Source: a bacterium
GTDB lineage: Bacteria > Patescibacteriota > Minisyncoccia > Phycocordibacterales > UBA9973
DNA: 64,000 bases
Reading direction: 5' to 3'
NCBI GenBank assembly: GCA_037200905.1
Contig: JBBCGN010000001.1
Span: forward strand, 116,795 to 180,794
Shown here: piece after piece, positions 1 through 64,000 of the stretch
Position numbering within the stretch: position 1 is the stretch's first letter
Layout of the letters: each line of letters starts with the position of its first letter
Position numbers and translations under genes: made by a program
Notes under the pieces: model-generated
The model's database searches: none
What the model was told of the DNA's origin: nothing
What the model saw: only the letters and a program-made list of their open reading frames with translations

Positions 1-5
1 TATTC

Positions 6-1385
6 ATGGCCATCCTCTATCTCGTCTCGGAAATACTCAAAGCCGACATCTTTACCAATGCGAGCATCGGTACCGCGAACCAGGACATGGTAGCTCGCCT
101 GCTGCTGATCTTCATTCCCGCCCTGCTCATCATCATTCTCCTCAAAAAAGGCTCCTCGTACGCGGAAAAGGCTTCCGGAGAATTCACGGGCGCCATCATG
201 GGCGGCGCCAAGATGCTCGGCGGCTTCGCCCTCGGCGCCGTCACCGGCGGCGCGGCCGTAGCGCTGCGCGGCACCCTCGGCTCGGGCGCGGCGCGCGTGG
301 CCAATGACGACAACCTTAAGGCCAAAGCGGCGGCAGGGGACAAGGGCGCGCAGAGGAAGCTGGCTCTCGCCAACTCCATGTCGAAATGGAGCTTCGACGC
401 CAGGAAGACCCAGGCAGGCGGGCTGGTCCAGAAGCAGACCGGCATGAACCTCCAGACGGGCACCAAGATGTTCGGCCTCGACTCGGCAAAGCTCGCCGGC
501 GGCCGAAAGGCTCAGACGGAACGAACGGTAGCGAAGCATGAAAAGAAAGTGCAGAGCTACCAATTGAGCAAGTCAGCGTCCATGAAACAAGATGCGCGAG
601 GCGCAGAATACCAAAAAGATTTAGCAGAAGCTCAGGCCAAAGCCGCGCCAGCAGATGCTGCGAAAAAAGCTGCCTGGGATGCAGGAGCTGATGCGGAAGT
701 TACAAAAGCAAAAGCTGAAAAAATGAAGACGTTTGAAACGCTCAGTCCGGACGAAGAGAAGGCGATACGGGAAGAATATGCGAAAACCTCTCCGCCACCC
801 GGAGTATTCAATGAAAGCAAGTTCAAAGAAGCCTATGTCGCCGGAGACAAAGAAGCTCTCAAGAAGGAATTCGGCACAGAAAAAGGTGCTGACTTCAAGG
901 CTGGAGAAGTTGGAACCGCAAAAGATGTCAATCAGGGCCGCAGAGATGCATACGCACAGGCCATCGAAGACAAGGCCAACAAACAAGAGGCACGGGGTCA
1001 AGTCAGGACTTTCTGGGACGAATGGAAGAAAGGCTCGAAAGAGATGTTCACTACCGTTCAGGGTGCCAGCATAACTGCAGGCGCTACCGCAATCGCGGGC
1101 CCGCTAGGAACCGTGATCGCAGGCATCGGCGGAGGATTCTTGAGCGCACTGAAGAGCCACTTAGGGGTGACGGGCGAAGAAAACATGGAAGTGGCCGCAG
1201 CAGTCAGGAAGGGCGTGGATCCGAACAAGAAATTCATGGACGACATCACCAAGCTCATGAAGGGAGGAGACCACAAGGCGGCGGAAGAAGTCAAGAAAGC
1301 GGCAGCTGCCGCGGCTGCAAGCAGCGCAGGAGGAGATAAGAAAGATGACTCTGGCGGCGGAGAGGGCGGAGATGCACACCACTAA
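6..1385 (+). CDS. Membrane protein at the head of the T4SS-like operon (possibly 5'-truncated by the window edge)
   Basis: 459-aa ORF whose frame stays open to position 3, so the start may lie upstream. It has N-terminal hydrophobic segments (LLLIFIPALLIIILL), a Gly/Ala-rich stretch, a long Lys/Glu/Ala-rich tail and a second hydrophobic patch near the C-terminus. It sits directly upstream of the PrgI/VirB4 genes. A VirB6/TrbL-like role is only a guess. Confidence 0.5.
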   Translation: MAILYLVSEILKADIFTNASIGTANQDMVARLLLIFIPALLIIILLKKGSSYAEKASGEFTGAIMGGAKMLGGFALGAVTGGAAVALRGTLGSGAARVANDDNLKAKAAAGDKGAQRKLALANSMSKWSFDARKTQAGGLVQKQTGMNLQTGTKMFGLDSAKLAGGRKAQTERTVAKHEKKVQSYQLSKSASMKQDARGAEYQKDLAEAQAKAAPADAAKKAAWDAGADAEVTKAKAEKMKTFETLSPDEEKAIREEYAKTSPPPGVFNESKFKEAYVAGDKEALKKEFGTEKGADFKAGEVGTAKDVNQGRRDAYAQAIEDKANKQEARGQVRTFWDEWKKGSKEMFTTVQGASITAGATAIAGPLGTVIAGIGGGFLSALKSHLGVTGEENMEVAAAVRKGVDPNKKFMDDITKLMKGGDHKAAEEVKKAAAAAAASSAGGDKKDDSGGGEGGDAHH

Positions 1386-1399
1386 TAACATATAAACAT

Positions 1400-1873
1400 A
1401 TGGATGAACAGACCCAGAAAAAAATAAAAGAGAAATTCGATTCCTTGCCTGAAGCCATCAAGGAGACGATTATGTCTTCCCGTTACCAAGACGATCTCAT
1501 CGAAGTCGGCCAGAAGTACCAGCTCTCCACGGAACAGCTCGGACTCTTGGAGAGGGAAACTACGCTCGTCCTGATGGGCCTGACGCCGCCGGACGAATTC
1601 GCGGAAGAGCTGCAGAGAGAACTGGCTATCGACAATGTCCGGATAGGGCAGATGATCGAGGATATCGGCCAGAAAGTATTCATGCCGCTCAAGACGCTGC
1701 TCAAGATCATGTACACGCCGGAAGGAGAAGCCCCGGAAGTGGAAGATGAAGACGAAGAAGAACCGGCGGCGGCCGTACAGTCCGCATATTTCGACCGCAA
1801 CTTGCAGCCGCCAGTGCATGAAGTCCCCAGAGAAGCAGTACAGGTACCGATAAATCCGACAGCCAGGTCTTGA
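1400..1873 (+). CDS. Hypothetical acidic protein in the T4SS-like operon
   Basis: 157-aa ORF, tightly packed 14 nt after the previous stop, with codon usage like its neighbours. No recognisable motif. Confidence 0.5.
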   Translation: MDEQTQKKIKEKFDSLPEAIKETIMSSRYQDDLIEVGQKYQLSTEQLGLLERETTLVLMGLTPPDEFAEELQRELAIDNVRIGQMIEDIGQKVFMPLKTLLKIMYTPEGEAPEVEDEDEEEPAAAVQSAYFDRNLQPPVHEVPREAVQVPINPTARS

Positions 1874-2175
1874 GTTCGGCCGGTATCGAGCTCGCGCCGA
1901 AAAAAGCGGAGATCAGAGCCGAAACGCCGGTACCGGTAGAAGCGCGCGAGGAGATCATGGCCAAAGTCGAGCATCCCGACAATGTCGTACCGGCGGCAGT
2001 GCTCCGTGATACGGTCATACGTCCCGCCCCGGCGACAATCGTCGAAGCTCCCAAGGCACAAGCTCCCGTGCAGGCTCCGCCGCCATCTTCGGCACCCGTG
2101 CAGGCTCCTGCGCCCGCATCTGTATCGGCAGCGCCCGCGCGGACTGCGGATCCGTACCGGATGCCGATCGAGTAG
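1870..2175 (+). CDS. Hypothetical Pro/Ala-rich protein (may be the frameshifted C-terminal continuation of 1400..1873)
   Basis: 101-aa ORF with a non-ATG start overlapping the previous stop. It is PA-rich low complexity ending in ADPYRMPIE. Because this assembly has many 1-nt indels, fusion with the upstream ORF cannot be excluded. Confidence 0.35.
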   Translation: MSSAGIELAPKKAEIRAETPVPVEAREEIMAKVEHPDNVVPAAVLRDTVIRPAPATIVEAPKAQAPVQAPPPSSAPVQAPAPASVSAAPARTADPYRMPIE

Positions 2176-2184
2176 ATATCCATT

Positions 2185-2606
2185 ATGCAATTCAAAGTTC
2201 CACAATTTCTCGACATCGAAGACACCATCTTCGGGCCGTTCACTTTCAAGGAGTTCGTCTATCTCGTGGGCGGGGGGGGAGTGTGCTACATCCTGTACAA
2301 GGCCCTCGGCTTCTGGGTCGGCGCCGTCCCTATCCTCATCGTGGCCGGATTTTCTCTCGCGCTGGTGTTCTACAAGCCGAACGGCAAGCCGTTCATCAAC
2401 CTCATCCAGTCCGCGCTCGGGTACGTCTTCGCGAGCAAGCTCTACATCTGAAGCGCAGGAAGTACAATCCCGAAGAGGAGAAGAAAAAGGCGGCGGCCGT
2501 GACAGCGCCGATGCACGAGAACAAGCTCGGAGGAGAGAAGCTGAAAGACTTGGCATGGAGTCTCGACATCCTCGACATGAAGAAAGAGAGGGCCGAGAAT
2601 CGCTAA
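2185..2606 (+). CDS. PrgI-family / VirB3-like small T4SS membrane protein (one apparent frameshift near 2450)
   Basis: The N-terminus MQFKVPQFLDIEDTIFGPFTFKEFVYLVGGGG plus two TM segments is the typical PrgI-family signature. The ORF stops at 2449-2451 (atc tga agc). Adding one G (atc tgg aag cgc) continues into the basic tail KRRKYNPEEEKKK... encoded by ORF 2283..2606. Confidence 0.6.
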
Positions 2607-2634
2607 GCATCAATAATTAGGTTACAATAAGGAT

Positions 2635-3273
2635 ATGGCATTAAACGCGCGGGCAACTCAAGAATTCGTACCGATCAAAGAAGTGCGCGACGGCGTCATC
2701 CTCCTCAAGGACGGCGGCCTGCGGGCCATCGTGCTCGCGAGCTCCATCAATCTCTCGCTCAAGTCCGACGACGAGCAGAAGGCCATCATCCTGCAGTTCC
2801 AGAGCTTCTTGAATACTCTCGATTTCTACATACAGATATCGGTGCAGTCGCGCATGCTCGATATCCGGCCATACCTCTTGCTCCTCGAGGAGCGCATGAA
2901 GGTGCAGAACGAGCCGCTCCTGAAGCTCCAGACCAAGGAATACATGGATTTCATCCGCAATTTCACGGAAACCGTGAGCATCATGACCAAGAATTTCTTC
3001 GTGGTCGTGCCGTATACCGAGACGAAGATAACCGCCGAATCCGGCATCCTGAAAGACATCCTGCCCAAGAAGCACAACGCGGAGATGAGAGTGGCCGAAC
3101 AGCTCGATTTCGAGGAGAAAAAATCCCAGCTCGAGCAGCGCGTGGCGGTCATCCAGCAGGGCCTGGCCCGGTGCAGCATCAATACCGCCCAGCTCGGCAC
3201 CGAAGAAGTCGTCGAAGCCTTTTACAAGGTCTTCAATCCGGGAGAGATCGAAGGGAAGATAAAGCTCGAATAA
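2635..3273 (+). CDS. T4SS-associated protein resembling the N-terminal region of Gram-positive VirB4/TrsE-type proteins
   Basis: 212-aa ORF. TQEFVPIKEVRDGVILLKDGGLRAIVLASSINLSLKSDDEQKAIILQFQSFLNTL resembles the N-terminal domain pattern of Gram-positive conjugation ATPases. It has no Walker motifs and lies immediately upstream of virB4. Confidence 0.45.
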   Translation: MALNARATQEFVPIKEVRDGVILLKDGGLRAIVLASSINLSLKSDDEQKAIILQFQSFLNTLDFYIQISVQSRMLDIRPYLLLLEERMKVQNEPLLKLQTKEYMDFIRNFTETVSIMTKNFFVVVPYTETKITAESGILKDILPKKHNAEMRVAEQLDFEEKKSQLEQRVAVIQQGLARCSINTAQLGTEEVVEAFYKVFNPGEIEGKIKLE

Positions 3274-3279
3274 TATTTT

Positions 3280-5136
3280 ATGGCATTCTTGGATTCATTG
3301 TTCGGAAAAAAGAAGAAGGATACGGGAGAGGGAGTCAATGCTTCCATCGTCTCGGTCGTGCCGGAAAAGATCTACGAATCCGCGAAGCTCGAGCTGCAGG
3401 ACGTCATCGCGCCGTCGGCATTGAAGATCGAGCCGAAATCCATCAATCTCGGCGACAAGATCGCCCGTACGTTCTTCATCATCTCGTATCCGAGGTATCT
3501 CACCGACAACTGGTTCTCGCCCATCATCAACCTCGACAAGATTTTCGACATCTCCGTCTTCATCCATCCCGTCGACACCTCGCTCGCCCTGCGCCAGTTC
3601 CAGAAAAAAGTGGCCGAAGTGCAGAGCCAGATCAGCGTGCGCGAGCAGAAGGGCATGGTGCGCGACCCGAAGCTCGATACCGCCTATCAGGACCTCGAAT
3701 CCCTCCGCGACAACCTCATGCAGGCCCAGGAGAAGATGTTCGACGTGGGCATCTATATCACCATCTACGCCGACAACGAGCTCGAGCTCTTCAAGATCGA
3801 GAACGAGATCAAGTCCATCTTCGAATCGAAGCTCATTTACATAAAGCCGGCCCTCTTCCAGCAGGACGAAGGCTTCAAGAGCGTCATCCCGATCGGCAAC
3901 GACTCGCTCCAGGTCTATCAGAAGCTCAATTCCGAGCCGCTGTCCTCGATCTTCCCGTTCGTGTCGTTCAACCTCACTTCCGACAAGGGCATCCTCTACG
4001 GCATCAACCGCCACAACTCGAGCCTGGTCATCTTCGACCGTTTTTCGCTCGAGAACTACAATTCCGTGACTTTCGCCAAGTCCGGTTCCGGAAAATCGTA
4101 CGCCACCAAGCTCGAGATATTGCGCAGCCTGATGTTCGACATCGACGTCATCGTCATCGACCCGGAAAGGGAATACGAATACTTGTCGGAAACCGTCGGC
4201 GGCAGATATTTCAATATCTCGCTCTCCTCCGACCACCACATCAACCCGTTCGACCTGCCGATCCCTCGCGAGGACGAGACGGCCGAAGACGTGCTCCGCT
4301 CGAACATCATCAACCTCGTCGGACTCTTCCGCCTCATGCTCGGGGGGCTCTCGCCCGAAGAAGATTCGATCGTCGACCGGGCCATCTCGGAGACGTACGC
4401 CATGAAAGACATCACGCCGGATTCTGATTTCTCGAGCATCGAGCCGCCGCTCCTGTCGGACTTCGAGATGGTAGTCTCCGGCATGGAAGGCAGCGAGTCC
4501 GTGGTGCAGCGCCTGACGAAATACACCAAGGGCTCCTGGTCCACCTTCATCAACAAGCCGTCGAACGTCGACATCAACAAGAAATTCGTGGTCTTCTCCG
4601 TCCGCGACATGGAGGACGAGCTCAAGCCGGTGGCCATGTACATCGTCACCCACTACATCTGGAACACCATCAGGAAGAACCTGAAGAAGCGCATCCTGGT
4701 CGTCGACGAGGCCTGGTGGATGATGAAATCCGACGACACCGCCTCTTTCCTGTATTCCATCGCCAAGCGCGGCCGCAAATATTACCTCGGCCTCGCCACC
4801 ATCACCCAGGACTCGGCCGACTTCATGAAGAGCCCATACGGCGTGCCGATCGTCACCAACTCTTCCATCCAGCTCCTCCTCAAGCAGTCGCCTTCGACGA
4901 TAGATATCCTGCAGAAAACCTTCAACCTGACCGACGAGGAGAAGTATCTCCTGCTCGAGTCCGGCCTCGGAGAGGGCATATTCTTCGCCGGCACCAAGCA
5001 CGTGGCCATAAAGGTCATCGCCTCCTACACGGAAGACCAGATCATCACCTCGGATCCTTCGCAGATCCTCTCGATCAAGAAGGAGAAGAAAGACTTGGAA
5101 GAAATGGAGGCCGCGCAGAACGTGCGCAAGATCTAA
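3280..5136 (+). CDS. virB4: VirB4/TrsE-like type IV secretion ATPase
   Basis: 618-aa intact ORF with Walker A (FAKSGSGKSYATK), Walker B (RILVVDEAWWMM) and the C-terminal motif ATITQDSADF typical of VirB4/TraC-family ATPases. Confidence 0.9.
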   Translation: MAFLDSLFGKKKKDTGEGVNASIVSVVPEKIYESAKLELQDVIAPSALKIEPKSINLGDKIARTFFIISYPRYLTDNWFSPIINLDKIFDISVFIHPVDTSLALRQFQKKVAEVQSQISVREQKGMVRDPKLDTAYQDLESLRDNLMQAQEKMFDVGIYITIYADNELELFKIENEIKSIFESKLIYIKPALFQQDEGFKSVIPIGNDSLQVYQKLNSEPLSSIFPFVSFNLTSDKGILYGINRHNSSLVIFDRFSLENYNSVTFAKSGSGKSYATKLEILRSLMFDIDVIVIDPEREYEYLSETVGGRYFNISLSSDHHINPFDLPIPREDETAEDVLRSNIINLVGLFRLMLGGLSPEEDSIVDRAISETYAMKDITPDSDFSSIEPPLLSDFEMVVSGMEGSESVVQRLTKYTKGSWSTFINKPSNVDINKKFVVFSVRDMEDELKPVAMYIVTHYIWNTIRKNLKKRILVVDEAWWMMKSDDTASFLYSIAKRGRKYYLGLATITQDSADFMKSPYGVPIVTNSSIQLLLKQSPSTIDILQKTFNLTDEEKYLLLESGLGEGIFFAGTKHVAIKVIASYTEDQIITSDPSQILSIKKEKKDLEEMEAAQNVRKI

Positions 5137-5158
5137 ATCCCCCGAAAGGGGGATTTTC
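5137..5158 (+). terminator. Intrinsic terminator or attenuator hairpin after virB4
   Basis: atccccc-gaaa-gggggat stem-loop followed by a T-run, starting 1 nt after the virB4 stop. Confidence 0.65.
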
Positions 5159-5222
5159 AGCTTTATTTAAAGGTCTATTTGTTTTATAATGAGGTCATGG
5201 AACGCCAGCCGTTCAAACTTTT

Positions 5223-6281
5223 TTGCTCATAGCATCTCTATGCCTCTTGTTCTGTGTGAGCATCTTCGGCTCCAAAGCGCATGCGCAATCCTACGGCGGC
5301 ATTTCTGCCGACGATTACGCCGAGCTCCTGCTCCAAAATCCGTTGCAGGGCCTTGCGCCGAGCTCGTCGACCCCGGAATCGACAAGCATCATCATGCATG
5401 TCATACCGAAAACCCCGCGCCCAACCAGAGCGTCACCGTCAATGTCACGAGCTATGCCGAAAATCTTGATACGAGCAGGATCGAATGGTACGTGGACAAC
5501 AAGCTGGTCTCGTCCGGCATCGGCAAGAAGGAAATCATGGTGCAATCTCCGGTCCAGGGCGGCTCGATGTCCGTCCTCGCGAGGAATCACCACCAGTGTC
5601 GGAACTACTACGCAGACCAGCGCCACCATACGGCCGAACATCACATCGCTCCTCTGGGAAGCCACGAACTCGTACGTGCCGCCCTTTTACAAGGGAAAAG
5701 CCTTGCCCGTGTCGGATACGTATATAAAGGTCGTGGCCATACCGGAGATCAAAGTCTTGAACGGCATCGTCAAGTCGGATAATCTGGTATACAGCTGGGA
5801 AAAGGACTTCACAAATTCCCAGGACGGTTCCGGGTACGGAAAGAGTTCCTTCCTGTACAAGAACAATTATCTTGATCGCTCCAACAACATCGCCGTCAGC
5901 ATCAGCACCATCGACCAGAAATATTCCGCCCAAGCGAGGATCGCTATAAAGCCCGTGAGGCCGGAACTCCTCTTCTACAGGGAAGACCCGAACCTCGGCG
6001 TAGAATGGGGCCGCACGCTGACGAGCCCGCACAAGATAAACGGCGAAGAGACCCTGGTGGCCGCGCCGTATTTCTTCGCGCCGGCTGATCTGACAAAGCC
6101 AGAATTGTCGTTCAACTGGTCGCTCAACAACGTACCGATAACGCTCTTCGGCAACACCAAGAACCGCCTGCCGCTCAAGGTGGAAGGGGGCACCTCGGGC
6201 TCGTCGGACCTGCGGCTCCACATTGAGAACAAATACGAATTCTTCCTGACCCTCGACAGCCTCATGAATGTGCAATTTTAA
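5223..6281 (+). CDS. Secreted hypothetical protein of the T4SS-like operon (two apparent frameshifts)
   Basis: Signal-peptide-like N-terminus MLIASLCLLFCVSIFGSKAHA. The plausible sequence jumps to the frame of ORF 5189..5782 at the a4c4 run at 5409-5416 (NPAPNQSVTVNVTSYAENLD...) and returns near 5580-5585. The C-terminal 230 aa are uninterrupted. Confidence 0.5.
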   Translation: MLIASLCLLFCVSIFGSKAHAQSYGGISADDYAELLLQNPLQGLAPSSSTPESTSIIMHVIPKTPRPTRASPSMSRAMPKILIRAGSNGTWTTSWSRPASARRKSWCNLRSRAARCPSSRGITTSVGTTTQTSATIRPNITSLLWEATNSYVPPFYKGKALPVSDTYIKVVAIPEIKVLNGIVKSDNLVYSWEKDFTNSQDGSGYGKSSFLYKNNYLDRSNNIAVSISTIDQKYSAQARIAIKPVRPELLFYREDPNLGVEWGRTLTSPHKINGEETLVAAPYFFAPADLTKPELSFNWSLNNVPITLFGNTKNRLPLKVEGGTSGSSDLRLHIENKYEFFLTLDSLMNVQF

Positions 6282-6284
6282 ACG

Positions 6285-7411
6285 ATGAAAAAGATACGTA
6301 GCAGAATAGCCGTCCTCGCCTTCATGGCGCTCCTCTGTGCCGGTTTTGCCGGCTTGGCGCACTATGCGTCCGCGCAGCAGATGGGAGCCTGTTCCAAGGC
6401 GGACCCTACCGGCAATACCATCATGCCGAAAGAGACCTGCGATACCCTCGGAGGCATCTGGATCGCGGGAACCATCAATCCGAACACCGCGCCGACGGCT
6501 ACTCCTCCGGCCCCTGCGAGCTACGGCACGTACAAATTCTTGGCGCCGCTTTCTCCCGACCTCGAGACCTTCGACTCCGCGCAGAAAATTCTCTGAGCGT
6601 CTACCTGAACATCATGATAAAGGTGCTCATCGGCATCGCCGCCGTACTGGCCATGATCATGATCGTAGCAGGGGGCATACAATACATGACCAGCGGCTTG
6701 GTCTCGAGCAAGGAGGCGGGGAAGCATCGCATCACCAATGCCATCATCGGGCTCCTCATAGCCCTCGGGGCGTACATCATCCTTTTCACCATCAACCCGA
6801 ACCTGCTCAAGACCATCGACCCGAGCGACGAGGATCAGTTCGCCACCACGACGCTCACGGATTATGGAGGCGACCTGGAAGGCACGGGAACATATACTCC
6901 GATATCGCAGGGTGTTTCGCCCGCCAGTTTGGCCGCCTTGCGGGCCATGGGCATCATCTGCCCCGGAGAGGGAGGAGTCAACGCCCTTCCGCAGATAGCG
7001 CAAAGCTTCTCGAATCACGTGACGTACAATAACAACCTGAGAGGCACCATCGACGCTTCCGTCCCGACCGTATACTTGGACTGTTCCGCGTTCGTCGCCC
7101 AGGTATACGCATGCGCCGGACTGAGCAATCCGGGAAGCACCACCACGTCCGACTTCTCTTCCAAGACTGCCGTACCGAAGAAAGCCGACGGAACGCTCGA
7201 TGTCAACGCCCTGCATGTCGGCGACCTCGTCGGATGGACGGCCTCGGACTACGGCACGCCCATGGGCCATGTCCTGATGTATATCGGCAACGGGCAATTT
7301 ATCAATGCGGTGGGAGGCTCCACGAACGGCGTATTGCATGCGCCAAATGCCTCAGTCAGGGTAACGACGACGGTCTTGAGCAAAATAAAGTGGATTAATC
7401 CCGCGCCATAA
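6285..7411 (+). CDS. VirB2/TrbC-like two-TM module fused to an NlpC/P60 cell-wall hydrolase (one apparent frameshift at 6585-6588)
   Basis: Signal peptide, then the pilin-like hairpin VLIGIAAVLAMIMIVAGGIQYM...AIIGLLIALGAYIILF. The C-terminal NlpC/P60 signature has the Cys in LDCSAFVAQVY and the His in GHVLMYIGNG. Adding one A to the a4 run at 6585-6588 gives AQKNSLSVYLNIMIK, colinear with the paralog's AQDNALSIYLNMIIK. Confidence 0.75.
6626..6756 (+). repeat. 131-bp exact repeat, copy 1 (pilin-like TM hairpin coding segment)
   Basis: Base-for-base identical to 9116..9246. The flanks are only moderately similar. Confidence 0.95.
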
Positions 7412-7416
7412 ATCTT

Positions 7417-8886
7417 ATGTCAAAAAGAAATTTCAAAATCTTAATAATCGTCCTCCTCATACTGGCCCTGATCGCTTTTCTCTATTTTTATTTCTACAAG
7501 AAGCCGGCCGGGCCCGCAGGCACCGGCGACGATGCCAATTCATACTCGGGATTCGGCAACGGCGGCGGTAAGAACAACGGCTCGGACAACAATTCTCCGA
7601 CCGACATCTCCGGGACGGGAGGGACGGGGACGAACCAGCCGGTACCGAAACTGCGGAAGGTTTCCAGCATGCCAGTCGCCGGCTTCGGCATCTTCACCAA
7701 AGAAAGGTTCAAGGAAGTGCCGGCAGCCGCGCCCGCATCGGATCCGGCGCCCGCGGCGACAACTTCTCCAAGCGCAAGCGCCACAGATATGGATGCGGAC
7801 TACGCCGGCGACGCAGAGGGTAGCGGCACGTACACTCCGGTCACGCCGCCGAAAAGCTCTGCCCCGGCGACGTCTCCTGCTCCTCTCAAGCCGGCTGCCA
7901 AGACGACGGCAAAAAGTCCGTCTGCGCCGACGACCGAATTCGTGACGGCGGTGCGATACGCGGCCCGCGCCACCGGCAACATCTATCAGACTTTTGCCGA
8001 TACATTGAACGAGCAGAAATTCTCCTCGACTATCATCCCGAAAATTTATGACGCGTACTTCGACAGCAAGGCCGAATCCGTGGTGATGAGGTACCTGAAG
8101 AACGACCAAGAGACCATAGAGACGTTCGCGGGAGTGCTGCCGAAAGAGCTGCTCGCGGGGGACACTACCGGCAACAACGAGCTCAAGGGCTCCTTCCTGG
8201 GAGAGGGCATTACCGATATCAGCATGTCCGCCGACCTCCAAAAGATATTCTATCTCATCGACATCTCCGATACCGCGACGGGCGTGACGTCGGGCTATCT
8301 CGGGGACAAGAAGACGGAGGTATTCAACTCGCCGTTCACCGAATGGCTGTCGCAATGGCCGAACGCGAACATGGTCACCATCACCACCAAGCCCGCCTCC
8401 GGCTACCCGGGCTACATGTACTGGTTCGATCCCGCCAAGCAGGACCTGCAACAGGTGCTCGGGAACATAAACGGCCTGACCGACCTGACCAGCCCCGACG
8501 GCAAAATAGTGCTGTACAGCAATGACCAGTTGGGCCTGAGCCTGTACAACGTGGCGAGCAAAAACGTCATCCCCGTCGGCTTGCGCACCATGCCTGAAAA
8601 ATGCGTATGGACCAAGGCCAGCACGGCGCTGTATTGCTTCGTGCCGAAGACCCTGATCCCGAACAACCAGTATCCGGATGACTGGTACAAAGGCAAGATC
8701 TCTTTCTCCGATCAGATATGGAGCATGAACGCCCTCGACGGCACGGTCAGCCTGGTAGCGGATCCGATCAGCTTCCCGGGAGGGGAAGAGATCGACGGCA
8801 CGAAGCCCGCGCTCGACAAGGACGGCCGCTATCTCTTCTTCGTGAACAAGAAGGATTCGTTCCTGTGGGAATTCGACCTGCAATAG
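7417..8886 (+). CDS. Membrane-anchored protein with a low-complexity linker and a TolB-like beta-propeller C-terminal region
   Basis: 489-aa intact ORF with an N-terminal TM (ILIIVLLILALIAFLYFYF) and a G/N/S/P/A-rich linker. The C-terminal part has propeller-like repeats (PDGKIVLYSNDQLGLSLYNV, DKDGRYLFFVNKKD). Confidence 0.55.
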   Translation: MSKRNFKILIIVLLILALIAFLYFYFYKKPAGPAGTGDDANSYSGFGNGGGKNNGSDNNSPTDISGTGGTGTNQPVPKLRKVSSMPVAGFGIFTKERFKEVPAAAPASDPAPAATTSPSASATDMDADYAGDAEGSGTYTPVTPPKSSAPATSPAPLKPAAKTTAKSPSAPTTEFVTAVRYAARATGNIYQTFADTLNEQKFSSTIIPKIYDAYFDSKAESVVMRYLKNDQETIETFAGVLPKELLAGDTTGNNELKGSFLGEGITDISMSADLQKIFYLIDISDTATGVTSGYLGDKKTEVFNSPFTEWLSQWPNANMVTITTKPASGYPGYMYWFDPAKQDLQQVLGNINGLTDLTSPDGKIVLYSNDQLGLSLYNVASKNVIPVGLRTMPEKCVWTKASTALYCFVPKTLIPNNQYPDDWYKGKISFSDQIWSMNALDGTVSLVADPISFPGGEEIDGTKPALDKDGRYLFFVNKKDSFLWEFDLQ

Positions 8887-8887
8887 C

Positions 8888-9583
8888 ATGTCTTCATTTT
8901 TAAATATGAAAAAAATACCGAAGAAATTGATCATCTTCCTCTGCATGACCCTCTTCGGCGTGATGTCTCTGTTGCCGATGCATTCATCGGCTCAGGCCAA
9001 TCCTGATTCGGGCACCGTCACCTACACGTTCCTCGCGCCGCTCAGCGACCAGACCACCTTTGACGCGGCCCAGGACAATGCCTTGAGCATATATCTGAAC
9101 ATGATCATAAAGATCCTCATCGGCATCGCCGCCGTACTGGCCATGATCATGATCGTAGCAGGGGGCATACAATACATGACCAGCGGCTTGGTCTCGAGCA
9201 AGGAGGCGGGGAAGCATCGCATCACCAATGCCATCATCGGGCTCCTGCTCGCCCTCGCGGCATACCTGATACTCTTCACCATCAATCCCGACCTCTTGAA
9301 GACCATCGATACCGGAAATAATTCGACGCAATTCACCCAGACTACCGCTACGCAAACCGTCTGCCCCGCCGGCACCGTGGCTTCGAACACGGGCCAGTGC
9401 ACGACCCTGGTGCAGGGCGTATGTCCTTCCGGACAGCTGTACAACACTGTTACCAAAGCCTGTCAGGCGGTAGCGCCGGCAACGACAGGGAACGGCACAT
9501 CGCATTGCACCGTCGGTCCCGCGTTCGGAGGCTTTGACCAAGCCCAATGCGCCGCCAATGGCGGGCAATGGGTTCCGTCATAA
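8888..9583 (+). CDS. VirB2/TrbC-like pilin paralog with a Cys-rich C-terminal tail
   Basis: 231 aa with a signal peptide (SLLPMHSSAQA) and the same two-TM hairpin as 6285..7411. The tail carries 8 Cys (VCPAGT..QCTTLVQGVCPSG..KACQ..HCTV..QCAANG). Confidence 0.7.
   Translation: MSSFLNMKKIPKKLIIFLCMTLFGVMSLLPMHSSAQANPDSGTVTYTFLAPLSDQTTFDAAQDNALSIYLNMIIKILIGIAAVLAMIMIVAGGIQYMTSGLVSSKEAGKHRITNAIIGLLLALAAYLILFTINPDLLKTIDTGNNSTQFTQTTATQTVCPAGTVASNTGQCTTLVQGVCPSGQLYNTVTKACQAVAPATTGNGTSHCTVGPAFGGFDQAQCAANGGQWVPS
9116..9246 (+). repeat. 131-bp exact repeat, copy 2
   Basis: Identical to 6626..6756. Confidence 0.95.
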
Positions 9584-9593
9584 CAAGAGAGAG

Positions 9594-10083
9594 CTATATT
9601 GCTCCTATATAAGTGATGACCACATGCCGCGCAGAGCCCGTACCCTCGGACTCTGTTTTGACGTCAGCCTGATCGGCCAGGAATTCGTGCACAACTCTGC
9701 GCTCGAAGGCAGGCATGGGATCGATGGCTATCTTGGATTTGAAATATCTGGCCCGTTCGGCCATCATGTACGCCACGGCATGGATCGCCTCGATCCTTTT
9801 CTTCTGGAAGCCGTTGATGTCGATCATGATCTCGCTTCCGGCATCCCTTTCCGCGTCTGTTTTCGCCGGAGCGTTCTTCTCGATGATCCTGCGCACGAGA
9901 TGGTTGAGAGCGGCGAGAGCTTCGGCATTGCGGGAGAGGTAAAGGTGCGGCTCGCTGATTTCCACCGCGAACCAGGTCCCGGCCGATGCGGCCTTGGCAT
10001 CGACGATGGCGATGTCGTTCACGGAAACGGCAGTTTTCTCTATCAAAATCCCTGATTAAGTTTTTGATATCGTCGTTCTGCAT
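9594..10083 (-). CDS. jag: Jag/KhpB-like R3H-domain RNA-binding protein (one apparent frameshift near 10045-10048)
   Basis: The C-terminal R3H pattern is PMPAFERRVVHEFL...ESEGTGSARHVVI, and the gene sits in the classical position downstream of yidC. The N-terminus MQNDDIKNLIRDF is in another frame and joins if one T is removed from a t4 run. Confidence 0.7.
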
Positions 10084-10085
10084 GC

Positions 10086-10816
10086 TTATTTTTCCGCCAC
10101 AACGGTGATCTTCTTGCTCTTCAGGTACACCTGCTGGCCGATGGCCATGGCGTTGCTGACGATCCAGTAGAGAGCGATGGCGCCGGAGACGTTATAGGCG
10201 ATGAACGTGATGAGGACAGGGAAGACGTAGCGCATCTGGACCTGCATGCTCTTCGAGAAGCTCTCCTGGAAAGAGGCCTTGCCGTCCACAGCGGCGGAAG
10301 GGGCGGGTTTGGGCATGTAGTATGCCTGAAAGAATTGCGACACGCCGGCGAGCAGGGCGAGGATCAGGCTCTTCTGGCTGATATCGAGCAGGCCGAGGAA
10401 ATTCATGTTGAATGTGCGCGGGCATCGGCACGAAGGAATACAGCACCCCGCTGTCGAAGTTAATGCCTTTCAAGAAGGCGTAATACAGGGCGAAGATGAT
10501 GGAATCTGGATCAGCACGAGCAGGCAGCCGGAGAAAGGATTGGTCTTGGCCCTCTTGTAGAGCTCGAAGGTCTGCTTGGCCTGTTCCTCCTTCGAGGCGC
10601 CGCTTGCCTTGATCTTGTTGAGCTCGGGAGCGAGCACATTCATCTTGCCTGGCTCTGTATGGAGCGCTGCGACAGGGGAAAGAGGGCGAGCTTCACCACG
10701 ATCGTCAGTATGATGATGGCCACGCCAACATCGCCGCCCGGCATGACGGTGATGAGCGCGGCCAAGAGGTTCACGAAGGGCCTGTATAAGATAGTATTCC
10801 AAAGGGTATGAAGCAT
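10086..10816 (-). CDS. yidC: YidC/Oxa1-family membrane insertase (three apparent frameshifts near 10410, 10501 and 10645)
   Basis: Pieces in three frames assemble to MLHTLWNTILYRPFVNLLAAL...KLALFPLS...MNVLAPELNKIKASG...TNPFSGCLLVLIQIP IIFALYYAFL...MNFLGLLDISQ...ALYWIVSNAMAIGQQ. This is a typical short YidC, in synteny with rnpA/yidD/jag. Confidence 0.8.
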
Positions 10817-10869
10817 TTCCCCATTCTATAGGAAAACTGTGGAAAAGGCCAGAAAACGCTGATTTTGCT

Positions 10870-11079
10870 TCACGGGAGCGGATCCATATGCTTTTTCTGC
10901 CACGGATGGCAGCGCAAGACGCGACGGGCCGAGAGATAGGCTCCTTTGATGACGCCGTACTTCTCAAAAGCCTCCTTGGCGTAGTTCGAGCAGGTAGGGT
11001 AAAAGACGCAGCTCGGCTTCTTGAGCGGAGAGATATATCTCTGGTACAGGTCAATTGATTTTACGAAGTATTTTTTCAA
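10870..11079 (-). CDS. yidD: YidD membrane-protein insertion efficiency factor
   Basis: KKYFVKSIDLYQRYISPLKKPSCVFYPTCSNYAKEAFEKYGVIKGAYLSARRVLRCHPW is the YidD signature. The probable TTG start overlaps the rnpA 3' end, so the start is uncertain. Confidence 0.75.
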   Translation of the reverse strand: MKKYFVKSIDLYQRYISPLKKPSCVFYPTCSNYAKEAFEKYGVIKGAYLSARRVLRCHPWQKKHMDPLP

Positions 11080-11421
11080 TTTCGTTCTCCAGATTGGTAA
11101 TCGATTCGCCGCGGAAAGCCTTGCTGCGGCTTCTCTGGCCGAACTGTTCCATGCTTTTCTTGTTGAATATGAAAGCGCCGAGGAATTGCGCCGGCAGGGC
11201 CGTAGCATGCTTCTCGAGGGCCCGGTAGCCGCGGCGGCGCAGCATGTTGCGGTCGACGGCCCTCTTGGCTGCCGCCTTCGGCACGATGAAAGAAACCCGG
11301 AAATGCCTGCCGCCGCTTCGTGGCACGAACTTGAGGGTGAGATACGGGAAGAGACCGACAAGCCGGTCGAAAAAAGCTCGGCTATCGCTCCCTTGTCCGG
11401 CCTATTTATTTTAGGAAGCAT
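11051..11421 (-). CDS. rnpA: RNase P protein component (one apparent frameshift in the a6 run at 11370-11375)
   Basis: MLPKINR... then FPYLTLKFVPRSGGRHFRVSFIVPKAAAKRAVDRNMLRRRGY (RNR motif region). The two parts join if the homopolymer gains 1 nt. Confidence 0.75.
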
Positions 11422-11436
11422 GGAAAGTGGGCGAAA

Positions 11437-11571
11437 TTAGACGGTAAGCTTGGCGCGCCCCTTGCGGCGGCGGCGCTGTATGACTTTTTTACCGGTTGAA
11501 AGCCTGGACCTGACGAGAAAGCCATGGGCTTTAGCTCGTTTCCTTTTCTTAGGCTGGTATGTTTGTGACAT
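11437..11571 (-). CDS. rpmH: Ribosomal protein L34
   Basis: Manual translation gives [44 protein letters not shown] (44 aa). It is absent from the ORF track because it is shorter than 60 aa. Confidence 0.9.
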
Positions 11572-11632
11572 GGGGACAGTATATATTGAAGATGCCCATA
11601 AGTCAAAACCACTTCATCGTTCAGCTTGGAAA

Positions 11633-11652
11633 TTATCAACAGATTATCAACA
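11633..11652 (+). promoter_or_regulatory. Two tandem DnaA-box-like 9-mers (TTATCAACA x2) upstream of dnaA
   Basis: attatcaacag attatcaacag, about 25 nt upstream of the dnaA -35. The same 9-mer recurs at 13054-13062 (reverse) and 13247-13255. Confidence 0.55.
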
Positions 11653-11674
11653 GAGTTAGTACGGTTTTAAAATT

Positions 11675-11702
11675 TTGACTCGGTAGGGGAATAGTATACT
11701 AT
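11675..11702 (+). promoter_or_regulatory. dnaA promoter (TTGACT-16-TACTAT), giving a leaderless transcript
   Basis: The -10 ends 6 nt before the dnaA ATG at 11709. Confidence 0.5.
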
Positions 11703-11708
11703 AGGGCA

Positions 11709-13052
11709 ATGGATACGAAGCAACTTTGGAAAAACTGCTTGATAGAGATAGAAGCGGGTGTATCTAAAGCGAATTTCAGCACATGGTTCAAGAATACCTC
11801 GATCCTCAAGGAGGATTCGGGTATTGTCTATGTAGGCGTCCCGAACGAGTTCGTCCGAGACTGGCTCAAGAACAAATATCACAAGCTCATCACCAAAACT
11901 ATAGCCGATACGTATGAGAATATGCGCGCGGTGGAGTACGTCATCACTAAAATAGAGGCGATCAAGCAAGATCTCCCGAATACGGGCGAATCCTTTGCGA
12001 ATAAGGAGCTGCCGCTCAAGGATCTGTACATAAATCCGGATGACAATCTCAATGCGCGCTACCGGTTCGATTCTTTCATCGTCGGCGGCTTCAACGAGCT
12101 CGCGTATGCGGCCGGTCAGGCCATCATCGAGTCTCCGGGCACGAAGTAACAACCCGTTTTTCGTCTACGGCGGCACCGGCTTGGGCAAGACCCACCTCCT
12201 GCAGGCCGTAGGGAACTCCATCAAGGAGAAATATCCGAGCAAGAAGGTGCATTATCTCACGCTCGAGAAGTTCGCCACCGATTTCGTGAACTCGCTCCAG
12301 GCGAACAAGGCGAATTCTTTCAAGGAGAAATACCGCAAATACGACCTCCTGATCATCGACGACATCCAGTTCATCGGCAAGATGGAAAAGATCCAGGAAG
12401 AGCTCTTCCATACCTTCAATACCTTCTACGAGAACAACAAGCAGATCATCTTTTCTTCCGACAAGCATCCGAATTACATCCCCGAGCTGGCCGACCGCCT
12501 GAAATCGCGCTTCGCCGCCGGCATGATCGTCGACGTCTCCGAGCCGGAATACGAGTCGCGCCTCGCCATACTGAAGGTGAAGCTCCAAGACATGAATATC
12601 GACCTCGGCCAGGATGTCATCGAGTATGTGGCGAGCGCCATCCAGGGAAATATCAGGGAACTCGAAGCAGCTTGAATACCATAATCATGCAATTCCGCTT
12701 GAAAAATAAGCCTCTTTTGCTCTCCGAGGTCAAAAACCTGCTCAAGAACAATATCCGTCCGAAAAAGAATGTCGCTATCAAGGATGTGGTGAAGATCGTC
12801 AGCGATCATTACAATCTCGACGAGGCATCGATCTATGAGAAGACCCGCAGGAAGGAGATCGTGAAGGCGCGCCAGATCGTCATGTACATCCTGCGCGAGG
12901 ATTTCAACGTATCGTACCCGCTCATCGGCCAGAAGCTCGGCGGCAAGGACCACACCACGGTCATACACTCGTACCTGAAGATAAAGGGGGACATCAAGAA
13001 CGATCCGAACTTGGTGCAGGAGCTGGAACAGATACGGGTGATGTTCAAATAG
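11709..13052 (+). CDS. dnaA: Chromosomal replication initiator DnaA (two apparent frameshifts near 12148 and 12672)
   Basis: Three colinear ORFs: an N-terminal domain, the AAA+ core (NPFFVYGGTGLGKTHLLQA, DLLIIDDIQF, NIRELE) and the C-terminal DNA-binding domain (ARQIVMYILRE...GGKDHTTVIH). The junctions are at gta-a-caac (extra a) and gcagc-tt-gaat (missing t). Confidence 0.9.
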
Positions 13053-13299
13053 CTGTTGATAAGCGGGTAGAAACAATTTATAACCCGACAATAAGCGAAA
13101 TAAAAATGTTTATAACGAATAATAAGAAAATTAAGCTAAGATTAAGAAATAAAAGTTGTGCATACATGGAAAAACTTATCAGTTAGAAACAAAAATAAAA
13201 ATCGCTCTCATATCCATACATAACAATATCAAATCAACTTATCCACTTATCAACAGGAACTAATATCATTAATAGATTATATATATAAGATATACCCAT
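13053..13299 (+). other. oriC-like AT-rich dnaA-dnaN intergenic region
   Basis: 247 bp, strongly AT-rich. DnaA-box-like sites are tgttgataa at 13054-13062, ttatccact at 13239-13247 and ttatcaaca at 13247-13255, plus degenerate boxes. The rpmH|dnaA-dnaN context is classical for an origin. Confidence 0.6.
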
Positions 13300-14397
13300 A
13301 TGAAGCTCGAATGCGAAATCGAAAAAATTAAAGACAGCATCTCTCATGCGGAAAGGATCACGGGCAAGAATCTCACCCTGCCCGTGCTCGGATCGATCCT
13401 CTTCATCGCTTCGAAGAAATCCCTGAAGATCAGGGCGACGAATCTCAACCTCGGCATCGAGATCGAGATTCCGGCGAAAGTGGAGAGGGAAGGGACGCTC
13501 GCCGTATCAGGTTCGGTGCTCGCCGGCATCTTCTCTAATTTCTTCCAGAACGAGACCGTTTCCTTCGAAGAGGACAACGGCAACCTGACCATCAAGACCA
13601 AGAAGAATAAGATCAAGCTCAAGGGCACTCCGCACGAGGATTTTCCGACCATTCCGGTAGTTACCGGCACGAATTTCAGGATGGAGGCCAAGAAGCTCAT
13701 AGACGGCATCAGGTCGGTGTATTACAGCTCTTCCGTGTCGGACATCAAGCCGGAAATATCGAGCGTGTACATCTATTCCGATAACGACGCATTGGTGTTC
13801 GTTTCCACGGACTCTTTCAGGTTGGCGGAGAAGAAGATAAAGATGAAAGGCCTCGATGAGATTCCGGGCATACTGATCCCGTTCAAGAATGTTCCGGAGA
13901 TCATCCGGGTATTCGGAGAGACGGCAGGGGAATTGAAGATCAGCTTCAGCAAGAATCAGATTTCTTTCACGAGCGACAACATCTATCTCACTTCGAGAGT
14001 CATAGACGGAGTCTTTCCCGACTATCGGCAGATCATCCCGAAAGAATCTTCGACCGAAGCGGTGCTCCTGAAGCAGGATCTCTTGAACGCCTTGAAGCTT
14101 TCCAATATATTTTCCGACAAGTTCAACCAGATAAACCTGATCGTGAAGCCGAAAGAGAAGGTCTTCGAGCTCTCTTCCGAGAACAACGATGTGGGAGAGA
14201 ATAAGACTCATGTGGACGCCTCTCTCGAGGGAGAGGACGTCGAGCTCGCGTTCAACTACAAATATTTCCTCGACTGCTTCCAGTCCATCACTACCGACAG
14301 CGTGCTCATAAAGCTCGATCAGGGCGGCAAGCCGATGGTCATATCGGGCGTCTCCGAGAATTCCTTCATTTACCTCATCATGCCGATGAACCGATAG
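13300..14397 (+). CDS. dnaN: DNA polymerase III beta sliding clamp
   Basis: 365-aa intact ORF with three-domain clamp length and sequence style (LKIRATNLNLGIEIEI..., ...YLIMPMN end), directly after dnaA. Confidence 0.9.
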   Translation: MKLECEIEKIKDSISHAERITGKNLTLPVLGSILFIASKKSLKIRATNLNLGIEIEIPAKVEREGTLAVSGSVLAGIFSNFFQNETVSFEEDNGNLTIKTKKNKIKLKGTPHEDFPTIPVVTGTNFRMEAKKLIDGIRSVYYSSSVSDIKPEISSVYIYSDNDALVFVSTDSFRLAEKKIKMKGLDEIPGILIPFKNVPEIIRVFGETAGELKISFSKNQISFTSDNIYLTSRVIDGVFPDYRQIIPKESSTEAVLLKQDLLNALKLSNIFSDKFNQINLIVKPKEKVFELSSENNDVGENKTHVDASLEGEDVELAFNYKYFLDCFQSITTDSVLIKLDQGGKPMVISGVSENSFIYLIMPMNR

Positions 14398-14655
14398 ATG
14401 ATAGAGATAAAAGACTTGCTGGCGCGGTTCTCGAATGTGCTCCTGAAAGAGGAGCTGAAGCAGGAAGCGGTCAGGGAAGTCATATCGAAAGTCATACGCT
14501 TCGACATTCCTTCCGAAGGTATCTCCTTGAAGAACGGCACGGTATATCTCGATATCAAGCCCATTTACAAGAGCGAGATATTGCTCAAGAGGGACAGGAT
14601 AGACGAGCTTCTGCGGCAGGCTCTCAACAAGGAAAACCCGTACGATATCAGGTAG
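14398..14655 (+). CDS. Small hypothetical protein downstream of dnaN (possibly DUF721-like)
   Basis: 85-aa ORF whose ATG abuts the dnaN stop (tag atg). The position is typical for small RNA-binding or DUF721-type genes, but I see no diagnostic motif. Confidence 0.45.
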   Translation: MIEIKDLLARFSNVLLKEELKQEAVREVISKVIRFDIPSEGISLKNGTVYLDIKPIYKSEILLKRDRIDELLRQALNKENPYDIR

Positions 14656-14657
14656 CC

Positions 14658-17215
14658 CTACTCCGCCACCTTGAACGCGGACGTCGTCTCGCCGTGATTG
14701 TACGCGCTGTCGTACGACACGATCTTTATGGTGTTCGTCGCCTGGAGATTGTCCAGTTCCGAAGGGATGAACGAGAAATAGAAGGGATAGTCGGAACTTC
14801 CGAGGTACACGTCGTTGATGTACACGTCGATCTTTTTCAGGGCGAAGGATCCCATGTTCGAGATCTTCAACTCTATCTTTTCATCGGGAGCGTACGTCTT
14901 GCCCGCGTTCGGCTCGATGATGGAAACTTTTGATTCTTCCGCGCTCGTATGTATGTCGTCGGTGGCGCCGGGCTTATCGTTCCATCCCACGATCGGATAT
15001 CGCGAAGCGTTCTGGGCCCACCAGTTCTGCACCGGAACCTCCCATAACTGGAATTGCGGATTGGTTTCCGGATGGGCCGGAGCGGGGCCGGTGATATTGT
15101 TGCGGTCGATCCAGTACAGTATCGAATGCACGTTCGTCACCACTTTTTCCTCGCGCGTTTCCGGCGGGGTGTTTTCCGTGGCGAGCTTTCCCGACACTCT
15201 GTCTATGAAGAAGTTGTCGTTGCCTTCCCAATGCCCGCGCAGTACCGGCTTGACCGCTGCCGGGTCGACGGAGAGATTCGGCGCTTCGAACTTGTCGTCG
15301 GGATATTTTTTCAAAGCTTCGGTCATGAACTTGTTCCAGATCGGCGCGGCGATGGCCGAGCCGCCGCTCTTCATCTTGGTATTGTCATTGTTTCCCGCCC
15401 ATACGCCGACAGCGATGTCGGGCGTATAGCCGATGGTCCAGGCGTCCTTGTCGTTGTTGGTGGTACCGGTCTTCACCGCTACCTGCTTGCCGGGAATTTC
15501 CAGGGCGGAATGCAGGCCGAACGTCGGCACGCGGGACACGTTGTCGGAGAGGATATCGGAAACGGTCAGGGCCGCGTTCTTGTCGAGCACCTGCTTCTGG
15601 TTCTGCTCGTATTCCTCGAGGACGTTGCCCTTCTCGTCCTCGACTTTCAGGATGCCGGTATACGGATTGCGCACGCCGCCGTCAGCCATGACGCCGTAGG
15701 CGCTCGTCATGTCGAGCGGCGTGACTTCGCCGCCTCCGATGACGAGGGTAAGGCCGTAGCGCGAAGGATCGGTCAAGGTGGAGATGCCCATCTCTGCGGC
15801 CTGATTGGCAGCGTCCTTCTGTCCGACGAGATAGAAGAGCTTCACTGCCGGCACGTTGATGGACTGGGCCAGGGCGTTCCGGAGCGACATCGGCCCGCGG
15901 AACTTGCCGTCGAAGTCCTGCGGCATGTAACAATCATTCTGATTGTGTCCGGGCAGGGCCTTGCCGTAGGCGTTGCAGTTTGTATCGAACTCCGTCGGCA
16001 GGTCGAAGAGCACCGTATCGGGCGTGAAGCCCTTCTCAAAGGCCGTGGCGTAGATGAACGGCTTGAACGAGGATCCCGGCTGCCTGTCGGCGGTGGCGAC
16101 GTTATAGTTGCCGTCGATGGCCTTGTCGAAGTAGTCCCGCGAGCCCACCATGGAAAGGATCTGGCCAGTCTTCGGATCGATGGGAGAGCGGCATTGGTGG
16201 CGTTGAAGGTCTTCTCGTTGGCGAGAGCGCCGTCCTTCACGATCTTCTCCGCGCTCTGTTCGAGGTCGTAGTCGAGCGTCGTGGTGACTTTCAGTCCGCC
16301 GTTTTCCACCATGTCGGCGCCGTATTTGTCCTCGAGATAATCCTTGATGAAGAAGACGAAGTGCGGGGCCTTGATGCCGAGCGTCGATTGCGGCTGGAAG
16401 GCTACGATCTCGGTCTTCGCGGCGCTGTACTCGTCATCCGTGATGAATCCGAGCTCGCGCTCGCGCGAGAGCACCAGGTTCTTCCTGTCCTTCGAGCTTG
16501 TCCTTGTGCTTGCCGTAGGGCGACAGGGTGGTCGGCGACTGCGGTATGGCGGCGAGATAGGCCGCTTCCGCGATGTCGAGATCGCGGGCATCCTTGGCGA
16601 AATACGTCTTGGCCGCCTCCTCGATGCCGTAGATGTTGCCGCCGTACGGATTCTCGTTCAGGTAGTATTGCAGTATCTGCTCCTTCGACAGCACTTTCTC
16701 GATCTTCACGGCGAGCACCCATTCCTTCATCTTGCGTATGACTTTCTTGAACGTGGTCGTCTCCGGGGTGAGCAAGGTATTCTTGATGAGCTGCTGGGTG
16801 ATGGTCGATCCGCCGCCGCCGATGCCGATATGGAATACGTTCGAGAGCACCGCGCGGATGGTGGAGGTGATACGCACGCCGCTATGGCTGTAGAACTGGC
16901 TGTCCTCGATGGCCACCGTGGCGTTCTTGATATTGGCGCCCATCTCGTCGAAGGTGATATTGGTGCGCTTCACGTCATTGTGGATGTCGTATAGCAGGAT
17001 CTCGCCGGTGCGGTCGTATATCTTGGTGGAACTTATGTCCTTGCGGTCCTCGAACGAGTTGAAGTCCGGGATCTTGAGCGTCGAGATCCAGATCAGCACG
17101 ATGCTCGCGAATATGATGCAGGCGCCCGCGAAGAGCGGCCAATACCTGCGCTTCAGGTATTTTTTCGAGAATTTTCGGCGAAGACGGAAAGCTTATGCAG
17201 TTTCCGCTTCGCCAT
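14658..17215 (-). CDS. Class A penicillin-binding protein (glycosyltransferase + transpeptidase), with three apparent frameshifts (16182-16184, 16489, 17172-17175)
   Basis: N-terminal TM, then GT51 motifs (ATVAIEDSQFYSHSGV, GGSTITQQLIKN). The transpeptidase part has RQPGSSFKPF (SxxK), SxN and KTGTTN. The C-terminal Ig-like extension is intact. All junctions lie at short homopolymers. Confidence 0.85.
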
Positions 17216-17345
17216 GACGAAAAGGTACGTGAAAAGTATCTTCATGTTCCTGAAAAACGTATCTATTTTGCCCCGTTTTGCCATTCATATCATCATAGCA
17301 GAAAACGGCCTGTCGGGTAAGAAACTTTTAAAAATCAGGACGCGA

Positions 17346-17354
17346 TGGTAGAAT
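17346..17354 (+). promoter_or_regulatory. Extended -10 promoter (TGgTAGAAT) for tyrS, giving a leaderless transcript
   Basis: The -10 ends 7 nt before the ATG at 17362. Confidence 0.45.
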
Positions 17355-17361
17355 GACGATT

Positions 17362-18559
17362 ATGGCAATCATTACTGACGAGAAAAGAATCGATGAAATT
17401 CTCTCCCGCGGGCGTTCATGAAGTTTTCACCCAAAGAAGAGCTGAAAAAGCAGCTCATGAGCGGAAAACAGCTCCATTTCAAGCTCGGAACCGACGTCAC
17501 GGGGTCGTTCTTGCACCTCGGGCACTCCGTCATCCACCGCAAATTGCGCGATTTCCAGGAGCTCGGGCACAAAGTCACTCTCATCATCGGCGATTTTACC
17601 ACCCTCGTCGGCGATCACTCTGATAAGGTAGATATGCGCGATGAGACGACGGCCAAAGACATCAGGAACAATGAACGATCATATAAGGAGCAATTCTTTA
17701 AGACAGTCATCAAGGGGCAGACCAGGATCTATCACAACTCAAAGTGGCTCAAAAAGCTCCGCTTCAATGACGTCTTGAATCTTTCGAAACAATTCACCAT
17801 ATCGCAGATGCTTGATCGAGAATCGTTCATGCTCCGCTACAAGGGAGGCAAGCCGATCGGCCCTCGACGAATTCATGTATCCTCTCATGCAAGGCTATGA
17901 TTCCGTGGCCATTAAGTGCGATGTCGAACTCGGCGGCACTGATCAGACATTTAACCTTCTCGCAGGCCGTCATCTCATGCCTTCGTTCGGATTGAAACCC
18001 CAGTGCGCCGTTGCCATGAAGCTACTGACCCGGTTCGGACGGCAGGCCGATGGGCAAGAGCTTGAAGAATTTCATCCCTATCGCTGACAAGCCGAACGAT
18101 ATGTATGGCAAGATCATGTCCATCGTCGACGATGTCATATTCGATTACTTCGAACTGGTGACCCGCGTGCCTATGGATGACATCCGCGATATGAAAGCAA
18201 AAATAGTGGGCGGAGAAAACCCTATGCAGTTCAAGAAAAAACTCGCGCTCGAGATCGTGACCTTTTACCATGGCAAAGAAAAAGCAGCAGAAGCGGAAAA
18301 GAATTTTCACAGTACGTTCCAAAAAGGAGAAATCCCCGAAGATATGATGTCGTTCAAGCTGACCGAGTTCGAATCGACGCTCATGGAAATCCTTACGGCC
18401 GGCGGCGTGGTGTCCTCGAAAGGGGATTTCAGGCGCCTGGTGGAAGAAGGAGCCATCACGAACCTCGACACCGATGAAAAGGTCACCGACGTGCAGTATA
18501 AGCCGGAGAAAGGCATGAAATTCAAGATCGGCAAGCGCCGGTTCGTGAAGATCATATAA
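17362..18559 (+). CDS. tyrS: Tyrosyl-tRNA synthetase with a C-terminal S4-like domain (four apparent 1-nt insertions: 17410-17412, 17424-17427, 17861-17863, 18029-18031)
   Basis: HIGH motif (LHLGH), KMSKS-like motif (PMGKSLKN after frame correction) and a C-terminal S4-like region ([23 protein letters not shown]). The pieces sit in three frames and join at g3, t4, c3 and c3 runs. Confidence 0.85.
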
Positions 18560-18567
18560 AAGAAAAA

Positions 18568-18589
18568 GAGCCCCTCTCGGGGCTCTTTT
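18568..18589. terminator. Bidirectional intrinsic terminator (tyrS / small acidic ORF)
   Basis: gagcccc-tctc-ggggctc stem flanked by an A-run and a T-run. Confidence 0.75.
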
Positions 18590-18593
18590 CGTA

Positions 18594-18755
18594 TTAGCTG
18601 AAACTGGAATCAGGATCCTCCTCGAACTCGTCGTCATCGAGCGTTCCCGGCTCCAGATCCGGATCTTCGAGAGGGTCGAACGCTTCGTCTTCAGCATCTT
18701 CGTCGCTGACGCGGAACGTCTGCTCCTCCATCAATATGTCATCATCGTAACCCAT
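18594..18755 (-). CDS. Candidate small, extremely acidic protein (53 aa)
   Basis: Manual translation gives MGYDDDILMEEQTFRVSDEDAEDEAFDPLEDPDLEPGTLDDDEFEEDPDSSFS. Third-position GC matches the host genes and the terminator lies immediately downstream. It is absent from the ORF track because it is shorter than 60 aa. Confidence 0.4.
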   Translation of the reverse strand: MGYDDDILMEEQTFRVSDEDAEDEAFDPLEDPDLEPGTLDDDEFEEDPDSSFS

Positions 18756-18883
18756 GTGATTTGCAAAAAAATTTTCTAAAACGACCTTTATAAAAATAAA
18801 TTTTCATCAAATGTATTTGTGCATACTTTGTATCAAATACGGAAAGCCTTCGCAATAGAAAATGTGGATAAGTCGGAACGTTT

Positions 18884-19363
18884 TTACGAGCGATGATGTG
18901 CGAAGCCGGTAATGGCGATGGCGATGGCATCGAGCTCGTCGTCAGAAGTCTTCGTGCTCGGTATTTCCACGAGCATCTTTACCATCTTGATGATCTGCTG
19001 CTTGTCCGCGCGTCCCGAGCCGGTAACGGCCACTTTTATCTGCGAGGGAGTGGCCTCGAATATCTCGAGGCCCGCCGATTTCGCCTCGTAGAGTATCACG
19101 CCGCGCGTCTCGGCCACGTGCATCACCGTTTTCTGGTTGTTAGTCATGAAGAGCGTCTCGATGGCCAGCCGTTCCGGTACATATTTCTTTATGACAGCGC
19201 GTATTTCCCGGCCGACGAGCGCCAGGCGTTCCGGGAATTCCAGCTCCTTCGAGGTCTTGAAGCACTCGGAAAAGAGCACTCGCTCGCGCTTGTCGCCCGC
19301 ATTCTTCTCGAGTACTGCTACACCGAGCCGCTCGAACCCCGGGTCTATGCCTAAAATTCTCAT
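18884..19363 (-). CDS. ruvC: Holliday junction resolvase RuvC
   Basis: MRILGIDPGFERLGVAVLE... with the conserved D7, E and D residues. 159 aa, intact. Confidence 0.9.
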   Translation of the reverse strand: MRILGIDPGFERLGVAVLEKNAGDKRERVLFSECFKTSKELEFPERLALVGREIRAVIKKYVPERLAIETLFMTNNQKTVMHVAETRGVILYEAKSAGLEIFEATPSQIKVAVTGSGRADKQQIIKMVKMLVEIPSTKTSDDELDAIAIAITGFAHHRS

Positions 19364-19443
19364 CCCGTTAGAAACAGGTCACGGTCTGACCGTGACGAGT
19401 TAAGTCTAATTTGTAAATAGTGCGACCGCGGTTTCTAACGGGA
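19363..19443 (-). promoter_or_regulatory. 81-nt structured element between yebC and ruvC (13-bp long-range stem plus an internal 9-bp-arm hairpin)
   Basis: tcccgttagaaac (19363-19375) is the exact reverse complement of gtttctaacggga (19431-19443). The inner palindrome gtcacggtc-t-gaccgtgac lies at 19378-19396. The 3' arm on the mRNA ends on the A of the ruvC AUG. Confidence 0.5.
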
Positions 19444-19464
19444 CTCATAGCTTGATTCTAGCAC

Positions 19465-20001
19465 TTATTCGGCGTTGGTATAGACGTCCTGCACGTCGTC
19501 GTTCTCTTCGAGCTCGTTCACCAATTTCTCCAGCAGTCCGAGGTCGGTGTCGGAGAGGGGAATGGTAGAAGTGGGAATCCAGATCAAGCCTTCCGGCATC
19601 ATCTCTTTCTTGAAGGCCCAGGCCACCGCGCCGATGCCACTGAGCGCCGTGCCGTTTTCTGACAGGATATGCTTCACTTCCTGCGCCGTCCTGTTCTTCG
19701 AATCGGTCAGCGTCTCCACAATGATTCCCACGCCGCCCGGTCCGTAGGCTTCGTAAGTGATAGAGTCCATGTGCGCCGACGGTTCGGCGGCTTTCCTGAT
19801 GGCCCGTTCGATATTTTCCGAAGGCATGTTCACTTTCTTGGCCTTCTCGATGGCGGCGCGCAGGCCCGGAGATTCTTTCCCGCCCGAGAGCCGTGCTTCG
19901 ACTGCGATGAAACGCACGAGCTTCGAGAATATCTTGCTCTTCTTCGAGTCGGTAATAGCCTTCTTGTGTTTTATCTGCGCCCATTTATTGTGTCCTGACA
20001 T
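19465..20001 (-). CDS. yebC: YebC/PmpR-family transcriptional regulator
   Basis: MSGHNKWAQIKHKKAITDSKKSKIFSKL... is the canonical YebC N-terminus. 178 aa (shorter than the ~240 aa typical of YebC), no internal stop. Confidence 0.9.
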   Translation of the reverse strand: MSGHNKWAQIKHKKAITDSKKSKIFSKLVRFIAVEARLSGGKESPGLRAAIEKAKKVNMPSENIERAIRKAAEPSAHMDSITYEAYGPGGVGIIVETLTDSKNRTAQEVKHILSENGTALSGIGAVAWAFKKEMMPEGLIWIPTSTIPLSDTDLGLLEKLVNELEENDDVQDVYTNAE

Positions 20002-20087
20002 ATTTTTATCTTAAGAGGTTTTTAAGCAAAGAGCAAATTATTTCTTTACATATCATCATTCTATGATAGACTTTTGAAAAATTTAGT

Positions 20088-20495
20088 ATGTTTAACGCTC
20101 TTGCTTATTATGGCTGGAAAGTCAAAGATCAAGTTGATAATAATGAACTTTGCCAATTAAATCACATCCAACTTATTGAAATCTCGAAAATTCTAAAAGA
20201 CGAAAATGAAAAATGGTCAATTGAGAATTTGCTCACATCTTTCAAAAGCGATTTCGATAAAACCCTTTGCAATGTAGAAATAATGGAATTTGTGCTGAAT
20301 TACCCAGCGAGCATTAAGAGCTTGTGGAAAAATAAGAGGATCTATTTTCTTGGCACTAGATTTGCATCCCCAAAGGGAAACTTGCATATGTTTCCTCTTA
20401 TTTCCACCAGAAACAATTTCAATTTCTCTGCGGGTTATCGATGTGCTAACGACTTACACTGCAAAGATTCTTGTGATTTTATTGCTGTTTTTTAA
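20088..20495 (+). CDS. Hypothetical protein in an AT-rich islet
   Basis: 135-aa ORF, the only long ORF in a visibly AT-rich 0.5-kb segment between yebC and ruvC-side genes, on the opposite strand to its neighbours. No recognisable motif. Confidence 0.4.
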   Translation: MFNALAYYGWKVKDQVDNNELCQLNHIQLIEISKILKDENEKWSIENLLTSFKSDFDKTLCNVEIMEFVLNYPASIKSLWKNKRIYFLGTRFASPKGNLHMFPLISTRNNFNFSAGYRCANDLHCKDSCDFIAVF

Positions 20496-20526
20496 AAACG
20501 AAGGGAAAATCCTCTTCGTTTTTTAT

Positions 20527-21566
20527 TTACAATAAAGTATTCTGTTCTCTTTTAAAATCAAATCCGAGATGGTCGTAGGCTTTCTTGGTAGCCACTCGGC
20601 CGCGGGCGGTGCGTTCGAGCAGGCCTAATTGGATCAAATACGGCTCGATGACTTCCTCTACCGTAGCCTCTTCCTCGCTCATGGCTGCGGCCATGGTCTT
20701 GAGCCCTACCGGCCCGCCGTCGAATTTCTCTATCAATATTTCCAGGAATTTCCTGTCGGAAGAGTTCAAGCCGATGTCGTCGATGGCCAGCATGTTGAGG
20801 GCATCTTTCACCGTCTGCTTGTCCATATTCTTCTTGTTCACTTGGGCGAAGTCGCGGACGCGTTTCAGGAAGTAGTTCGCCGTGCGAGGAGTGAAGCGGC
20901 TGCGCTTGGCAATCTCTTCCAGGGCTTCGGTCTCGAGTTCCGTCTCCAAGAGCTTGCTCGAGCGCTTTACGATCTCGGCGATCTCTTCATTGGTATAGAA
21001 CTCGAGGCGGAAGACGCCGCCGGAGAAGCGTGAGCGGAGCGGGGAGGACACGAGCGCGACGCGGGTGGTGGCGGCGATCAGGGTGAACGGCGGCAGCTCG
21101 AGCTGGATAGTGCGAGCGGAAGGGCCTTTGCCGATAATGATGTCCAAAACACCCGACTCCATGGCGGGGTAGAGGATTTCCTCTACCATCTTGTTCAGGC
21201 GGTGGATCTCATCGATAAAGACGATGTCGCCGGGGGCGAGGTTGGTGAGGATCGAGGCCAGGTCGCCGACTTTCTCGATAGCCGGCCCGGAAGTGATCTT
21301 CATCTGCTTGCCCGTCTCCTTGGCTATGAGGTGTGCCAGGGTGGTCTTGCCGAGGCCCGGAGGGCCGTAAAAGAGGATATGCTCGGGTATCTGGCCGCGC
21401 TCTTCGGCGGCCCGGAGCAGGATTTTAACGTTGTCTTTTATATGTTTTTGGCCGATGTACTCGTCCCACCGGCCCGGGCGGAGGGTTTGGTCCAAAAGGA
21501 GTCCTCTCCCAAGGCGGTCTTGGAATCTCCTTTCTTTTCAATTTCGTTCTGAGTATCGCTTGACAT
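20527..21566 (-). CDS. ruvB: Holliday junction helicase RuvB (probable N-terminal extension via one frameshift at 21494-21497)
   Basis: The AAA+ core has GPPGLGKTTLA and VFIDEIHR. The track ORF starts at a TTG (21495). An ATG at 21566 opens MSSDTQNEIEKKGDSKTALGEDSF, which joins LDQTLRPGRWDEYIGQ if the t4 run gains 1 nt. Confidence 0.9.
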
Positions 21567-21588
21567 TAATTTTATATTATGCTATACT
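21560..21588 (+). promoter_or_regulatory. Strong sigma70-type promoter (TTGACA-17-TATACT with TG extension) with no plus-strand ORF downstream
   Basis: ttgaca at 21560-21565 and tgctatact at 21580-21588. The -35 overlaps the proposed ruvB ATG on the other strand. Confidence 0.55.
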
Positions 21589-21594
21589 GTATTT

Positions 21595-21877
21595 ATAGGG
21601 GATTATACACAGCGTATCAACACCCTACCAACAGATATGTGCACATTATAGCATTTACGCCTCGGTTGCGTATTTTCCTATATAGTACAATTACACACGT
21701 GAGACAAGAGGTTCGGTTTTCGCAAGAAGGCGCTAATCTCTAAGCAATCAGCCATCGGTTATACAAATTCGCAAAGGACGTTCTGGTACTATTTATAGGC
21801 GTCTGGGGTTATCCTTAAGAATTTGTTACTCTCGGGGCTCAGCCCTGAAAGGATTGTTTAGAGATTAGTGCTTTTTT
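21595..21877 (+). ncRNA. Candidate structured ncRNA of about 280 nt, class unknown
   Basis: Bounded by the promoter above and a 20-bp stem (21730-21749 with 21852-21871; 18 Watson-Crick and 2 GU pairs) followed by T6. There are further stems: uauagggga pairs with uuuuccuaua, and tacgc-ctcggtt-gcgta forms a hairpin. No ORF exceeds 14 codons. I see no RNase P, SRP, tmRNA or 6S hallmarks. Confidence 0.4.
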
Positions 21878-21885
21878 AGTTTCTG

Positions 21886-23217
21886 TTACTTAAACAGCTT
21901 CTTGATTGCCTGAATGTTAGGCATGAAAATGTGTTTCCTCTTTTTAGAGACTTGAACAAGTAACCCTTTATCCACTAAGTAAACTAAGTCATTGTATGCT
22001 GTCTGGGCGTGAAATCCATGCTTCGATTGATGAATAGTGACTTCTGTGGAAGTGTAATTTTTATTATCCAAAAAATATTGCAATAAAGCAATTTGCCTCG
22101 GATTATAGTCATCAAACTTATACGCAACCAGTTTTAGGTTTTCTGCCTCTTGCATTTTCTCATTAAAATATTCTAGGAATTTATTAATTGCAGTTTTAAA
22201 AGAATCAGCTATATAAGAAATAAAATAAGTTAAGTCGTTTTCATTTTCTGAGTAAATGAAGACGTTATCATATTTTTTTCTTGAATGCACGATTGCTCTA
22301 GAAATGGCCAAATATTGAACTAACCAATAATCATGCTTTAATAAATACCAGTGAAAAACAGCTCGAGCAGTTCGGCCATTTCCGTCAACGAAAGGATGCA
22401 AATATGCTATCCAAAAGTGTAGTATTATTGCTTTGACTACAGGATGGATAAAATCACCATCTTCTTCAACTTCAGGCTTATTAGCAAATTCAATCAGCTT
22501 TTTTAATTCACTATGCATATCTTTTTCTACTGGTGGCGTATGTACAATTTCGTTCGTAACAGGGTCTTTTACAACAATCTCGTCAGCATCGGTCCTAAAT
22601 CTCCCTTGATCATGATTATCGTCAAATGTTTTATTGGTGACAATTGTTTGAATTTCAAGTAACATATCTTCGCTTAAATCCAAATTCTTCCATTCCGTTA
22701 ATTTCTGCATCATTTCGTAACTGTTCACTATCATTTGTTCATCCTTTGTCCTTGCTGGCCTTTGTGATCTGAGCAATTCCTTCGCAACCTTTCTTGATGT
22801 GTTTGCTCCTTCAATTTGACTGGTTGCAATTGCTTCTTCAGTCAATCCTGCAATAATAAATTTATTTTTCTGTGTATCAGAAAGTTTAGTTGTTTTTATA
22901 AAGCTTGCAGCATGAGTATCAATGAAATTTAATTTCTGGTAAAGAGTATTAACGACAGCAAATTCAAATAATTTTCCAGTTGTTGATTTAACTGGTGTCC
23001 TTTGAGAGAGAGAACTTCTTCGAAGTTTTAAATATGCCCAAGCTTCTTCTTTTGTGAAGCCGGCTGGTATGGTTTGATACTTAAAAGTATCCCAATAAAG
23101 GTAATTTTTCTGTGCTTTATGTAACAGCTCTTCCAGAGCGGGGGAATTGGCTGCTCTTTTTATTAAGTCATCACTTATAAGCTCTATCCAAGCTGTCGGT
23201 TTTGGTATTTTTGCCAT
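21886..23217 (-). CDS. fic: Fic/DOC-family protein (class II, N-terminal inhibitory helix) with a C-terminal winged-helix-like region
   Basis: Fic motif HPFVDGNGRTAR and inhibitory motif TSQIEG ((S/T)xxxE(G/N)). 443 aa, intact, in an AT-rich island. Confidence 0.9.
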   Translation of the reverse strand: MAKIPKPTAWIELISDDLIKRAANSPALEELLHKAQKNYLYWDTFKYQTIPAGFTKEEAWAYLKLRRSSLSQRTPVKSTTGKLFEFAVVNTLYQKLNFIDTHAASFIKTTKLSDTQKNKFIIAGLTEEAIATSQIEGANTSRKVAKELLRSQRPARTKDEQMIVNSYEMMQKLTEWKNLDLSEDMLLEIQTIVTNKTFDDNHDQGRFRTDADEIVVKDPVTNEIVHTPPVEKDMHSELKKLIEFANKPEVEEDGDFIHPVVKAIILHFWIAYLHPFVDGNGRTARAVFHWYLLKHDYWLVQYLAISRAIVHSRKKYDNVFIYSENENDLTYFISYIADSFKTAINKFLEYFNEKMQEAENLKLVAYKFDDYNPRQIALLQYFLDNKNYTSTEVTIHQSKHGFHAQTAYNDLVYLVDKGLLVQVSKKRKHIFMPNIQAIKKLFK

Positions 23218-23340
23218 ACTGTTAATTTTAACATAATTAATAGTAAAATAGCAAGTACTATTTTAAGACCAAAAAATAAGGCTATAATTACAAATTATTA
23301 ATTTTTTCTAAATTAGAAGCTAATTAACAGTAAGTAGCTT

Positions 23341-25034
23341 TTATTCCTCGTTCAAGTCCACGACGGGATTGAACTTCGGCGATAGAGGTAATGCCGTTCA
23401 ATATCTTGACCGCGCCGTCCTGGCGCATGGTGAGGATGCCTTGGGCCCGGGCGGCTTTCTTGATCTCGCGCTCGCTCGGATTTTCGGTGATGATCTTCTC
23501 GATTTCCGCGTCGGTCTTGATAGCCTCGAATATGCCGATGCGGCCCCGGTAGCCGGTGCCGTTGCACTTGTCGCAGCCGACGGGGGAAAATATCTTGAAC
23601 GGCGCGTTGGGATTGATATTGTATGTGGCCAGATCCTTGCCCTCGTCCTTCATGCTCTGCACCGCGAGCATCAGGGTCTTCTTTTCTGCTTCGGCCAATT
23701 CCTTCTCCTCCTTGCAGTCGGGGCAGAGCACTCGCACCAGGCGCTGGGCGATGGAGAGCGACAGGGCCGAAACGAGGATCTTCGGATTGACCGACAGGTC
23801 GATGAGGCGGGGGATGGCCCCGGCGGCGTTGTTGGTGTGGAGGGTAGAGAGCACTAGGTGGCCGGGTGAGCGAAGACTGCACAGCGATCTCCGCCGTCTC
23901 GGCGTCGCGGATCTCTCCCACCATGATCACGTCCGGGTCCTGGCGGACGGCGGAGCGCAGGCCTTCGGGGAAGGTGTAGTTGTCTTCGGCCTGGGTCTGG
24001 GTAATGCCTTCGAGGTGGTACTCGATCGGGTCTTCGATGGTGATGATATTGATCTCCGTGGAGTAGATCTTGCGGATGAAGGCGTAGAGGGTGGTGGTCT
24101 TGCCGGAGCCGGTCGGGGCCGGTCACCAGGATCAGGCCGTTCGGCTTGGCGATCTCCTTCTCGATGATGGCCATCAGTACGGAGTCGATGCCGAGGTCGG
24201 TGAACTTCACCTGGATGGACTTCGGGTCCAGTATTCGCATGACGATGGCTTCGCCGTAGGCGCCCGGGATGAGCGAGGTGCGGATGCTGATCTCTTCGGC
24301 GTCTTCCATGATGCTGAAGCGGCCGTCCCTGGGCCACGTTCGAGGTGATCTTCATGCCGGAGAGGAGCTTGATGCGGGAATTGAGCAGGTGGTAGAGATG
24401 GGCGTCGAAGAACATCACGTCCTGGAGCACACCGTCGAGGCGCAGGCGCAGGCGGATCTGGTCCTTTTCCGGCTCGATGTGGATGTCGGAAGCCTTGATG
24501 GCGATGGCGCCGGCAAGGATGATCTCGAGCATGCGGGAGATCTTGTGCACGTCGGAGACGAGCGAGTCCTTGATGAGAGCCTCGATGTCCTGCATCTTGT
24601 GGATGTCCTTGGCCGTTTCCTTGAGCACTTCGCCGCTGATATCGAGGCCGCCCACTTTCGTGTTCTCCGGCGAGCGAGATTTCCTTGTAGCGGTCCCAGA
24701 CTTTCTCGAGCGAGGCCATGGAGGCCATGTAGAACGTCGGCACGAGGGTCTTCCGCTCCGCCGCGTCCTTCAGGCGGGAGATGATGTCCGGGTCGGGCGT
24801 GCGCACGGCGATGAAGATGTTCTTGCCGGAGAGCTTGAACGGCGCCACGCGCCATTCGCGGGCCTCGCTCTCGGGGATGATGCGCAGGGCCTCGTTGTCG
24901 ACGCCGAGGCGGGACAAGTCGACGTAGGGCAGCTTGTATTTCGACGCGGCGAGCACCTCTACGAGCTGTTCCTCCTCTGCCTTGCGCAGCTCTTCGAGCT
25001 GCCGTTCCGGTTTTTCTTCATCAAATTGAGCCAT
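23341..25034 (-). CDS. pilB: GspE/PilB-family type II/IV secretion (type IV pilus assembly) ATPase, with five apparent 1-nt insertions (23365-23367, 23864-23866, 24115-24118, 24327-24329, 24656-24658)
   Basis: After frame correction: Walker A ([16 protein letters not shown]), the Asp box, Walker B (VIMVGEIRD), the His box ([11 protein letters not shown]) and a tetracysteine (CPDC...CDKCNGTGY). The stop at 23341 assumes the c3-run correction; the uncorrected ORF ends at 23324. Confidence 0.85.
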
Positions 25035-25090
25035 TGTACTGACAGTATATCGTATCCAAGTGCGGAATAATAGTGGCCCGCACGCGCTCA

Positions 25091-25099
25091 TGTTAATAT
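25091..25099 (+). promoter_or_regulatory. Extended -10 promoter (TGtTAATAT) for tsaE, giving a leaderless transcript
   Basis: The -10 ends 6 nt before the ATG at 25106. Confidence 0.45.
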
Positions 25100-25105
25100 G
25101 GAGGC

Positions 25106-25558
25106 ATGGTGAAAGCCGCGCCGAAAATCTCCAAAAATATCAAGGATACCGAAAAGATCGCGGAAGCATTTTTGCGGGAACTCGCCGAGAAAAAGCACGC
25201 GAAGGCCGCAGTGGTCGGCCTCTACGGCGATCTCGGCGCCGGCAAGACGGCTTTTGTGAAGCATGCGGCCAAGCTGCTCGGCGTCACGCGGAAAGTCAGC
25301 AGCCCCACGTTCGTCATCATGAAGAAATATCCGCTCAAGGGAAAGGCTCACAAAACACTCTTCCATATCGATGCCTATCGTCTCAAGAACGAGAAGGAGA
25401 TAGAAATCCTCGGCTGGAAAGACATCATTTCGAGCAAAGAAAATCTCATTTTCATCGAATGGCCCGAACGCGTCCAGAAAGCCATGCCGAAAGGCCACTC
25501 GCGCATCGCCATCGCTCATGCCAAGGACGGCGGGCGGGTATTCAAGGTCAAAATATAA
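25106..25558 (+). CDS. tsaE: tRNA t6A37 modification protein TsaE (P-loop ATPase)
   Basis: VGLYGDLGAGKTAFVK and SPTFVIMKKY motifs. 150 aa. Confidence 0.85.
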   Translation: MVKAAPKISKNIKDTEKIAEAFLRELAEKKHAKAAVVGLYGDLGAGKTAFVKHAAKLLGVTRKVSSPTFVIMKKYPLKGKAHKTLFHIDAYRLKNEKEIEILGWKDIISSKENLIFIEWPERVQKAMPKGHSRIAIAHAKDGGRVFKVKI

Positions 25559-25586
25559 AACCGGCCGAGGTGCTATAATCACCATA

Positions 25587-28004
25587 ATGCCAGCCAAGAA
25601 ACCAGCCGCACAGCCTGCAAATACCAAGAAAACTCTGGTGCTGCTCGATGCGCACGCCATCATCCATCGCGCCTATCACGCCCTGCCGGAATTCCTGTCC
25701 TCGAAGGGCGAGCCGACCGGCGCTCTCTACGGCCTGTCGAACATGCTCATGAAGATCATCGCCGACCTCAAGCCCGATTACATCGTGGCCTGCTATGACT
25801 TGCCGCAGAAGACATTTCGGCATGAAGCCTACAAGGAATACAAAGCCGGACGGGCCAAAGCCGATGATGCGCTCATCTCCCAGCTGAAAAGTTCCCGCAG
25901 CATTTTCGAAGCGTTCAATATTCCAATCTACGACGCTCCCGGCTTCGAAGCCGATGACGTGCTCGGCACCATCGCCGATCAGCTGAAGAAGAACAAGGGC
26001 ACGAACATCATCATCGCCTCCGGCGACATGGATACCATGCAGCTCGTCGACGGCAAAAAGGTGCAGATCTATACCCTGAAGAAAGGCATCACGGACACCA
26101 TATTGTATGACGAGGACGGCGTGATGGAGCGCTTCGGATTTGCGCCGAAACTCCTGCCGGACTACAAGGGCCTGCGCGGCGATCCTTCCGACAATATCAT
26201 CGGCATCAAGGGCGTGGGGGAGAAGACCGCCACGGACCTCATCAGGAATTTCGGCACCGTCGAAGACATATATAAGAAGCTCAAGAAGGACGAAGGGGCT
26301 TTCAAGGCTGCCGGCATCAGCCCGCGCATGATAGAGCTATTGCGCGCCAACGAAGAGGAAGCGCTCTTCTCGAAGACCCTCGCCACTATCCGGCGCGATG
26401 CCCCGGTCGATTTCAAGATTCCTGAGAAGACATTTTGGCAGAACGCCGATATCAAGAAGATAGAGCAAATTTTCTCGCAATACGAGTTCCGCAGCCTGGT
26501 GCCGCGAGTCCGCAGCTTCTTCGGATCGAGCGGCAGCCAGAGCGCGACAGAGAAGCTCGAACTGATAGCTCCGCCTTCGAAATCGAGCGAGACGGTGAAG
26601 AGCGGGGAATTGATGGAAACTTCTATCGCACTTTGGCTTATCAATTCCGACATCAGCAATCCCACGCTCGATGACATCCTCAATTTCGCCAACACCGATT
26701 CCTTCGAAACGGCGCGCGAGCATATCTTCAAGAAGCTGAAGGAAGGAAAGCTCGAAAAAGTCTACGAGGAGATAGAGAAGCCCATCATGCCCATCATCCG
26801 CGAGATGCAGGATCACGGCATTCTGATCGACAAGAATATTTCACTGCTCTTTCCAAGGAATACCACCAGGAACTCGACAAGCTCACGGCCAAGATCTACA
26901 AGATGGCCGGCACGGAATTCAACATCAATTCGCCGAAACAGCTCGCCGAAGTCTTGTTCGAGAAGATGGGCCTCAAATCCGGCAAGAAAAAAAGCGCCAG
27001 CGGCTCTTTCTCTACCAAGATTTCCGTGCTCGAAGAGCTTGAGGAAGGCAACCCCATCATCAAAGAGATTATCGACTATCGCGAGCTGCAGAAACTGCTC
27101 TCGACCTATGTCGATCTCATTCCTCAGATGGCCGGTCTCGACAATAGGCTCCATGCCCAGTTCATCCAGGCAGGAGCGGCGACGGGCCGTTTTTTCTTCA
27201 AAGGATCCCAATCTGCAGAATCTGCCTATCAAGTCCGAGCTCGGCCGCCGCATCCGCGGCGGATTCATCGCGAGCCCCGGCCACAAGCTGCTCGCTCTCG
27301 ATTACAGCCAGATCGAGCTCCGCGTGGCAGCCATACTCTCCGGCGACAAGAATCTGACCGAAATCTTCGCGAAAGGGGAGGATGTCCATGCCGGCGTGGC
27401 GTCGTTCGTCTTCGGCGTGCCCATCGACAAAGTCGATGCCGAGATGCGCCGCCGGGCCAAGGTCATCAACTTCGGCGTCATGTACGGCATGGGCGTGACC
27501 GCTCTCCGCAAGAACCTCGGCGGCACTCGCGAAGAGGCCCAGAAATTCTACGACAATTATTTCGAGCAGTTCTCCGGCATCCGGGACTATCTCGAGCACG
27601 TGAAGAGCTTCGCCATGAAGAACACCTATACCGAGACGCTCTTCGGCCGCCGCAGGTATTTCCCGAACATCAACTCGCGCATCCCGTTCCTGAAGAACAT
27701 GGCCGAGCGCACGGCCATCAATGCCCCGATCCAGGGCACGGCCACTGCCGACATCATCAAGCTCTCTATCCGCTTCGCCCATGAAGACCTTGAGAAGGCG
27801 GGCCTCCTCGGCAAGGCGCACCTGACGCTCCAGATCCACGACGAGCTGGTGTACGAAGTGGAAGAAGGCGTGCTCAAGAAGGCCGAAGAGATCATACGAA
27901 GCGCTATGGAGAACGTTCTCTCCCGCTCGTTCCTGCACTACCAGACCGCTATCCCGCTGACCGTCCACTCCGGCTCGGGCAACAATCTCGATGAAGTCAA
28001 ATAG
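25587..28004 (+). CDS. polA: DNA polymerase I (5'-nuclease + polymerase), with a compensating pair of frameshifts at 26850-26852 and 27190-27195
   Basis: The 5'-nuclease N-terminus has LVLLDAHAIIHRAYHAL. Pol motifs are DYSQIELRVAA, RRRAKVINFGVMYG and QIHDELVYE. Between the two indels the correct sequence (MAGTEFNINSPKQLAEVLF...) is in the frame of ORF 26903..27784. The start is taken at the internal ATG at 25587. Confidence 0.9.
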   Translation: MPAKKPAAQPANTKKTLVLLDAHAIIHRAYHALPEFLSSKGEPTGALYGLSNMLMKIIADLKPDYIVACYDLPQKTFRHEAYKEYKAGRAKADDALISQLKSSRSIFEAFNIPIYDAPGFEADDVLGTIADQLKKNKGTNIIIASGDMDTMQLVDGKKVQIYTLKKGITDTILYDEDGVMERFGFAPKLLPDYKGLRGDPSDNIIGIKGVGEKTATDLIRNFGTVEDIYKKLKKDEGAFKAAGISPRMIELLRANEEEALFSKTLATIRRDAPVDFKIPEKTFWQNADIKKIEQIFSQYEFRSLVPRVRSFFGSSGSQSATEKLELIAPPSKSSETVKSGELMETSIALWLINSDISNPTLDDILNFANTDSFETAREHIFKKLKEGKLEKVYEEIEKPIMPIIREMQDHGILIDKNISLLFPRNTTRNSTSSRPRSTRWPARNSTSIRRNSSPKSCSRRWASNPARKKAPAALSLPRFPCSKSLRKATPSSKRLSTIASCRNCSRPMSISFLRWPVSTIGSMPSSSRQERRRAVFSSKDPNLQNLPIKSELGRRIRGGFIASPGHKLLALDYSQIELRVAAILSGDKNLTEIFAKGEDVHAGVASFVFGVPIDKVDAEMRRRAKVINFGVMYGMGVTALRKNLGGTREEAQKFYDNYFEQFSGIRDYLEHVKSFAMKNTYTETLFGRRRYFPNINSRIPFLKNMAERTAINAPIQGTATADIIKLSIRFAHEDLEKAGLLGKAHLTLQIHDELVYEVEEGVLKKAEEIIRSAMENVLSRSFLHYQTAIPLTVHSGSGNNLDEVK

Positions 28005-28012
28005 GGGGTTTT

Positions 28013-28021
28013 GTGCTATGA
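28013..28021 (+). promoter_or_regulatory. Extended -10 promoter (TGcTATGAT) for the methyltransferase-like gene
   Basis: It lies just after the polA stop. The -10 ends 7 nt before the ATG at 28029. Confidence 0.4.
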
Positions 28022-28028
28022 TGCCGGT

Positions 28029-28502
28029 ATGAGCGAAGCGGCACAACATCACACCGGCCTTCACAATACCGTGCACCACGTCCTGGCACGATCCTATTCC
28101 TTCTACTTCCTCTTTTTCATCATCGGCGTGGTGCTCGACGCGTTCTTCCCGCTGCCGGTCTTCCGCGGAGAGGCGCATGTGCAGATCGGCATCATTCTTT
28201 TGATGCTCTCGTCGCTCCTGATCCTCTGGGCGCAGAACACCTCGCGCAACCTGAAGAAGCATACCGTCTCCAAGGAGACGTTCCTCGGCGGCCCGTATTC
28301 CTTCACCCGCAGCCCGACGCACTGGGGCCTCTTCTTCCTGACCCTCGGCTTCGGCATCATGGCCAATTCTTTCCTCATCATGCTCTTCACGCTCATCTCC
28401 CTCGCCATCACCCGGGCGGTCTTCCTGAAGAGGGAAGAAGAGATCCTCGAAGCGAAGTACGGCGCGCCGTATCTCGAATACAAGAAGATGGTGCGCATCT
28501 AA
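28029..28502 (+). CDS. Integral membrane isoprenylcysteine carboxyl methyltransferase (ICMT/PEMT)-like protein
   Basis: Four TM segments. The C-terminal pattern GGPYSFTRSPTHWGLFF...EEEILEAKYGAPYLEYKKMV is typical of the ICMT/PEMT family. Confidence 0.6.
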   Translation: MSEAAQHHTGLHNTVHHVLARSYSFYFLFFIIGVVLDAFFPLPVFRGEAHVQIGIILLMLSSLLILWAQNTSRNLKKHTVSKETFLGGPYSFTRSPTHWGLFFLTLGFGIMANSFLIMLFTLISLAITRAVFLKREEEILEAKYGAPYLEYKKMVRI

Positions 28503-28506
28503 CGCG

Positions 28507-29154
28507 ATGATATACCTATTCGCCGGCGAGGACGCGAAAACCAGGCACGAAGCATTCGAGCGATTCCTGAAATCGCTGCCCACGGGCGCGGATGTCCTCT
28601 CTATCGGCAAGAACGATTTCGACGAGATGCAATTCGAGAGCCTGGCCTCCGGCGCCGGACTCTTCTCCCCGAAGTCCGTCGTCGTGCTTTCCGGCACGTT
28701 CGAGAATGAGAGCGCGAGAGAATTCATATTGAAAAAGCTCGAACTGGCTGCCGGCTCGGCCAATGATTTCGCCTTCGTGGAAGGCAAGCTCTTGAAGCCC
28801 GTGCTCGAGCGCTTCAAGGATGCCGGCGCCGATATCAAGATCTTCGACAAGCCTGCCGACAAGAAGGAGCGTTTCAACAGCTTCCAGCTCGCCAGCGCCT
28901 TCGGCCTGCGCGACAAGCTCAATCTCTGGATCTATTTCCGCATGGCCATGGATCAGGGCGTCGGCATGGAAGAGCTCGTCGGCGTGCTCTTTTGGAAGGC
29001 CAAGGACATGCTCGTGAAGCGGAGCTATGGGAAATTCTCCGAGCAGGAACTGAAACACTTCGCGGGCAGGATTTCCTATCTCTTGCCGGAAGCTCGCAGG
29101 AAGGCTCTCGACGATGAATCAGCCTTCGAGCAGTTTTTGCTTGAAGCTTTCTAG
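28507..29154 (+). CDS. holA: DNA polymerase III delta subunit (short form)
   Basis: 215 aa. The N-terminus MIYLFAGEDAKTRHEAF and overall helical pattern resemble the short HolA of reduced genomes. The assignment is moderate. Confidence 0.55.
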   Translation: MIYLFAGEDAKTRHEAFERFLKSLPTGADVLSIGKNDFDEMQFESLASGAGLFSPKSVVVLSGTFENESAREFILKKLELAAGSANDFAFVEGKLLKPVLERFKDAGADIKIFDKPADKKERFNSFQLASAFGLRDKLNLWIYFRMAMDQGVGMEELVGVLFWKAKDMLVKRSYGKFSEQELKHFAGRISYLLPEARRKALDDESAFEQFLLEAF

Positions 29155-29178
29155 AAATCTGATATTATCAATCCACAT

Positions 29179-29251
29179 GCGCCCGTAGCTCAGTCGGTAG
29201 AGCAGCTCCCTTTTAAGGAGATGGTCGAAGGTTCGATTCCTTCCGGGCGCA
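29179..29251 (+). tRNA. tRNA-Lys (anticodon UUU), no encoded CCA
   Basis: Manual cloverleaf: acceptor gcgcccg/cgggcgc, D arm gctc-agtcggta-gagc, anticodon loop cTTTTaa, T arm gaagg-ttcgatt-ccttc. There is one G-A mismatch at 27-43. Confidence 0.85.
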
Positions 29252-29263
29252 CAAAGTACAAAA

Positions 29264-29292
29264 AAGAGCCTTATTATAGAAGGCTCTTTTTT
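29264..29292 (+). terminator. Intrinsic terminator after tRNA-Lys
   Basis: gagcctt-attatag-aaggctc stem followed by T6. Confidence 0.7.
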
Positions 29293-29328
29293 GTTGCAAA
29301 GTTATCCACAGTTTTCCCTTGTATGGGC

Positions 29329-29356
29329 TTTACAGTATTCCTGTGAGCGCTATAAT
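29329..29356 (+). promoter_or_regulatory. Promoter TTTACA-16-TATAAT with no ORF downstream
   Basis: tttaca at 29329-29334 and tataat at 29351-29356. Confidence 0.5.
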
Positions 29357-29362
29357 GTATTC

Positions 29363-29539
29363 AGAAATCCAATAAGCAATAGTACATTGAGTTTCGGCCA
29401 AAAACTAAAAAAGTGCTTTCCTTAGAAAGCAAAAACATAAACAAAACTGGTTCAGCCGAACAAAACACAACAACAAACACACAACTCAATAAACATATCT
29501 CCATCACACAAACCCTTTCTATGAAAGGGTTTTCTTTTT
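29363..29539 (+). ncRNA. Candidate sRNA of about 175 nt with a CA-rich single-stranded region, class unknown
   Basis: It runs from the promoter above to the terminator ccctttc-tat-gaaaggg plus T-run (29513-29539). Internal stems are ttcggc...gccgaa and tgctttc-ctta-gaaagca. A 50-nt A/C-rich tract reads acaaaacacaacaacaaacacacaactcaataaaca. There is no plausible plus-strand ORF. Confidence 0.35.
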
Positions 29540-29555
29540 GTCTTTTTTCATAAAG

Positions 29556-29564
29556 TGCTATAGT
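29556..29564 (+). promoter_or_regulatory. Extended -10 promoter (TGcTATAGT) for uvrB, giving a near-leaderless transcript
   Basis: The -10 ends 11 nt before the ATG at 29576. Confidence 0.5.
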
Positions 29565-29575
29565 GCTACTAATAC

Positions 29576-31777
29576 ATGTCAAAAAGTATTTTCAATTTAA
29601 ACAGCGAGTTCGAGCCGGCCGGGGATCAGCCTGCGGCGATTTCTGCGCTCGTCAAAGGCTTGGACGAAGGCATGCGGGCCCAGACCCTGCTCGGCGCCAC
29701 GGGCACGGGCAAGACCTTTACCATGGCGAACGTCATCCGCGAGCATAACAAGCCGACGCTCGTCATCGCTCACAACAAGACGTTGGCCGCCCAGCTCGCT
29801 CAGGAGTTCCGCGGATTCTTTCCGGATGCGGCGGTGCACTATTTCGTCTCGTACTACGACTACTACCAGCCGGAAGCCTACATGCCGGTATCCGATACGT
29901 ATATAGAGAAGGATGCGCAGATCAACAAGGAGATCGATCGTCTTCGCCATGCTACTACGCAGGCCCTGCTCACGCGCCGCGATGTCATCATCGTCGCGTC
30001 GGTTTCTTGCATCTATGGCCTCGGTTCTCCGGAAGAATACGAGAAAGTGAATCTCAAGCTCGATGTCGGCATGAAGATGGACCGCCTCGCCCTCATGAAG
30101 CGCCTCATCGAGATACATTTCGAACGCACCAATGCCGACCTTTCTCCCGGCCAGTTCCGCGCGGTCGGCTCGAAGGTGGAGTTCATGCCGGTGTCGGAGA
30201 CCATGATGTATCAGGTCGGCCTCTCCGGCGGCACCATTTCCAATATCACGAAAGTCGATCCCGTCTCGGCGCAGATTCTCAAAGAAGAGGATAGCATCTT
30301 TATCTTTCCCGCGAAGCACTTCATCACCGAAGACGAGAAGAAGAAGAAAGCGCTTGTCTCCATCAAGGCCGAGCTCGAGGAACAGCTCAAGAAATTCAAC
30401 AAGGAAGGGAAGCTCTTGGAAGCCGAGCGCATCAAGCGCCGCACCAACTACGACCTCGCCATGATCAAGGAGATCGGCTACTGCAACGGCATCGAGAACT
30501 ACTCCCGCCATCTTTCCGGCAAGCGCGCGGGCGATCCGCCGGAGACCCTGCTTTCGTATTTCCCGCATATAAAAAGTCGGGCACACTCTCGCCGCCATTC
30601 GCGCTCTGTCTTGGAAGGGCAAGATCCATCTGCTCGCCGCGAAGATGGCTTTGAGAGTGTGCCCGACTTTTTGACAATTATCGACGAGTCCCATGTCACC
30701 CTGCCGCAGCTCCAGGGCATGTATGCCGGCGATGCGTCGCGCAAGAACACCCTCGTGGAATACGGCTTCCGCCTGCCGTCTGCCAAGGACAACCGTCCGC
30801 TCAAATACGAAGAGTTCAAGGAGCGCATCGGCCAGGTCATCTATACTTCTGCTACGCCGTCCGACAAGGAAAAAGAGGAAAGCGCCCAGATCGTGCAGCA
30901 AATCATCCGCCCGACCGGACTGATCGATCCGGAAATCACTATTAAGCCGGTCAGCGAGAAAGCGGCGTATCCCGGCCAGATACAGGATTTCATCGCGGAA
31001 GCGGAAAAGACCATCAAGGCAGGCTTTCGAGTACTGGCGACGACGCTGACCAAGCGCATGGCCGAAGACCTGTCTACATACCTCAAGGAGAAAGGCATCA
31101 AGGCCGAATACTTGCACAGCGAGATCAAGACCATCGAGCGCATCCAGATCCTGACGAACTTCAGAAAGGGCAATATGGACATATTGGTAGGCGTGAACCT
31201 GCTCCGCGAGGGCCTCGACCTGCCGGAGGTGGCACTGATCGGCATTCTTGATGCGGACAAGGAAGGCTTTCTGCGTTCGGAGACTTCGCTCATCCAGACC
31301 ATCGGCCGCGCCGCCCGCAACAGCGAGGGAAGGGTGATACTCTATGCCGATATCATGACAGGCTCGATGGAGGCAGCGATACGGGAAACGAACCGCCGCC
31401 GCGATGTGCAGCTCGAATACAACAAGAAGCACGGCATTACGCCGAAAACCATCCTGAAGAACATCAAGGATATTACCGAAGAGATGGAGTCCGAACACGG
31501 CAAGGCCGTGAACGCCGAACTGGCCCTCGATATCGAGGTGTTCAAGCGGGCCTATGCCAAAGAATTGAAGAGCGATAAGGGGAAAGTCACGAAAAAGGAC
31601 GGCATTACCGAAGTAAAGCTTACCATGTCCGACGAAGAGAGGAGCGACGCCGTCTACGAGAAAATCATCAAAATAAAGGAAAAAGAGATGAGCAAAGCCG
31701 TCAAAGAGCTCGATTTCGAGACGGCCGCCATACTCCGAGACGAGATAGCGGTGCTCCGGACCAGGATGGAAAAATAA
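29576..31777 (+). CDS. uvrB: Excinuclease ABC subunit B (carries a 33-34 aa in-frame insertion)
   Basis: Motifs: Walker A (GATGTGKTFTMA), DESH (IIDESHVTLPQ), the YGFRLPSAKDNRPL beta-hairpin region, helicase motifs V-VI and the C-terminal UVR domain (FETAAILRDEI). 733 aa, versus roughly 660-670 typical. Confidence 0.95.
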   Translation: MSKSIFNLNSEFEPAGDQPAAISALVKGLDEGMRAQTLLGATGTGKTFTMANVIREHNKPTLVIAHNKTLAAQLAQEFRGFFPDAAVHYFVSYYDYYQPEAYMPVSDTYIEKDAQINKEIDRLRHATTQALLTRRDVIIVASVSCIYGLGSPEEYEKVNLKLDVGMKMDRLALMKRLIEIHFERTNADLSPGQFRAVGSKVEFMPVSETMMYQVGLSGGTISNITKVDPVSAQILKEEDSIFIFPAKHFITEDEKKKKALVSIKAELEEQLKKFNKEGKLLEAERIKRRTNYDLAMIKEIGYCNGIENYSRHLSGKRAGDPPETLLSYFPHIKSRAHSRRHSRSVLEGQDPSARREDGFESVPDFLTIIDESHVTLPQLQGMYAGDASRKNTLVEYGFRLPSAKDNRPLKYEEFKERIGQVIYTSATPSDKEKEESAQIVQQIIRPTGLIDPEITIKPVSEKAAYPGQIQDFIAEAEKTIKAGFRVLATTLTKRMAEDLSTYLKEKGIKAEYLHSEIKTIERIQILTNFRKGNMDILVGVNLLREGLDLPEVALIGILDADKEGFLRSETSLIQTIGRAARNSEGRVILYADIMTGSMEAAIRETNRRRDVQLEYNKKHGITPKTILKNIKDITEEMESEHGKAVNAELALDIEVFKRAYAKELKSDKGKVTKKDGITEVKLTMSDEERSDAVYEKIIKIKEKEMSKAVKELDFETAAILRDEIAVLRTRMEK
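30571..30672 (+). repeat. 102-bp palindromic element with perfect 20-bp terminal inverted repeats, inserted in frame in uvrB
   Basis: aaaaagtcgggcacactctc (30571-30590) is the exact reverse complement of gagagtgtgcccgacttttt (30653-30672). Inner pairings are gccat/atggc, tcgcg/cgcga and tcttg/caaga. It encodes HIKSRAHSRRHSRSVLEGQDPSARREDGFESVP between the conserved YFP and DFLTIIDESH. Confidence 0.85.
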
Positions 31778-31779
31778 AA

Positions 31780-31813
31780 AGTGGTTCTCTCTGCGTCAGA
31801 GAGAACCACTTTT
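31780..31813 (+). terminator. Intrinsic terminator after uvrB
   Basis: 12-bp stem agtggttctctc/gagagaaccact with a 7-nt loop and a T-run. Confidence 0.8.
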
Positions 31814-31832
31814 GAGCTGCATGCTTTCTTGT

Positions 31833-32075
31833 TTAATTTTTTTTAGTTGGAGGTATTAGTTTTAATCCTAAAGCGGCAATACCGCCACCGAGGAAGATGC
31901 ATATAGCAATCCATGCGAATACATTGATAGGGCGTGGGGCAAAAGGAATGTGGGAATTGAACCACTCTGCATACCCAGGAATATGCCACAGCGGATTGAG
32001 GCTGCTGCCGTGGAGTACAACCAAGATACCGATCAGGAAAACCAAAATGCCCGAGATAGATTTTATTGCTTTCAT
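31833..32075 (-). CDS. Small two-TM membrane protein (AT-rich islet)
   Basis: 80-aa ORF with two clear hydrophobic helices (ISGILVFLIGILVVL and VFAWIAICIFLGGGIAALGL). No homology recognised. Confidence 0.4.
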   Translation of the reverse strand: MKAIKSISGILVFLIGILVVLHGSSLNPLWHIPGYAEWFNSHIPFAPRPINVFAWIAICIFLGGGIAALGLKLIPPTKKN

Positions 32076-32153
32076 ATTATCAAATTTATGAATGAACGAA
32101 CTTGTTTCGGTGAAGAATCATGATTCTTGTTCAGATTACTAGTTTCATGCGTT

Positions 32154-32183
32154 TTGTCAATTTCTGGACTGATATGCTATACT
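32154..32183 (+). promoter_or_regulatory. uvrA promoter (TTGTCA-18-TATACT with TG extension)
   Basis: ttgtca at 32154-32159 and tgctatact at 32175-32183. Confidence 0.5.
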
Positions 32184-32227
32184 ACGCATAGCTTAATACT
32201 GATACACCCCCCATAGAACTGTGCGGG

Positions 32228-34894
32228 GTGCGAAATACGTTATATGGCAAAAATCAAATGAAACACCAGCAAAATATAGACAAAATAACCATAAAAGGGG
32301 CACGAACCCACAATCTGAAGAACATCAGCGTGGAAATGCCGCGCAACAAGATGGTGGTCATCACCGGCGTCTCCGGCTCGGGCAAGTCTTCGCTCGCATT
32401 CGATACCATATTCGCCGAAGGCCAGCGCCGCTATGTCGAGTCGCTGTCTTCCTATGCCCGCCAGTTCCTGAATCAGATGCCGAAGCCCGATATCGATGAG
32501 ATCACCGGACTTTCGCCGGCGATATCCATCGATCAGAAATCTCGCTCGAACAATCCGCGTTCGACGGTGGCCACTATCACTGAGATCTACGACTACCTGC
32601 GCGTCATGTACGCCCGCATCGGCCATCCGCATTGTCCGGTCTGCGGCGAAGAGATCAAGAAGCTCTCGAACGAGGAGATTCTGAATTTCATCTTGGAAAA
32701 GATAAATGCACTGAACAAGGGCGGCAAGGACAAGAAGAAGGACAAGTCTGTCATGGGCGTGGAATGGAACGAGACGGAAATCAGTATCTTCTCTCCGGTA
32801 GTCCGCGGCAGGAAAGGCGAGTACTATCAGCTGCTCTATGATTTGCTCGGCAAGGGCTTTGCCGATGTCCGTCTCGACGGCGAGATGAAGAAACTGCGCG
32901 AGAAGATCACTCTTTCAAAGAATAATGCGCATGACATCGATGTCTTGGTGGATAAATTCTTTTTGCATGAATTTGTGAGCGATAAGGATGGCAGCCGCAT
33001 GCGCTTGTCCGAAGCGCTCGAGCGCTCATTGCTCGAGTCCGACGGCCTCGTGTCGGTGAAGATCGGCGAAGAAGAGACGCTCATGTCCGCGAAATTCGCC
33101 TGCAAGAACGACGGCTTTTCTTTCCCCGAAGTCGAGCCGCGATTATTCTCTTTCAATTCTCCCTACGGCGCCTGCCCGGTCTGTAATGGCCTCGGCACCA
33201 AGTACTTCGGCGGCGACGAGCCGTGCGATGCCTGTCATGGCGCGCGCCTGCGTCCCGAAGCCTTGAATGTGTTTCTCTCCGCGCATAATGTCGGCCCAGA
33301 AAACAAAGCGAATAAGACCCACAAGAAGCAAGTGAATATCCTCGATCTCGCCGGTCTGACCATCGAAGAGGCCCATGACTTTTTCAAGAATCTGAAACTT
33401 TCGGAACAGGAGAAAGAAATCTCCGTGCCCGTAGTGCGTGAGATCGAGGCGCGTCTGCAGTTCATGCTCGATGTCGGTCTCGATTACCTCCAGCTCTCGC
33501 GCAAGGCCAACACGCTCTCGGGCGGGGAAGCCCAGCGCATCCGCTTGGCTTCGCAGCTTGGCTCTCGTCTCGTCGGCGCACTCTACGTGCTCGACGAGCC
33601 GACCATTGGCCTGCATCAGCGTGACAACGACAGGCTCATAAAAACCTTGTTAAACCTGCGCGATCTGGGAAATACTATTCTCGTTGTAGAACACGACGAA
33701 GATACGATCTATGCGTCTGACTATATCGTAGACATCGGTCCGAAGGCCGGCGTGCACGGCGGAGAAGTGATCGTAGCCGACTGGCTCGAAGACCTGCTGA
33801 CCGCCAAGAAGAACACCAGCGGTTCGCGTACGCTCGCATATCTGCGCGAGGAAACGAGGATCGAAGTGCCGAAGAAGCGCCGCGAAGCCAAGGGTCATCT
33901 GAAAATCGTCGGCGGAAAAGTTTTCAATATCAAGAATATGAACGTCGATATCCCGCTCGGCGTCATGACCAGCATCACCGGCGTCTCCGGCTCGGGCAAG
34001 AGCTCGTTCATGTACGAGATCCTGCACAAGAACCTGCAGGCCCGTTACGAGCGTGCCTTCCGCACGGCAAAGGTTTACAACTGCGCATCATTTACTGGCA
34101 CGGAGTATCTTTCCCGCGCCATTCTCATCGACCAGTCGGCCATCGGCCGCACGCCGCGCTCGAATATCGCCACGTATACCGGCACCTTTACCCACATCCG
34201 TGATATTTTCGCGACGACTGAAGAAGCTCGCCTGCGCGGCTGGAAAGCAAACAGATTTTCCTTCAACGTCAAAGGCGGCCGTTGTGAAGCTTGCGAAGGC
34301 AACGGCGAGATTGCTGTAGAAATGCACTTCCTGCCGACGGTATACGTCACCTGCGATGTCTGCGGCGGCAAGCGCTTCGACAAAGAGACGCTGACGGTGA
34401 AATACAAGAAAAAGAATATCTATGAAGTTCTCAAGATGACTGTCGAAGAAGGCTTGAAATTCTTCGAAGATATTCCGGCGATAGGTGATCGTCTCCAGAC
34501 TCTCATGGACGTGGGCCTTGGCTATGTCGAGCTGGGACAGTCGGCGACCACACTCTCGGGCGGAGAAGCCCAGCGCGTAAAAATCTCGAGCGAGCTCTAT
34601 CGTCCGCATACAGAAAAAACTATTTATCTTCTTGATGAACCGACAGTGGGACTGCACTATGACGACGTGGCGAAACTCTTGGAAGTATTGAACAAGCTCG
34701 TCTCGAAAGGAAATACCGTCGTCCTTATCGAGCACAATCTCGACATCGTGAAGTGTTCGGACTATATCATCGACATCGGCCCAGAAGGAGGAGTGAACGG
34801 CGGCACGCTCGTGGCCAAAGGCACGCCGGAAGAAGTGGCGAATAATGCCAAGAGCTATACGGGGAAATATCTGAAGAAAGTGCTGAAAAAATAA
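32228..34894 (+). CDS. uvrA: Excinuclease ABC subunit A
   Basis: Two ABC modules ([12 protein letters not shown] and [12 protein letters not shown]; LSGGEAQR twice) and zinc-finger Cys clusters ([30 protein letters not shown]). An alternative start is the ATG at 32258 ([15 protein letters not shown]). Confidence 0.95.
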
Positions 34895-34921
34895 AACACG
34901 AGTTTATATAAACTCGTGTTT
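34895..34921. terminator. Bidirectional terminator between uvrA and the 34943 ORF
   Basis: aacacgagttt-atat-aaactcgtgtt stem with flanking A and T runs. Confidence 0.75.
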
Positions 34922-34942
34922 CTTAAGTAGAAAATTAAAACA

Positions 34943-35230
34943 TCATCGATTGGCAGCGAAAAGACATTGTCTGTTTAGGTACATATTTCCACTAAAATAT
35001 TTAGTTATAATCAATGTTCCGCTTATTCCATCATCGCCAGTATAGGGCATTCTCCATATTTTGGTATCTACTTGTCTACCATTTGTTTTTGCCTCATAGG
35101 CATGGCCCTTCTCATCTGGTTCTTTATCTTTGATCATTTCATCTAGTTTTTTCCACCAGTCTATTTCTGCCTGTCTTGCTCTTTCCATTGATTCTTGGGG
35201 CGATGGACCACGATAAGTTCTATTGTACAT
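34943..35230 (-). CDS. Hypothetical protein (AT-rich islet)
   Basis: The ORF runs to 35302, but the internal start MYNRTYRGPSPQE at 35230 avoids overlapping the uvrC start and promoter. No motif recognised. Confidence 0.35.
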   Translation of the reverse strand: MYNRTYRGPSPQESMERARQAEIDWWKKLDEMIKDKEPDEKGHAYEAKTNGRQVDTKIWRMPYTGDDGISGTLIITKYFSGNMYLNRQCLFAANR

Positions 35231-35290
35231 AAAATAATATTTAAATTTCAAATATTGTTTAGATTCGGAAAAAATGTTAACATATAAAAA

Positions 35291-36520
35291 ATGTATAGTC
35301 AAGACTTACAAAAAATAAAACTGCCTAACAAGCCAGGGGTTTATTTTTTCAAAAAAGGAAAAAATATCTCTTACATTGGCAAGGCTACTTCGCTCCGCGA
35401 CCGCGTGCGGAGCTATTTCGGCGCGGATTTGATACAGACCCGCGGCCCGCTCCTGGTGGACATGGTGACACGGGCCGAGAAGATTGATTTTGAGGAAACC
35501 GATAGCGTACTCGAAGCCCTCATCCTTGAAGCTGCCCTCATCAAGCGCCACAAGCCCTACTACAATACCCGCGAAAAAGACGATAAGAGCTGGAACTGGG
35601 TCTGCATCACCCGCGAAGAGTTTCCAAAGGTGCTGACCATCCGCGAACGAGCATTGTCATTGGAAAGGGAGGATGTGAAATTCCAAGCCTCATACGGGCC
35701 GTTCACGAGCGGTCCGCAGCTCCGCGAAGCCATGAAGATCATCCGCCACATCTTTCCCTTTATTGATGCCCAGTCCGGCAAGCGCGACAATTTCACTTTT
35801 TACCGCCAGCTCGGCCTCAATCCCGATATCGGCACGGAAGAAGCCAAAGAGATATACGAAAATAATATAAAGAATCTGAAACTCTTCTTCGCCGGCAAGA
35901 AGAAGCGCGTCATCTCGAACTTCAAGAAAGAGATGATGCAATTCGCGAAAGCCAGAGAGTTCGAACAGGCCAGCGTTATGAAGAAAAGAATTTTCGCCCT
36001 CGGCCATATCAATGATATCGCCTTGCTCAAAGACGAAGGCAAGAATTTTCGCCAAGTTTCTTTCCGAATCGAGGCGTACGATATTGCTCACATGGGCGGC
36101 AAGAACATGGTGGGAGTCATGACAGTAGTAGAGGATGGTGAAGCGGCCAAGAATGAATACAAGAAGTTTCGCATCAGGACGCAAACGGACGCGAATGACA
36201 CCGGCGCCCTCCACGAAGTCCTGACCCGGCGTTTGCGCCATACGGAATGGAATTTCCCGAATCTGATCGCCGTCGACGGCTCGACGGCGCAGATCAATAC
36301 AGCCAAGCGCGCCGTAAAAGAAGCTGGCTTGGATATCCCGATCGTTTCCGTCATCAAGGATGACCGCCATCGGGCCAAAGATATCGGAGGGGACAAGGAG
36401 CTCGGCAGGAAATACGAGCGGGAGATACTGCTTGCCAACAGCGAGGCGCACCGCTTCGCCATCGCGTATCATAAGAATCGTCGCAACAAGAATTTTCTGG
36501 GCAGCAATCGCAAGCGGTAA
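35291..36520 (+). CDS. uvrC: Excinuclease ABC subunit C, short form (no C-terminal HhH region)
   Basis: GIY-YIG motif (KPGVYFFKKGKNISYIGKATSLRDRVRSYF), UVR domain (AREFEQASVMKKRIFAL) and the RNase H-like endonuclease domain (IEAYDIAHMGG). 409 aa versus about 600 typical. The TGtTAACAT -10 ends 7 nt before the ATG. Confidence 0.85.
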   Translation: MYSQDLQKIKLPNKPGVYFFKKGKNISYIGKATSLRDRVRSYFGADLIQTRGPLLVDMVTRAEKIDFEETDSVLEALILEAALIKRHKPYYNTREKDDKSWNWVCITREEFPKVLTIRERALSLEREDVKFQASYGPFTSGPQLREAMKIIRHIFPFIDAQSGKRDNFTFYRQLGLNPDIGTEEAKEIYENNIKNLKLFFAGKKKRVISNFKKEMMQFAKAREFEQASVMKKRIFALGHINDIALLKDEGKNFRQVSFRIEAYDIAHMGGKNMVGVMTVVEDGEAAKNEYKKFRIRTQTDANDTGALHEVLTRRLRHTEWNFPNLIAVDGSTAQINTAKRAVKEAGLDIPIVSVIKDDRHRAKDIGGDKELGRKYEREILLANSEAHRFAIAYHKNRRNKNFLGSNRKR

Positions 36521-36597
36521 AATTTTTCGACCTGCGCCCTTCTCGGAGTACCGAGTGGGACCCTCGGACAGAAAAATTTCACCAACTATTCATTTAT

Positions 36598-37068
36598 ATG
36601 GACAAAAAGGAAAACATTTTAATTATCGATAATATACGCAGTGTGGAAAATGTCGGAGCGATGTTTCGTACGGCCGATGCGGCGGGCATAGACAAGATTT
36701 ATCTGACCGGCATAACGCCCGCCCCCATTGATCGTTTCGGCAGGAAGCGGAAAGATTTAGCAAAATCTGCCCTTGGTGCTGAGGATTTTGTGCCGTGGGA
36801 ACAAGTAGAAAACAGTATTGAATTAATTACCCAGCTCAAAAAAGAAGGTTATTTTATTGTTGGCATTGAACAAGATAAAAAATCTATAGATTACACAGAA
36901 CTGAAAATAAAAAACAAAAATGCCTTTATCGTCGGCGCGGAAGTGACCGGCATTCCGAAAGAGGTTTTGAAAGAATGTGATGCAATAATAGAAATTCTCA
37001 TGAGAGGGAAGAAGGAATCCTTGAATGTTTCTGTCGCGCTTGGTGTCGTATTGTTCAGATTAATATAA
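36598..37068 (+). CDS. SpoU/TrmH-family RNA 2'-O-methyltransferase
   Basis: NIRSVENVGAMFRTADAAGI, FIVGAEVTGIPKEVL and ESLNVSVALGVVLF are SPOUT motifs. Confidence 0.8.
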   Translation: MDKKENILIIDNIRSVENVGAMFRTADAAGIDKIYLTGITPAPIDRFGRKRKDLAKSALGAEDFVPWEQVENSIELITQLKKEGYFIVGIEQDKKSIDYTELKIKNKNAFIVGAEVTGIPKEVLKECDAIIEILMRGKKESLNVSVALGVVLFRLI

Positions 37069-37110
37069 AAGTCCTGGAAAACTAAGTTCCAGGACCGGCA
37101 TTTTTGGCAT

Positions 37111-37464
37111 TTAATCCGAGCTTGTGTAACGATAAGATTTAAGTTCTCTGATCTCTCTTTCTCTATCCCTAATAATTTCATTTAGCTCGTTCTTAAGCTG
37201 AAAAGTGCTAGGGTGCGAAGTGTCATCCCATAGGGAGTCGTCAAGCTCAAAGAAAATTTCCTTAAGGCGCCGCCGTTTCCTTGAAAGGAACATGCGATAC
37301 AACAAATTGGGCAGTGATAGAAGGAAAACCATGGTAGCTAAAACAACCATCCAATTTACTCTTTGTTCATTTCCTTTTTCTTTCGCAAAGTACCAAAATA
37401 CCCATACGGCAAGCGCGATTGCTAACATGTTTACAAAACCGGATAACGCAGATAATGCTTTCAT
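37111..37464 (-). CDS. Small two-TM protein with a charged C-terminal helix (AT-rich islet)
   Basis: 117-aa ORF with hydrophobic helices followed by RKRRRLKE...IIRDREREIRELK. No homology recognised. Confidence 0.4.
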   Translation of the reverse strand: MKALSALSGFVNMLAIALAVWVFWYFAKEKGNEQRVNWMVVLATMVFLLSLPNLLYRMFLSRKRRRLKEIFFELDDSLWDDTSHPSTFQLKNELNEIIRDREREIRELKSYRYTSSD

Positions 37465-37515
37465 TTTTAAAAGTTTTTATAACTCTATAATCTATATCAG
37501 GAAAAGTCAATGCGT

Positions 37516-38439
37516 CTATTTCTGATGCGTGTCGCAGAAATGCGCGCCGCGGCCCATGAAAGGAATGCGGACGATTGTGCCCTTGCAGCCCTTTTTTCGG
37601 CAGGGCTGTCCAGTGCGACGATAGGCTTCGTGCTTGCCTTGGAACGTGCCGCGCTCGCCGTTGATATCCCTGTAGTCGCTCGTCGAATCGCCGCCGAAGT
37701 CGATGCCTTTCTTGAGGACGCTTTTCATAGCTTCGTAAAGCTTGTTCATTCCGCCACAGTAATGTCGCGTACTTTCCGCAGGGATGGATGCCGGCGAGCC
37801 AGAGCATCTCGTCTGAGTAGATGTTGCCGATGCCGAAATGATGGTCTGGTCGAGCAGGACTTGCTTGATGGGAGCGTTCGGGCGCTTGGCGAGCTGCTGG
37901 AAGAACTTCGTCGAGGTGAAGCTCTCGTCAAGCGGCTCGGGGCCGAGATATTTGAAGCGCGGGTCTTCGGCGATGTCCGCCGTTTTCAGGTAGCTCACGG
38001 TGGCGAACTTGCGCATGTCGGAAAAAACCAGGTGCTTGCCGTTCGACAGGATGAAGACGGTATGTAGGAAGCGGTTGAACGGATCGCGCAGGGCATCGTT
38101 CTTCTCTTTCTTGGCGGGAATCCATTGCTTCGTCGCTTCATCGTATTCGTATGTGCCGTACATCATGTGTCCGGTCATCTTCATATGGATGAGGATGGTA
38201 GTGCCGCGGGAGAGATGAATGAGGATATTCTTGGCCTTGCGCTCTACTTCTATGATTTTCCGGCCGAGGACGGCGTCCTTGAACTCCGCGAAGAAGGCCG
38301 CGCTCTTGGTGGTCGTGGCATGATGGGCGAGCGAGGGCTTGGCTACGGCGATGTCCGTCCAGACATCGGTGATGAGCTCTCTGACCACTGTCTTATTGAG
38401 TCCGTCGACGGTCGTTTGTACCTCGGGAAGTTCAGGCAT
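37516..38439 (-). CDS. mutM: Formamidopyrimidine-DNA glycosylase (Fpg/MutM)
   Basis: MPELPEVQTTVDGL N-terminus (catalytic P2/E3), an H2TH region and a C-terminal zinc finger (CRKKGCKGTI...HFCDTHQ). Confidence 0.9.
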   Translation of the reverse strand: MPELPEVQTTVDGLNKTVVRELITDVWTDIAVAKPSLAHHATTTKSAAFFAEFKDAVLGRKIIEVERKAKNILIHLSRGTTILIHMKMTGHMMYGTYEYDEATKQWIPAKKEKNDALRDPFNRFLHTVFILSNGKHLVFSDMRKFATVSYLKTADIAEDPRFKYLGPEPLDESFTSTKFFQQLAKRPNAPIKQVLLDQTIISASATSTQTRCSGSPASIPAESTRHYCGGMNKLYEAMKSVLKKGIDFGGDSTSDYRDINGERGTFQGKHEAYRRTGQPCRKKGCKGTIVRIPFMGRGAHFCDTHQK

Positions 38440-38453
38440 GGTATCATCATACT

Positions 38454-39275
38454 ATGATGCGGCGCGTTGTAAACATTTTCATATTTCTCTTCTTTTTTCT
38501 CGCGGCGGGGGAGGCGCACGCCGCGCCGGTGAAGATCCTGATCGTGCCCGGGCACGACAATCAGGTCTGGGGCGCGCAATACAAGAATATCAAGGAGGCC
38601 GACATGAATCTCGCCCTGGCGACCGAGCTGTATGACGAGCTGAAAGCCGATCCGCGCTTCGAGCCGTACATCACGCGCAACGACTACGGCTATCTCACGG
38701 ACTTCACGAATTACTTCAACACCGAGCGCGACGGCATCGCGGCTTTCCGCGACTCGGCGAAAGCCGCTCATCGCGAGCACATCGCGGACGGCAGCATCGA
38801 GGAGAACGAGGGCGTGCCGCACAACTCCGTGGCGGAAGAGACGTCCATCGTATTGTACGGCATCAACAGGTGGGCGGATCACAACCACATGGATGCGGTC
38901 ATCCATGTCCACTTCAACGATTATCCGAGGAAGCGTCCGTGGATTGCTGGCAAATACCAGGGTTTCGCCATCTATGCTCCGGAGAGCCAGATGGCGCACT
39001 CGAAAGAAAGCACGGCACTCGCGACCGATGTGTGGGCCGAGCTCAAGAAAAATTATGCTACCAGCACCTATCCGCCGGAAAAAGGAGGGCTCGTGCCCGA
39101 CCAGTCGCTCATCGCTCTCGGGGCGAGCGGCACGCTCTTGCCATCAGTGCGCTCGATTCTCGTCGAGTATGGCTATATCTATCGATTCAGCAACAGCGCA
39201 ATGCGCCATAAGGCCTACACAGACATGGCACACCTGACCGCCAACGGCATCAAGGATTATTTCTTCGCTCACTAG
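38454..39275 (+). CDS. N-acetylmuramoyl-L-alanine amidase (Amidase_3-like), secreted
   Basis: Signal peptide, then KILIVPGHDNQVWGA, EADMNLALATEL and AVIHVHFNDYP, which are Zn-amidase motifs. Confidence 0.75.
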   Translation: MMRRVVNIFIFLFFFLAAGEAHAAPVKILIVPGHDNQVWGAQYKNIKEADMNLALATELYDELKADPRFEPYITRNDYGYLTDFTNYFNTERDGIAAFRDSAKAAHREHIADGSIEENEGVPHNSVAEETSIVLYGINRWADHNHMDAVIHVHFNDYPRKRPWIAGKYQGFAIYAPESQMAHSKESTALATDVWAELKKNYATSTYPPEKGGLVPDQSLIALGASGTLLPSVRSILVEYGYIYRFSNSAMRHKAYTDMAHLTANGIKDYFFAH

Positions 39276-39845
39276 CTACTTTCCTCCGAGGATCTTGAGA
39301 GCTTCACGCACTTTAGCGTTGGTGGCCAGTCCTGCTGGCACCTTTTTGAGGGCGTCGCGAGCTTCGTTCTGCGAATAGCCGAGAGACTTGAGGGCTTCGA
39401 GGGCGTCGAGCTCTCCCTGGAGGGAAGCGCCGCCGGATTCCTCCTTGCCGACTTTGTCGCGGAGCTCGATGACGATCTTTTCCGCCGTCTTCCTGCCGAT
39501 GCCGGAGATCTTCGTCAGGTATGCCGTGTCGCCGGAAGCGATAGCCTGCTGCAAGGTATCGATAGTGGCAACGCCGAGTATCACTAATCCTGATTTCGGG
39601 CCGATGCCGGAGACGCCGATGAGCATCTCGAAGAATTGCAGTTCCTCGTATTCGAAGAATCCATAGAGGTCGAATGAATCTTCTCGCACATGCGTGTGTA
39701 TCCAGAGCAGGATGCTGTCGCCGGCTTTTTGTGCCTTCACGAGCGTCTCGGGGGAGACGCTGACCTTGTATCCGACGCCGCCGGCTTCGACGATGAGGAA
39801 CTTGTCTGTTTTAAGGGTTATTTTACCGTTTATGCTGCCGATCAT
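39276..39845 (-). CDS. ruvA: Holliday junction DNA helicase subunit RuvA
   Basis: MIGSINGKITLKTDKFLIVEAGGVGYKV, HhH motifs (GVSGIGPKSGLVIL and ISGIGRKTAEKIVIEL) and the C-terminal domain III. Confidence 0.9.
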   Translation of the reverse strand: MIGSINGKITLKTDKFLIVEAGGVGYKVSVSPETLVKAQKAGDSILLWIHTHVREDSFDLYGFFEYEELQFFEMLIGVSGIGPKSGLVILGVATIDTLQQAIASGDTAYLTKISGIGRKTAEKIVIELRDKVGKEESGGASLQGELDALEALKSLGYSQNEARDALKKVPAGLATNAKVREALKILGGK

Positions 39846-39960
39846 GCTTAAATGGTAGCAAATACAGGACTTTTTACCCTATTGACTTTTTGTTCAAAAA
39901 GGTATATAATATAAAAGATACAGTCCTTTAACATAATTTTAAACTTAAAAATCTAAACTG

Positions 39961-40263
39961 ATGAAAAGTAAAATTCTTTCAACGACTGCTGACGTCATGT
40001 CAGCGCTATTCTTGTGTTTTGTATTGTTCCTCTTAATCATGTATCCTCTTGCCAGGACATGGAGAACAAATATTATTGCAATAATATTCTCGGCGTCGGT
40101 TATCGGGATTTCTGGCCTACTGAAAATTCTCGCTGGCAGGAGAATATCAATCTGGCAAGTGTTTGCTGCCGTTGTGTTCTGTCTGTGCGTGGTTAGTTCG
40201 ATAGAAGCATATGATTCAGATCATTCTACCTATTTCCATAACCCAAAACCCTTCCCCGCATGA
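39961..40263 (+). CDS. Small three-TM membrane protein (AT-rich islet)
   Basis: 100-aa ORF with three hydrophobic helices. No homology recognised. Confidence 0.4.
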   Translation: MKSKILSTTADVMSALFLCFVLFLLIMYPLARTWRTNIIAIIFSASVIGISGLLKILAGRRISIWQVFAAVVFCLCVVSSIEAYDSDHSTYFHNPKPFPA

Positions 40264-40406
40264 AGACACAGTTCTCGGATTTCTTTGATCTTCGGTTATC
40301 AGAAGATATTCGAATGAAATACCGGATTGAAAGAAGAAAAAGGCTCATCGTATGGTTTAGAAAACAGTGGCAATTCCTTACCGGAATTCAGAAGATCAGG
40401 AAATAG
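40260..40406 (+). CDS. Candidate 48-aa basic protein, translationally coupled (ATGA overlap) to 39961..40263
   Basis: Manual translation gives MKTQFSDFFDLRLSEDIRMKYRIERRKRLIVWFRKQWQFLTGIQKIRK. It is followed 14 nt later by a strong terminator. Confidence 0.35.
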   Translation: MKTQFSDFFDLRLSEDIRMKYRIERRKRLIVWFRKQWQFLTGIQKIRK

Positions 40407-40419
40407 CCTTTTATCATCA

Positions 40420-40446
40420 CCCCGCATCTATCATGCGGGGTTTTTT
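40420..40446 (+). terminator. Intrinsic terminator
   Basis: ccccgcat-ctatc-atgcgggg stem followed by T6. Confidence 0.8.
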
Positions 40447-40464
40447 CTTGCCCGTCCGGCCGGT

Positions 40465-40493
40465 TTGCAAAAGCTCGGTATTTCTGTTACAGT
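40465..40493 (+). promoter_or_regulatory. rpsT promoter (TTGCAA-17-TACAGT), giving a leaderless transcript
   Basis: The -10 ends 6 nt before the ATG at 40500. Confidence 0.5.
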
Positions 40494-40499
40494 ATAGCC

Positions 40500-40760
40500 A
40501 TGCCAATCACACAATCAGCCAAAAAAGCTATCCGGGGCTCTCTCCGCAAGAAGGGCTACAATGACCGCCAGAAGCGAGCCATGAAGGAAGTCATCAAGAA
40601 GATCGAGAAGTCGGTCAAAGAAAATAAGGGAGACAAGAAAGAGGCGCAGAAGATGCTTCCGGCTGCGTTCTCCACTATCGACAAGGCCGCGAAGCGCGGC
40701 GTCATCAAGAAGAACAACGCTTCCCGCAAGAAGTCCCGCCTGGCGAAGATCACGGCGTAA
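40500..40760 (+). CDS. rpsT: Ribosomal protein S20
   Basis: MPITQSAKKAIRGSLRKKGYNDRQK...AAKRGVIKKNNASRKKSRL is the typical S20 sequence. Confidence 0.9.
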   Translation: MPITQSAKKAIRGSLRKKGYNDRQKRAMKEVIKKIEKSVKENKGDKKEAQKMLPAAFSTIDKAAKRGVIKKNNASRKKSRLAKITA

Positions 40761-40763
40761 AGC

Positions 40764-41027
40764 ATGAGCCACCTCCTCGAATTCTACGGAACAGAATGCC
40801 CTCACTGCGTGAGGATGCATGATCTTGTCGTGCGCCTGGAAAAGGAAGAGGATGTGAAGGTGGATACGTTCGAGGTCTGGCACGATGAGGCGAATGCCAA
40901 GAAGCTCGAGGAGATCGACCAGGAATTCTGCGGCGGCGTGCCTTTTTTCTACAATACCAAGACCAAGAAATGGATCTGCGGGGAAGCGGAGTACGCGGAG
41001 CTCAAGGAATGGGCCCTCGGCAGGTAA
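40764..41027 (+). CDS. Small thioredoxin-fold (glutaredoxin-like) protein
   Basis: 87 aa with a CPHC active-site motif (FYGTECPHCVRM) and a thioredoxin-like beta-alpha pattern. Confidence 0.7.
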   Translation: MSHLLEFYGTECPHCVRMHDLVVRLEKEEDVKVDTFEVWHDEANAKKLEEIDQEFCGGVPFFYNTKTKKWICGEAEYAELKEWALGR

Positions 41028-41055
41028 TCTCGAACGTTGGAAGGGTAAGAACTAT

Positions 41056-42525
41056 ATGGATACTATTGTACGATTTGATAAAGTCTCTTTCGATTTCGGC
41101 ATCAACAAGCCTATTCTGGAGGAGGTCAGCTTTTCTATCCGCCGCGGCGCCAAGCTCACCCTCATGGGACAGAACGGCGCGGGCAAGAGCACCATCTTCG
41201 GCCTGATCTGCGGAACCAATGCTCCCGAGTCCGGCGTCATCAATGCAGTGAAGGGCGTCACTATCGCCCTCGGCAGGCAGGTCATACCCCGCAGCGAGCT
41301 CGAGCTCACGGTCCGGGAATTCTTCGAGAAATGCTTCAAGGAAAAGATGTACGACATCGATCCCCGCATCGACAAGATACTCGAAGTGGTGAATCTCAAG
41401 AACCACGAAAAGATACATGACAAGCCCATCAAGAGCTTTTCCGGCGGACAGCAGGCACGACTGCTTCTTGCCTCAGCATTGATCCAGAACCCCGACTTAT
41501 TGCTCCTCGACGAGCCGACGAATAATCTCGACAAAGCCGGCATCGCACACCTGACAGACTTTCTCATAAATTATAAAAAGACCGTGGTGGTCATTTCCCA
41601 CGACGCGGAATTCCTGAACGCTTTCACCGAAGGCGTGCTGTATCTCGACGTGTACACGCGCAAGATTGAGCAGTATGTCGGCAACTACTTCGACGTGACG
41701 AAGCAGATCACGGCTCGCGTAGAAAAAGAGAATATGAAAAATGCCCAGCTCGAGAAGACAATACAAGCCAAGAAGGACCAGGCCAATGTCTTCGCGCACA
41801 AAGGCGGACGCCTGCGTCTCGTTGCGCGCCGCATGCGCGAGATGGCGGAAGACCTGGAAGAGGATATCGTCGATGTGCGAAAGGAAGACAAGACTATCAA
41901 AGGATTTACTATTCCGGCCCAGCCGGACTTAGTGGGGGAGATCATAAATATTTCTTCTTTCACGACGCTGTCGCCGAAGACGCATAAGGTAGTAGAGCGC
42001 AAAGCCGCTCTCTCGCTCAACAAGAACAAGCACTTGCTGCTCAAGGGTCCGAACGGCATCGGAAAGACCACGCTGCTCGAATCGCTGGCTACCGGCCGCG
42101 CCGCCGGCACGAAGATGAAAGAAGGCGTGCGCATCGGCTATTATCGCCAGGATTTCTCGACGCTCAATTTCGACGACAGCGTCTATCAGTCGCTCTCGAG
42201 CGCCATGCTTGCCGGCGGAGAACGTCTCGACGAAGAGCGTATGCGCGCTATCGCCGCGGGATTCCTCATAACCGGAGAAATGATACATACCAAGATCGGC
42301 AGTTTGTCTGAAGGCCAGAAGGGCCTCGTAGCCTTTGCCCGCCTCGTGCTCGAGAAGCCGGGCATCCTGATACTCGACGAGCCGACCAACCACATAAACT
42401 TCCGCCATCTGCCCGTCATCGCCAAAGCCCTCGATGCGTATATGGGTACGATGATACTCGTCTCACACGTACCGGAATTCGTCTCGCAGATCAGGATTGA
42501 TGAAGTACTTGATCTAGAAAAGTAG
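41056..42525 (+). CDS. ABC-F family ATPase (two ABC domains, no TM domain)
   Basis: GQNGAGKSTIF / LSGGQQARL / LLLLDEPTN, and GPNGIGKTTLL / LSEGQKGLV / ILILDEPTN. The start is taken at MDTIVRFDKVSF; the track's upstream extension overlaps the previous gene. Confidence 0.85.
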   Translation: MDTIVRFDKVSFDFGINKPILEEVSFSIRRGAKLTLMGQNGAGKSTIFGLICGTNAPESGVINAVKGVTIALGRQVIPRSELELTVREFFEKCFKEKMYDIDPRIDKILEVVNLKNHEKIHDKPIKSFSGGQQARLLLASALIQNPDLLLLDEPTNNLDKAGIAHLTDFLINYKKTVVVISHDAEFLNAFTEGVLYLDVYTRKIEQYVGNYFDVTKQITARVEKENMKNAQLEKTIQAKKDQANVFAHKGGRLRLVARRMREMAEDLEEDIVDVRKEDKTIKGFTIPAQPDLVGEIINISSFTTLSPKTHKVVERKAALSLNKNKHLLLKGPNGIGKTTLLESLATGRAAGTKMKEGVRIGYYRQDFSTLNFDDSVYQSLSSAMLAGGERLDEERMRAIAAGFLITGEMIHTKIGSLSEGQKGLVAFARLVLEKPGILILDEPTNHINFRHLPVIAKALDAYMGTMILVSHVPEFVSQIRIDEVLDLEK

Positions 42526-43222
42526 AAAGCTCCGCGCCTTTGATCTCTCGCGAGCCGTTCGGAGCCAGCTTGCCGAGCTCGATGTTCATGATGCGGATGC
42601 GCTTCAAGTCTGCCACTTCCTGGAAGAGGGCCGAGCACATGCGGCGGATCTGATGCTTCTTGCCTTCGGTGAGTATGATGCTGAATGTGAAGTCATTGAT
42701 GATGGTGACTTTGCATTTTTGCGTCTTGTAACCCTCGATATTCACCCCGGCTTCCATCTTCTGCTTGAAGCTCGAGCGTAATTTTTCTTTGGTGCGCACG
42801 ACGTATTCCTTGTCGTGTATGTATTTCGGATTGAGCAGTCGGTCGGTGATGCGGCCGTCATTGGTGAGGATGATCAGGCCATGGGAATCCTTGTCGAGAC
42901 GGCCGAGAGGAAAGACATCTTTCGGAATTTTCGATTTCTTGATGTTGCTCTTGATATCTTTTTCTCCTTCGCCCGGAGAATGAGTGATGGTGCCGATGGG
43001 CTTGTTGTAGGCGAAATACACGTAATTCTTTTTCTCGATGCCGCCCTTTTTGCCGTGCTTTACTTCTACCTTGTCGGTTTCTTTCACTTTGCTGCCGAGT
43101 TCCGCCAGCTTGCCGTTGATGAAGACCTGCTTGTTCTTTATCAGCGCGTCGGCGCCGCGCCTGGTCGTGATGGCCTTGTAAGCGAGGTATTTGTTTATGC
43201 GCATAGGGAAAGAGTCTTCCAT
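42491..43222 (-). CDS. RsuA/RluB-family pseudouridine synthase with an N-terminal S4 domain
   Basis: The S4 region is RINKYLAYKAITTRRGADALIKNKQVFINGK and the catalytic motif is PLGRLDKDSHGLIILTNDG. The 3' end overlaps the convergent ABC-F gene by 35 nt. Confidence 0.8.
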   Translation of the reverse strand: MEDSFPMRINKYLAYKAITTRRGADALIKNKQVFINGKLAELGSKVKETDKVEVKHGKKGGIEKKNYVYFAYNKPIGTITHSPGEGEKDIKSNIKKSKIPKDVFPLGRLDKDSHGLIILTNDGRITDRLLNPKYIHDKEYVVRTKEKLRSSFKQKMEAGVNIEGYKTQKCKVTIINDFTFSIILTEGKKHQIRRMCSALFQEVADLKRIRIMNIELGKLAPNGSREIKGAELSTFLDQVLHQS

Positions 43223-43245
43223 GACAGAGAGTGTAGCATTAATTC

Positions 43246-43272
43246 AAAAACCCCGCTCATAGCGGGGTTTTT
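43246..43272. terminator. Bidirectional-type terminator hairpin
   Basis: A5-ccccgct-cat-agcgggg-T5, downstream of the minus-strand gene ending at 43303. Confidence 0.75.
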
Positions 43273-43302
43273 GAATCTGAAAATATGCGATAACCGTAGC
43301 AT

Positions 43303-43983
43303 TTATTTCTGGGAGTCCATCCTCTCTTTTATTTTTTTAACCGTATCAGCGAAGTCTTCCTGCGCCTTTTTCCCTACTTCGCTCCTGCCAATTATGGAAC
43401 CATTTTCATCTACGCCATAGGCCTCACTCGATTCTCCTTCATCCACATCAACGGTCGCGGCAATAATTACTCCACTTTCGCGATCAGCATCAAACTCGAC
43501 CACGGTTACGCCAGTTAAGTTGCTATTGGCAAGAAATTCAAGATAATGAATGGTCTTATCGTCGAATCTTATTTGATTACCCATTGTATATTCAACGCCG
43601 CCATAGTTCATTTTATTACTCTCTCCCAACGATATGTAATCATGCGCATGATAGCTGTCCACTGTATCTATTTCGATATCACCTTCGTGGTTTTCAAAGC
43701 GAATTTCCGTTTTTCCGCTAGCCTTGGCTTGCTGTATGATCGCTGTCAAGGCAGAAATGTCTGCCGTTGAAATAGCAGGCGCACCCTTCTCTTTGAGATT
43801 TTTCAAGATCTCACCGCTTGGCATATGGTCTTTGTTTCCGCACGACGCTAAAAATACGGCAAAAGCTATTGGAACGCCAGAAAGACGGAGGACTTTCCCG
43901 GCTCTCTCTTTCCAGCTCGGCCTCTCTTTGTTTATCGGATCCTCCTTCTTTTCAGAACTATTCAAACTGCCTTCTATTCCCAT
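43303..43983 (-). CDS. Probable lipoprotein, function unknown
   Basis: Lipobox in AFAVFLASCGNKD. The start is taken at MGIEGS (43983) because the upstream part of the track ORF is occupied by a strong RNA/DNA structure. GC content is lower than its neighbours. Confidence 0.5.
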   Translation of the reverse strand: MGIEGSLNSSEKKEDPINKERPSWKERAGKVLRLSGVPIAFAVFLASCGNKDHMPSGEILKNLKEKGAPAISTADISALTAIIQQAKASGKTEIRFENHEGDIEIDTVDSYHAHDYISLGESNKMNYGGVEYTMGNQIRFDDKTIHYLEFLANSNLTGVTVVEFDADRESGVIIAATVDVDEGESSEAYGVDENGSIIGRSEVGKKAQEDFADTVKKIKERMDSQK

Positions 43984-44042
43984 AAAAATTATATTTTTAA
44001 TATTGATGCGCACTGGCCGCGCACCTTCTTCTTCAAGCCGAA

Positions 44043-44117
44043 GCCTGATGCTTTTCTGAACGGTCTGGCCGGGGTTGAGGCCCCGGAGATCCGAGGATCT
44101 GAAGAAAAGCATCAGGC
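44043..44117 (-). other. 75-nt three-way-junction-like element (15-bp closing stem plus two internal hairpins)
   Basis: gcctgatgcttttct (44043-44057) is the exact complement of agaaaagcatcaggc (44103-44117). Internal hairpins are ccgggg-ttgagg-ccccgg and agatc-cgag-gatct. It lies between hpf and the lipoprotein gene. Confidence 0.5.
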
Positions 44118-44220
44118 GAGGCGCTACATAATAACGAAAGCAAAATTAGAAGACGGAAAATTCGTCATCAAAAAAGTCATCCCTGAGGGCGGCAAGGAGA
44201 TTGAATATACATATTAGCTG

Positions 44221-44604
44221 TTATTTCTTCCAGTTCCTGATGCCTTTCAGGGCATCTTTTATCTTGCGCGCGCCGCGATGGAACAACGCCAGGCGCTTGC
44301 CCTTGTCGCGGCTCATCTCCGCGAACAGGCTCGCCTTGACCTCGTCGATGGCCTGATACAGGTCTTCCTTGTCGGCGCTGGCATAAAATTCTTTTCCGTC
44401 TATCTTTATCAGGCAGTCGGCATGGAAGACTTCGCCCGCCTTGTGGTGATTCGTGCTCTTCGATACTTCGAAATTGACCATCACGGCCTCTCCGCGGGCC
44501 TCGATCTTCGACAGCATCTTGTCGAGGTTGGTCACGCGCTTCTGCACGTAGTCCTCGATCGCCTCGGTCAGTTCCAGATTCTTGCCGTATAAATTTATTT
44601 TCAT
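44221..44604 (-). CDS. hpf: Ribosome hibernation factor (RaiA/HPF family, short form with a basic tail)
   Basis: MKINLYGKNLELTEAIEDYVQKRV...EDLYQAIDEV is the HPF signature. The start is taken at the internal ATG at 44604, 6 nt downstream of a TATAAT. Confidence 0.85.
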   Translation of the reverse strand: MKINLYGKNLELTEAIEDYVQKRVTNLDKMLSKIEARGEAVMVNFEVSKSTNHHKAGEVFHADCLIKIDGKEFYASADKEDLYQAIDEVKASLFAEMSRDKGKRLALFHRGARKIKDALKGIRNWKK

Positions 44605-44610
44605 ATTCTC

Positions 44611-44639
44611 ATTATACCCATAACGACCGGAGAAGCAAA
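44611..44639 (-). promoter_or_regulatory. hpf promoter (TTTGCT-17-TATAAT), giving a leaderless transcript
   Basis: On the minus strand, tataat lies at 44616-44611 and the -35-like tttgct at 44639-44634. Confidence 0.45.
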
Positions 44640-44641
44640 AC

Positions 44642-44716
44642 AAGCCCGAAAATGCCTTGCGCAGGAGCTTAGAAAATAAAGTTTGAGCTCAAAATTATGT
44701 GTGCATTTTCGGGCTT
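44642..44716 (-). terminator. Long hairpin (14-bp perfect arms, 47-nt loop) after the GH130 operon
   Basis: aagcccgaaaatgc (44642-44655) is the exact complement of gcattttcgggctt (44703-44716). On the minus strand it is followed by gttttgcttc. Confidence 0.45.
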
Positions 44717-44733
44717 ATTTTGCTTGGCAGCCT

Positions 44734-46667
44734 CTATTCAAGCCTCATGCCGTGTACGAGCGCATTCACCAGAACCTCTGTTTTCATGGTCGCCACGCCC
44801 ACCACCGTGTCCGCGCCGCCGTAGTAGATATACAAGACCCCTTCTTTTTCCACGACGCCGCACGGGAAAACCACATTCGGTATGAAGCCTTCCTTCTCAT
44901 ATTTTTCTTCCGGCTCGAAGATCGGTTCAGCCCCTCGTGCGAGCACTATGGCGGGATCCTTGAGATCGAGCAGGGCGGCGCCGATGCGGTACGTGTTGTT
45001 TGATTTCGATACGCCGTGGTACAGCAGCAGCCAGCCGTATTTGGTCTTGATGGGCGGACTAGCGATGCCCACTTTGGCGCTGTCCCACATATTGGCGCGC
45101 GGCCCGATGATATGGATGCATTTCTTCACGGAATCCGTGGCGAAGTCGAGGGTCTTCAGATAATCGCCGCAGACCTCGTTCGAGACGCGGTGCATGACGA
45201 AATAGCCGTGCTTGAATTTCTCGGGAAAGAGGCAGGCATCCTTGTCATCCACGTCGTTCGGCGTGATGATGAACGGCCTGGCCCAATTCCATTTCTTGGC
45301 AGCAAAATCTTTAACTGAAATCGAAGCGATGGCCACGCGCGGCGGCCCGATAGTGTCGAAGGCCGTGTAGCACATGTAGAGATTGTCGCCGATCCTGGTC
45401 AGGCGCGGATCCTCGCAGCCGGAGAACCCTCCGTCGGATTTCTTCGCCTCGAAATCCTCGCGCGGCACGTACACCGGCTCCGTCAGCCGCTCGGCGATAG
45501 TGAAGCCGTCCTCGCTCATGGCGTAGCCGATAGTCGATGTATTGTCGTTCGAAAAAGCCCGGTAGAGGATATGGATCTTCTTGTCCACCATGATAGCGGC
45601 GGGATTGAAGGTGCCCTTGGCTTCCCATGGCATGTCTCTCGGCACGATGATAGGATTTTTCTCGTAGCGCTTGAAGCGATACTCTTTTCCGAATTCGGGA
45701 TGCATGCTCATGACGAGATCGGTGAAATTCACCCGCGCCATGCAGACAGTAGTATCTGCGGCGCCATAATAGATAGTCAGGATATCCTTCTCGAGGAGCG
45801 CGCCTGTAGGAAAGATGACGTCGGACACATACCCCGAGAGCTCGTACATCTCTTGCGGTACCAGTATCGGCCCGCGAGTCCTGCCAACAATCTTCTTCGG
45901 ATCATCGAGGTCGAGCAATACCGCTTCAACGCCGAAAATCCTGTCGAGATTCCGCGGATGCGGATAGTAGTTCTGAATATGCGAATATACCAGCAGCCAG
46001 CCGTATTTGGTCTTGATGGGCGGAGCGCCGACTTCTATCTGGTCATAGTCGGCTCTTTTGAGATTTACCACGTCGTTCTCTATATTCTCCTCCCATTTTT
46101 CCCAAAATTCCGGCGACCACAGCTCTTCTATCGCATCAACTTTGACTATCACCATGCGCGTCGGGCGGCGAATCGGTATGGGCGGAAAAGATGACTACTA
46201 TCTTGCCGTTCACGCGCTCGGGAAAGAGCGCCATGGCCTTGGCATTGAACGGCGTCACGAAATGCCGCTCGTCCACCTTCTTCATGTCTTTCGATATGGC
46301 CACCGCCACCTTGATGCCTTCGGGGCCCAGCGGATATTTCGAGAGCGCGGTATAGAAGATATAATATTTGCCTTCGAAAAAAGTCACCCGCGGGTCTTCG
46401 CAGCCGAACTGGTCCCACTCCTCCTCGGGACCGATGAATATCTGCCTGTCTTTCCAGTGTATGCCGTCTTTCGATCTGGCGATGCCGATAGTCGAGATCT
46501 GATGCGGATTCCTGATAGGATCGACGGCCGAGATGGCGCGATAGAGGCCGTATATGGTAGTGCCAACCTTGACCGGAGGACATATTGAACGTAGCAAATT
46601 CTTCCCAGTAATGGTCTTTGTTCGGCAGGAGCACCGGATTCTCTTCTGTTCGTTTTACGACGTACAT
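44734..46667 (-). CDS. Tandem double GH130-family (beta-mannoside phosphorylase/glycosidase-like) protein, with two apparent frameshifts (46163-46165 and near 46583)
   Basis: Two complete repeats of the pattern NPxxxP...FNP(A/T)...GCEDPR(V/L)T...YTA...PIKTKYGWLL(V/L)YH...YYGGADT. It starts MYVVKRTEENPVLLPNK. Confidence 0.8.
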
Positions 46668-46669
46668 AA

Positions 46670-47819
46670 TTATATCTTTTCAAAACTGTCCTTTTTCAGC
46701 GTGATAACTCTATTTTCGGTGAGGTCCTGCAGCAGCTCTTCGATCTGTATCGAAGCCACGCAGCCGACAGTATCCGCTCCGCCGTAGTACACGAACAGCT
46801 CCTGATCCTTGATAACGGCTCCGCAGGAGTAGATGATGCCCCATTTGTTGCCTTCGTTCTCATACCGCTCGTCTGGCGCCAAGATCGCGCCCTTGCTTCG
46901 GTACAGCACTTTAGTCGGATCATTCTTGTCGAGAATAAGGGCGTACAGCTTGTAGCGCCCGGGATCACTGGGTTCGGTGACATGATAGAGTACCAGCCAC
47001 CCGAGCCGGGTTTTCATCGGGCTCGGCCCGACGCCGCGTATGCCGGTTTCTCCGACATTGCGTTCGCGGTCATGATGAGAGATGCTCTTGATGAAATCCT
47101 TGTCGCTGAATTTCTGCCAGTCGTCGACATAATCGATGAGCACTTTCGGAGAAATGCTATGCAGAACGGCAACTTGCCGTTGATCTTGTCCGGAAAAAGC
47201 GTCCAGTTCTTGTTGATCTCGCCGGGAGGAGAAATGAATATGGTTTTTTCCCATTTCCATTTCTTTCGCTCGAAATCAGCAAGCGGCATCGAAGTCAGCG
47301 CGATGCCGCACCGAACCCCAGCCATCGAAAGGCCGTATACAAGAGATACACGATATCGCCGATCCTGGTCAGGCGCGGATCCTCGCAGCCGCCGCCCCAG
47401 CCGCCGCCGGAACTGAAGAAGAGCGGCAAGGAGAAGTCAGGCCGGTCCTTGAAGCGCTTGTAGACGAAATGAGGGGCCCGCTCGCTGATATGCATGCCAT
47501 CGTCGCTCCGCGCGTAGCCGAGCGCCGAGCTGTCATCCTCGCCGATGGCGCGATAGATGATGTGTACCTTGCCTTTCGATTCGAACGCTGTCGGGTTGAA
47601 GGCGGCTTTCGATTCCCACGGATACAATCGCGGCTCGATGATCGGATTGTGCGGCGCGCGCTTGAGCTCGGCAGGCTTGCCTTTTCTCTGAAGCGCCCGC
47701 TTTGCAGTTTTCTTGATAGCTATAGCTTTCTTTGCGATTTTCTTTATTATTTTCTTCGGAGGGATCTTTTTCGCAACAGTCTTCTTCGGCTTCGCCTTCG
47801 GAGCGGTCTTCTTTGCCAA
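46670..47819 (-). CDS. GH130-family protein with a Lys-rich N-terminal tail, with three or more apparent frameshifts (near 47174, 47316-47319, 47327)
   Basis: The 50-aa tail is MAKKTAPKAKPKKTVAKKIPPKKIIKKIAKKAIAIKKTAKRALQRKGKP. Then come HNPIIEP, AFNPTAF, GGCEDPRLTRIGD, PMKTRLGWLVLYH and VYYGGADT. Confidence 0.75.
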
Positions 47820-47932
47820 AGATTTTTGACAGCCTTTACCGGCTTTTTCTTAGATGCTGCGTTCGCCATTGCCTAAGTATACCAGCAAATCGCCGGCTGA
47901 TACAAGAGACGATACGGCCCGAAAAGGGCCGT

Positions 47933-47960
47933 TTGACAATTCCCTCCCGAAGGCTATGAT
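47933..47960 (+). promoter_or_regulatory. Promoter TTGACA-16-TATGAT preceded by a hairpin
   Basis: ttgaca at 47933-47938 and tatgat at 47955-47960. The hairpin acggccc-gaaaa-gggccgt at 47914-47932 abuts the -35. The promoter is about 150 nt upstream of the ORF at 48112. Confidence 0.45.
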
Positions 47961-48111
47961 AGGAGTAGAAAACAGCATTTGATAACCGAAAAATCACAGC
48001 GTATGAAAGATAGGAAAGTGGCCATCGTCCAGATATGCGTGCTCTCTTCTTTTTCTTCCTCTTCAGATCGTGCCAGAAGTAAGCAATTTTCCAAACCATA
48101 AATCAACACAC

Positions 48112-48640
48112 ATGAGAAAACTGATGTTCCTCCTGTCCCTCTCCTGCCTGATCGGCGAAACCGCCTTCGAGCAGGAAAGCGCGAGCGAGACCTGCACGCG
48201 CAGATTCCATTACGGCCTCGATTTCAGCTTTTCCCAGAAGCCCGACCTCGACGTATCGGGCGGAGCCTGGTTCAAGGTCTTGAAGCAGGAAGCAGCCGTC
48301 CTTCTGGGCGTCAAGCAGCACAAGGGCAAGGGCGTCGCCATCGTCGAGGGGAAAGAGCGCGAGCTCTCCACCGTCACGGCCTTCGGCACCCTGCTCGCCG
48401 AGTTCAAGGTGTTCACCTTCGGCAAGAGGCTGCCGAAAAAGGGCGATGACGCCTTCATGGGCAAGATCCTCGTCGTGCCGTACGTCTCGACGAACGCAGT
48501 CCGATTACTGCGAGACCGGCGTCAAGGCGGAATACCTCATGAACGGCGTCTGGGGCTGGGATATCGGCATCAACACCAACAGCGACAGGAGATTCGCCAG
48601 AGGATTCACCTGGAGCGCCGGAATATCGGTCGTTCTCTAG
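48112..48640 (+). CDS. Secreted hypothetical beta-rich protein (one apparent frameshift at 48501-48502)
   Basis: Signal peptide MRKLMFLLSLSCLIGETAFE. The C-terminal part (DYCETGVKAEYLMNGVWGWDIGINTNSDRRFARGFTWSAGISVVL) is in the frame of ORF 48446..48640. Confidence 0.45.
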
Positions 48641-48680
48641 CACGAGCTGTGCCATCCATGTCATTCCTATGACAACGCAA

Positions 48681-48716
48681 AAGCTGTTTCCTTTTGGAAG
48701 CAGCTTTTTATTTTTT
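48681..48716. terminator. Bidirectional terminator
   Basis: 11-bp stem aagctgtttcc/ggaagcagctt with a tttt loop, followed by a long T-run. Confidence 0.75.
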
Positions 48717-48721
48717 ATATT

Positions 48722-49901
48722 CTATTGAGCCGATGATGGAGTCAGCGCCTCGCCCGTAGAGCTATGGCCGAGGGCGTCGATGACATTGGCGGACATATTG
48801 TGGTCATCAAGCGGTACTTCGGTTTTTGCTCTGAATACATACAGGTTGAAATACGAGAGCAACAGGATCACGGCGATCATGGCGAATCCCCTCGCCAGGG
48901 CCGGCTTGTGGCGCACCTCCGAACGCACGAACATGATCACGAGAACCAGGAGCACGATCAGGCCGAGGGTTTCAAAGATATAGGCCGCCGTGGTGCGCGG
49001 CGAGGAAAGGGCCCGTTCGAAGAACGATTTTACCGACATCTTCGGAGCAGCTGCGGTGGCCAGAGGCATGGAAGTGGATTCTTCGCCGAGGACTTTCACG
49101 GCCACTGGAACCACTGGTTCAAGAACCGGCTCCGTGACTGTCGCGTAGTTTCTGGTGCCGGTTCAACTATAGGTGCTGGACTTGGGGCTGGTTTTGGACT
49201 TGGAGCCGGGCTAGGCTTCGGAGTTGGCTTTGGAGAAGGTGTTGGAGCCGGTGCGGGTTTTGGCTTAGGTTCTGATTTTGGTGCTGGCGCAGGCGCTACA
49301 GCCGGAGCAGGCGAATCAGCTGATTTGATCGGCGCATCTGCGAAGACCAGCGGCTTGCCGAAGAGCTGGGCCACGAAGACGGTGTTGTGCCCCTGATACG
49401 TGCCAGTAGCCACGCCGATGCCGATCTCGGTGTATTCTTTCTTCACGATATTCTCGCGATGCGTCGGCGAGTTCATCCAGGCCTGGGCCACGTCGTTCGA
49501 TTCGAAGAAGTTCACGGCCAGGTTCTCGCCCGCATAGATGTAGTTGTAGCCGACCTGTTGGAACCAGTACCATGGCGTCTTGCCTTCGGGGCTCGTGTGC
49601 GCAAAATATCCGTTCCGGGCCATGTCATCGGCTTTTTCCTGGGCCGCTTTGTCGAGGAGTGCGTTTTCCGTGAGCGGCGCGGCGCCATTGTCGGCCCGTT
49701 CTTTATTGGTCAGGTCGGCGAGCACTGCGGGCAATACCTGGGCCAGAAATTTTGTCTTGTCGAAAACCAGGAAGACCTGCACCAGGAAGCCGAGCTCGAT
49801 GACCATGATGACGAGGAAGAACACGAGCATGCTCTCGTGGCGCAGGAGGTGCGGGTGGAAGTCATTCCCGGCATGCGGAACGAAGTATTTTTTTCAGCCA
49901 T
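48722..49901 (-). CDS. Membrane-anchored CAP/SCP (YkwD-like) domain protein with a Pro/Ala/Lys-rich linker and a C-terminal TM region (two apparent frameshifts at 49149-49151 and 49888-49894)
   Basis: The CAP motifs are YFAHTSPEGKTPWYWF...AGENLAV...WMNSPTHRENI. The linker is PAPAPKSEPKPKPAPAPTPSPKPTPKPSPAPSPKP. The N-terminus MAEKKYFVPHAGNDFHPHLLRHES is restored by a 1-nt change in a t7 run. Confidence 0.65.
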
Positions 49902-50010
49902 TTAGAAATCCTTTTCATTGCTATAATTATACACCATTTACAGTATAAAGTCAATACACTATCCCAGCCCTAAATATGCAGTAATTGTAGCGCTTTTTCG
50001 CCCTCCGCAC

Positions 50011-50043
50011 AAATAAAAACACCCGCCTGTGAAAAGCGGGTGT
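50011..50043 (-). terminator. Intrinsic terminator after the amidase gene
   Basis: On the minus strand: acacccgc-ttttcacag-gcgggtgt followed by tttttattt. Confidence 0.75.
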
Positions 50044-50063
50044 CGATGAGATTTCTGGGTAAT

Positions 50064-51121
50064 TTACTTCCTAAAGAGCACGATGGTGCCGGGCGGTATG
50101 GCTGTGCCGTCGATCTTGTCCCCGCTCCTGATAGTCTTATCAGGAAAGCGGTAATAGGTGGAAGGCAGATCAGCATCTCCGTCGGTGATGTGGTACGCAG
50201 TGCGTTCTTTCGTCACAGTCCGCCATAGATGTAACCTACAAGGACTTTGGTTGCCGACAGGCAGAGCTTTGAGCTCGGCTTCTTTGAGCTGCGCTCCGGT
50301 GAAGATCAGGCCAGTGGCGTAGAAAATAAATCGTTGTTGACTGATTGTATTCTTCGCCGGCGATGGACCATACCCCTTTGTTCGTGATGACGCGGAAGCC
50401 TTCGAAGTCGTCGTCCGATTTGACCGTTTTCCCCTTGGACAAAGTTCTTCTTGTCCTTGGCGATCTCATCCGGAGACACCGCTTTGCGGTACAGCACGTT
50501 TGCCAGATACGAATCCGCATCTATCAGGCGGTGCGCGTTCACGTCCGGATCGGAAGAGAACGTGTTGCCGAGGCCCATGGCCGTGCGCACGTCCCTTGGT
50601 GGCAAAGAGCATGCCGCAGCGTTTCCTGCCTCTGTGACTCTTCGAATACCATTGATTCGGAGTATCGTAGGCGACCATCGAGTGCGTCACTACTTTGTCT
50701 TCCGACAAGCGATACTTGGTCCGCAGGTATGCGATGAGCGTCTTCAGCGCAGCGAGCTGCTTGGCAGTCGGCTTCTTGTCGTGATAGCCGACCACTTCGA
50801 TGCCGACGGAAGTGTTGGACAGGTTCGTGCGGTTATACCACATGCTCCGTCCGGCGTGCTTGGCTACGCGATTGTCCTTCGATGATGACCCACACCGTAC
50901 CGTCGGAACGGACGATGTAATTGCAAGTACCGTACCGATGTACGGCATGGAACGACGAATTGTCATTGCCTTCGGTAGTATGGAGGACGATGTAATTCGT
51001 CGCGGGTGCGCACATGGCGCTTGGCATTCCACTTGGAAAGCTTTGCCGGGTATTTGACCGCGGCGGCGCTCGTGAGGATAAATCCCAAAAAGATTGAAAG
51101 GAACAGGCTGACCTTCTTCAT
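50064..51121 (-). pseudogene. Amidase_2 (PGRP-like) N-acetylmuramoyl-L-alanine amidase, with at least 6 frame changes. Either a true pseudogene or a badly assembled gene
   Basis: Signal peptide MKKVSLFLSIFLGFILTSAAA. The fragments NYIVLHTTEG, CNYIVRSDGTVWVII, AKHAGRSMWYNRTNLSNTSVGIEVVGYH and LIAYLRTKYRL...VVTHSMV are spread over three frames. Confidence 0.55.
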
Positions 51122-51168
51122 ATGATTGGTTTTGATTTAGTTTAAAAATGAAGAGATATCTGTAGTAT

Positions 51169-51197
51169 ATTATATACCATTTTTACTTATTTGTCAA
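51169..51197 (-). promoter_or_regulatory. Perfect-consensus sigma70 promoter (TTGACA-17-TATAAT) upstream of the amidase gene
   Basis: On the minus strand, ttgaca lies at 51197-51192 and tataat at 51174-51169. Confidence 0.6.
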
Positions 51198-51233
51198 TAG
51201 ATATTCTGGCTTGTCATATAAGGCTTAAATAGC

Positions 51234-51259
51234 AAAAACCCCGCAAAAGCGGGGTTTTT
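51234..51259. terminator. Bidirectional terminator after the giant gene
   Basis: A5-ccccgc-aaaa-gcgggg-T5. Confidence 0.8.
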
Positions 51260-51271
51260 GTCGAGAAGCTG

Positions 51272-54200
51272 TTATGAGTGCTTCGGTGCGGCGGGATGCA
51301 CGCTGAACGGCACGAGGCTCGGAACGGTGAGGTTCAGGCTCGGGCACATGATGTTGTTCACCGCGGTCTGGGTCGTCAGGTAGAAGATGCCCGTCGGAGC
51401 GGCGATGTGCCATGGGTCGAGGATAGCGTCCTTGTGCGCGAGCTGGAAGGCCTTGAGGGCGTCTTCCGTCGGCTGGTCGAAGATGCCGCTCGTCGCGAGA
51501 GTCGTGTGCGTATAATCGTTCAAGAATTTCTGGAGCTTTGCTACCGCATCGGCGTCGTTGTCATAGCCCTTGCGCAGGAACTTGTCCACGTAGATGCCGC
51601 AGGTATTCTCTGCTCCGAGGACCGCGCCGTTCGTGGTCGAAGCGCCGAGGACTCGTCCGCCTCCCCCCGCCGCCGGAGGAGTGGCTGCCCTTGCGGGAGC
51701 TGCCGCCGGAGTGATGCTTCGCGGGCTTCGGATCCTGCACGCACTGGCCGTCCTCTTCATGCTCGTCGCTGTCGCATTCGAGCGGAGGCGTATCGTCGCC
51801 CGGCGGCGTGACTTCGTTGTCGACGCACTCGCCCTCTACTTCGTGCTGATCATCGCCGCATGTTGTCGGCTCGTCCGGAGTCTGCGGCTGTTCCGTTTCT
51901 GCGGGCAGGCATGGCAGCGCTTCGCCGAAGTTGCTTGCAGTATTGTCTTCGCAGAGTTCGGGTACAGAAGGATTCTGTTCGTTATCGCTCTGGCATGGGC
52001 CGGTCTCCTGTATGCCTGGATCGGTCTCTTCGTTCGGACATGCATCGCTTGGAGGCGTATTGTCATCGCCATTGCCGCCGTTGCCCGGAGGAATCACCTC
52101 TTCCCCGGTCGGTACGTTGAATCCGATGCAGTGGTAGGTCTCGCCCGCTGCCACTGTCGGGATGGCGTCATAGTTGTCATAGTGGACGATGTCCGTCGAG
52201 CAGTAGAATTCTGCCGAGACGCTCTGGTTGCGATTGTTGCCGGTGAACGGGATGTAGCCGTCCTGGAAGACTTCGCGCACCCAGACCAGGCTGCCGGCAG
52301 GAATCTCGGTCGTGCCGCCGAATGTCGTCCATGGCGCGCCCGCCTCCTCGGCTTCATCGCCGGGATTGGTGTAATCCTCGAGGTCCGTGCCCGGGCGCCA
52401 CTGGAATGTCCACGGCGCGAGTTCGCAGTCAGGATGAGCGGCGAGGAATGCCGTCGCGGTATTCCCGTCGATGCTCGTCACTGCGTCGCCGTTGCCCCAG
52501 TTCGGCAGGTCGCTTTCGGCCGGACAGATGATCTTCACGGCGTCGATGGTCGCGGTATCTGCCGGCTCCTCAGGCTCTTCCGGAGCGGCATCGACGCACT
52601 CGAGGGTCACGGTGACCACGAGGTCGTTGAAGTCGTTGTCGAAGCCCGCATCGCTCGTCTTCAAGTCTTCGAAGGCGAGGACATAGGTATTGCTTGCCGG
52701 ATTGTAGACCACTGCGTGATCTTGGCCGGAATTGTTGAGCGAGTTCTCCGTGGCCGCGGTCGCCTTGAAGGTATTGCCCTCGAAGGTCTTGATGGCGAAG
52801 CCGAGGGTCGTTGCCCCTTCAGGCACAGTCACATCGAACGGTCCGGCTGATGCGAGCGGCGTCGAGCCGAAGCCGGTGATAGTCGCAGTCTTGAAGACCG
52901 GCACGAAGTTCGCAGTGTCCCCGTCCACGTAGTAGCCGAAGACCTGGTTGCGTCCGGCAAAGCTGTTCACGAAGGCTGCATCAATGTGGATCTCCGAGCC
53001 CGGCGTGACGTTCCAGGTCTGGAACTGCTTCTGGTCGGTCTGTGCGTCGAGAGTGTATGGAGTGGTATCGAGGATTTCCTGCAAGTCCTGTTCCGCGCCG
53101 GGAGCCGGGTTCACCGTTTCTGCCGTGCTGTCGCCGAGAGCGCTCGGTACCGGGCAGGAGTTTACCACTTCTACCGGAGGCTGCTCGTCCTCGCACTTCT
53201 CGTTCCAGACGATGACGTACTCCGTAGCCTGCAAGTCAGTGAAGTCCGGTGCGGTCAATGCTGGTACTTTCGAAGCGGCATCTGCGAATGAGACGGTGCT
53301 CGTGGTGTAACCGACGAGAGCGAAATCGTGATCGGCGTCGCAGGTATTTCCGACTGCGCTGTTGATGACTTCGTGCGCCGCGTAATCAGCTCCTGCATCC
53401 GCATCGATGAACGATGCTTCGTATGCAGGGTCGCCGTACCAGCCGTTCGCATCGAGGGTAAACGGCACATTCGCGTATGATCCCTGCGGTACGCCGTCGT
53501 ACGTCGTGAGCATCGCAAATGATGCGTTGTTGGTATTTGCTGCTGTGGCATGCACGCCGTCGACGTATTTCGCGATGTGCACGCTGACTTTCGTCGGAGG
53601 CACTACGATCTCGCCGCACTCGTGGTTGTGAACGATGACAAATTTGTTCGCAGTAAGGTTGGTGAAGCTCGGAACGGTTGCGGTAACCGGAGCCGCTACT
53701 GCTGCCTCGTACGTGTCGCCTACCGAGTAGCCGACAAATGCGAATGGCGTGCCGGCATCGCATGTCGCGCCGACGACGCTGTCGATGTGCTCGTGGGTAG
53801 CATAGTTCGCGCCAGCGTAGAATTCGAGCGTCTGTGCCTCATACGGAGTAGGTGTCAGGCTGCCGACAGTGCTTAGTGTATACGGATCAGTGCCTGTGAG
53901 ACTGCCTGGGAACGCTTCGTTCGTGAAGCTGTAGTCAGCCTGCATGGTGAATGTCGCGCTGTCAGCGTTCTCTGCTGTCGCATGCGTGCCATCAATGAAC
54001 TTGGCGATGGTCACGTGGACGTGTGTCGGAGGTACGACGACTTCGTTGTCGATAGTTATCTTGTACGGATTTTCGGCATCGTTGCTCCAGGCACTGATAT
54101 TGCCATTGACATCCTTTGCACGGACCTGGACGTAGTAATCGCCTTCTGGCGTATTTGGAGTCGGGATGTTCGTATCGGTCAACCAGCCGCTTGAGTACGC

Positions 54201-57200
54201 GAGAGCCGTGTATGCCGCATCAGTGAAAGCTTGGTACTGGTACGTGATAGGGGCATCGCCTGTCGATGCTGACCAATCGACTTCCGTAGCCGCTGCTGTC
54301 GTAAGGACTGCGCCGTTTACAGGGCTCGTGAATGCTGGAACACTGAGAGGATTTTGTACCACTGGGGTTGTCGTCGTCTCACTTACTTCGTCTGAGATTG
54401 ATTCAGGCGAACCGTGCGATACGCCTCGGAAGAAGTACGGAGTGCCAGGAGTAAGGCCAGTAACTACGACTGTATGCGAAGTAACTTTTGTGACTGAATC
54501 GGTTTCGCTAGTTGAAGATTGGTAACCATAGTTTGGCGTACCGGCAGTATGTGCATCAATATCTGAGACTGGTGAAGTGCCGTATACCACTCGTGAAGTT
54601 GCAGGGTGGTCAGTCGTCCAAGTGACGGTGATGGTCGTATCTGTTGGCGTTGCCGCATCAGCTGAAGTAATGACTGGAGCTGGAAGGTCGCTAATAGTAA
54701 ATACTCCAGCAGTGAAGTTGATTGTGTAGTTAGTGCCAGCTGAAAGCGTACCTTGATTTATCGCATATGTATTTATTGTCTCACCTGCTACGCGAGCGAG
54801 TGCGCCAGTAAAGTTGTTGCCTGCGATAAGCGCCGGAGCAGTGTACGTCAACGCTGGGTCAATGTCGCCAACTGTTTTACTCTTGTTGTCTGCGGTGACT
54901 GATACCGTCGCTGGACTGATAACAAGTGAACCAGTTGTAGAACCAGTGTAGTTTATATCAACGATAGTTGCTTCTACTGCATATGTGCCAGCATTTGTCG
55001 GAGCAGTTGCCGAACCGTTATATGTAACTGTTGTAGTAAGGCCTGATGGAGTTGTTGTAACAGTCGCAGCATGAGTATTACCATCATATGTCGCAGTTAA
55101 ATCAGAAAGTGAGATTGTTGCAGAAGTTGTACCGACAATAACTGTGCGAATAACTTGTATTGCATGATTTCCATGAGCATCTACCGCATCGTAATTGATA
55201 TGGTATGTGCCGACTGGAGTTGTCGGAGTGACAGTGTCTCCTGTTACTGTTACTGCTACAGAGCCATCAACGAGGTCAGTTGCTGTCGCACCTTCATCAG
55301 GGTAACCGATTCCGTATGCAACATTTATATTTGCATCGCCAGCAAGTGTAATTGTCGGAGCAGTATTATCTACGATTTGGAATGTCGTTCCATTAGCACT
55401 TGTAAGATAGTTTGCTGTCGCTGTGTATGTTGCAGATGCGTTTGCTATACCAGTGTTTGTATTGTTTGTGTAATCTACTGCAACTGCTTCACTCAGACCA
55501 TTTACGCCTGTGACATTTGCTGTACATGGAGTAAGTGCAGAGCCAGTGTAGTTTGCTGTCGCCGGGCAAGAGATAATTGTATCTGTAGGTGCTTTTGCGA
55601 TCACAAGAGTGTCACCTGCAGAACCTGTGTAGTTTATATCATTGATTATTGCAACAACTGGGTAACTTCCCGCTTCGGTAGGAACCGTTGAGGAACCGTT
55701 ATAAGTGACATTCACAGTGAGTCCAAGCGGAACAGTAGAAGTCGTAACTGCTTTCGGCGTGCCGTCGTACGTCGCAGCAGTAGCGCCGATCGTTACGGTT
55801 GCTGTCGCTGAAGTGATCTGATCATGAACGGTCGAGCTTGCGTTGTTATAGTTTCCAGTGACATCGGTAAATATCCAAGCATCAGCTGGATAATCGCCTG
55901 CCGCTGTGTGGGTCGTGCCTGAAAGATCGAGGCCGGAAAGCGATTCAGCAAGTACGCCTGTTGCCGTACCTGTCGCAGTGTGAGCTGCCGTGTCATAAGC
56001 GGTATTGTAAGAATTTACGACGATAGTTGCATTAGCTTTATTTATTGTTATAGCGACATCGCCCGATTGTTCAGCGTAGTTCGGATTCGAGAATATCCAG
56101 TGCGCATTGCCTCCAGGAGCGTTCGTATATGAAGCGCCGAGAGTCAAACCTGTCAGAGTGCCTTCTACGCCAGTACATGAACCAGTTGCGCCGTGCACTG
56201 CGCCGTCATATGCATGGTTGTATCCGGTGATAGTACAGATAGCCGTACCGGAATCGATAGAATCATCGACTGTGCCATTTGTAGAGTTATAGTTTCCGTT
56301 ACCGTCAAATGTCCACGCATCGCCGTTAAATGTGCCGGCTACGGTATGCGTCGTGCCGCCGAGGTGGAGCAAGCTATCGAGGTTAGCAGGAATTGTTTCT
56401 ACGCCACTTGCAGTACCAACAGCCGTGTGAGGGTTGCCGTCATATGTGACATGGTACGCAGTGACTGAGATGTTTGCATCAGCTTTCGCAATAACGAAAT
56501 CTTGTTCGTCGACGCCGGAATAATTTGGATCAGTAATAGTTGCTACCGCATTATATGTGCCTGCATTTACCGGAGCATCCGGTGAGCCGTTGTAAGTAAT
56601 CGTGTAGTCCAAGCCCTCTGGAACTGTCGTTGCAGTTGCAGACTGGGCATTGCCATCGTACGTGTGAGTAAGATCAGAGAGCGTAATTGTCGCAGCGGCT
56701 GCCGTTATAACGCCGGTATTGTCTGCAACCAAGGTGACGTCGTAATCATCGCCGACGAATCCGTCATTTACCGTGTAATCAGTAACTGTGAGCGTCTTCG
56801 TTATACCGACGCTTGCATCCGCATATTCTTGAACGCGGCCAGTAACCGTATCCAAGCCTTGCAGGCCGTCTACAGTTGGAGTTTCATCAGAAGCGACAGT
56901 ACCGTCGTAGACTTTCGTATCAGTAACGGCAGTGATGGTCAAAGGTGCAGCGGTGATATTTGCAGTAGTTGAAGGCTGGGTCAGCGTATAGTTTACAGCG
57001 TCAGCACCAGAGAGTGTGAAGCCCAAGACAGATATTGTCTTGCCATCGCCAACATCTTTCGTATCAAATGTGCCTGCTGCAGTCCCGATGATAGTGACAT
57101 CGTCTCCATCGACTACTCCGACAAGGGCTGCGCCAGAGGTATCAAGAGTTGCATCTGTTGTAGCATCGTACGTTTTATTGCTTGCGGTTACTCCTGTGAC

Positions 57201-60200
57201 TGTCAGAGCTGTTGGCGCGATAATTTCGCCTGTCGTATCCGCTACGAATGAAACATCGTAGTTCGCTCCCCCATTTCCATCAGAAACTGTTCCCGATGCA
57301 GTAAGAGTTTTGCCGGAACCAGGATTTTTGTCATCATACGTTTCTGCAAATATTGCTGTATCGCCTGGGACAAGAGAACCTACCGTGATAGTACCGACTG
57401 CAATTGCAGAAGTGTTGCCGTCATAAGCTTTGCTGTTTGTGTTTGCAGTTACAGTGATCGATCGCATGGTGATTTCGAGGTTTGCACCAACAAATGAGAG
57501 CGTGTAGCTCGCAGGAAGTACAAGCGTACCCTGTGTGATCGCATATGAGTCTACATTTTCACCTGCAGTACGAACGAGTGAGCCAGTGAAAGCATCGCCT
57601 GTTGCAAGCGCCGGAGTAAATTGATATGTCAGAGCTGGATCATCTTCACCGTATACTTTCGTCTGTGCATCCGCGGTCACCGTGATAATCTTTGCACTGA
57701 TTGCGTCAGAAACATTGCCTGAAGCATCGTTGTAGTTACCAGTCGCATCAGTGAACGTCCACGTATCGTTGTAAGTGCTTGCGGCAGTATGTGTCGTAGT
57801 AGAGAGGTCGAGGCCAGTGAGAACTTCAGCGTTTACGCCCGTTGCAGTACCTGTAGCGGTGTGAGGATTACCATCATAGGTAACATCGTAACCATCAATA
57901 GATATGTCAGCGTCAGCCTTAGCAATGGTAATAGCGACATCGCCAGACTGTGCAGCATAGTTCGGATTAGAGAATATCCAGTGCGCAGTGCCGCCTGGAG
58001 CATTTGTATAGGAAGCGCCGAGAGAAAGTCCGGAAAGCGGGCCTTCAAATGAAGTACAGGTACCGGTCGCGCCATGTACTGCGCCGTCATAGGTGTCAGA
58101 GTATCCATCAATGTCGCAAGTCGCTGTCGCAGCGGTGATGTCTGCACTCGTAGTAGCAGTAGTGTTTGCGAGATCATAATTACCGGCATCTGCACCATCG
58201 ATAGTGATACCATCGACTGCTATTGGCTTGTCTACACCGACAGTTGCGGTATCAAATGCTGACGATGCGTAGTGAGCTACGACATCGTCTGCACCGACTG
58301 CGTCGGTAGTAAGAGTAACTGTTGCATCTGTTGTACCGTCGTATTCCTTATCGATACCTGTCGCAGAGACAGTGAGAGCTTTTTTCGTAATGTCAAAAGT
58401 TTCCGAATCAGTGCTTCCTGCATAATTCCCATTTGCTGCATAGGTCGCAGTAGCGGTAGCCGGGCCGACGATAACGTTGTCTTCGTATGTAACATTTACG
58501 GGTTCATTTAATCCGGGACCGGTGACAGTCGCAGTACAAGGCTCGATTGCTGAACCGGTGTATTCCTTTGTGTCAGGACAAGTGACAGTCGTAACCGTTT
58601 CCGCGGCTGTGATAGCGTCATCAACGGTGCCCGATGCATTGTTATAATTTCCTGTTACATCAGTAAATGTCCATGCATCATCATCGTATGTACCGGCATC
58701 AGTATGTGTAGTGCCTGTGAGTACGAGACCTGCAAGTGTTTCATCGAGTACGCCTTTTGCCGTGCTGGTCGCAGTGTGAGAGTCGCCGTCGAAAGGAACA
58801 GAGTATGCCGTCACCGTGATACTAGGATTTGCCTTGCCGATCACGTCATGCACGCTTCCTGAAGCATCGACATAATTGCCATCTTCATCATGGAAAGTCC
58901 ATGCATCTGTCGGATAATCCGCTGCGTTTGTATGAACTGTTGCAGAGACATCGACATCGGCTGAAAGATCTTCACCGTGCGCGCCAGTGGCGACGACGGT
59001 TGCAGTGTGAGCCGAGCTATCATACGTAACGCTATACGGACTGACAGTGATGTCGGCTGTAGCCGGAGTTACAGAAACTGAACCATCTACATATGTGAAT
59101 GTGTAGTTAGGATCAGCAGCACCAGAACAACTTGAAGTGTTTACAGAACCGACAACTGAAGCAGTCGTTGCTGTCGTGGAACATGTCGGAGCAGTTATAG
59201 GAATTATAGACGGCGCGTATGAAGGCGTGATTGTCGGAACAGTTCCGCCGTATACCATCGTGTCGCTCGAAGCGGTCACCACTACGGAAGCCGGAGTGAT
59301 AGTAAAGTTCGCAGTGTTATAAGTGATGTTGTAGTTCGCAAGAACGCCAGACGGAGAAAGAATTGCGGAAATCGTGTACGTGGCGACAGGTTCCCCTGCT
59401 GTTCTACTATATGTAGCAGTAACGCTGTCAGCCGGCAAGAATCCGGTGAGTGTTCCGGTAAATGCAGGATCAACTGTGCCGAAAACTTTTGTAGAAGCGT
59501 TCGGAGTTACGGAAGCTGTTTTCGTAGCGACTGTGAAAGACTGATCGACAGCTGCTGCAGCGTTGTAGTTTCCATCCCCTGCCTGCGTTGCCTCTATAGT
59601 ACAAAGACCAGCAGCTGCGATGTGAACTGTTGTGTCGGTTACAGTACAGACGCTCGGAGTAGTCGAAGCAAATGCCACGGTCAAACCAGAAGTTGCTGTT
59701 GCAGAAACTGCAAAGTCAGCATCGCCGTAAGTCTTGCCAGCCAAAGCTCCGAAAGAAATTGTTTGAGAAGTTGCTGTAACGGTAAGTTGTCCAGCATTAA
59801 ACGGTGTAAAAAAATAGTTGCTTGCAGAGAGAGTCCCTATCGTACAAGTAATTGCATATGGACTACCAGATACAGGACTTGTAGGCGTAGCAGTTGTAGA
59901 ACATGCGGGAGCGCCTGCTAGTCCAGAGGTTCCAAGATTTTGGCCGTTTACGAATCCAGAAACAGTCGCGTCGAATGCCGGATTTGCAGCGTTGTATGCT
60001 CGGCTCTTATCGTTTGCAGTTATTGCGAGAGGAGCTTTGGTTACGTTAACTGTTCTGGTTTTCTGGGTTGCAACATTACCTGCTGCATCTGTCGCATTGT
60101 AATTGATAGTGTATGCGCCGACGACAGAAGAAGGAGTAACTGTTGATCCACTTACAACTACTGCTCCCTCAGTTGTCGTTGCACCAGCATCAATATATGT

Positions 60201-61661
60201 ACTGCCATAAACAGATGAAGTTGGATTTGAACCTGTGACAGTTATGACAGGAGCAGTTGTATCAATAGTTATTGAAAGATTTCCAGAAGCAGCTGAGACG
60301 TTTCCTGCTGGGTCAGTCTGTTTGGTATTCATAGTTGCATGAATACCTTGAGACAAAGCTGAAGAAGTTATAGTGACAGTTGAAGAAGCGCAGAGGCCTG
60401 TGCCGACAGAAGTAGTGTTATCGAATAAAGTAACTGTGCTTCCTGTGACACAAGAAATTGTAAAAGTAGGAGTCGTATCAGAAGTAATATTGTCGGTAGA
60501 AGATGAACCTAAATCGGTCGCAGCTGTCATGTCCGGAGTTCCAGGAGCAGCGTCAGGTGTTACATCAGCTGTGTAAGAAACCTTTGCCTGAATCTGATCC
60601 ACACGAAACTCATCACCCGCACTGGTAGTTAAAGCAGTTAATCTTATTCTAAAGTTTGCATTTGTAAATTCAGCTGGTGACCATGTTCGTCCCCATATAT
60701 CAGATGTTCCACCGAAAATAACAGTTTTGTCTGCAGCGCCAGTGGTAAATAATGTTCCTGTATTTTTTACCGTTGTCCAATGCACACCATTATCGTATGA
60801 AAGTGAAATGTCTATAGTTCTTGGGTCTGGTCTGTTTCCTTCAAGAGCTACCTGAATACCATTAATAGTAGCTCCTGTAGGAACGCTTAAGCCAAAAGTT
60901 GTGTAATCAATAGAATCGCCTGCACTATTAAAAACTGCATACTGGTCATCAGAAGAAGCTGCATTAGTAGGGGTATCTACATTAGTATTATTTGCTGTAC
61001 CACCTTCTGCACTCCAACCACCGTCGAAGGTAGCAGTAATAGTTTTATCAGACGTAACGTTCGTAAAAGTATATGAATTTACACGTCCTTGAGATGCAGG
61101 AACAGTAACGTCAGAAACTACATATCCAGCAGATGGAACAATAGAAAGGGTTTGATTAGCACCATTAGAAACTGACGGGTTTGCAGGTGTTATCGTTCCT
61201 CCTACGCCAGGAGTAGTAGTAATTGTGTGAGGGGAAGCAACAGTGATAGCATTAGTTAATGTTAGAGTATTGCTATTTGAACTACCATTACAATCATCTG
61301 CCGAGTTCATTATGAAATATGCGTTGTATATTCCTGGTGTAGTTGGGGCTGTGATAGTAAAACTTTCAGTAGTAGAACCAGAGAAAGAGGTATTGTCATC
61401 GGTATTAGCACAAGTCGTTGAACCAGGAGCAGAATTATTAATTCTCCATTTTGTACCTTGCCAATCAGTATTAGAACTCCAACTTCCAGTTACAGCAGCT
61501 GTAATTGAGGCACCAGGTTGTACCGTTACAGTACTTAAACCGTTTAAGGTTGCTGAAGTAACAGTCGTTGCTGCCAACGCTGTTGAAGCATTAGAGAATA
61601 AAAATCCGACCACAAGGAGAACTGGTAATACAAAACGAAAAGCTGATGTAAGTTTCTTCAT
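51272..61661 (-). CDS. Giant secreted surface protein/adhesin (about 3460 aa) with a C-terminal peptidoglycan-binding domain (one frame break in the c6 run at 51663-51668)
   Basis: 3366-aa uninterrupted ORF with a signal peptide (LFSNASTALAATT). It has dozens of Ig-like and MBG-type repeats (xTVTADxKxKxYGxxDPxLTY, YDGxxHxAT), HYR/DUF5011-like modules, an FN3-like module and a DUF4114-like module (NDFNDLVVTVT). Removing one G joins it to ORF 51272..51760, which is PG_binding_1-like (AVAKLQKFLN...GIFDQPTEDALKAFQ). Confidence 0.85.
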
Positions 61662-61940
61662 AACAATAATAATTAAACTTTTAATAATTAAACTGACTTC
61701 GACTTTGTGGCTCTGCCCCTAGTGGTGGATCTGGCCTTTGTTTATTACTTTGAGCCATATAGGCTATATGACCCGACACTACCACACGCGGATATATTGT
61801 CAACATGTTTTGACACAGCAAGTTGATTCCCGCCGCCCGTCAAATTTTGCTTTTTCTCTTTCGCGCTCCGCTCCTCCCGCCCCTGTCGCGCCCTTGCTGT
61901 CTCTTCGCCTCCCTTCATCCCTCCACCATTCCTCTCTCCA

Positions 61941-61960
61941 ATCTACGCCATGGCGTAGAT
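61941..61960. promoter_or_regulatory. 20-bp perfect palindrome ATCTACGCCATGGCGTAGAT, copy 1 (candidate operator overlapping the -35 position)
   Basis: Self-complementary and identical to 62442..62461. It ends 13 nt upstream of the TATACT -10. Confidence 0.6.
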
Positions 61961-61970
61961 TTAAAGAGTA

Positions 61971-61979
61971 TGCTATACT
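61971..61979 (+). promoter_or_regulatory. Extended -10 promoter (TGcTATACT) for the Cas2-like gene, giving a leaderless transcript
   Basis: Same 9-mer as at 21580 and 32175. The -10 ends 9 nt before the ATG at 61989. Confidence 0.5.
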
Positions 61980-61988
61980 CCTCGTAAT

Positions 61989-62387
61989 ATGGCTTCCCCG
62001 AAGAAAAGATTCAGTTACAAAGGAGTCTGGGTAAACATGTTCGGTCTCAACAGCCCCAGGCCTACGGCGCAGCGCCCGGCAAGAAAGCCGGCCCAGATAA
62101 AGCGGCATTATCTCCGCTCTTTCGCCGCCACCGGCAAGCCGGATGCTCCGAGGAACTTGCTTCTCATGTACGACATCCCCCACGCCCGCAAGAAGGACCG
62201 TGACTGGTTCCGCCGCCAGCTCAAAGCTCTCGGCTTCATCATGATCCAGAAAAGCGTCTGGGTCGGCCCCGGCCCCCTGCCTAAGGATTTCCACGACTAC
62301 GTAAAAAGCATCGGCATAGAGAACGAGTTCAAGACCTTCAAGCTGGCCAAGGCCTACCCTTCCAGCACTAGCGGAGCCCGGACCTAG
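61989..62387 (+). CDS. Small Cas2-fold / PaaX-C-like protein with an Arg/Pro-rich N-terminus (orphan)
   Basis: NLLLMYDIPHARKKDRDWFRRQLKALGFIMIQKSVWVGPGP matches the beta-alpha-beta pattern of Cas2/VapD-like domains found in the PaaX-like proteins common in CPR genomes. I see no wHTH. An alternative start is at 62037. Confidence 0.6.
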   Translation: MASPKKRFSYKGVWVNMFGLNSPRPTAQRPARKPAQIKRHYLRSFAATGKPDAPRNLLLMYDIPHARKKDRDWFRRQLKALGFIMIQKSVWVGPGPLPKDFHDYVKSIGIENEFKTFKLAKAYPSSTSGART

Positions 62388-62441
62388 GGCCAGTCCGTAA
62401 TCCCCTTACCCTCTTTTTGGCGCACCTGCTCCAAGCCCTTC

Positions 62442-62461
62442 ATCTACGCCATGGCGTAGAT
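62442..62461. repeat. 20-bp perfect palindrome ATCTACGCCATGGCGTAGAT, copy 2
   Basis: Identical to copy 1. It lies 55 nt after the stop of the Cas2-like gene and has no U-tract. Confidence 0.6.
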
Positions 62462-62542
62462 GAGAATAGAAAGGAAGTGAGTGACAGACAAATAAAGATC
62501 GGCGGGATAAGGAACAGGAAAAAGATAGATAAGGCGCCAGAA

Positions 62543-62574
62543 ACACAAAAGCCCCCGCTCGGGGGCTTTTGTGT
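62543..62574. terminator. Bidirectional terminator hairpin
   Basis: 14-bp stem acacaaaagccccc/gggggcttttgtgt with a gctc loop. Confidence 0.7.
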
Positions 62575-62600
62575 CGGATCGGTATAAATACCTTCCTATC

Positions 62601-64000
62601 TTAGTGAGCGACTTCCGGGTTCTGGCTCCAGTTGATCAAGTCCGCAGGAATCGGGGTGATGGCTGCCGGGCAGATCAGGTTTTTCGCCTTCGCGAGGGTG
62701 GTCTTGTAGAAGATTCCCGTCGGGTTGGTGATGTGCCATGGATCGAGGATGTCAGCGCGGTACTGCAGCTGGAAAGCCTTGACCGCGGCCTCGGTCTTCG
62801 GACCGTAGACGCCGTCGACGACAAGACCGGAGTTCATCAGGCCGTTCAAGATCGCGGACTGCAAGACCTTCACCTGCTCAGGATTGTTCTTCGGGTAAGC
62901 CTTTCTCATGTAGGTGTCGATAGAGAAGTTGCATACATCCTGCGCGCCGAGGACTTCTCCTGCCGGAGGAGTGCTCGAGCTGCCGTGATGGCTTCCGCCG
63001 GAGTGGTGTGATGAGCTACCTGAAGAATCCTTCACGCAGTCTTCGCCGTCCTGGTGATAGCCGGATGGAACCGTAGACTGGTTGCCGTTGATGTTTGGAC
63101 AAACGTCTGTAGGCTGTTCAGGATTCCCCGGGGTAGAGACCGTAACGGTTGCTGAAGCAGAATCATTGCCGTCGTTCGGATCAGAAGGATCCTCTTCGCC
63201 TCCTACCGAAGTAACGGAAGCAGTGTTCGTAATCGTTGATCCTTCCGTGCCAGAGTTTACCGTCGCAACGATCGTGAGCGTAGCGCTTCCATCAATCGCA
63301 AGTGCGCCGACCGTCCATACGCCACCAACGTATGCGCCTTCGCTGTCATCTGATACAAAGGTAAGACCTGCAGGAAGAACATCGGACAAGACTACGTCTG
63401 CAGCAGCCTCAGGGCCGTGGTTCGTAGCGGTCACCGTGTATGTGACAGTCTGTCCGACATCTACCGTAGCATCGTTCACAGTCTTTGCGACTGCGATGTC
63501 TGCGCCCTCCGGATATTCGCATGAACCGTCGTCTTCGTTGGCGAATTCGTCAGGGTTCAAAGCTTCCAGATCAGTACATCCGAGGATAGTGACTGTATTG
63601 TGGAAAGTACAGGAAGTGATGCCATCGGTCGTAATTTCTACGCCGGAGACACCGTTATCTGCTGAAGTACCAGTGCTGTCCTTCTCCGACAGAACAGGTT
63701 GCACCAGTAATTCATAATCGGCATCAACAGGACCGCCGATCTCGGTAACGATGTAAGAACCGTTTTCAAGATCAATTGCCTCAGTCTTGCGGTTTCGTCT
63801 GTTGTATACGGGTTTTCAGTATCGCCATTGATAGCGAACTTCCAGCCTGCAAGCGTGCGCCTGGATTGACTTCCTTGGTAATGGTAAGAGTACCGGCACA
63901 CTGCGCAGTAGCAATGTCAGCCAAATCGGATGCCAATGTGTCGAAATCGGAATCATATGTGGTGCCGCTTGTAGAGATAGCATCCAAGTTGTCGAGATCG
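62601..64000 (-). CDS. Surface protein with a DUF11-type repeat, a prealbumin-like N-terminal part and a C-terminal peptidoglycan-binding domain. It is 5'-partial (runs off the window) with at least 2 frame breaks between about 63700 and 63860
   Basis: The DUF11-like segment is DIAVAKTVNDATVDVGQTVTYTVTATNHGPEAAADVVLSDVLPAGLTF. The C-terminus is HHSGGSHHGSSS...EVLGAQDVC...VKVLQSAILNG...GPKTEAAVKAFQ. The upstream pieces lie in ORFs 63638..63901 and 63781..63987. Confidence 0.7.

Follow-up and report, generated by a model that had tools for sequence, protein, structure and literature searches.

Bacteria of the CPR (Patescibacteria) have tiny genomes and, to our knowledge, almost no characterised regulatory RNA. 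Orphan structured non-coding RNAs of bacteria are catalogued in Rfam as families such as raiA, OLE and ROOL. The RNA described here resembles them in being defined by conservation and covariation, in having its own promoter and intrinsic terminator, and in being lineage-restricted but wide in distribution; it differs in matching no Rfam 15 model, in its invariant head-to-head arrangement with ruvB and in the DnaA-box-like array of its control region. A further relevant system is 6S RNA, divergent members of which are often missed by covariance models. The 6S family owes its definition more to structure than to sequence, its features being a closing stem, a large single-stranded central bubble flanked by G-C pairs and a terminal stem-loop (PMC4064990). 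Our RNA shares with 6S RNA a length of about 150-200 nt, 5' and 3' ends that lie in a long closing stem, an irregular apical stem and its own promoter(s), but where 6S RNA has its large single-stranded bubble it has a closed four-way junction, and it has no match to RF00013. DnaA-box clusters outside oriC are known to regulate adjacent promoters, as at dnaA, nrd and uvrB/DARS1 of E. coli and at clusters in B. subtilis. Like these, the array reported here consists of several TTATnCACA-type 9-mers in one orientation, about one helical turn apart, over promoter and initial transcribed regions; unlike them, it lies between the predicted face-to-face promoters of a repair gene and a structured RNA gene, and it is known from sequence. 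We know of no described case of such an arrangement, and none appeared in the literature searched.

Type I and type III toxin-antitoxin RNAs and the antitoxins of Fic proteins also invite comparison, because in this genome, and only here, a small non-coding transcript converges with a toxin-type gene. Nevertheless, the RNA does not co-occur with fic elsewhere, it lacks antisense overlap with fic and a repeat array, and the Fic protein is self-inhibited. Here, we report a computational analysis of this locus within a stretch of 64,000 nucleotides (the window), whose source contig is of a Paceibacteria/Nomurabacteria-like CPR bacterium. Sequence comparison suggests, with a probability that we put at roughly 0.8, that positions 21560-21877 encompass a stand-alone gene for a plus-strand structured ncRNA, together with its control region, as a core feature of Paceibacteria-type CPR bacteria arranged head-to-head with ruvB.

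Sequences and alignments

Relatives were sampled through RuvB, those without fic numbering nine (L004-L009 and L130-L132), and three of these (L130-L132) were left out of covariance model R1. Metagenome loci were picked by a scan with an RNA pattern, to which at least 120 loci matched; many loci stem from groundwater sites of the Hainich or Rifle type. Alignment A1 comprises 108 distinct sequences. The homologues are all of a single clade, with RuvB proteins 82-96% identical to that of the window. A Fic scan of the genome collection gave two relatives only, L002 and L003. The labels P1 and P2 are used twice, for two promoters (21560-21588 and 21683-21691) and for two helices of the junction, and each is named in full below.

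Results

The unit belongs with ruvB and not with fic

The two genes that flank the unit are as follows.

21438..21566, minus strand: true 5' end of ruvB by homologue comparison, with its ATG at 21566-21564 overlapping the -35 of promoter P1
21886..23217, minus strand: fic, 443 aa, a class II auto-inhibited Fic protein (Pfam Fic, E 3.4e-18; TSQIEG, HPFVDGNGRTAR)

A 1-nt deletion within the T-run near 21497-21500 interrupts the ruvB reading frame: frame 0 reads MSSDTQNEIEKKGDSKTALGEDSF and then shifts into LDQTLRP..., whereas the homologues read continuously MSS...DSFLDQTLRP. The 5' piece had been called as a 42-aa ORF, and an assembly error is the most likely cause of the deletion. The frames of pilB, tyrS and dnaA are also broken on this contig, presumably by homopolymer errors too.

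A homologous region of about 290 nt lies directly upstream of ruvB, in divergent orientation, in all ten relatives sampled through RuvB, and for L004-L009 the intergenic region upstream of ruvB matches by nhmmer with E values of 1e-28 to 1e-36. Among the matches listed for the RNA pattern, ruvB was adjacent and divergent in 119 of the 119 metagenome loci with room for it. The RNA is present once per locus and once in the 64-kb window, where nhmmer and blastn found no paralogues of the unit; viral contigs gave no match to the RNA pattern. As far as sampled, it is found only in Paceibacteria-type CPR bacteria. Whatever the gene on its other flank, the RNA of the sampled loci is always divergent from ruvB. 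This linkage, constant throughout, may reflect only that the overlap of promoter and start codon leaves no neutral insertion site.

The downstream side is different in kind. The gene there is convergent with the RNA in 80 of 100 loci and may be pilB, fic, a gene for a 219-aa protein of no named family, or what we take, from the sequence by eye, to be a DapB-like or SuhB-like gene. Where the downstream genes are co-directional they belong to differing families with no consistent one, which is not the pattern of a riboswitch or leader. As the downstream gene is variable and mostly convergent, the RNA is not cis-regulatory for it.

An earlier note on this DNA had placed the RNA at the edge of an AT-rich island carrying fic and had raised the idea of an island-borne ncRNA or of an antitoxin or regulator of fic, to be checked by co-occurrence. 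The island itself is real, fic having 27-37% GC within flanks of about 58%, and fic is a later AT-rich insertion that sits between pilB and the RNA unit without being part of it. The RNA, on the contrary, belongs to the conserved ruvB side. Co-occurrence speaks against the proposed link: fic is absent from the RNA locus in all nine RuvB-sampled relatives named above, every one of which has the RNA, and the RNA is absent from both Fic relatives, the closest (L002, 67% identity) and the more distant (L003, 39%). The RNA stops 8 nt short of the fic stop codon, with no antisense overlap with fic, and a direct-repeat family is absent from the unit. In the established classification of Fic proteins, TSQIEG is the N-terminal inhibitory motif; since this protein carries it together with HPFVDGNGRTAR, a separate antitoxin is needless.

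Three other candidates were rejected. The RNA does not stand in for a missing RuvA, as ruvA is present at 39276-39845 (the query being an E. coli RuvA sequence, used for detection only). Terminal inverted repeats of a mobile element do not agree with a single copy at a constant ruvB site. Lastly, the statement of the earlier note that the unit holds no ORF longer than 14 codons was incorrect, as a 54-codon ATG ORF runs from 21579 to 21743 on the plus strand. Its ATG lies inside promoter P1, ahead of where transcription is predicted to start; with an in-frame GTG at 21639 as start, about 34 codons would remain. In L005 the corresponding sequence meets a stop after a few codons; the ORF is thus not a credible gene, and a small protein was rejected on both grounds.

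A four-way junction with covarying helices

The structured domain, drawn from A1 columns and the single-sequence fold, and its terminator are composed as follows.

21724..21877, plus strand: structured RNA domain, a four-way junction
21724-21749/21852-21877, plus strand: helix P1, the closing stem, U-tract included
21750-53/21757-60, plus strand: helix P2
21763-70/21819-26, plus strand: helix P3
21773, 21775-78/21812-16, plus strand: helix P4
21780-86/21803-09, plus strand: helix P5
21787-21802, plus strand: helix P6, a variable hairpin
21829-38/21842-51, plus strand: helix P7
21852..21877, plus strand: intrinsic terminator, formed by the 3' strand of helix P1 and T6 (pairing of columns 11-14 to 161-164 in 97% or more of the sequences)

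Of the RNA, the mature functional part comprises this four-way junction of about 155 nt (21724-21877). The 57 pairs of the model are paired in 96.2% of cells of A1, and compensatory changes occur in 18 pairs (227 cells). This level of pairing was reached in none of 500 shuffles, a statistic inflated by kinship among the homologues, and slid controls gave 39-55%. G-U cells number 1136 as against 22 A-C cells, so the plus strand is the RNA-coding strand; its minimum free energy is -63.9 kcal/mol compared with -44.8 for the minus strand. The fold z-score is -7.6 for 21724-21877 and -5.0 for 21595-21880. Folding of the window sequence alone yields the same four-way junction, RNAalifold independently recovers helices P1, P2 and P7, and the pairs of helix P6 head the mutual-information ranking. 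Covariance model R1 scores the window copy at 167 bits and finds L130-L132 at the same position with 154-173 bits. The earlier note had allowed that its stems might show no covariation and the region be unalignable among relatives; in fact the stems covary strongly and the relatives align easily.

Sequence conservation is also high. A1 contains 60 invariant columns, although apparent conservation in helices P1 and P2 is inflated by the 20 fixed bases that the scan pattern places there. At the nucleotide level, pairwise identity averages 78% within the RNA domain and 68% within the neighbouring core of ruvB, and the RNA of this 58% GC host is nearly unchanged in sequence from that of relatives in which the region has 30-41% GC. 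The closing stem comprises 24-26 bp, is almost invariant and runs into the U-tract. Helix P2 consists of four invariant, three variable and four complementary invariant bases; as helix P2 and the inner 13 bp of helix P1 never vary, they are beyond proof by covariation. Columns 50-120 are A-U or G-C in 97% of sequences, which could be a tertiary contact or a two-clade signature. At the centre, the model that covariation supports has a closed four-way junction in which no more than 2+2 junction nucleotides are left unpaired. Of the features of 6S RNA, this RNA has a closing stem and an apical arm, and its centre is a junction with hairpin P7 and the invariant helix P2.

The earlier proposal of a structured RNA of about 280 nt therefore holds for a plus-strand non-coding structured unit running from a strong promoter to an intrinsic terminator, but its structured part is only about 155 nt. 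Of the other helices proposed, a 9-bp 5' stem and a tacgc/gcgta hairpin do appear in the single-sequence fold but are specific to the window: the hairpin lies within an insertion of about 11 nt that is absent from most relatives, and RNAalifold gives no consensus structure for the 5' leader on either strand. In the absence of a conserved leader fold, both were rejected as conserved features.

The inverted repeat 21724-21749/21852-21877 has 102 nt between its arms and T6 at its end, and the fic stop codon (21886-21888, minus strand) lies 8 nt past the T-run, which bears out the long stem and T6 that had been noted close to fic. An A-rich 5' flank, AAGAAG, pairs with the U-tract. Read on the minus strand, the terminator is a hairpin followed by CCUUCUU, and it may also stop fic here and pilB in relatives; about half of the loci have a convergent pilB whose end is 0-100 nt away from the T-run. 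The stem of L130 has no U-run, and a separate terminator comes after it; helix P1 is thus more than a terminator.

Rfam 15 (4227 models), searched over the whole window at gathering score, gave a tRNA at 29179 as its sole hit. At E<=10 this region yielded three chance-level hits only and 11 homologous loci gave four unrelated, non-recurrent hits, with no match to RF00013 (6S) in the window or these homologues; ARAGORN found no tRNA or tmRNA gene in 21400-22000. This search upholds the suspicion of the earlier note, which could match the RNA to no hallmarks of RNase P, SRP, tmRNA, 6S or riboswitches. We found no description of it in the literature, which is weak evidence as most subscription papers lay outside the coverage, and it is apparently undescribed. 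Very probably, the locus encodes a conserved stand-alone structured RNA of a new family that is unrelated to fic.

Predicted face-to-face promoters and a DnaA-box-like array

The control region contains the following elements.

21560..21588, plus strand: promoter P1 (-35 TTGACA at 21560-65, 17-nt spacer, TG at 21580-81, -10 TATACT at 21583-88; score 11/12)
21603..21645, plus strand: four DnaA-box-like 9-mers, all oriented alike and spaced by 11-12 nt, found by motif match
21603, plus strand: DnaA-box-like 9-mer TTATACACA, motif match
21614, plus strand: DnaA-box-like 9-mer GTATCAACA, motif match
21625, plus strand: DnaA-box-like 9-mer CTACCAACA, motif match
21637, plus strand: DnaA-box-like 9-mer ATGTGCACA, motif match
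21645..21653, minus strand: candidate ruvB promoter with extended -10 TGCTATAAT (plus strand ATTATAGCA), a nearly invariant block, present in 89/108
21683..21691, plus strand: promoter P2, proximal, TAGTACAAT with -10 TACAAT at 21686-21691, a conserved block

Promoter P1, which the earlier note had singled out as near-consensus with a TG extension, is indeed the best site in 20000-24000, and TTGACA-17-TGnTAnnnT recurs in 93 of the 108 distinct upstream regions of relatives. Transcription from it is predicted to start at about 21595 and to give an RNA of about 283 nt. For promoter P2, the predicted start is at about 21698 and the RNA about 180 nt long; this start falls beyond the region antisense to ruvB. 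TAGTAnAAT is found in 98 of 108 sequences with the conservation pattern TAnAAT, typical of -10 hexamers; an (A/T)GAG motif follows the -10 by 6-9 nt in most relatives, and the spacer to the closing stem is never below 8 nt. About 20% of relatives have a hairpin and T-run between promoter P2 and the domain, and if these terminate transcription, the picture of promoter P2 driving the domain is too simple. The promoter consensus with its 17-nt spacing and the hairpin with its U-tract are both kept in relatives, as in a unit that runs from a sigma-70 promoter to an intrinsic terminator.

On the opposite strand, TGCTATAAT is a candidate ruvB promoter, lying face-to-face with promoter P1. Its distance to TTGACA is fixed, at 75 nt in most relatives and 85 in the window, and its distance to the next block falls into two spacing classes of 27-28 or 37-39 nt. 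The 5' third of the unit, as had been proposed, is shared with ruvB, but as a promoter and operator region with DNA-type signals and not as RNA helices.

In relatives, the array reads TTTATCAACAc-ag-TATCAACAt-agc-TATaCACA, with at least two boxes in 97 of 108, and the same motif pairs occur upstream of dnaA and dnaN. In the window, TATCAACA has five copies in 64 kb, four of which flank dnaA (11634, 11645, 13054 and 13248) while one lies in the array. The array thus has the sequence character of a DnaA-box cluster, with TTATnCACA-type 9-mers that are clustered, phased and of the variant common to dnaA/oriC; on these motifs, control of the unit through DnaA boxes would be about an even chance. 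A secondary replication origin at the array is unlikely, since canonical tandem boxes and an AT-rich tract lie between dnaA and dnaN at 13.05-13.30 kb, the likely oriC.

Discussion

The evidence bears unequally on the explanations that compete with a stand-alone RNA gene. A role as fic antitoxin or regulatory RNA, or as an ncRNA of the AT-rich island, draws on the adjacent, convergent position 8 nt from T-run to fic stop codon and on the intermediate GC content of the RNA (42%). It is scarcely credible, as the RNA accompanies ruvB without fic in nine of nine RuvB-sampled relatives, Fic relatives L002 and L003 lack it, the slot holds pilB or assorted other genes in relatives, Fic has its own inhibitory helix motif, and neither overlap with the fic coding sequence nor repeats are present. 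Very improbable as well is an element acting as DNA, be it a DnaA-box cluster or secondary origin with a cruciform, the inverted repeats of a miniature element, or a small coding gene. The box array (11-12 nt) and the AT-rich promoter blocks (27-28 and 37-39 nt) are helically phased and real as DNA signals, and a 26-nt inverted repeat and the 54-codon ORF are present; yet the predominance of G-U over A-C in the 3' domain (1136 against 22) is an RNA signature, the inner hairpins covary, the element is single-copy at one site instead of dispersed, the T-run after the stem is on the plus strand, the ORF begins ahead of the predicted transcription start and its L005 counterpart stops within a few codons, and the likely oriC is at dnaA-dnaN. 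A DNA-level reading fits the 5' half of the unit.

Two further explanations touch the RNA itself. The unit might act mainly in cis on ruvB, with transcription from promoter P1 running antisense across the start and promoter of ruvB and working by interference or antisense overlap, and with the 3' domain as an elaborate stabiliser and bidirectional terminator insulating ruvB from pilB or fic read-through. The -35 of promoter P1 overlaps the ruvB ATG, about 30 bp containing the box array separate promoter P1 from the minus-strand TGCTATAAT that faces it, the RNA and ruvB are never apart in the sampled loci, and at about half of the loci the stem lies 0-100 nt from the end of the convergent gene, the A-rich flank serving as a weak opposite-strand U-tract. 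Nevertheless, we consider a mainly cis-acting device unlikely: a four-way junction, 60 invariant columns, conserved wobbles and covarying inner hairpins would be superfluous for it, stem and terminator are separate in L130, and the conserved promoter P2 starts past the ruvB-antisense region. Cis control of ruvB and a stand-alone role of the RNA could coexist. Quite unlikely, too, is a divergent 6S-type RNA of this lineage, an open-promoter mimic that would bind sigma-70 holoenzyme and come off it when product RNA is made with the 5' side of the junction as template. Its topology is compatible, with a 24-bp closing stem, an irregular, wobble-rich apical arm (P3-P6) and short helices P2 and P7 beside the centre; the size of about 155-180 nt, the stand-alone gene and the tandem promoters agree with it; helix P2 never varies, its pairing is unproven and a 13-nt stretch there could be single-stranded; and divergent members of this structure-defined family often escape covariance models. 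Against it, RF00013 finds no match even at E<=10 in the window and 11 homologues, the centre is a closed four-way junction with 2+2 unpaired nucleotides and no large bubble, helix P7 is a proven hairpin, and the invariant, variable and complementary pattern of helix P2 resembles a real hairpin.

For the preferred reading, a stand-alone structured ncRNA gene, we propose that the RNA would be transcribed from two tandem sigma-70-type promoters, P1 giving about 283 nt and P2 about 180 nt. The 11-nt-phased DnaA-box-like array and the opposite-strand TGCTATAAT ruvB promoter would lie between and over these promoters, so that DnaA occupancy and convergent promoter interference may couple RNA output to ruvB output. 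The RNA itself might act in trans as a stable protein-binding RNA, a scaffold or a decoy, a role that we advance tentatively and with some doubt. It is unlikely to be a fic antitoxin, a riboswitch or an sRNA that works by base pairing, because conservation is highest in helices, wobble pairs and junction nucleotides and no downstream gene is consistent. More of a long shot is a CPR-specific riboregulator that would read replication-initiation status from the DnaA-box array and link it with recombination and repair or with global transcription, either as a decoy whose four-way junction would attract a Ruv-pathway protein that binds junctions or duplexes or as a structurally new functional analogue of 6S RNA. 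If that were true, the interlock with the ruvB start codon would be mechanism and not an accident of synteny.

Judging from nucleotide conservation above that of the RuvB core, more than 100 distinct metagenomic sequences and apparent tandem consensus promoters, the RNA is likely to be an important cellular component and is probably abundant. The locus corrects a tempting but wrong toxin-antitoxin interpretation and marks a recurrent gene-insertion hotspot, occupied here by fic. Its compact four-way junction with invariant wobble pairs is suited to structural work, and its face-to-face promoters offer a testable case of putative DnaA-box control linking a repair gene and an RNA gene. Furthermore, it provides a new RNA family for modelling and annotation in thousands of uncultured genomes.

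Gene organization and linkage to ruvB

The near-consensus promoter described in the earlier note is present and is the top promoter-like site in 20000-24000, with 11 of 12 matches. We refer to it as promoter P1, as distinct from helix P1 of the RNA. The elements around its start are as follows.

21560-21565, plus strand: TTGACA, -35 of promoter P1
21580-21581, plus strand: TG extension, inside the 17-nt spacer of promoter P1
21583-21588, plus strand: TATACT, -10 of promoter P1
21495-21566, minus strand: ruvB frame break, 1-nt loss in a T-run

Downstream, a long-range stem (arms 21724-21749 and 21852-21877, 102 nt between) ends in T6; 8 nt past T6, on the opposite strand, comes the fic stop codon, much as the earlier note had it. 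Fold z-scores are -5.0 for the 286-nt unit and -7.6 for its 3' 154 nt. The statement that the unit holds no ORF above 14 codons was inexact: a 54-codon ORF occupies 21579-21743. Its start lies inside promoter P1, upstream of the predicted transcription start, and the homologous stretch in L005, a RuvB-sampled locus, hits a stop after a few codons. The promoter-to-terminator unit noted earlier does exist, as does the RNA, which is conserved.

The true N-terminus of ruvB is MSSDTQNEIEKKGDSKTALGEDSF, encoded from the minus-strand ATG at 21566, and the start codon therefore overlaps the -35 of promoter P1. The loss of 1 nt in a T-run, with TTTT in place of the TTTTT that homologues require, separates this N-terminus from the remaining frame and probably stems from a homopolymer error in assembly. 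That the host is a CPR bacterium follows from its RuvB homologues of 87-92% identity, which carry the names Candidatus Paceibacterota, Nomurabacteria, Parcubacteria or Minisyncoccia. In the loci fetched via close RuvB homologues, a gap of ~290-400 nt without a called gene always precedes ruvB and is homologous to 21560-21877 (nhmmer E 1e-28 to 1e-36). The RNA is present in 10/10 RuvB-sampled loci, window included; three of these, which were outside model building, carry it at 154-173 bits in the covariance model. Its far-side neighbour is pilB in L004 and L006, a 542-aa protein in L005, small ORFs in L007 and an ornithine-decarboxylase-type gene in L008 and L009. A metagenome scan with a pattern of 20 bases taken out of the conserved core gave at least 120 loci with at least 108 distinct 3' domains; among the matches listed, ruvB is directly upstream on the opposite strand in all 119 loci with room. 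A scan of viral contigs for the RNA gave no match. The RNA is conserved, single-copy, plus-strand and structured, has promoter-like and terminator signals, and is inseparable from ruvB.

Relation to fic and the insertion slot

The earlier note had considered the RNA a regulator or antitoxin of fic, or else borne by the AT-rich island. Both ideas fail on distribution. The RuvB-sampled loci L004-L009 have the RNA and lack fic, and the RNA sequence is absent from the two Fic relatives that the genome collection yielded, L002 (67% identity, a Candidatus Nomurabacteria genome with a different context) and L003 (39%). This assigns the RNA to ruvB. Fic also has its own inhibitory motif. It is fic, in an island of 27-37% GC between flanks of ~58%, that has been inserted, as AT-rich DNA, between pilB and the RNA.

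The insertion spans ~1.4 kb (21886-23323) in a ~58% GC genome and encodes a 443-aa Fic protein of class II (self-inhibited); this Fic protein is on record in GCA_037975565.1. The same slot is a recurrent insertion hotspot in relatives, occupied by DapB-like, SuhB-like, ornithine-decarboxylase-type, 219-aa, 432-aa and 542-aa genes.

Structure and strand of the 3' domain

RNAalifold found three elements, namely closing stem P1, the 4-bp hairpin P2 and the hairpin P7, and inspection added helices P3, P4 and P5. The resulting model is a four-way junction whose long arm is tipped by a variable hairpin P6, and the window's own minimum-energy fold is the same junction. In the alignment of 108 distinct 3' domains (A1), among the matches listed, 96.2% of 6154 cells are paired, and both sides change in 18 of 57 pairs (227 cells), so that the stem covariation among alignable relatives for which the earlier note suggested looking is found. 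None of 500 shuffles attains any of five measures, statistics that are inflated because the sequences are related; sliding the partners by 1-3 columns lowers pairing to 39-55%. The P6 pairs, outside the tested model, head the APC-corrected mutual-information ranking. The inner 13 bp of stem P1 and all of hairpin P2 are invariant, partly fixed by the search pattern, and unproven by covariation. The most constrained parts are the helices and junction nucleotides, including invariant G29-U146, G36-U44 and tandem U-G/G-U in P5.

A purine in P3 and a bulged pyrimidine in P7 (A1 columns 50 and 120; window 21765 and 21831) covary as A-U/G-C in 97% of sequences; the two may touch across the junction in the tertiary structure, or the pattern may mark two clades. 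Several metagenome contigs (L013, L045, L046, L052, L067 and others) terminate within the RNA, as would be expected if near-identity among co-occurring strains breaks assemblies; rRNA genes break assemblies similarly.

G-U cells number 1136 versus 22 A-C cells (A1, among the matches listed), folding favours the plus strand over the minus strand by 19 kcal/mol, and it is on the plus strand that the stem leads into the T-run. These observations place the RNA antisense to the ruvB/fic direction, as proposed earlier. Among the matches listed, the U-tract is paired with an A-rich AAGAAGG ahead of stem P1 in at least 97% of sequences. Read on the minus strand, stem P1 would be a hairpin followed by CCUUCUU, and so may also serve as a terminator for whichever gene converges on it: fic in the window, pilB in about half of the loci listed. 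In the RuvB-sampled locus L130, stem P1 lacks the U-run and a separate canonical terminator follows, so that stem P1 belongs to the structure of the RNA and is more than a terminator.

In 20 of 100 distinct spacers between promoter P2 and the domain (matches listed), a short hairpin plus T-run (AGAGGTTTAGGCCTTTTTTGTTTT type; L105, L089, L101, L007 and L103, for example) abuts the closing stem and looks like a collapsed duplicate of the outer closing stem; other spacers hold a G+C-rich hairpin without a T-run. A 5' cap, an attenuator and a remnant are candidate roles for the spacer hairpin.

Control region and putative DnaA boxes

The ~280-nt structured RNA proposed earlier holds for the 3' domain and not for the 5' half, where the RNAalifold consensus pairs nothing on either strand (sequences with uniform spacing); the tacgc hairpin lies in a ~11-nt insertion missing from most relatives. 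The 5' half reads as a control region, not a folded RNA. Among the matches listed, promoter P1 (CTTGACATT, 17-nt spacer, TGCTATAcT) is found in 93/108, its -10 varying as TAnnnT, and the predicted promoter P2 (TAGTAnAAT) in 98/108. Between them, a nearly invariant ATTATAGCA block (89/108 of those listed) corresponds to TGCTATAAT on the minus strand, aimed at ruvB. Promoter P2 lies 27-28 or 37-39 nt past this block, a difference of one helical turn; a conserved (A/T)GAG follows it by 6-9 nt, and its distance to stem P1 is never below 8 nt. Such -10-type variation, helical phasing and minimum spacing are features of DNA signals.

Boxes of the form TATCAACA/TATaCACA, 11-12 nt apart, number three, or four in the window; at least two occur in 97/108 of the matches listed. 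TATCAACA occurs only five times in 64 kb: two in tandem just upstream of dnaA, one after dnaA, one before dnaN and one at the RNA region. Relatives show the same distribution. The DnaA box consensus is TTATnCACA, and such boxes cluster at dnaA and oriC; for this reason the TATCAACA boxes are most likely DnaA sites. The origin itself is likely the AT-rich dnaA-dnaN spacer and not the RNA region.

The stretch just ahead of dnaA (11630-11710) has TTATCAACA boxes in tandem at 11-nt spacing; at 13050-13300, a single box follows the dnaA stop, and tandem TTATCCAC/TTATCAACA boxes, then a very AT-rich tract, precede dnaN. Together these likely mark oriC and the dnaA autoregulatory region. A promoter-like site ends about 6 nt ahead of the dnaA ATG, which hints that the mRNA is leaderless; ruvB, too, is preceded by such an arrangement, TATTAT-7 nt-ATG.

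Other loci in the window

Four genes, ruvB among them, are split into two or three ORFs each. Since in ruvB the frame breaks at a T-run that lacks 1 nt, this suggests homopolymer indel assembly errors, not pseudogenes.

23324-25091, minus strand: pilB (T2SSE), split
17400-18700: tyrS, split
11700-13060: dnaA, split
39276-39845, minus strand: ruvA, unlinked to ruvB

Locally, the genes run ruvB - (orf135) - yebC - ruvC. A second AT-rich islet (30-35% GC, 19950-20550) lies between ruvB and yebC; its 135-aa ORF (20088-20495, plus strand) has no Pfam match, and relatives also carry variable small genes at this position. A single ORF of 3366 aa occupies 51561-61661 (minus strand); giant proteins are frequent in CPR genomes.

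Discussion

Rfam 15, the search suggested in the earlier note, assigns no family to the RNA, ARAGORN found nothing for it, and a full-text literature search of partial coverage returned no description of it. We class it as an apparently new family of stand-alone structured bacterial ncRNA. Its architecture is unusual and fixed: promoter P1 overlaps the ruvB start codon, and a putative DnaA-box array lies between face-to-face promoters.

DNA-only readings (repeat ends, an origin, a small ORF) are rejected on the G-U signature, the copy number and the absence of ORF conservation. A Holliday-junction mimic in place of RuvA does not hold in that form, since ruvA is present in the window. A purely cis-acting interference or terminator device does not explain the junction conservation or L130. 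The most attractive known function class is a 6S-type RNA, with which the ruvB-linked RNA shares a long closing stem, an apical arm, size, a stand-alone gene and tandem promoters; this assignment is nevertheless improbable, as RF00013 gives no match and the centre is modelled as a closed four-way junction, whereas a single-stranded central bubble defines 6S RNA (PMC4064990).

For the ruvB-linked RNA as a family of its own, promoters P1 and P2 would act in tandem to give primary transcripts of ~283 nt and ~180 nt, both ending at 21877. Promoter P1 and the predicted minus-strand promoter TGCTATAAT would stand face-to-face at a distance of about 30 bp; the putative DnaA boxes would cover both start regions, leaving promoter P2 outside the array. 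DnaA occupancy and promoter interference would then couple ruvB and RNA output. The RNA itself may act in trans by binding a protein, because constraint is greatest at the helices and junction nucleotides and no downstream gene is consistent (convergent in 80/100 of the loci listed, the others varying).

Follow-up and report, generated by a model that had tools for sequence, protein, structure and literature searches.

An in-frame palindromic block in uvrB is probably one copy of a dispersed protein-coding repeat of Patescibacteria

The uvrB gene in the 64,000-nucleotide stretch of Patescibacteria DNA analysed here (the window) carries a palindromic block of 102 nt in its reading frame, which raises the question of whether this block is a mobile repeat, a local copying product, a functional protein loop, a regulatory signal or an artefact of assembly. 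Re-examination of the sequence bore out the description in the original prediction: the block is free of stop codons, contributes 34 codons to a 733-aa ORF, including the peptide segment ..SRSVLEGQDPSAR.., ends in perfect 20-nt inverted repeats, and lies between YFP and DFLTIIDESH of UvrB. The coordinates of the gene, the element and its parts are collected in Table 1.

Table 1. Positions of uvrB, the palindromic element and its component features in the window.
Feature	Position	Strand	Description
uvrB	29576..31777	+	733 aa; identical to NCBI MAG protein from GCA_037975565.1
Complete palindromic element	30571..30672	+	34 codons in uvrB; encodes IKSRAHSRRHSRSVLEGQDPSARREDGFESVPDF; columns 4-105 of the ungapped 67-copy alignment
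Left terminal inverted repeat	30571..30590	+	20 nt, AAAAAGTCGGGCACACTCTC; alignment columns 4-23; perfect reverse complement of 30653-30672
Right terminal inverted repeat	30653..30672	+	20 nt; last bases TTTTT are native UvrB F-L codons
62-nt core	30591..30652	+	length invariant in 67/67 copies; equally conserved at all three codon positions
Central TGGAAGgGcAAG motif	30612..30623	+	upper-case bases invariant in 67 copies (columns 45-50, 52, 54-56), nine of the invariant bases being preset by the scan pattern (TGGAAG, AAG) that retrieved most copies
TTCGC, 5' half of conserved internal 5-bp helix	30598..30602	+	columns 32-35 invariant and column 31 in 64/67 copies, these five bases likewise being preset by the scan pattern
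GCGAA, 3' half of conserved internal helix	30639..30643	+	from the 67-copy alignment
GCCAT, inward lengthening of the palindrome that is private to the window copy and in register with the arms	30594..30598	+	pairs with ATGGC 30645-30649
ATGGC, partner of the GCCAT extension	30645..30649	+	alters the peptide from family ..EDSS.. to ..EDGF..
DESH (helicase motif II) codons	30683..30694	+	first codon begins 11 nt downstream of the element's last base

Folding of the block with its immediate flanks (122 nt, 30561-30682) gives a single long hairpin, with an RNA folding energy of -57.6 kcal/mol against -32.6 ± 3.8 for shuffled sequences (z -6.6; 0/200 shuffles as good) and a DNA z of -7.1, in agreement with the near-complete folding that had been proposed. 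With 3 mismatches allowed, arm complementarity reaches 28 nt (30571-30598 versus 30645-30672; 89% complementary). The outer part of the left arm, AAAAAGTCGGG, is the complement of the right-side P-D-F-L codons, and at the positions of the GCCAT/ATGGC extension the family consensus reads TCCGTCAT ... GATTCCTCC, which is non-complementary in that register. The 64-kb window contains no further match to the 20-nt arm (0.01 expected by chance), and the Rfam 15 covariance models, searched over window positions 30300-30950 up to E = 10, returned a sole, irrelevant match (E = 1.5), which lies beyond the element at 30929-30950. In uvrA, an inverted repeat of 13 nt (32770-32782 / 32864-32876) was considered separately and rejected; its two arms consist of conserved native codons, and chance alone would yield about 1.3 pairs of this kind.

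Solved UvrB structures have one residue between YFP330 and D332-F-L, correcting the earlier figure of 2-3, and the window UvrB has 33. The orthologue L088, which is empty at this site, reads YFPKTG-FLT, with TTT TTA where the right arm ends. The earlier statement that the right arm supplies native D-F-L codons to which the left arm is complementary still stands, the outermost right arm overlapping the native F-L codons. The net insert relative to empty orthologues is 31 aa, not 34. A homologous insert occupies the same spot in about 49 of the 120 nearest UvrB orthologues (~40%), five of which have two copies, and inserts account for much of the 695-786 aa length spread in this set. Presence is patchy among close relatives, and some remnants consist of the arms alone (e.g. 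HIKNTPDFL, HKKNPEYPSQHIPDFL). The orthologues do not carry a similar segment devoid of palindromic symmetry; they keep the symmetry through compensatory changes. When metagenome contigs were searched with whole UvrB, only distant orthologues (48-69% identity) were found among the matches listed. The AF2 model keeps the surrounding fold but gives residues 334-360 no secondary structure and a pLDDT below 50; the insert thus models as a disordered loop, probably exposed at the protein surface.

The element extends well beyond this one site. The nhmmer profile built from the uvrB copies finds further copies in uvrC (L081 15286-15405), at a second uvrB site (L083 11391-11514) and in polA (L082 7209-7328, reversed, and L086 6234-6351), and the window element matches the family profile with E = 1e-29. 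A scan of 185,579 species genomes with an exact core DNA pattern (TTCGC, TGGAAG and AAG specified) gave 56 stretches, 56/56 in Patescibacteria MAGs, and nhmmer detected 76 copies (~70 once stretches fetched twice were removed), 75 inside long ORFs and one between genes. A set of 67 distinct copies, most of them recovered by the exact core pattern, was aligned without gaps. Host genes were assigned by clustering and Pfam with the element masked, and comprise uvrB (two sites), polA, uvrC, uvrA, recJ, tgt, leuS and the CCA-adding enzyme gene, all in frame; rsmA and carA, judged by eye from fragments P0124 and P0125, are probably hosts as well, bringing the in-frame host genes to at least 8-10. 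As many as 62 of the 67 distinct copies lie in uvrA, uvrB, uvrC, polA or recJ. One orientation predominates and the other is occasional, both being seen at the same sites. Genomes show 1-4 copies (three in e.g. L097 and CAYYJU), and the window's own polA, uvrA and uvrC lack the element. An exhaustive search of cluster representatives with the peptide profile added the RsmA-like and CarA-like hosts and yielded only 6 matches, presumably because 50%-identity clusters are represented by insert-free proteins. In every collection searched, the element is confined to one Patescibacteria clade, labelled Paceibacteria or 'Nomurabacteria'. Copies are nested or replaced in L103 and L087; other hairpin families occupy the same loops, and new copies, theirs included, land in or next to old ones.

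The proposal of an in-frame palindromic element resembling those of Rickettsia is thus upheld by a repeat dispersed over many genes in both orientations, and the searchable literature yielded no prior description for CPR, Patescibacteria or Parcubacteria, as had been supposed. The same distribution bears on the suspicion of an assembly chimera or fold-back sequencing artefact. Some library preparations do generate palindromes by fold-back, but dozens of MAGs, assembled independently in different projects, have homologous palindromic inserts at this codon position, the inserts differ by compensatory changes, and the frame is intact in 66/67 copies, so that an artefact is exceedingly improbable.

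A second explanation, raised in the original prediction, is a local template-switch origin, in which the whole 102 nt would be reverse-copied from nearby uvrB sequence as a private quasipalindrome. The outer left arm does complement the native P-D-F-L codons, and the in-register GCCAT/ATGGC extension is private to the window copy. Additionally, one arm is made of native host codons in L117 and L086; the right arm of L117 includes 15 nt of native Y-P-G-Q-I codons, and the left arm complements this arm at 21/22 positions. However, the 62-nt core and inner arms are common to at least eight other genes and ~50 other genomes, indicating that the block was not made from local uvrB sequence and leaving template switching to explain only the maintenance or extension of the arms. 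As an account of origin it is accordingly refuted, whereas the native codons in arms and the window-private extension suggest that templated arm-to-arm copying probably acts secondarily. No direct target-site duplication was detected, 51/67 copies having no flanking direct repeat and the others repeats of 1-3 nt, at chance level.

Examining the substitutions among copies reveals what is conserved. All 20 terminal stem pairs covary, changing on both sides, with 88.6% of cells paired compared with 36-42% in slid controls, and RNAalifold independently predicts the terminal stem from the 67-copy alignment. The 17 orthologous copies at uvrB site 1 alone give 16/20 covarying pairs and 90% of cells paired. 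The consensus inverted repeat spans 14 nt (TCAGGAAnATGCTC) and is extended to 20 bp, many copies having a stem of exactly 20 bp; its outer 6-9 nt are locus-specific yet complementary. Conversely, the internal helix joining columns 31-35 with 72-76 is paired in 56-67 of 67 copies with almost no variation. Column identity in the core is 0.87/0.87/0.84 at codon positions 1/2/3, compared with 0.57-0.59 at third positions of flanking uvrB. Among 16 site-1 loci, the cores have a pairwise identity of 0.79 overall and 0.78 at third positions; in the flanks of these loci, the corresponding values are 0.41 at third positions, which are saturated, and 0.85 at first and second positions. The core contains no indels in the 67 collected copies, most of which had been retrieved by an exact pattern within it. 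The core is conserved as nucleic acid.

This pattern bears directly on the reading of the insert as a lineage-typical functional protein loop, in which what matters would be the Arg/Ser/His/Glu-rich peptide (e.g. a site of interaction or modification), with the palindromy incidental. The peptide ..RRSHSVLEGQDLSGRSEDSSE.. is indeed well conserved, in the same frame in 62/67 copies. The used frame, open in all but one of the 67, has a hydropathy of -1.42 and the reverse used frame -1.14, only these two hydrophilic frames of the six being used; an open hydrophobic frame (+0.83) is used by no copy. But third codon positions are conserved like first and second ones, reverse-oriented copies at the same sites encode the unrelated peptide ..RNLRYDQKELALPGQSANDGE.., the same peptide, disordered in the model, recurs in enzymes unrelated to one another, and stem covariation has no protein-level explanation. 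Peptide function as the cause of the element is, on these grounds, a remote prospect.

The mismatches within the stem and the similarity among copies were also compared. The 1340 stem cells contain 24 G.T and 75 A.C mismatches, a DNA-type pairing pattern, and the scarcity of G.U relative to A.C on the sense strand argues against selection on a hairpin in the sense mRNA. Cores sharing a genome are 0.845 identical, as against 0.777 for copies from different genomes that occupy the same site and 0.769 when the sites differ as well; the excess of within-genome similarity over same-site similarity across genomes constitutes concerted evolution. Divergence in the core rises with that of the host gene (Spearman 0.49), a correlation that vertical descent under constraint would explain no less well than frequent movement.

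A host-level cis-acting signal, for instance a DNA or RNA hairpin bound by a protein, or a processing site for RNase III or another enzyme, would coordinate genome-maintenance genes and some RNA-handling genes, with in-frame hydrophilic coding as the price of an intragenic location. This explanation draws on the nucleotide-level core conservation and absence of indels in the 67 copies, the stem maintained by covariation and of exactly 20 bp in many copies, the retention of the element at the same sites across many species with saturated synonymous sites, and the concentration of the distinct copies (62/67) in DNA-repair or replication genes although the pattern scan was unbiased. It is nevertheless improbable, given the patchy presence in close relatives with arm-only remnants, both orientations at the same sites, the substitution of unrelated hairpin families at the same loops, G.U pairs fewer than A.C mismatches on the sense strand, the element-free polA, uvrA and uvrC of the window, and the remaining locations, namely tgt, leuS, the CCA-adding enzyme gene, probably rsmA and carA, and one intergenic site.

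Several known signals were considered and rejected as identities for the element. A LexA/Cheo-box reading of the GAACAT..ATGTTC arms applies to a subset of copies only, with half-sites ~70 bp apart. Neisseria DNA-uptake sequences are enriched in repair genes; the copy number of the present element is orders of magnitude too low for sequences of this kind. The consensus does not fit parS or dif sites. Integron attC sites are imperfect palindromes with R'' (RYYYAAC) and R' (GTTRRRY) at their ends; inspection of the alignment shows neither motif at the termini of the consensus or the window copy, and the element lies in conserved genes, not between cassettes.

The window block is most probably one copy of a small, non-autonomous, protein-coding palindromic repeat, the functional counterpart of the Rickettsia palindromic elements (RPEs). 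Since all 56 scan stretches belong to Patescibacteria, the element is filed as an RPE analogue and not as a member of an RPE family. Mechanistically, a DNA-level process recognising the folded hairpin and conserved core would spread or refresh the element, either through a putative trans-acting enzyme or by copies converting one another. The arms would be kept complementary by template switching, that is, templated copying from arm to arm, able to draw native codons into the palindrome, and tolerance by the host may follow from the placement of the 34 hydrophilic residues in an inter-domain loop, where they would leave the enzyme undisturbed. Against the RPE-like reading, no mobilising enzyme or autonomous partner is linked to the element in the ~8-22 kb around each copy, and the number of copies per genome is low, far below that of RPE-1 in R. 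conorii. The repair-gene bias of the hosts also counts against purely random selfish insertion, a bias that could be explained by linkage of these genes within ~10 kb combined with vertical inheritance of a few old insertions.

Core conservation and zero indels exceed the expectation for decaying junk, which calls either for ongoing renewal by active copies that are themselves constrained or for a function at host level. In a bolder and rather unlikely reading, purifying selection maintains the element as a structured module of DNA (or RNA), which would not be decaying junk but either a 'homing hairpin' or a domesticated regulon signal. In the former, a putative enzyme would recognise the 62-nt core site-specifically in a single-stranded fold-back, and integration would proceed with no target-site duplication, the target sequence being copied into the opposite arm. 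In the latter, uvrA, uvrB, uvrC, polA and recJ would form one post-transcriptional or DNA-level regulon in hosts lacking the classical regulators.

Under the RPE-like reading, these results describe an independent family, accompanied by sister families, in free-living or episymbiotic ultra-small Patescibacteria, underlining that streamlined small genomes with scant intergenic space can repeatedly host such elements in essential genes. The inserts merit recognition in annotation, alignment and phylogenomics of CPR marker genes. Core conservation at synonymous sites and the compensatory stem make the movement and persistence of such elements approachable by comparative genomics and biochemistry.

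Among known systems, hairpin-recognised single-strand DNA elements, namely REP/RAYT, the ends of IS200/IS605 and integron attC sites, share with the present element a conserved structure with free stem sequence, a conserved unpaired core and the absence of target-site duplication. Strand-asymmetric wobble (A.C on the sense strand corresponding to G.T on the other) and the entry of new copies into existing hairpins are further common features. No HUH transposase or integrase is linked to the present element, in contrast to these systems, and REPs are extragenic, unlike it. In Nematomorpha, inverted repeats likewise lie inside translated genes with perfect or near-perfect arms and are gained and lost between species, and the upkeep of the arms suggests active repeat conversion or template switching, as here. 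There, however, both arms encode conserved native protein and no repeat core is shared, whereas the present family has a common 62-nt core and inner arms and mostly adds sequence to the protein. Among bacterial MITEs, in-frame fusion with ORFs is known for the Coxiella QMITEs, ERIC, Anabaena MITEs and Neisseria Correia elements, among others (PMC10969869, PMC5896051). Small size, terminal inverted repeats, hairpin-forming transcripts, lack of a transposase and occasional in-frame fusions are shared with these; the present element differs in having no target-site duplication and no known parent insertion sequence, in being almost exclusively intragenic, and in outer inverted-repeat bases that are locus-specific yet complementary.

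The closest likeness is to RPE-1 to RPE-10 of Rickettsia (Ogata et al. 2000, 2002, in the summary form available from PMC10969869). As that summary presents them, RPEs are also palindromic, ~100-150 bp long and inserted in frame in unrelated housekeeping genes of a small-genome bacterium, with a conserved peptide per family, fold-compatible insertion, several coexisting families and no transposase of their own (PMC10969869). The phylum is another one, Patescibacteria here, and the likeness is one of these features. Copy numbers differ, with 44 RPE-1 copies given in summary for R. conorii versus 1-4 per genome here, and, unlike RPEs, the present insertions recur at the same few loops with hosts strongly biased to uvrABC, polA and recJ. 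RPEs are reported to lose repeat identity over time (PMC6649704), whereas the arms of the present element remain 89-90% paired by compensatory change and its core is conserved at synonymous positions, a combination on offer here and absent from the Rickettsia case. The element is thus an RPE-like coding repeat in a lineage new for such repeats, distinct by its actively kept arm complementarity and nucleic-acid-constrained core.

The palindromic block in uvrB comprises 34 stop-free in-frame codons between YFP and DFLTIIDESH, and its terminal 20 nt are perfect reverse complements of each other, with complementarity reaching 28 nt if three mismatches are allowed. A 122-nt stretch around the block forms one long hairpin, with an RNA energy of -57.6 kcal/mol (z -6.6, equalled by none of 200 shuffles) and a z of -7.1 when folded as DNA. 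These arms, fold scores and open codons bear out the original prediction of an in-frame 102-nt palindrome. The arm sequence has no further match in the 64-kb window (0.01 matches expected by chance). The P330-D332 gap holds one residue in solved UvrB structures versus 33 in the window UvrB. In the AlphaFold2 model of this protein, residues 334-360 lack secondary structure and score a pLDDT below 50, and the motif-II strand (366-370) and the remaining UvrB fold are modelled normally. An antisense ORF of 633 aa on the minus strand (29597-31498) spans nearly all of uvrB, including the element, most likely as a side effect of codon usage. Perfect short hairpins directly follow the stops of uvrB (31777-31813, 17 bp), an upstream 215-aa ORF (29258-29294, 15 bp) and uvrA (34894-34921, 14 bp), and in sequence look like intrinsic terminators.

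Among the 120 closest UvrB proteins (75-84% identical, from Paceibacteria/Parcubacteria-type MAGs), the strict insert motif occurs in 46 and divergent versions in at least three more, at an identical position in all and with the consensus peptide H-IKNPEYTRRRSHSVLEGQDLSGRSEDSSEYIP-DFL. The others form three groups: empty orthologues reading YFPKTGFL or YFKGDFL, short remnants (HIKNTPDFL, HKKNPEYPSQHIPDFL) that resemble both arms without the core, and proteins with a different insert. In orthologue DNA the palindrome is kept with other bases, GGGCACAC/GTGTGCCC in the window versus GGAACAT/ATGTTCC in two fetched loci, L083 and L084.

The element is dispersed beyond this position (site 1). In a protein alignment, the L083 uvrB proved to hold a further copy between RPVSE and YPGQ (site 2), whose central 69 nt are identical to the site-1 copy of the same gene and whose outer arms differ; nhmmer profile matches lie in uvrC (L081) and polA (L086; reversed in L082). 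Scanning one genome per species (185,579 species) with the neutral core pattern TTCGCNNNCNNTNNTGGAAGRGNAAGNNNNNTCTG gave 60 matches in 56 stretches, all from Patescibacteria MAGs with the labels Nomurabacteria, Paceibacterota, Paceibacteria or generic. Across all fetched loci, nhmmer found 76 copies, about 70 without stretches fetched twice, with a single one outside long ORFs. Host genes, assigned with the element masked, are listed in the table; an exhaustive profile search added two further fragments, by eye like the RsmA/KsgA methyltransferase and the CarA C-terminus. An in-frame palindromic element resembling Rickettsia palindromic elements (RPEs), as originally predicted, is thus supported by dispersed in-ORF copies across unrelated genes.

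Element copies, host proteins and other hairpin inserts (site 1 of uvrB, YFP / DFLTIIDESH)
Feature	Position	Strand	Context
Palindromic block, 102 nt	window 30571-30672	+	in uvrB ORF 29576-31777 (733 aa)
Only non-ORF copy	L095 6053-6140		intergenic, just upstream of leuS, with the end of a gene on the other side
Host UvrB			two sites
Host PolA			linker after 5'-3' exonuclease domain
Host UvrC			two or more sites
Host UvrA			two sites
Host RecJ			one site, both orientations
Hosts Tgt, LeuRS, CCA-adding enzyme			also carry copies
Different palindromic insert	L085 10997-11125		exactly at uvrB site 1
Different palindromic insert	L086 11009-11080		exactly at uvrB site 1
Different palindromic insert	L087 11000-11131		exactly at uvrB site 1
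Second hairpin-repeat family copy	window ~44043-44117		overlaps 5' end of minus-strand ORF 43303-44112

Among 67 distinct copies, 62 are read as ..RRSHSVLEGQ.. and the five inverted ones as ..RNLRYDQKELALPGQSANDGE... In a comparison of the six frames, 66 of 67 copies have the used frame open, and this frame is strongly hydrophilic (-1.42); the reverse used frame is hydrophilic too (-1.14). A third frame is open in 60 copies but hydrophobic (+0.83), and no copy uses it. According to domain maps, the sites at RPVSE^YPGQ in UvrB and after the 5' nuclease domain in PolA are inter-domain linkers. Hydrophilic reading frames together with disordered loop and linker positions would account for the tolerance of the element by its hosts.

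The 67 copies align over 108 columns with zero gaps, although most were recovered by an exact pattern fixing 22 core positions and their spacing, which overstates both the number of invariant columns and the lack of indels; unspecified core positions, arms and flanks are unaffected by this bias. The consensus consists of left arm TCAGGAAnATGCTC, core TCCGTCATTCGCACTCTGTCTTGGAAGGGCAAGATnTTTCTGGTCGTAGCGAAGATTCCTCC and right arm GAGCATnTTCCTGA, with six variable outer bases beyond each end, and many copies, including that of the window, span 102 nt and have a terminal stem of exactly 20 perfect pairs. RNAalifold predicted the 20-bp terminal stem unaided. Both-sided changes occur at 20 of 20 stem pairs, 88.6% of stem cells are paired versus 36-42% with slid partners, and the covariation score of 0.57 (versus 0.10-0.17) was reached by none of 500 shuffles. 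Since covariation and pairing also hold within 17 orthologous uvrB site-1 copies (16 of 20 pairs covarying; 90.3% of cells paired versus 29-48%), the arms co-evolve in place. On the plus strand of the stem (columns 4-23 / 86-105), non-canonical cells number 75 A.C versus 24 G.T, counts that are phylogenetically non-independent. With that proviso, wobble pairing brings no benefit to the sense-strand RNA, and the matching of the arms looks like a feature of the DNA; the A.C cells correspond to wobble pairs on the opposite strand, which could be the relevant folded form.

Column identity in the core is 0.87, 0.87 and 0.84 at codon positions 1, 2 and 3, while uvrB beside the element shows 0.80-0.93 at positions 1 and 2 and 0.57-0.59 at position 3. 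Pairwise identity across 16 site-1 loci is 0.79 for the core, 0.78 for core third positions and 0.76 for the arms, against 0.41 at third and 0.85 at first and second positions of the flanks. By these identities, the element is constrained at the level of nucleic acid, not protein.

The arms also incorporate host sequence. In the window, the right arm ends in native F-L codons (TTT TTA in the empty orthologue L088), and the net gain over empty orthologues is 31 rather than 34 residues. At uvrB site 2 of L117, the native Y-P-G-Q-I codons make up 15 nt of the right arm, and 21 of 22 left-arm positions are complementary to that arm; L086 uses native P-D-F codons in a 10-bp hairpin. The window copy further carries a private inward extension, GCCAT (30594-30598) pairing with ATGGC (30645-30649), where the family consensus is non-complementary. 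Native codons in the arms and this extension point to templated arm-to-arm copying acting on an element of outside origin, so the template switch proposed in the original prediction probably holds as a secondary process and fails as the origin.

Mean core identity is 0.845 within genomes (17 pairs), versus 0.777 at the same site and 0.769 at different sites between genomes, same-site identity being no higher than different-site identity. Within-genome likeness is seen in HTRRHSHSVLEGKDLSGRSKDSSEYV, which is the same in the uvrB and uvrC copies of L081, and in the uvrB and polA copies of L127; core and host-gene divergence correlate with a Spearman coefficient of 0.49. In sequence, this pattern appears to be vertical descent plus some within-genome homogenisation. 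No target-site duplication was found beside element copies. In L103, uvrB site 1 (peptide ..KKTQEYSRRNLRYDQKELALSGQSANDGEDTLGTFSTEDSSKDIPDFL..) holds a reverse copy nested inside a forward-copy remnant, reflecting more than one insertion at this site or, alternatively, core inversion with partial duplication.

Other hairpins occupy the same loops. Besides the three different site-1 inserts, in one of which (L087) the element's left half has given way to another family, hairpin inserts in the UvrC loop RGKEL^FGPF differ from genome to genome. The L085 insert core recurs in L113 and L136, and that of L086 in L101, L111 and L096, so that several families of coding hairpins exist side by side, with common target loops. 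The second-family copy in the window has arms CCTGATGCTTTTC/GAAAAGCATCAGG, a GC-rich centre GGCCGGGG..CCCCGG and a DNA fold z of -5.1, and its core also occurs in uvrB site 1 of L087, in uvrC of L090, and in the loci L096, L081, L083, L085 and L110. Nearby, an intergenic 93-nt palindrome (44633-44725; 23-nt arms, 96% complementary, 47 nt apart), flanked by minus-strand ORFs 44221-44643 and 44734-46155, has no sequence relationship to the uvrB element. G+C is 0.42-0.46 at 20001-24000 and 60001-62000 of the window versus 0.52-0.60 elsewhere. A host-level function, to which the constraint and the concentration of copies in uvrA, uvrB, uvrC, polA and recJ could be ascribed, is less probable given the patchy distribution, the occurrence of both orientations, replacement by other hairpin families, the existence of non-repair hosts and the lack of copies in the window's own polA, uvrA and uvrC.

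Rfam contains no family matching the element, and a full-text literature search returned no account of such elements in the Candidate Phyla Radiation, Patescibacteria or Parcubacteria, in agreement with the original remark that none was known for CPR-like genomes. The covarying stem and constrained core, the absence of target-site duplication, the strand asymmetry of wobble pairs and the nesting of copies in existing hairpins lead us to infer that the element would move by a DNA-hairpin-based process, its core being recognised in trans. The best-supported reading makes the element a protein-coding, non-autonomous palindromic repeat that is functionally analogous to RPEs (PMC10969869). It differs from a MITE in lacking target-site duplications, and a maintained stem and a core conserved at synonymous sites set it apart from RPEs, whose repeat identity is reportedly lost (PMC6649704). 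In its maintained arms it resembles coding palindromes in the mitochondria of Nematomorpha, where template switching has been proposed to bring about repeat conversion (PMC6649704).

Follow-up and report, generated by a model that had tools for sequence, protein, structure and literature searches.

The locus at 51,272-61,661 of the 64,000-nt window, the whole stretch of DNA analysed here, raises the question of whether a CPR-type bacterium encodes a single giant adhesin at this site and whether that protein could attach the cell to a host. The UvrB protein of the window has named best matches of 76-80% identity, all from the Patescibacteria group, Ca. Paceibacterota, Pacebacteria or Parcubacteria, and the best named match of the C-terminal cassette of the giant protein is from Ca. 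Paceibacterota. Judged by these matches, the organism is a Paceibacteria-like member of the Patescibacteria, in agreement with its original placement in the CPR. Close relatives of the giant gene were not found in the genome, metagenome and viral collections. The analyses below make it probable that the locus is one 3462-codon gene of a Paceibacteria-type Patescibacterium, encoding a Sec-exported, wall-anchored surface fibre, with a mosaic 5′ part and a frame change that is an assembly error.

The gene occupies ∼10.4 kb of the minus strand and had been predicted to be a single open reading frame, free of frame errors, for a protein of ∼3460 residues. The span measures 10,390 nt, which leaves a remainder of one when divided by three, and it is not one ORF. 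From the ORF list and the translation, the frame that opens at the ATG at 61661 ends at 51561 and encodes 3366 residues, and the PG_binding_1 domain lies in a second frame (ORF 51760..51272, minus strand). The two frames meet at a run of six G residues (51663-51668; C6 on the plus strand), and deletion of one G yields a single 3462-residue protein; the predicted length holds for the corrected gene, the earlier reading having passed silently through a +1 frameshift. In an alignment of seven sequences, homologues align on both sides of the junction only when one G is removed. Past G6 the as-assembled frame runs into junk (RRTSPRRFDHERRG...) and stops at 51561-51563, and the frame of the anchor has native codon usage (third-position GC content, GC3, of 0.82). 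Beyond the stop codon of the anchor lies an intrinsic terminator hairpin with a folding energy of −21.2 kcal/mol (z = −5.9; 0 of 200 shuffled sequences equally stable), absent from the output of a simple consensus scan; no comparable hairpin was found downstream of the premature stop at 51561. Both NCBI and the sequence collection annotate two ORFs. The NCBI record (MEJ0001766.1, 'MBG domain-containing protein') carries the public PGAP start at M118 and misses the signal peptide; the public annotation is faulty at both ends, with a wrong start and the anchor split off.

Table 1. Features of the giant gene in window coordinates; residues are numbered in the corrected protein.
Feature	Position (nt)	Strand	Residues	Basis and remarks
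Start ATG (61661) and putative Sec-type signal peptide, MKKLTSAFRFVLPVLLVVGFLFSNASTALA/A	61572..61661	-	1-30	Translation, hydropathy
Distal 'head'	60564..61571	-	31-366	No Pfam or NCBIfam match; homologues, AF2, Foldseek
Big_13 and Bact_surface_Ig-like (former DUF5011) module 1	60042..60542	-	374-468 and 473-540	Pfam, self-built HMM map
Stalk, about 23 beta modules of ∼77 aa each	54699..60029	-	545-2321	Pfam, self-comparison, HMM map
FN3-like module (Pur_ac_phosph_N match) and Ig-like module	54057..54647	-	2339-2427 and 2440-2535	Pfam; weak Ig-type matches
Two tandem 144-aa repeats	53190..54044	-	2540-2683 and 2684-2824	Self-comparison, HMM map; no Pfam family
DUF4114-containing domain, ∼200 aa	52572..53168	-	2832-3030	Pfam, homologues, AF2
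'Cys domain'	52095..52556	-	3036-3189	Homologues, AF2 model; no Pfam family
Acidic Pro-rich spacer with Cys hairpins, C-x-x-(D/E)-x-H-x5-7-C-V	51729..52094	-	3190-3311	Translation
His/Ser/Gly linker, HHSGGSSRKGSHSSGGGGGG	51656..51728	-	3312-3335	Contains the frame change, G6 with one G extra
C-terminal wall anchor (predicted)	51275..51655	-	3336-3462	Pfam, homologue alignment; stop codon 51272-51274
Intrinsic terminator hairpin, AAAAACCCCGC-UUUU-GCGGGGUUUUU	51233..51260	-		12 nt past the anchor stop codon
Low-GC3 block, ∼7.5 kb: AT-rich leader, signal peptide, head, stalk, FN3	54250..61720	-		GC3, change-point analysis

The C-terminal anchor is defined by the motif VLGA..C.(I)Y(V)D..LR.GY.N, a PG_binding_1 core (nt 51434-51550) and the extension L.PW...PTGIFY.TT...NN.MCP..L..P. 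The Pfam match has an E value of 6.5e-7 and is restricted to profile positions 3-41 of 57; 33 columns are invariant over seven aligned sequences, and a homologue of solved structure was not found by sequence. A search with the anchor returned 3913 cluster representatives at E ≤ 1e-3 and 1987 at E ≤ 1e-10, and in 138 of the 146 top representatives the module forms the extreme C-terminus; the neighbouring gene (63704..62601) ends in the same module. In homologues the anchor is always fused to the cassette, and 15 C-terminal homologues combine it in one polypeptide with the DUF4114 domain, the Cys domain or the 144-residue repeats. These architectures support the original assignment of a wall-binding module to the giant gene, although as assembled the module is out of frame. 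The anchor is predicted to hold the protein on peptidoglycan. Two other modes of surface display do not fit the sequence. Neither an LPXTG-like motif near the C-terminus nor a C-terminal hydrophobic segment is present, and the proximal domains resemble pilin and SdrD-B folds only weakly, which excludes a sortase-anchored MSCRAMM-type adhesin or pilin. A giant adhesin secreted by a type I system (LapA, SiiE or MpIBP type) is likewise excluded: the protein has a Sec-type signal peptide and lacks RTX repeats, with no HemolysinCabind match in Pfam and a single chance match to the RTX-like pattern GG.G.D.

Upstream of the anchor lies a proximal cassette, comprising the DUF4114 domain, the Cys domain, the acidic spacer with its Cys hairpins and a Gly linker, which is shared with homologues at 36-62% identity. 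The two predicted beta-sandwich repeats that precede it are real tandem units of 144 residues, ∼46% identical to each other, with the pattern VVPPT(H/K)V.V.IAK(F/Y)(I/V)DG ... C ... C; the module was seen in 48 fetched homologues, often beside SdrD-B or SpaA-type domains. The proposed DUF4114-like module (NSCP.P..LGD ... FGYY ... YNP..N.Y.LAFED ... D.NDLVV) was borne out: it scores just under the threshold in the whole protein (26.6 versus 27 bits) and over it as an isolated segment (30.7 bits). AF2 predicts an all-beta fold for it at pLDDT values of mostly 80-96, and Foldseek returned weak matches only, to pilin, adhesin-B-domain, galectin and CBM16 folds. The Cys domain has the motif TATI.A.KI(V/I)C..E.DLPNWG ... 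NPGD ... VW.RE ... GY(I/V)PF ... VSAE.YC ... YDN.D ... Y.C(I/V).FN and occurs in 39 of the 146 anchor-bearing representatives. The acidic Cys-containing spacer also exists as described, and similar hairpins are present in two homologues (P0001 and P0007) and in the neighbouring gene. Three recurrent, unannotated modules emerge as possible new families: the Cys domain, the 144-residue repeat and the ∼125-residue anchor, which has ∼2000 cluster representatives at E ≤ 1e-10.

The stalk consists of ten MBG_3, five MBG_2, four YDG, two MBG-like and one Ig-like module together with a second Bact_surface_Ig-like module (residues 2104-2176). MBG_3 (234.9 bits), MBG_2 (185.6) and YDG (130.6) each stand far above the cut-off of 25, and Bact_surface_Ig-like (twice), Big_13 and Pur_ac_phosph_N also exceed their Pfam gathering thresholds. 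Pfam thereby confirms the array of Ig-like, MBG and YDG modules, about 22 of them MBG/YDG, along with the DUF5011-like and FN3 modules. By these multiple matches above gathering scores, the protein belongs with the MBG/YDG-domain surface proteins; an experimental test of MBG or YDG function was not found in the literature searched. The stalk holds a diverged duplication (residues 1150-1319 versus 1781-1947, 64-70% identical), and the motif AHWIFSNPNYA.QSGDVAITI.KA occurs twice, at residues 1226 and 1853. The internal duplications reported earlier therefore exist, but at an identity slightly under the claimed 75-80%: the 360-nt blocks match at 245 of 360 positions (68%), with a 167-nt core at 80%. 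DNA self-comparison revealed no near-identical repeats within the gene. A collapse of repeats in the assembly is unlikely because the mean HiFi read is 18.3 kb long and no DNA repeat is stronger than the 167-nt core with its 80% identity.

At the N-terminus, the predicted signal peptide is present as a hydrophobic segment, the only one in the protein by the Kyte-Doolittle scan, which detected no TM-like segments elsewhere, followed by an ALA/A cleavage-type site. The homologue P0383 has a similar signal peptide. This segment with its AxA site suggests that the giant protein is exported and extracellular. Three parts make up the head that follows: residues 31-165 form a beta-rich domain, residues ∼166-235 resemble an InlB B-repeat, and residues ∼236-366 are a lectin-like jelly-roll whose motif is FG(L/F)S(V/I)P.GATI.GI.V ... 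D.WG..W. Homologues bear PF18998 over the middle 20%, and the third domain, with its invariant columns, is common to P0054, P0097 and P0114. The AF2 model of the head has a mean pLDDT of 51, and only residues ∼220-335 reach 70-85, all-beta. Foldseek returned weak jelly-roll and CBM-type matches, including CBM35/BcsB-CBD-type domains (TM ≤ 0.27, partly from a low-confidence model). Across the whole protein, Pfam and NCBIfam revealed no enzymatic domain and no recognised CBM family, and no phosphatase catalytic domain accompanies the Pur_ac_phosph_N module; the domain content is supported as adhesin-type rather than enzymatic, as originally proposed.

The codon usage of the gene changes sharply along its length. 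GC3 is 0.34 for residues 1-2471 and 0.71, in line with the genome, thereafter, with a change point at residue ∼2471 (nt ∼54248), within the Ig-like module that follows the FN3-like one. The first 636 residues have a GC3 of 0.22, compared with 0.66-0.86 in housekeeping genes, which the 3′ part resembles in codon choice. Synonymous codon choice differs between the two parts in six four-fold families (p = 3e-4 to 5e-12), and the low-GC3 block has native-type sequence on both flanks. The gene is a mosaic, whose 5′ 7.5 kb probably stems from recombination with a homologue in a relative of lower GC; a donor was not found in the collections searched, and the closest homologue of the head lies on a high-GC contig, which speaks against such an origin. 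A tentative and more specific version, which may well be wrong, is that a 7.5-kb cassette of leader, signal peptide, ligand-binding head and stalk entered by recent inter-lineage recombination in place of the 5′ region of a resident gene, which kept its lineage-specific base and anchor. Naturally competent Patescibacteria would then swap, module by module, the end of the attachment fibre that recognizes the target, like phage tail-fibre tips, and such exchange, which the sharp mosaic suggests, would offer a route to altered host or substrate range.

Both the codon jump and the frame change could have other origins. An assembly chimera, in which two organisms of differing GC were joined to give the 10-kb ORF, would account for so abrupt a GC3 switch inside one ORF, and the contig does come from a PacBio HiFi hifiasm-meta co-assembly of four samples (mean read length 18.3 kb; PMC11613949). 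We consider this highly improbable: the native-type flanks would require two in-frame mis-joins, the ORF and the order of domains run unbroken over the switch, the mean read is longer than the block, and P0383 and other proteins share the overall plan of similar signal peptide, MBG modules, 144-residue repeats and anchor. The frame change most likely reflects one base wrongly inserted during assembly, since the contig also carries broken frames in the essential dnaA and yidC (three pieces each), in a class-A PBP gene, in a GH130 paralogue and in an amidase. These breaks are clustered rather than uniform, with three or four in the 0.9-kb amidase and one in the 10.4-kb giant gene, and therefore some may be real pseudogenes and not all need be errors. 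That uneven spread, the G6 read in the assembly, the two ORFs called by both annotations and the position of the break right at a homopolymer that separates functional modules would also fit a genuine frameshift, either a recently inactivated or anchor-less allele, whose 3366-residue product is free or non-functional, or a G-tract slippage switch that couples and uncouples fibre and wall. Such a frameshift is unlikely, as the frame downstream of G6 is perfectly conserved with native codon usage and homologues show mixed Gly codons and intact fusions. Homopolymer tracts of known contingency loci usually have 8 nt or more, and G6 falls below that length. With so many frame errors on the contig, gene-level conclusions call for read-level checking.

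With an assembly error at G6 as the preferred reading, the domain order suggests how the protein may work. The signal peptide would direct it to export, and the C-terminal PG_binding_1-type module would bind the peptidoglycan of its own cell non-covalently. On a base of the two 144-residue repeats, the DUF4114 domain, the Cys domain and the acidic disulfide-hairpin spacer, roughly 25 small beta modules of MBG, YDG, Ig-like and FN3 type would build a stalk, estimated at ∼100 nm from the module count. At the tip of this stalk, the N-terminal head with its lectin-like jelly-roll would meet a ligand carried by another cell or by a surface. Published work makes host attachment plausible: in host-attached Paceibacteria, extracellular PGBD proteins, among them those of Ca. 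Yanofskyibacteriaceae/Minisyncoccaceae, reach high expression (PMC10936435), and epibiotic Saccharibacteria cannot do without adhesins (PMC10633639). The fibre might instead fasten the cell to polysaccharides of wood or fungi or to a biofilm matrix, or mediate self-aggregation, a reading that we regard as less probable but worth keeping in view. The DNA derives from decaying wood, GH130 mannoside phosphorylases are encoded in the window, and glycan-degrading activity of Patescibacteria was reported in the source paper (PMC11613949). The sole part of the head modelled with moderate confidence is a jelly-roll of weak CBM35/BcsB-CBD-type resemblance, joined by the weak galectin and CBM16 matches of the DUF4114 domain. 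Against this stand the weakness of the structural matches, some from a low-confidence model, the lack of a CBM family recognised by sequence, and the fact that cultivated Patescibacteria are all episymbionts needing adhesins (PMC10633639). Attachment is the central unsolved step for CPR/Patescibacteria beyond a few cultivated Saccharibacteria, and this gene offers a concrete and unusually large candidate fibre from a Paceibacteria-type bacterium of soil or wood, with a clear layout of base, stalk and head.

Among known proteins, the closest in design at the C-terminus are patescibacterial PGBD proteins (P0001, a 'peptidoglycan-binding protein' of Ca. Paceibacterota, P0002-P0016 and P0383), whose cassette and anchor are 45-62% identical to those of the giant protein as read after removal of one G and share the order of DUF4114 domain, Cys domain, acidic Cys hairpins, Gly linker and C-terminal VLGA..CG.Y anchor. 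P0383 is smaller and has the similar signal peptide, MBG modules, 144-residue repeats and anchor in common with it. The giant protein differs from the 146 anchor-bearing representatives in its length (3462 residues, whereas their median is 737 and the longest has 1917), from most of them in its ∼1800-residue MBG/YDG stalk, and further in the foreign codon usage of its 5′ 71% and a frame broken in the assembly; MBG/YDG modules and the anchor co-occur in six of the 146. The same arrays of ∼70-85-residue MBG/YDG modules mixed with Ig-like domains characterize the MBG/YDG 'fibrillar adhesin-like' proteins (PF18676, PF18887, PF18657), and relatives occur in unrelated phyla, with segments 47-63% identical in Aestuariivirga and Acidobacteria contigs and also in L004. 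Many diderm MBG/YDG proteins are attached through autotransporter or other outer-membrane systems, whereas the giant protein has a PG_binding_1-type anchor and no beta-barrel, LPXTG motif or RTX repeats. A cell-proximal anchor, an extender stalk of beta modules and distal ligand-binding domains are also the design of the giant repetitive adhesins MpIBP of Marinomonas (PMC5550230), SiiE of Salmonella (PMC6272769), the 7651-residue Ig-repeat adhesin of Mobiluncus (PMC10619420) and Giant1-5 of Apilactobacillus (PMC12863079). Those proteins use T1SS/RTX or sortase/LPXTG systems and other repeat families, whereas the giant protein combines a Sec signal peptide with a putative non-covalent peptidoglycan-binding module and would carry its distal end at the N-terminus.

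On the minus strand, the longest frame of the giant adhesin-like gene in the ORF list of the window runs from an ATG at 61661 to 51561 (61661..51561, 3366 aa), and a second ORF in a different frame occupies 51760..51272 (162 aa). An implausible tail (…GGGGRRTSPRRFDHERRGPRSREYLRHLRGQVPAQGL*) closes the long frame, and the second frame (…GGGGRVLGASTTNGAVLGAENTCGIYVDKFLRKGYDND…) carries the sole PG_binding_1 match obtained with Pfam (E = 6.5e-7). The switch between the frames lies at a G6 run (51663-51668; C6 on the plus strand), and removal of one G yields a single 3462-codon ORF. The original prediction had described the gene as free of frame errors, which is refuted by this +1 frameshift and by the predicted span itself (51272-61661), whose 10,390 nt are not a multiple of three. 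The wall-binding domain that it assigned to the protein is real as a PG_binding_1 module, but is reached only by reading across the frameshift. The PGAP annotation (MEJ0001766.1, 'MBG domain-containing protein', 3249 aa) starts at M118 (window 61310 vs 61661), which leaves out the signal peptide together with some of the first head domain, and places this C-terminal wall module, termed the anchor here, in a separate 105-aa ORF.

Homologue fusions, the alignment across the junction and the position of the terminator all say that the anchor is part of the polypeptide of the giant gene. With the C-terminal 923 aa as query, 15 homologues were found in which a single protein unites the anchor with the same set of proximal modules, the anchor always being at the extreme C-terminus. 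Searched with HMMER against 1.84 billion representatives, the 131-aa anchor matched 3913 proteins at E <= 1e-3, of which 1987 reach E <= 1e-10; the module ends no more than 25 aa from the C-terminus in 138 of the 146 best representatives, and 33 columns are invariant across seven aligned sequences. Both sides of the junction can be aligned to homologues (HHSGGSSRKGSHSSGGGGGG|RVLGA… vs HHGSHSGGGGGFGGQVLGA… in the homologue P0001). A strong terminator hairpin (51,233-51,260; dG -21.2 kcal/mol, z = -5.9) follows the stop codon of the anchor, whereas no strong terminator hairpin is present at the premature stop of the long frame. An arrangement of the two ORFs as a two-gene operon was rejected because homologues always carry the anchor fused.

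The source contig, JBBCBH010010871.1 (320 kb), was obtained by co-assembling PacBio HiFi data of deadwood metagenomes in hifiasm-meta; the mean read length is 18.3 kb. Several other genes on it are frame-broken (see the table). In dnaA, the breaks fall at about 12,147 and 12,675, with one apparent extra A (AAGTAACAACCCG, expected AAGTACAACCCG) and one apparent missing T (GCAGCTTGAATACC, expected GCAGCTTTGAATACC); the class-A PBP changes frame near 16,2xx, at NATNAAL|IDPKTGQILSMVGSRDYF. An intact GH130 gene (46155..44734) adjoins the split GH130 paralogue. Because essential genes are among those broken, the contig is taken to carry about one indel per 5 kb, and the single break in the 10.4-kb giant gene is therefore most likely one of these indels. 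Since the frame breaks are unevenly distributed along the contig, a genuine truncated allele is possible. No independent copy usable for checking the frameshift or the donor of the low-GC3 block described below was found in GTDB genomes, JGI metagenomes or viral contigs: close relatives of the giant gene were absent from the latter two, and GTDB genomes gave two distant MBG matches only. Exact look-up of the split ORFs returned the same NCBI contig and no other source, and a Logan contig from one HiFi run contained the dnaN of the organism, with the regions of interest absent. Collapse or mis-assembly of the repeats is unlikely and was rejected, since the repeats have diverged (no DNA self-match exceeds 80% over 167 nt) and the reads measure 18 kb.

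Features of the window and domains of the giant protein (nt, window positions; aa, numbering after the one-G correction)
Feature	Position	Strand	Description
VirB4-like conjugal-transfer/T4SS ATPase	3280-5136	+	CD1110 family, E = 6e-112
yidC (60KD_IMP)	10187-10816	-	essential gene; three fragments: 106+, 57 and 58 aa
dnaA	11709-13052	+	three ORFs in differing frames: DnaA_N, Bac_DnaA, Bac_DnaA_C
class-A PBP	14658-17135	-	transglycosylase ORF 17099..16434 and transpeptidase ORF 16151..14658 in different frames
GH130 paralogue	46670-47819	-	two shifts within ~25 nt: GDIVYLLYTAF > DGWGSVR > CGIALTSMPLADF
Amidase_2 (N-acetylmuramoyl-L-alanine amidase)	50150-51130	-	own signal peptide; at least three frame changes
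PaaX_M / Cas2-like small ORF	61989-62387	+	E = 1.7e-15; between giant and DUF11 genes, opposite strand
DUF11 (CLIPPER) protein, upstream neighbour	62601-63794	-	ORF 63704..62601; ends in the anchor module of the giant gene
signal peptide	aa 1-30		
head	aa 31-366		beta-rich domain; InlB-B-repeat-like unit; lectin-like jelly-roll, common to homologues P0054, P0097 and P0114
Big_13	aa 374-468		
Bact_surface_Ig-like 1	aa 473-540		
stalk	aa 545-2321		~23 modules: 10 MBG_3, 5 MBG_2, 4 YDG, 2 MBG-like, 1 Ig-like, second Bact_surface_Ig-like
FN3-like	aa 2339-2427		
Ig-like	aa 2440-2535		
two 144-aa repeats	aa 2540-2824		
DUF4114 domain	aa 2832-3030		
Cys-rich domain	aa 3036-3189		
acidic Cys-hairpin spacer	aa 3190-3311		
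His/Ser/Gly linker	aa 3312-3335		
anchor	aa 3336-3462		

The predicted adhesin-type content of the protein was borne out, and no enzymatic family is found among the Pfam or NCBIfam matches; the NCBIfam search yielded nothing beyond the other domain results. A purple-acid-phosphatase match covers only the FN3-like N-domain of that enzyme, and an enzymatic role was rejected for lack of any catalytic family. Sequence scanning revealed no LPXTG motif, RTX repeat or second hydrophobic segment, on which grounds sortase, RTX or autotransporter anchoring was rejected. Neither the whole protein nor the anchor had a usable match by sequence in the PDB. The AF2 model of the DUF4114 and Cys-rich domains (29-sequence alignment) is all-beta with a mean pLDDT of 79.8, and its Foldseek matches are weak beta-sandwiches only (pilins, adhesin B-domains, galectins, CBM16). 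The head model (4-sequence alignment) is poor (pLDDT 51), the jelly-roll being its sole moderately confident domain, with weak matches; viral jelly rolls, BcsB and CBM35 are weak hints only.

Whole-protein self-BLAST returned the trivial hit only, and repeats were mapped by chunked BLAST and self-built HMMs instead. The closest DNA self-match is 80% identical over 167 nt (56044-56210 vs 57925-58091), and the largest protein-level duplication pairs aa 1150-1319 with 1781-1947 (64-70%). The duplicated 360-nt blocks of the original prediction are present, but at an overall identity of 68%, below the 75-80% claimed.

GC3 of the giant gene is 0.20-0.44 across aa 1-2400 and 0.61-0.74 thereafter, the best single change point falling at aa 2471 (nt ~54,248; left 0.34, right 0.71; log-likelihood gain 178); housekeeping genes of the window range from 0.66 to 0.86 and the anchor is at 0.82. 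All six four-fold families tested show a different choice of synonymous codons in the 5' and the 3' part (p = 3e-4 to 5e-12), and in four of the six the 3' part is not significantly different from housekeeping genes. The resulting low-GC3 block (~54,250-61,720, including the AT-rich leader) has sequence with genome-like codon usage on either side. This speaks against a chimera made in assembly and suggests instead that a resident gene had its 5' part replaced. MBG/YDG modules occur together with the anchor in 6 of the 146 best anchor-bearing representatives, and the homologue P0383 (1163 aa) combines MBG modules, 144-aa repeats and the anchor with a signal peptide very similar to that of the giant protein. 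This combination is thus not alien to the lineage, which makes recombination with the homologous gene of a lower-GC relative the most economical reading of the mosaic. No donor of the block was found in GTDB genomes, JGI metagenomes or viral contigs. The closest head homologue, P0054, has two lectin-like domains and an InlB-B repeat and lies on a high-GC ENA metagenome contig (L004, 5909-10360), where MBG_2/YDG ORFs likewise follow the head, in other frames; the region has the look of a further large MBG adhesin-like gene that frame changes have broken up. A second low-GC island of the window (20000-24000, GC 0.42-0.46) holds a Fic-domain gene (23217..21886, minus strand; GC3 0.29 vs ~0.7 for the genome), which was probably acquired horizontally.

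The UvrB of the window shares 76-80% identity with proteins named Patescibacteria group, Ca. Paceibacterota, Pacebacteria and Parcubacteria. Like the giant gene, the DUF11 neighbour closes with the Cys-hairpin, the His/Ser/Gly linker and the VLGA/PG_binding_1 anchor; at the 5' end, this neighbour seems to run on in a different frame in the direction of the window edge. Downstream of the giant gene are the Amidase_2 gene and a CAP-domain protein. The Amidase_2 promoter (51197..51169) is a perfect sigma-70-type match (TTGACA-17-TATAAT) despite the broken frame. The table lists a VirB4-like ATPase; type IV secretion is reported to be essential in epibiotic Saccharibacteria (PMC10633639).

Judged by sequence, the giant protein is of the MBG/YDG surface-protein kind and would belong to the Patescibacterial family with a C-terminal PGBD anchor, the anchor being out of frame as assembled. 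The protein would first be exported by Sec, and its C-terminal module would then bind peptidoglycan of the same cell. Together, the base cassette and the ~25 small beta modules of the stalk may carry the N-terminal head well away from the wall, to roughly 100 nm by module count, where the head would bind a ligand. In host-attached Paceibacteria, genes for extracellular proteins with a PGBD rank among those with the highest expression (PMC10936435), and epibiotic growth of Saccharibacteria requires adhesins (PMC10633639); in the light of these papers, a host-attachment role is plausible. A serious alternative is that the protein binds to matrix or polysaccharides of decaying wood, and no relevant experimental work on MBG/YDG domain function was found in the literature. 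Most deserving of attention are the mosaic in codon usage and three modules that are well delimited and unannotated: the anchor, the Cys domain and the 144-aa repeat. The giant protein has about twice the length of the longest among the 146 best anchor-bearing representatives (maximum 1917 aa). It shares a stalk-and-tip working principle with MpIBP, SiiE and the Mobiluncus and Apilactobacillus giants, from which it differs in its anchor and repeat families.
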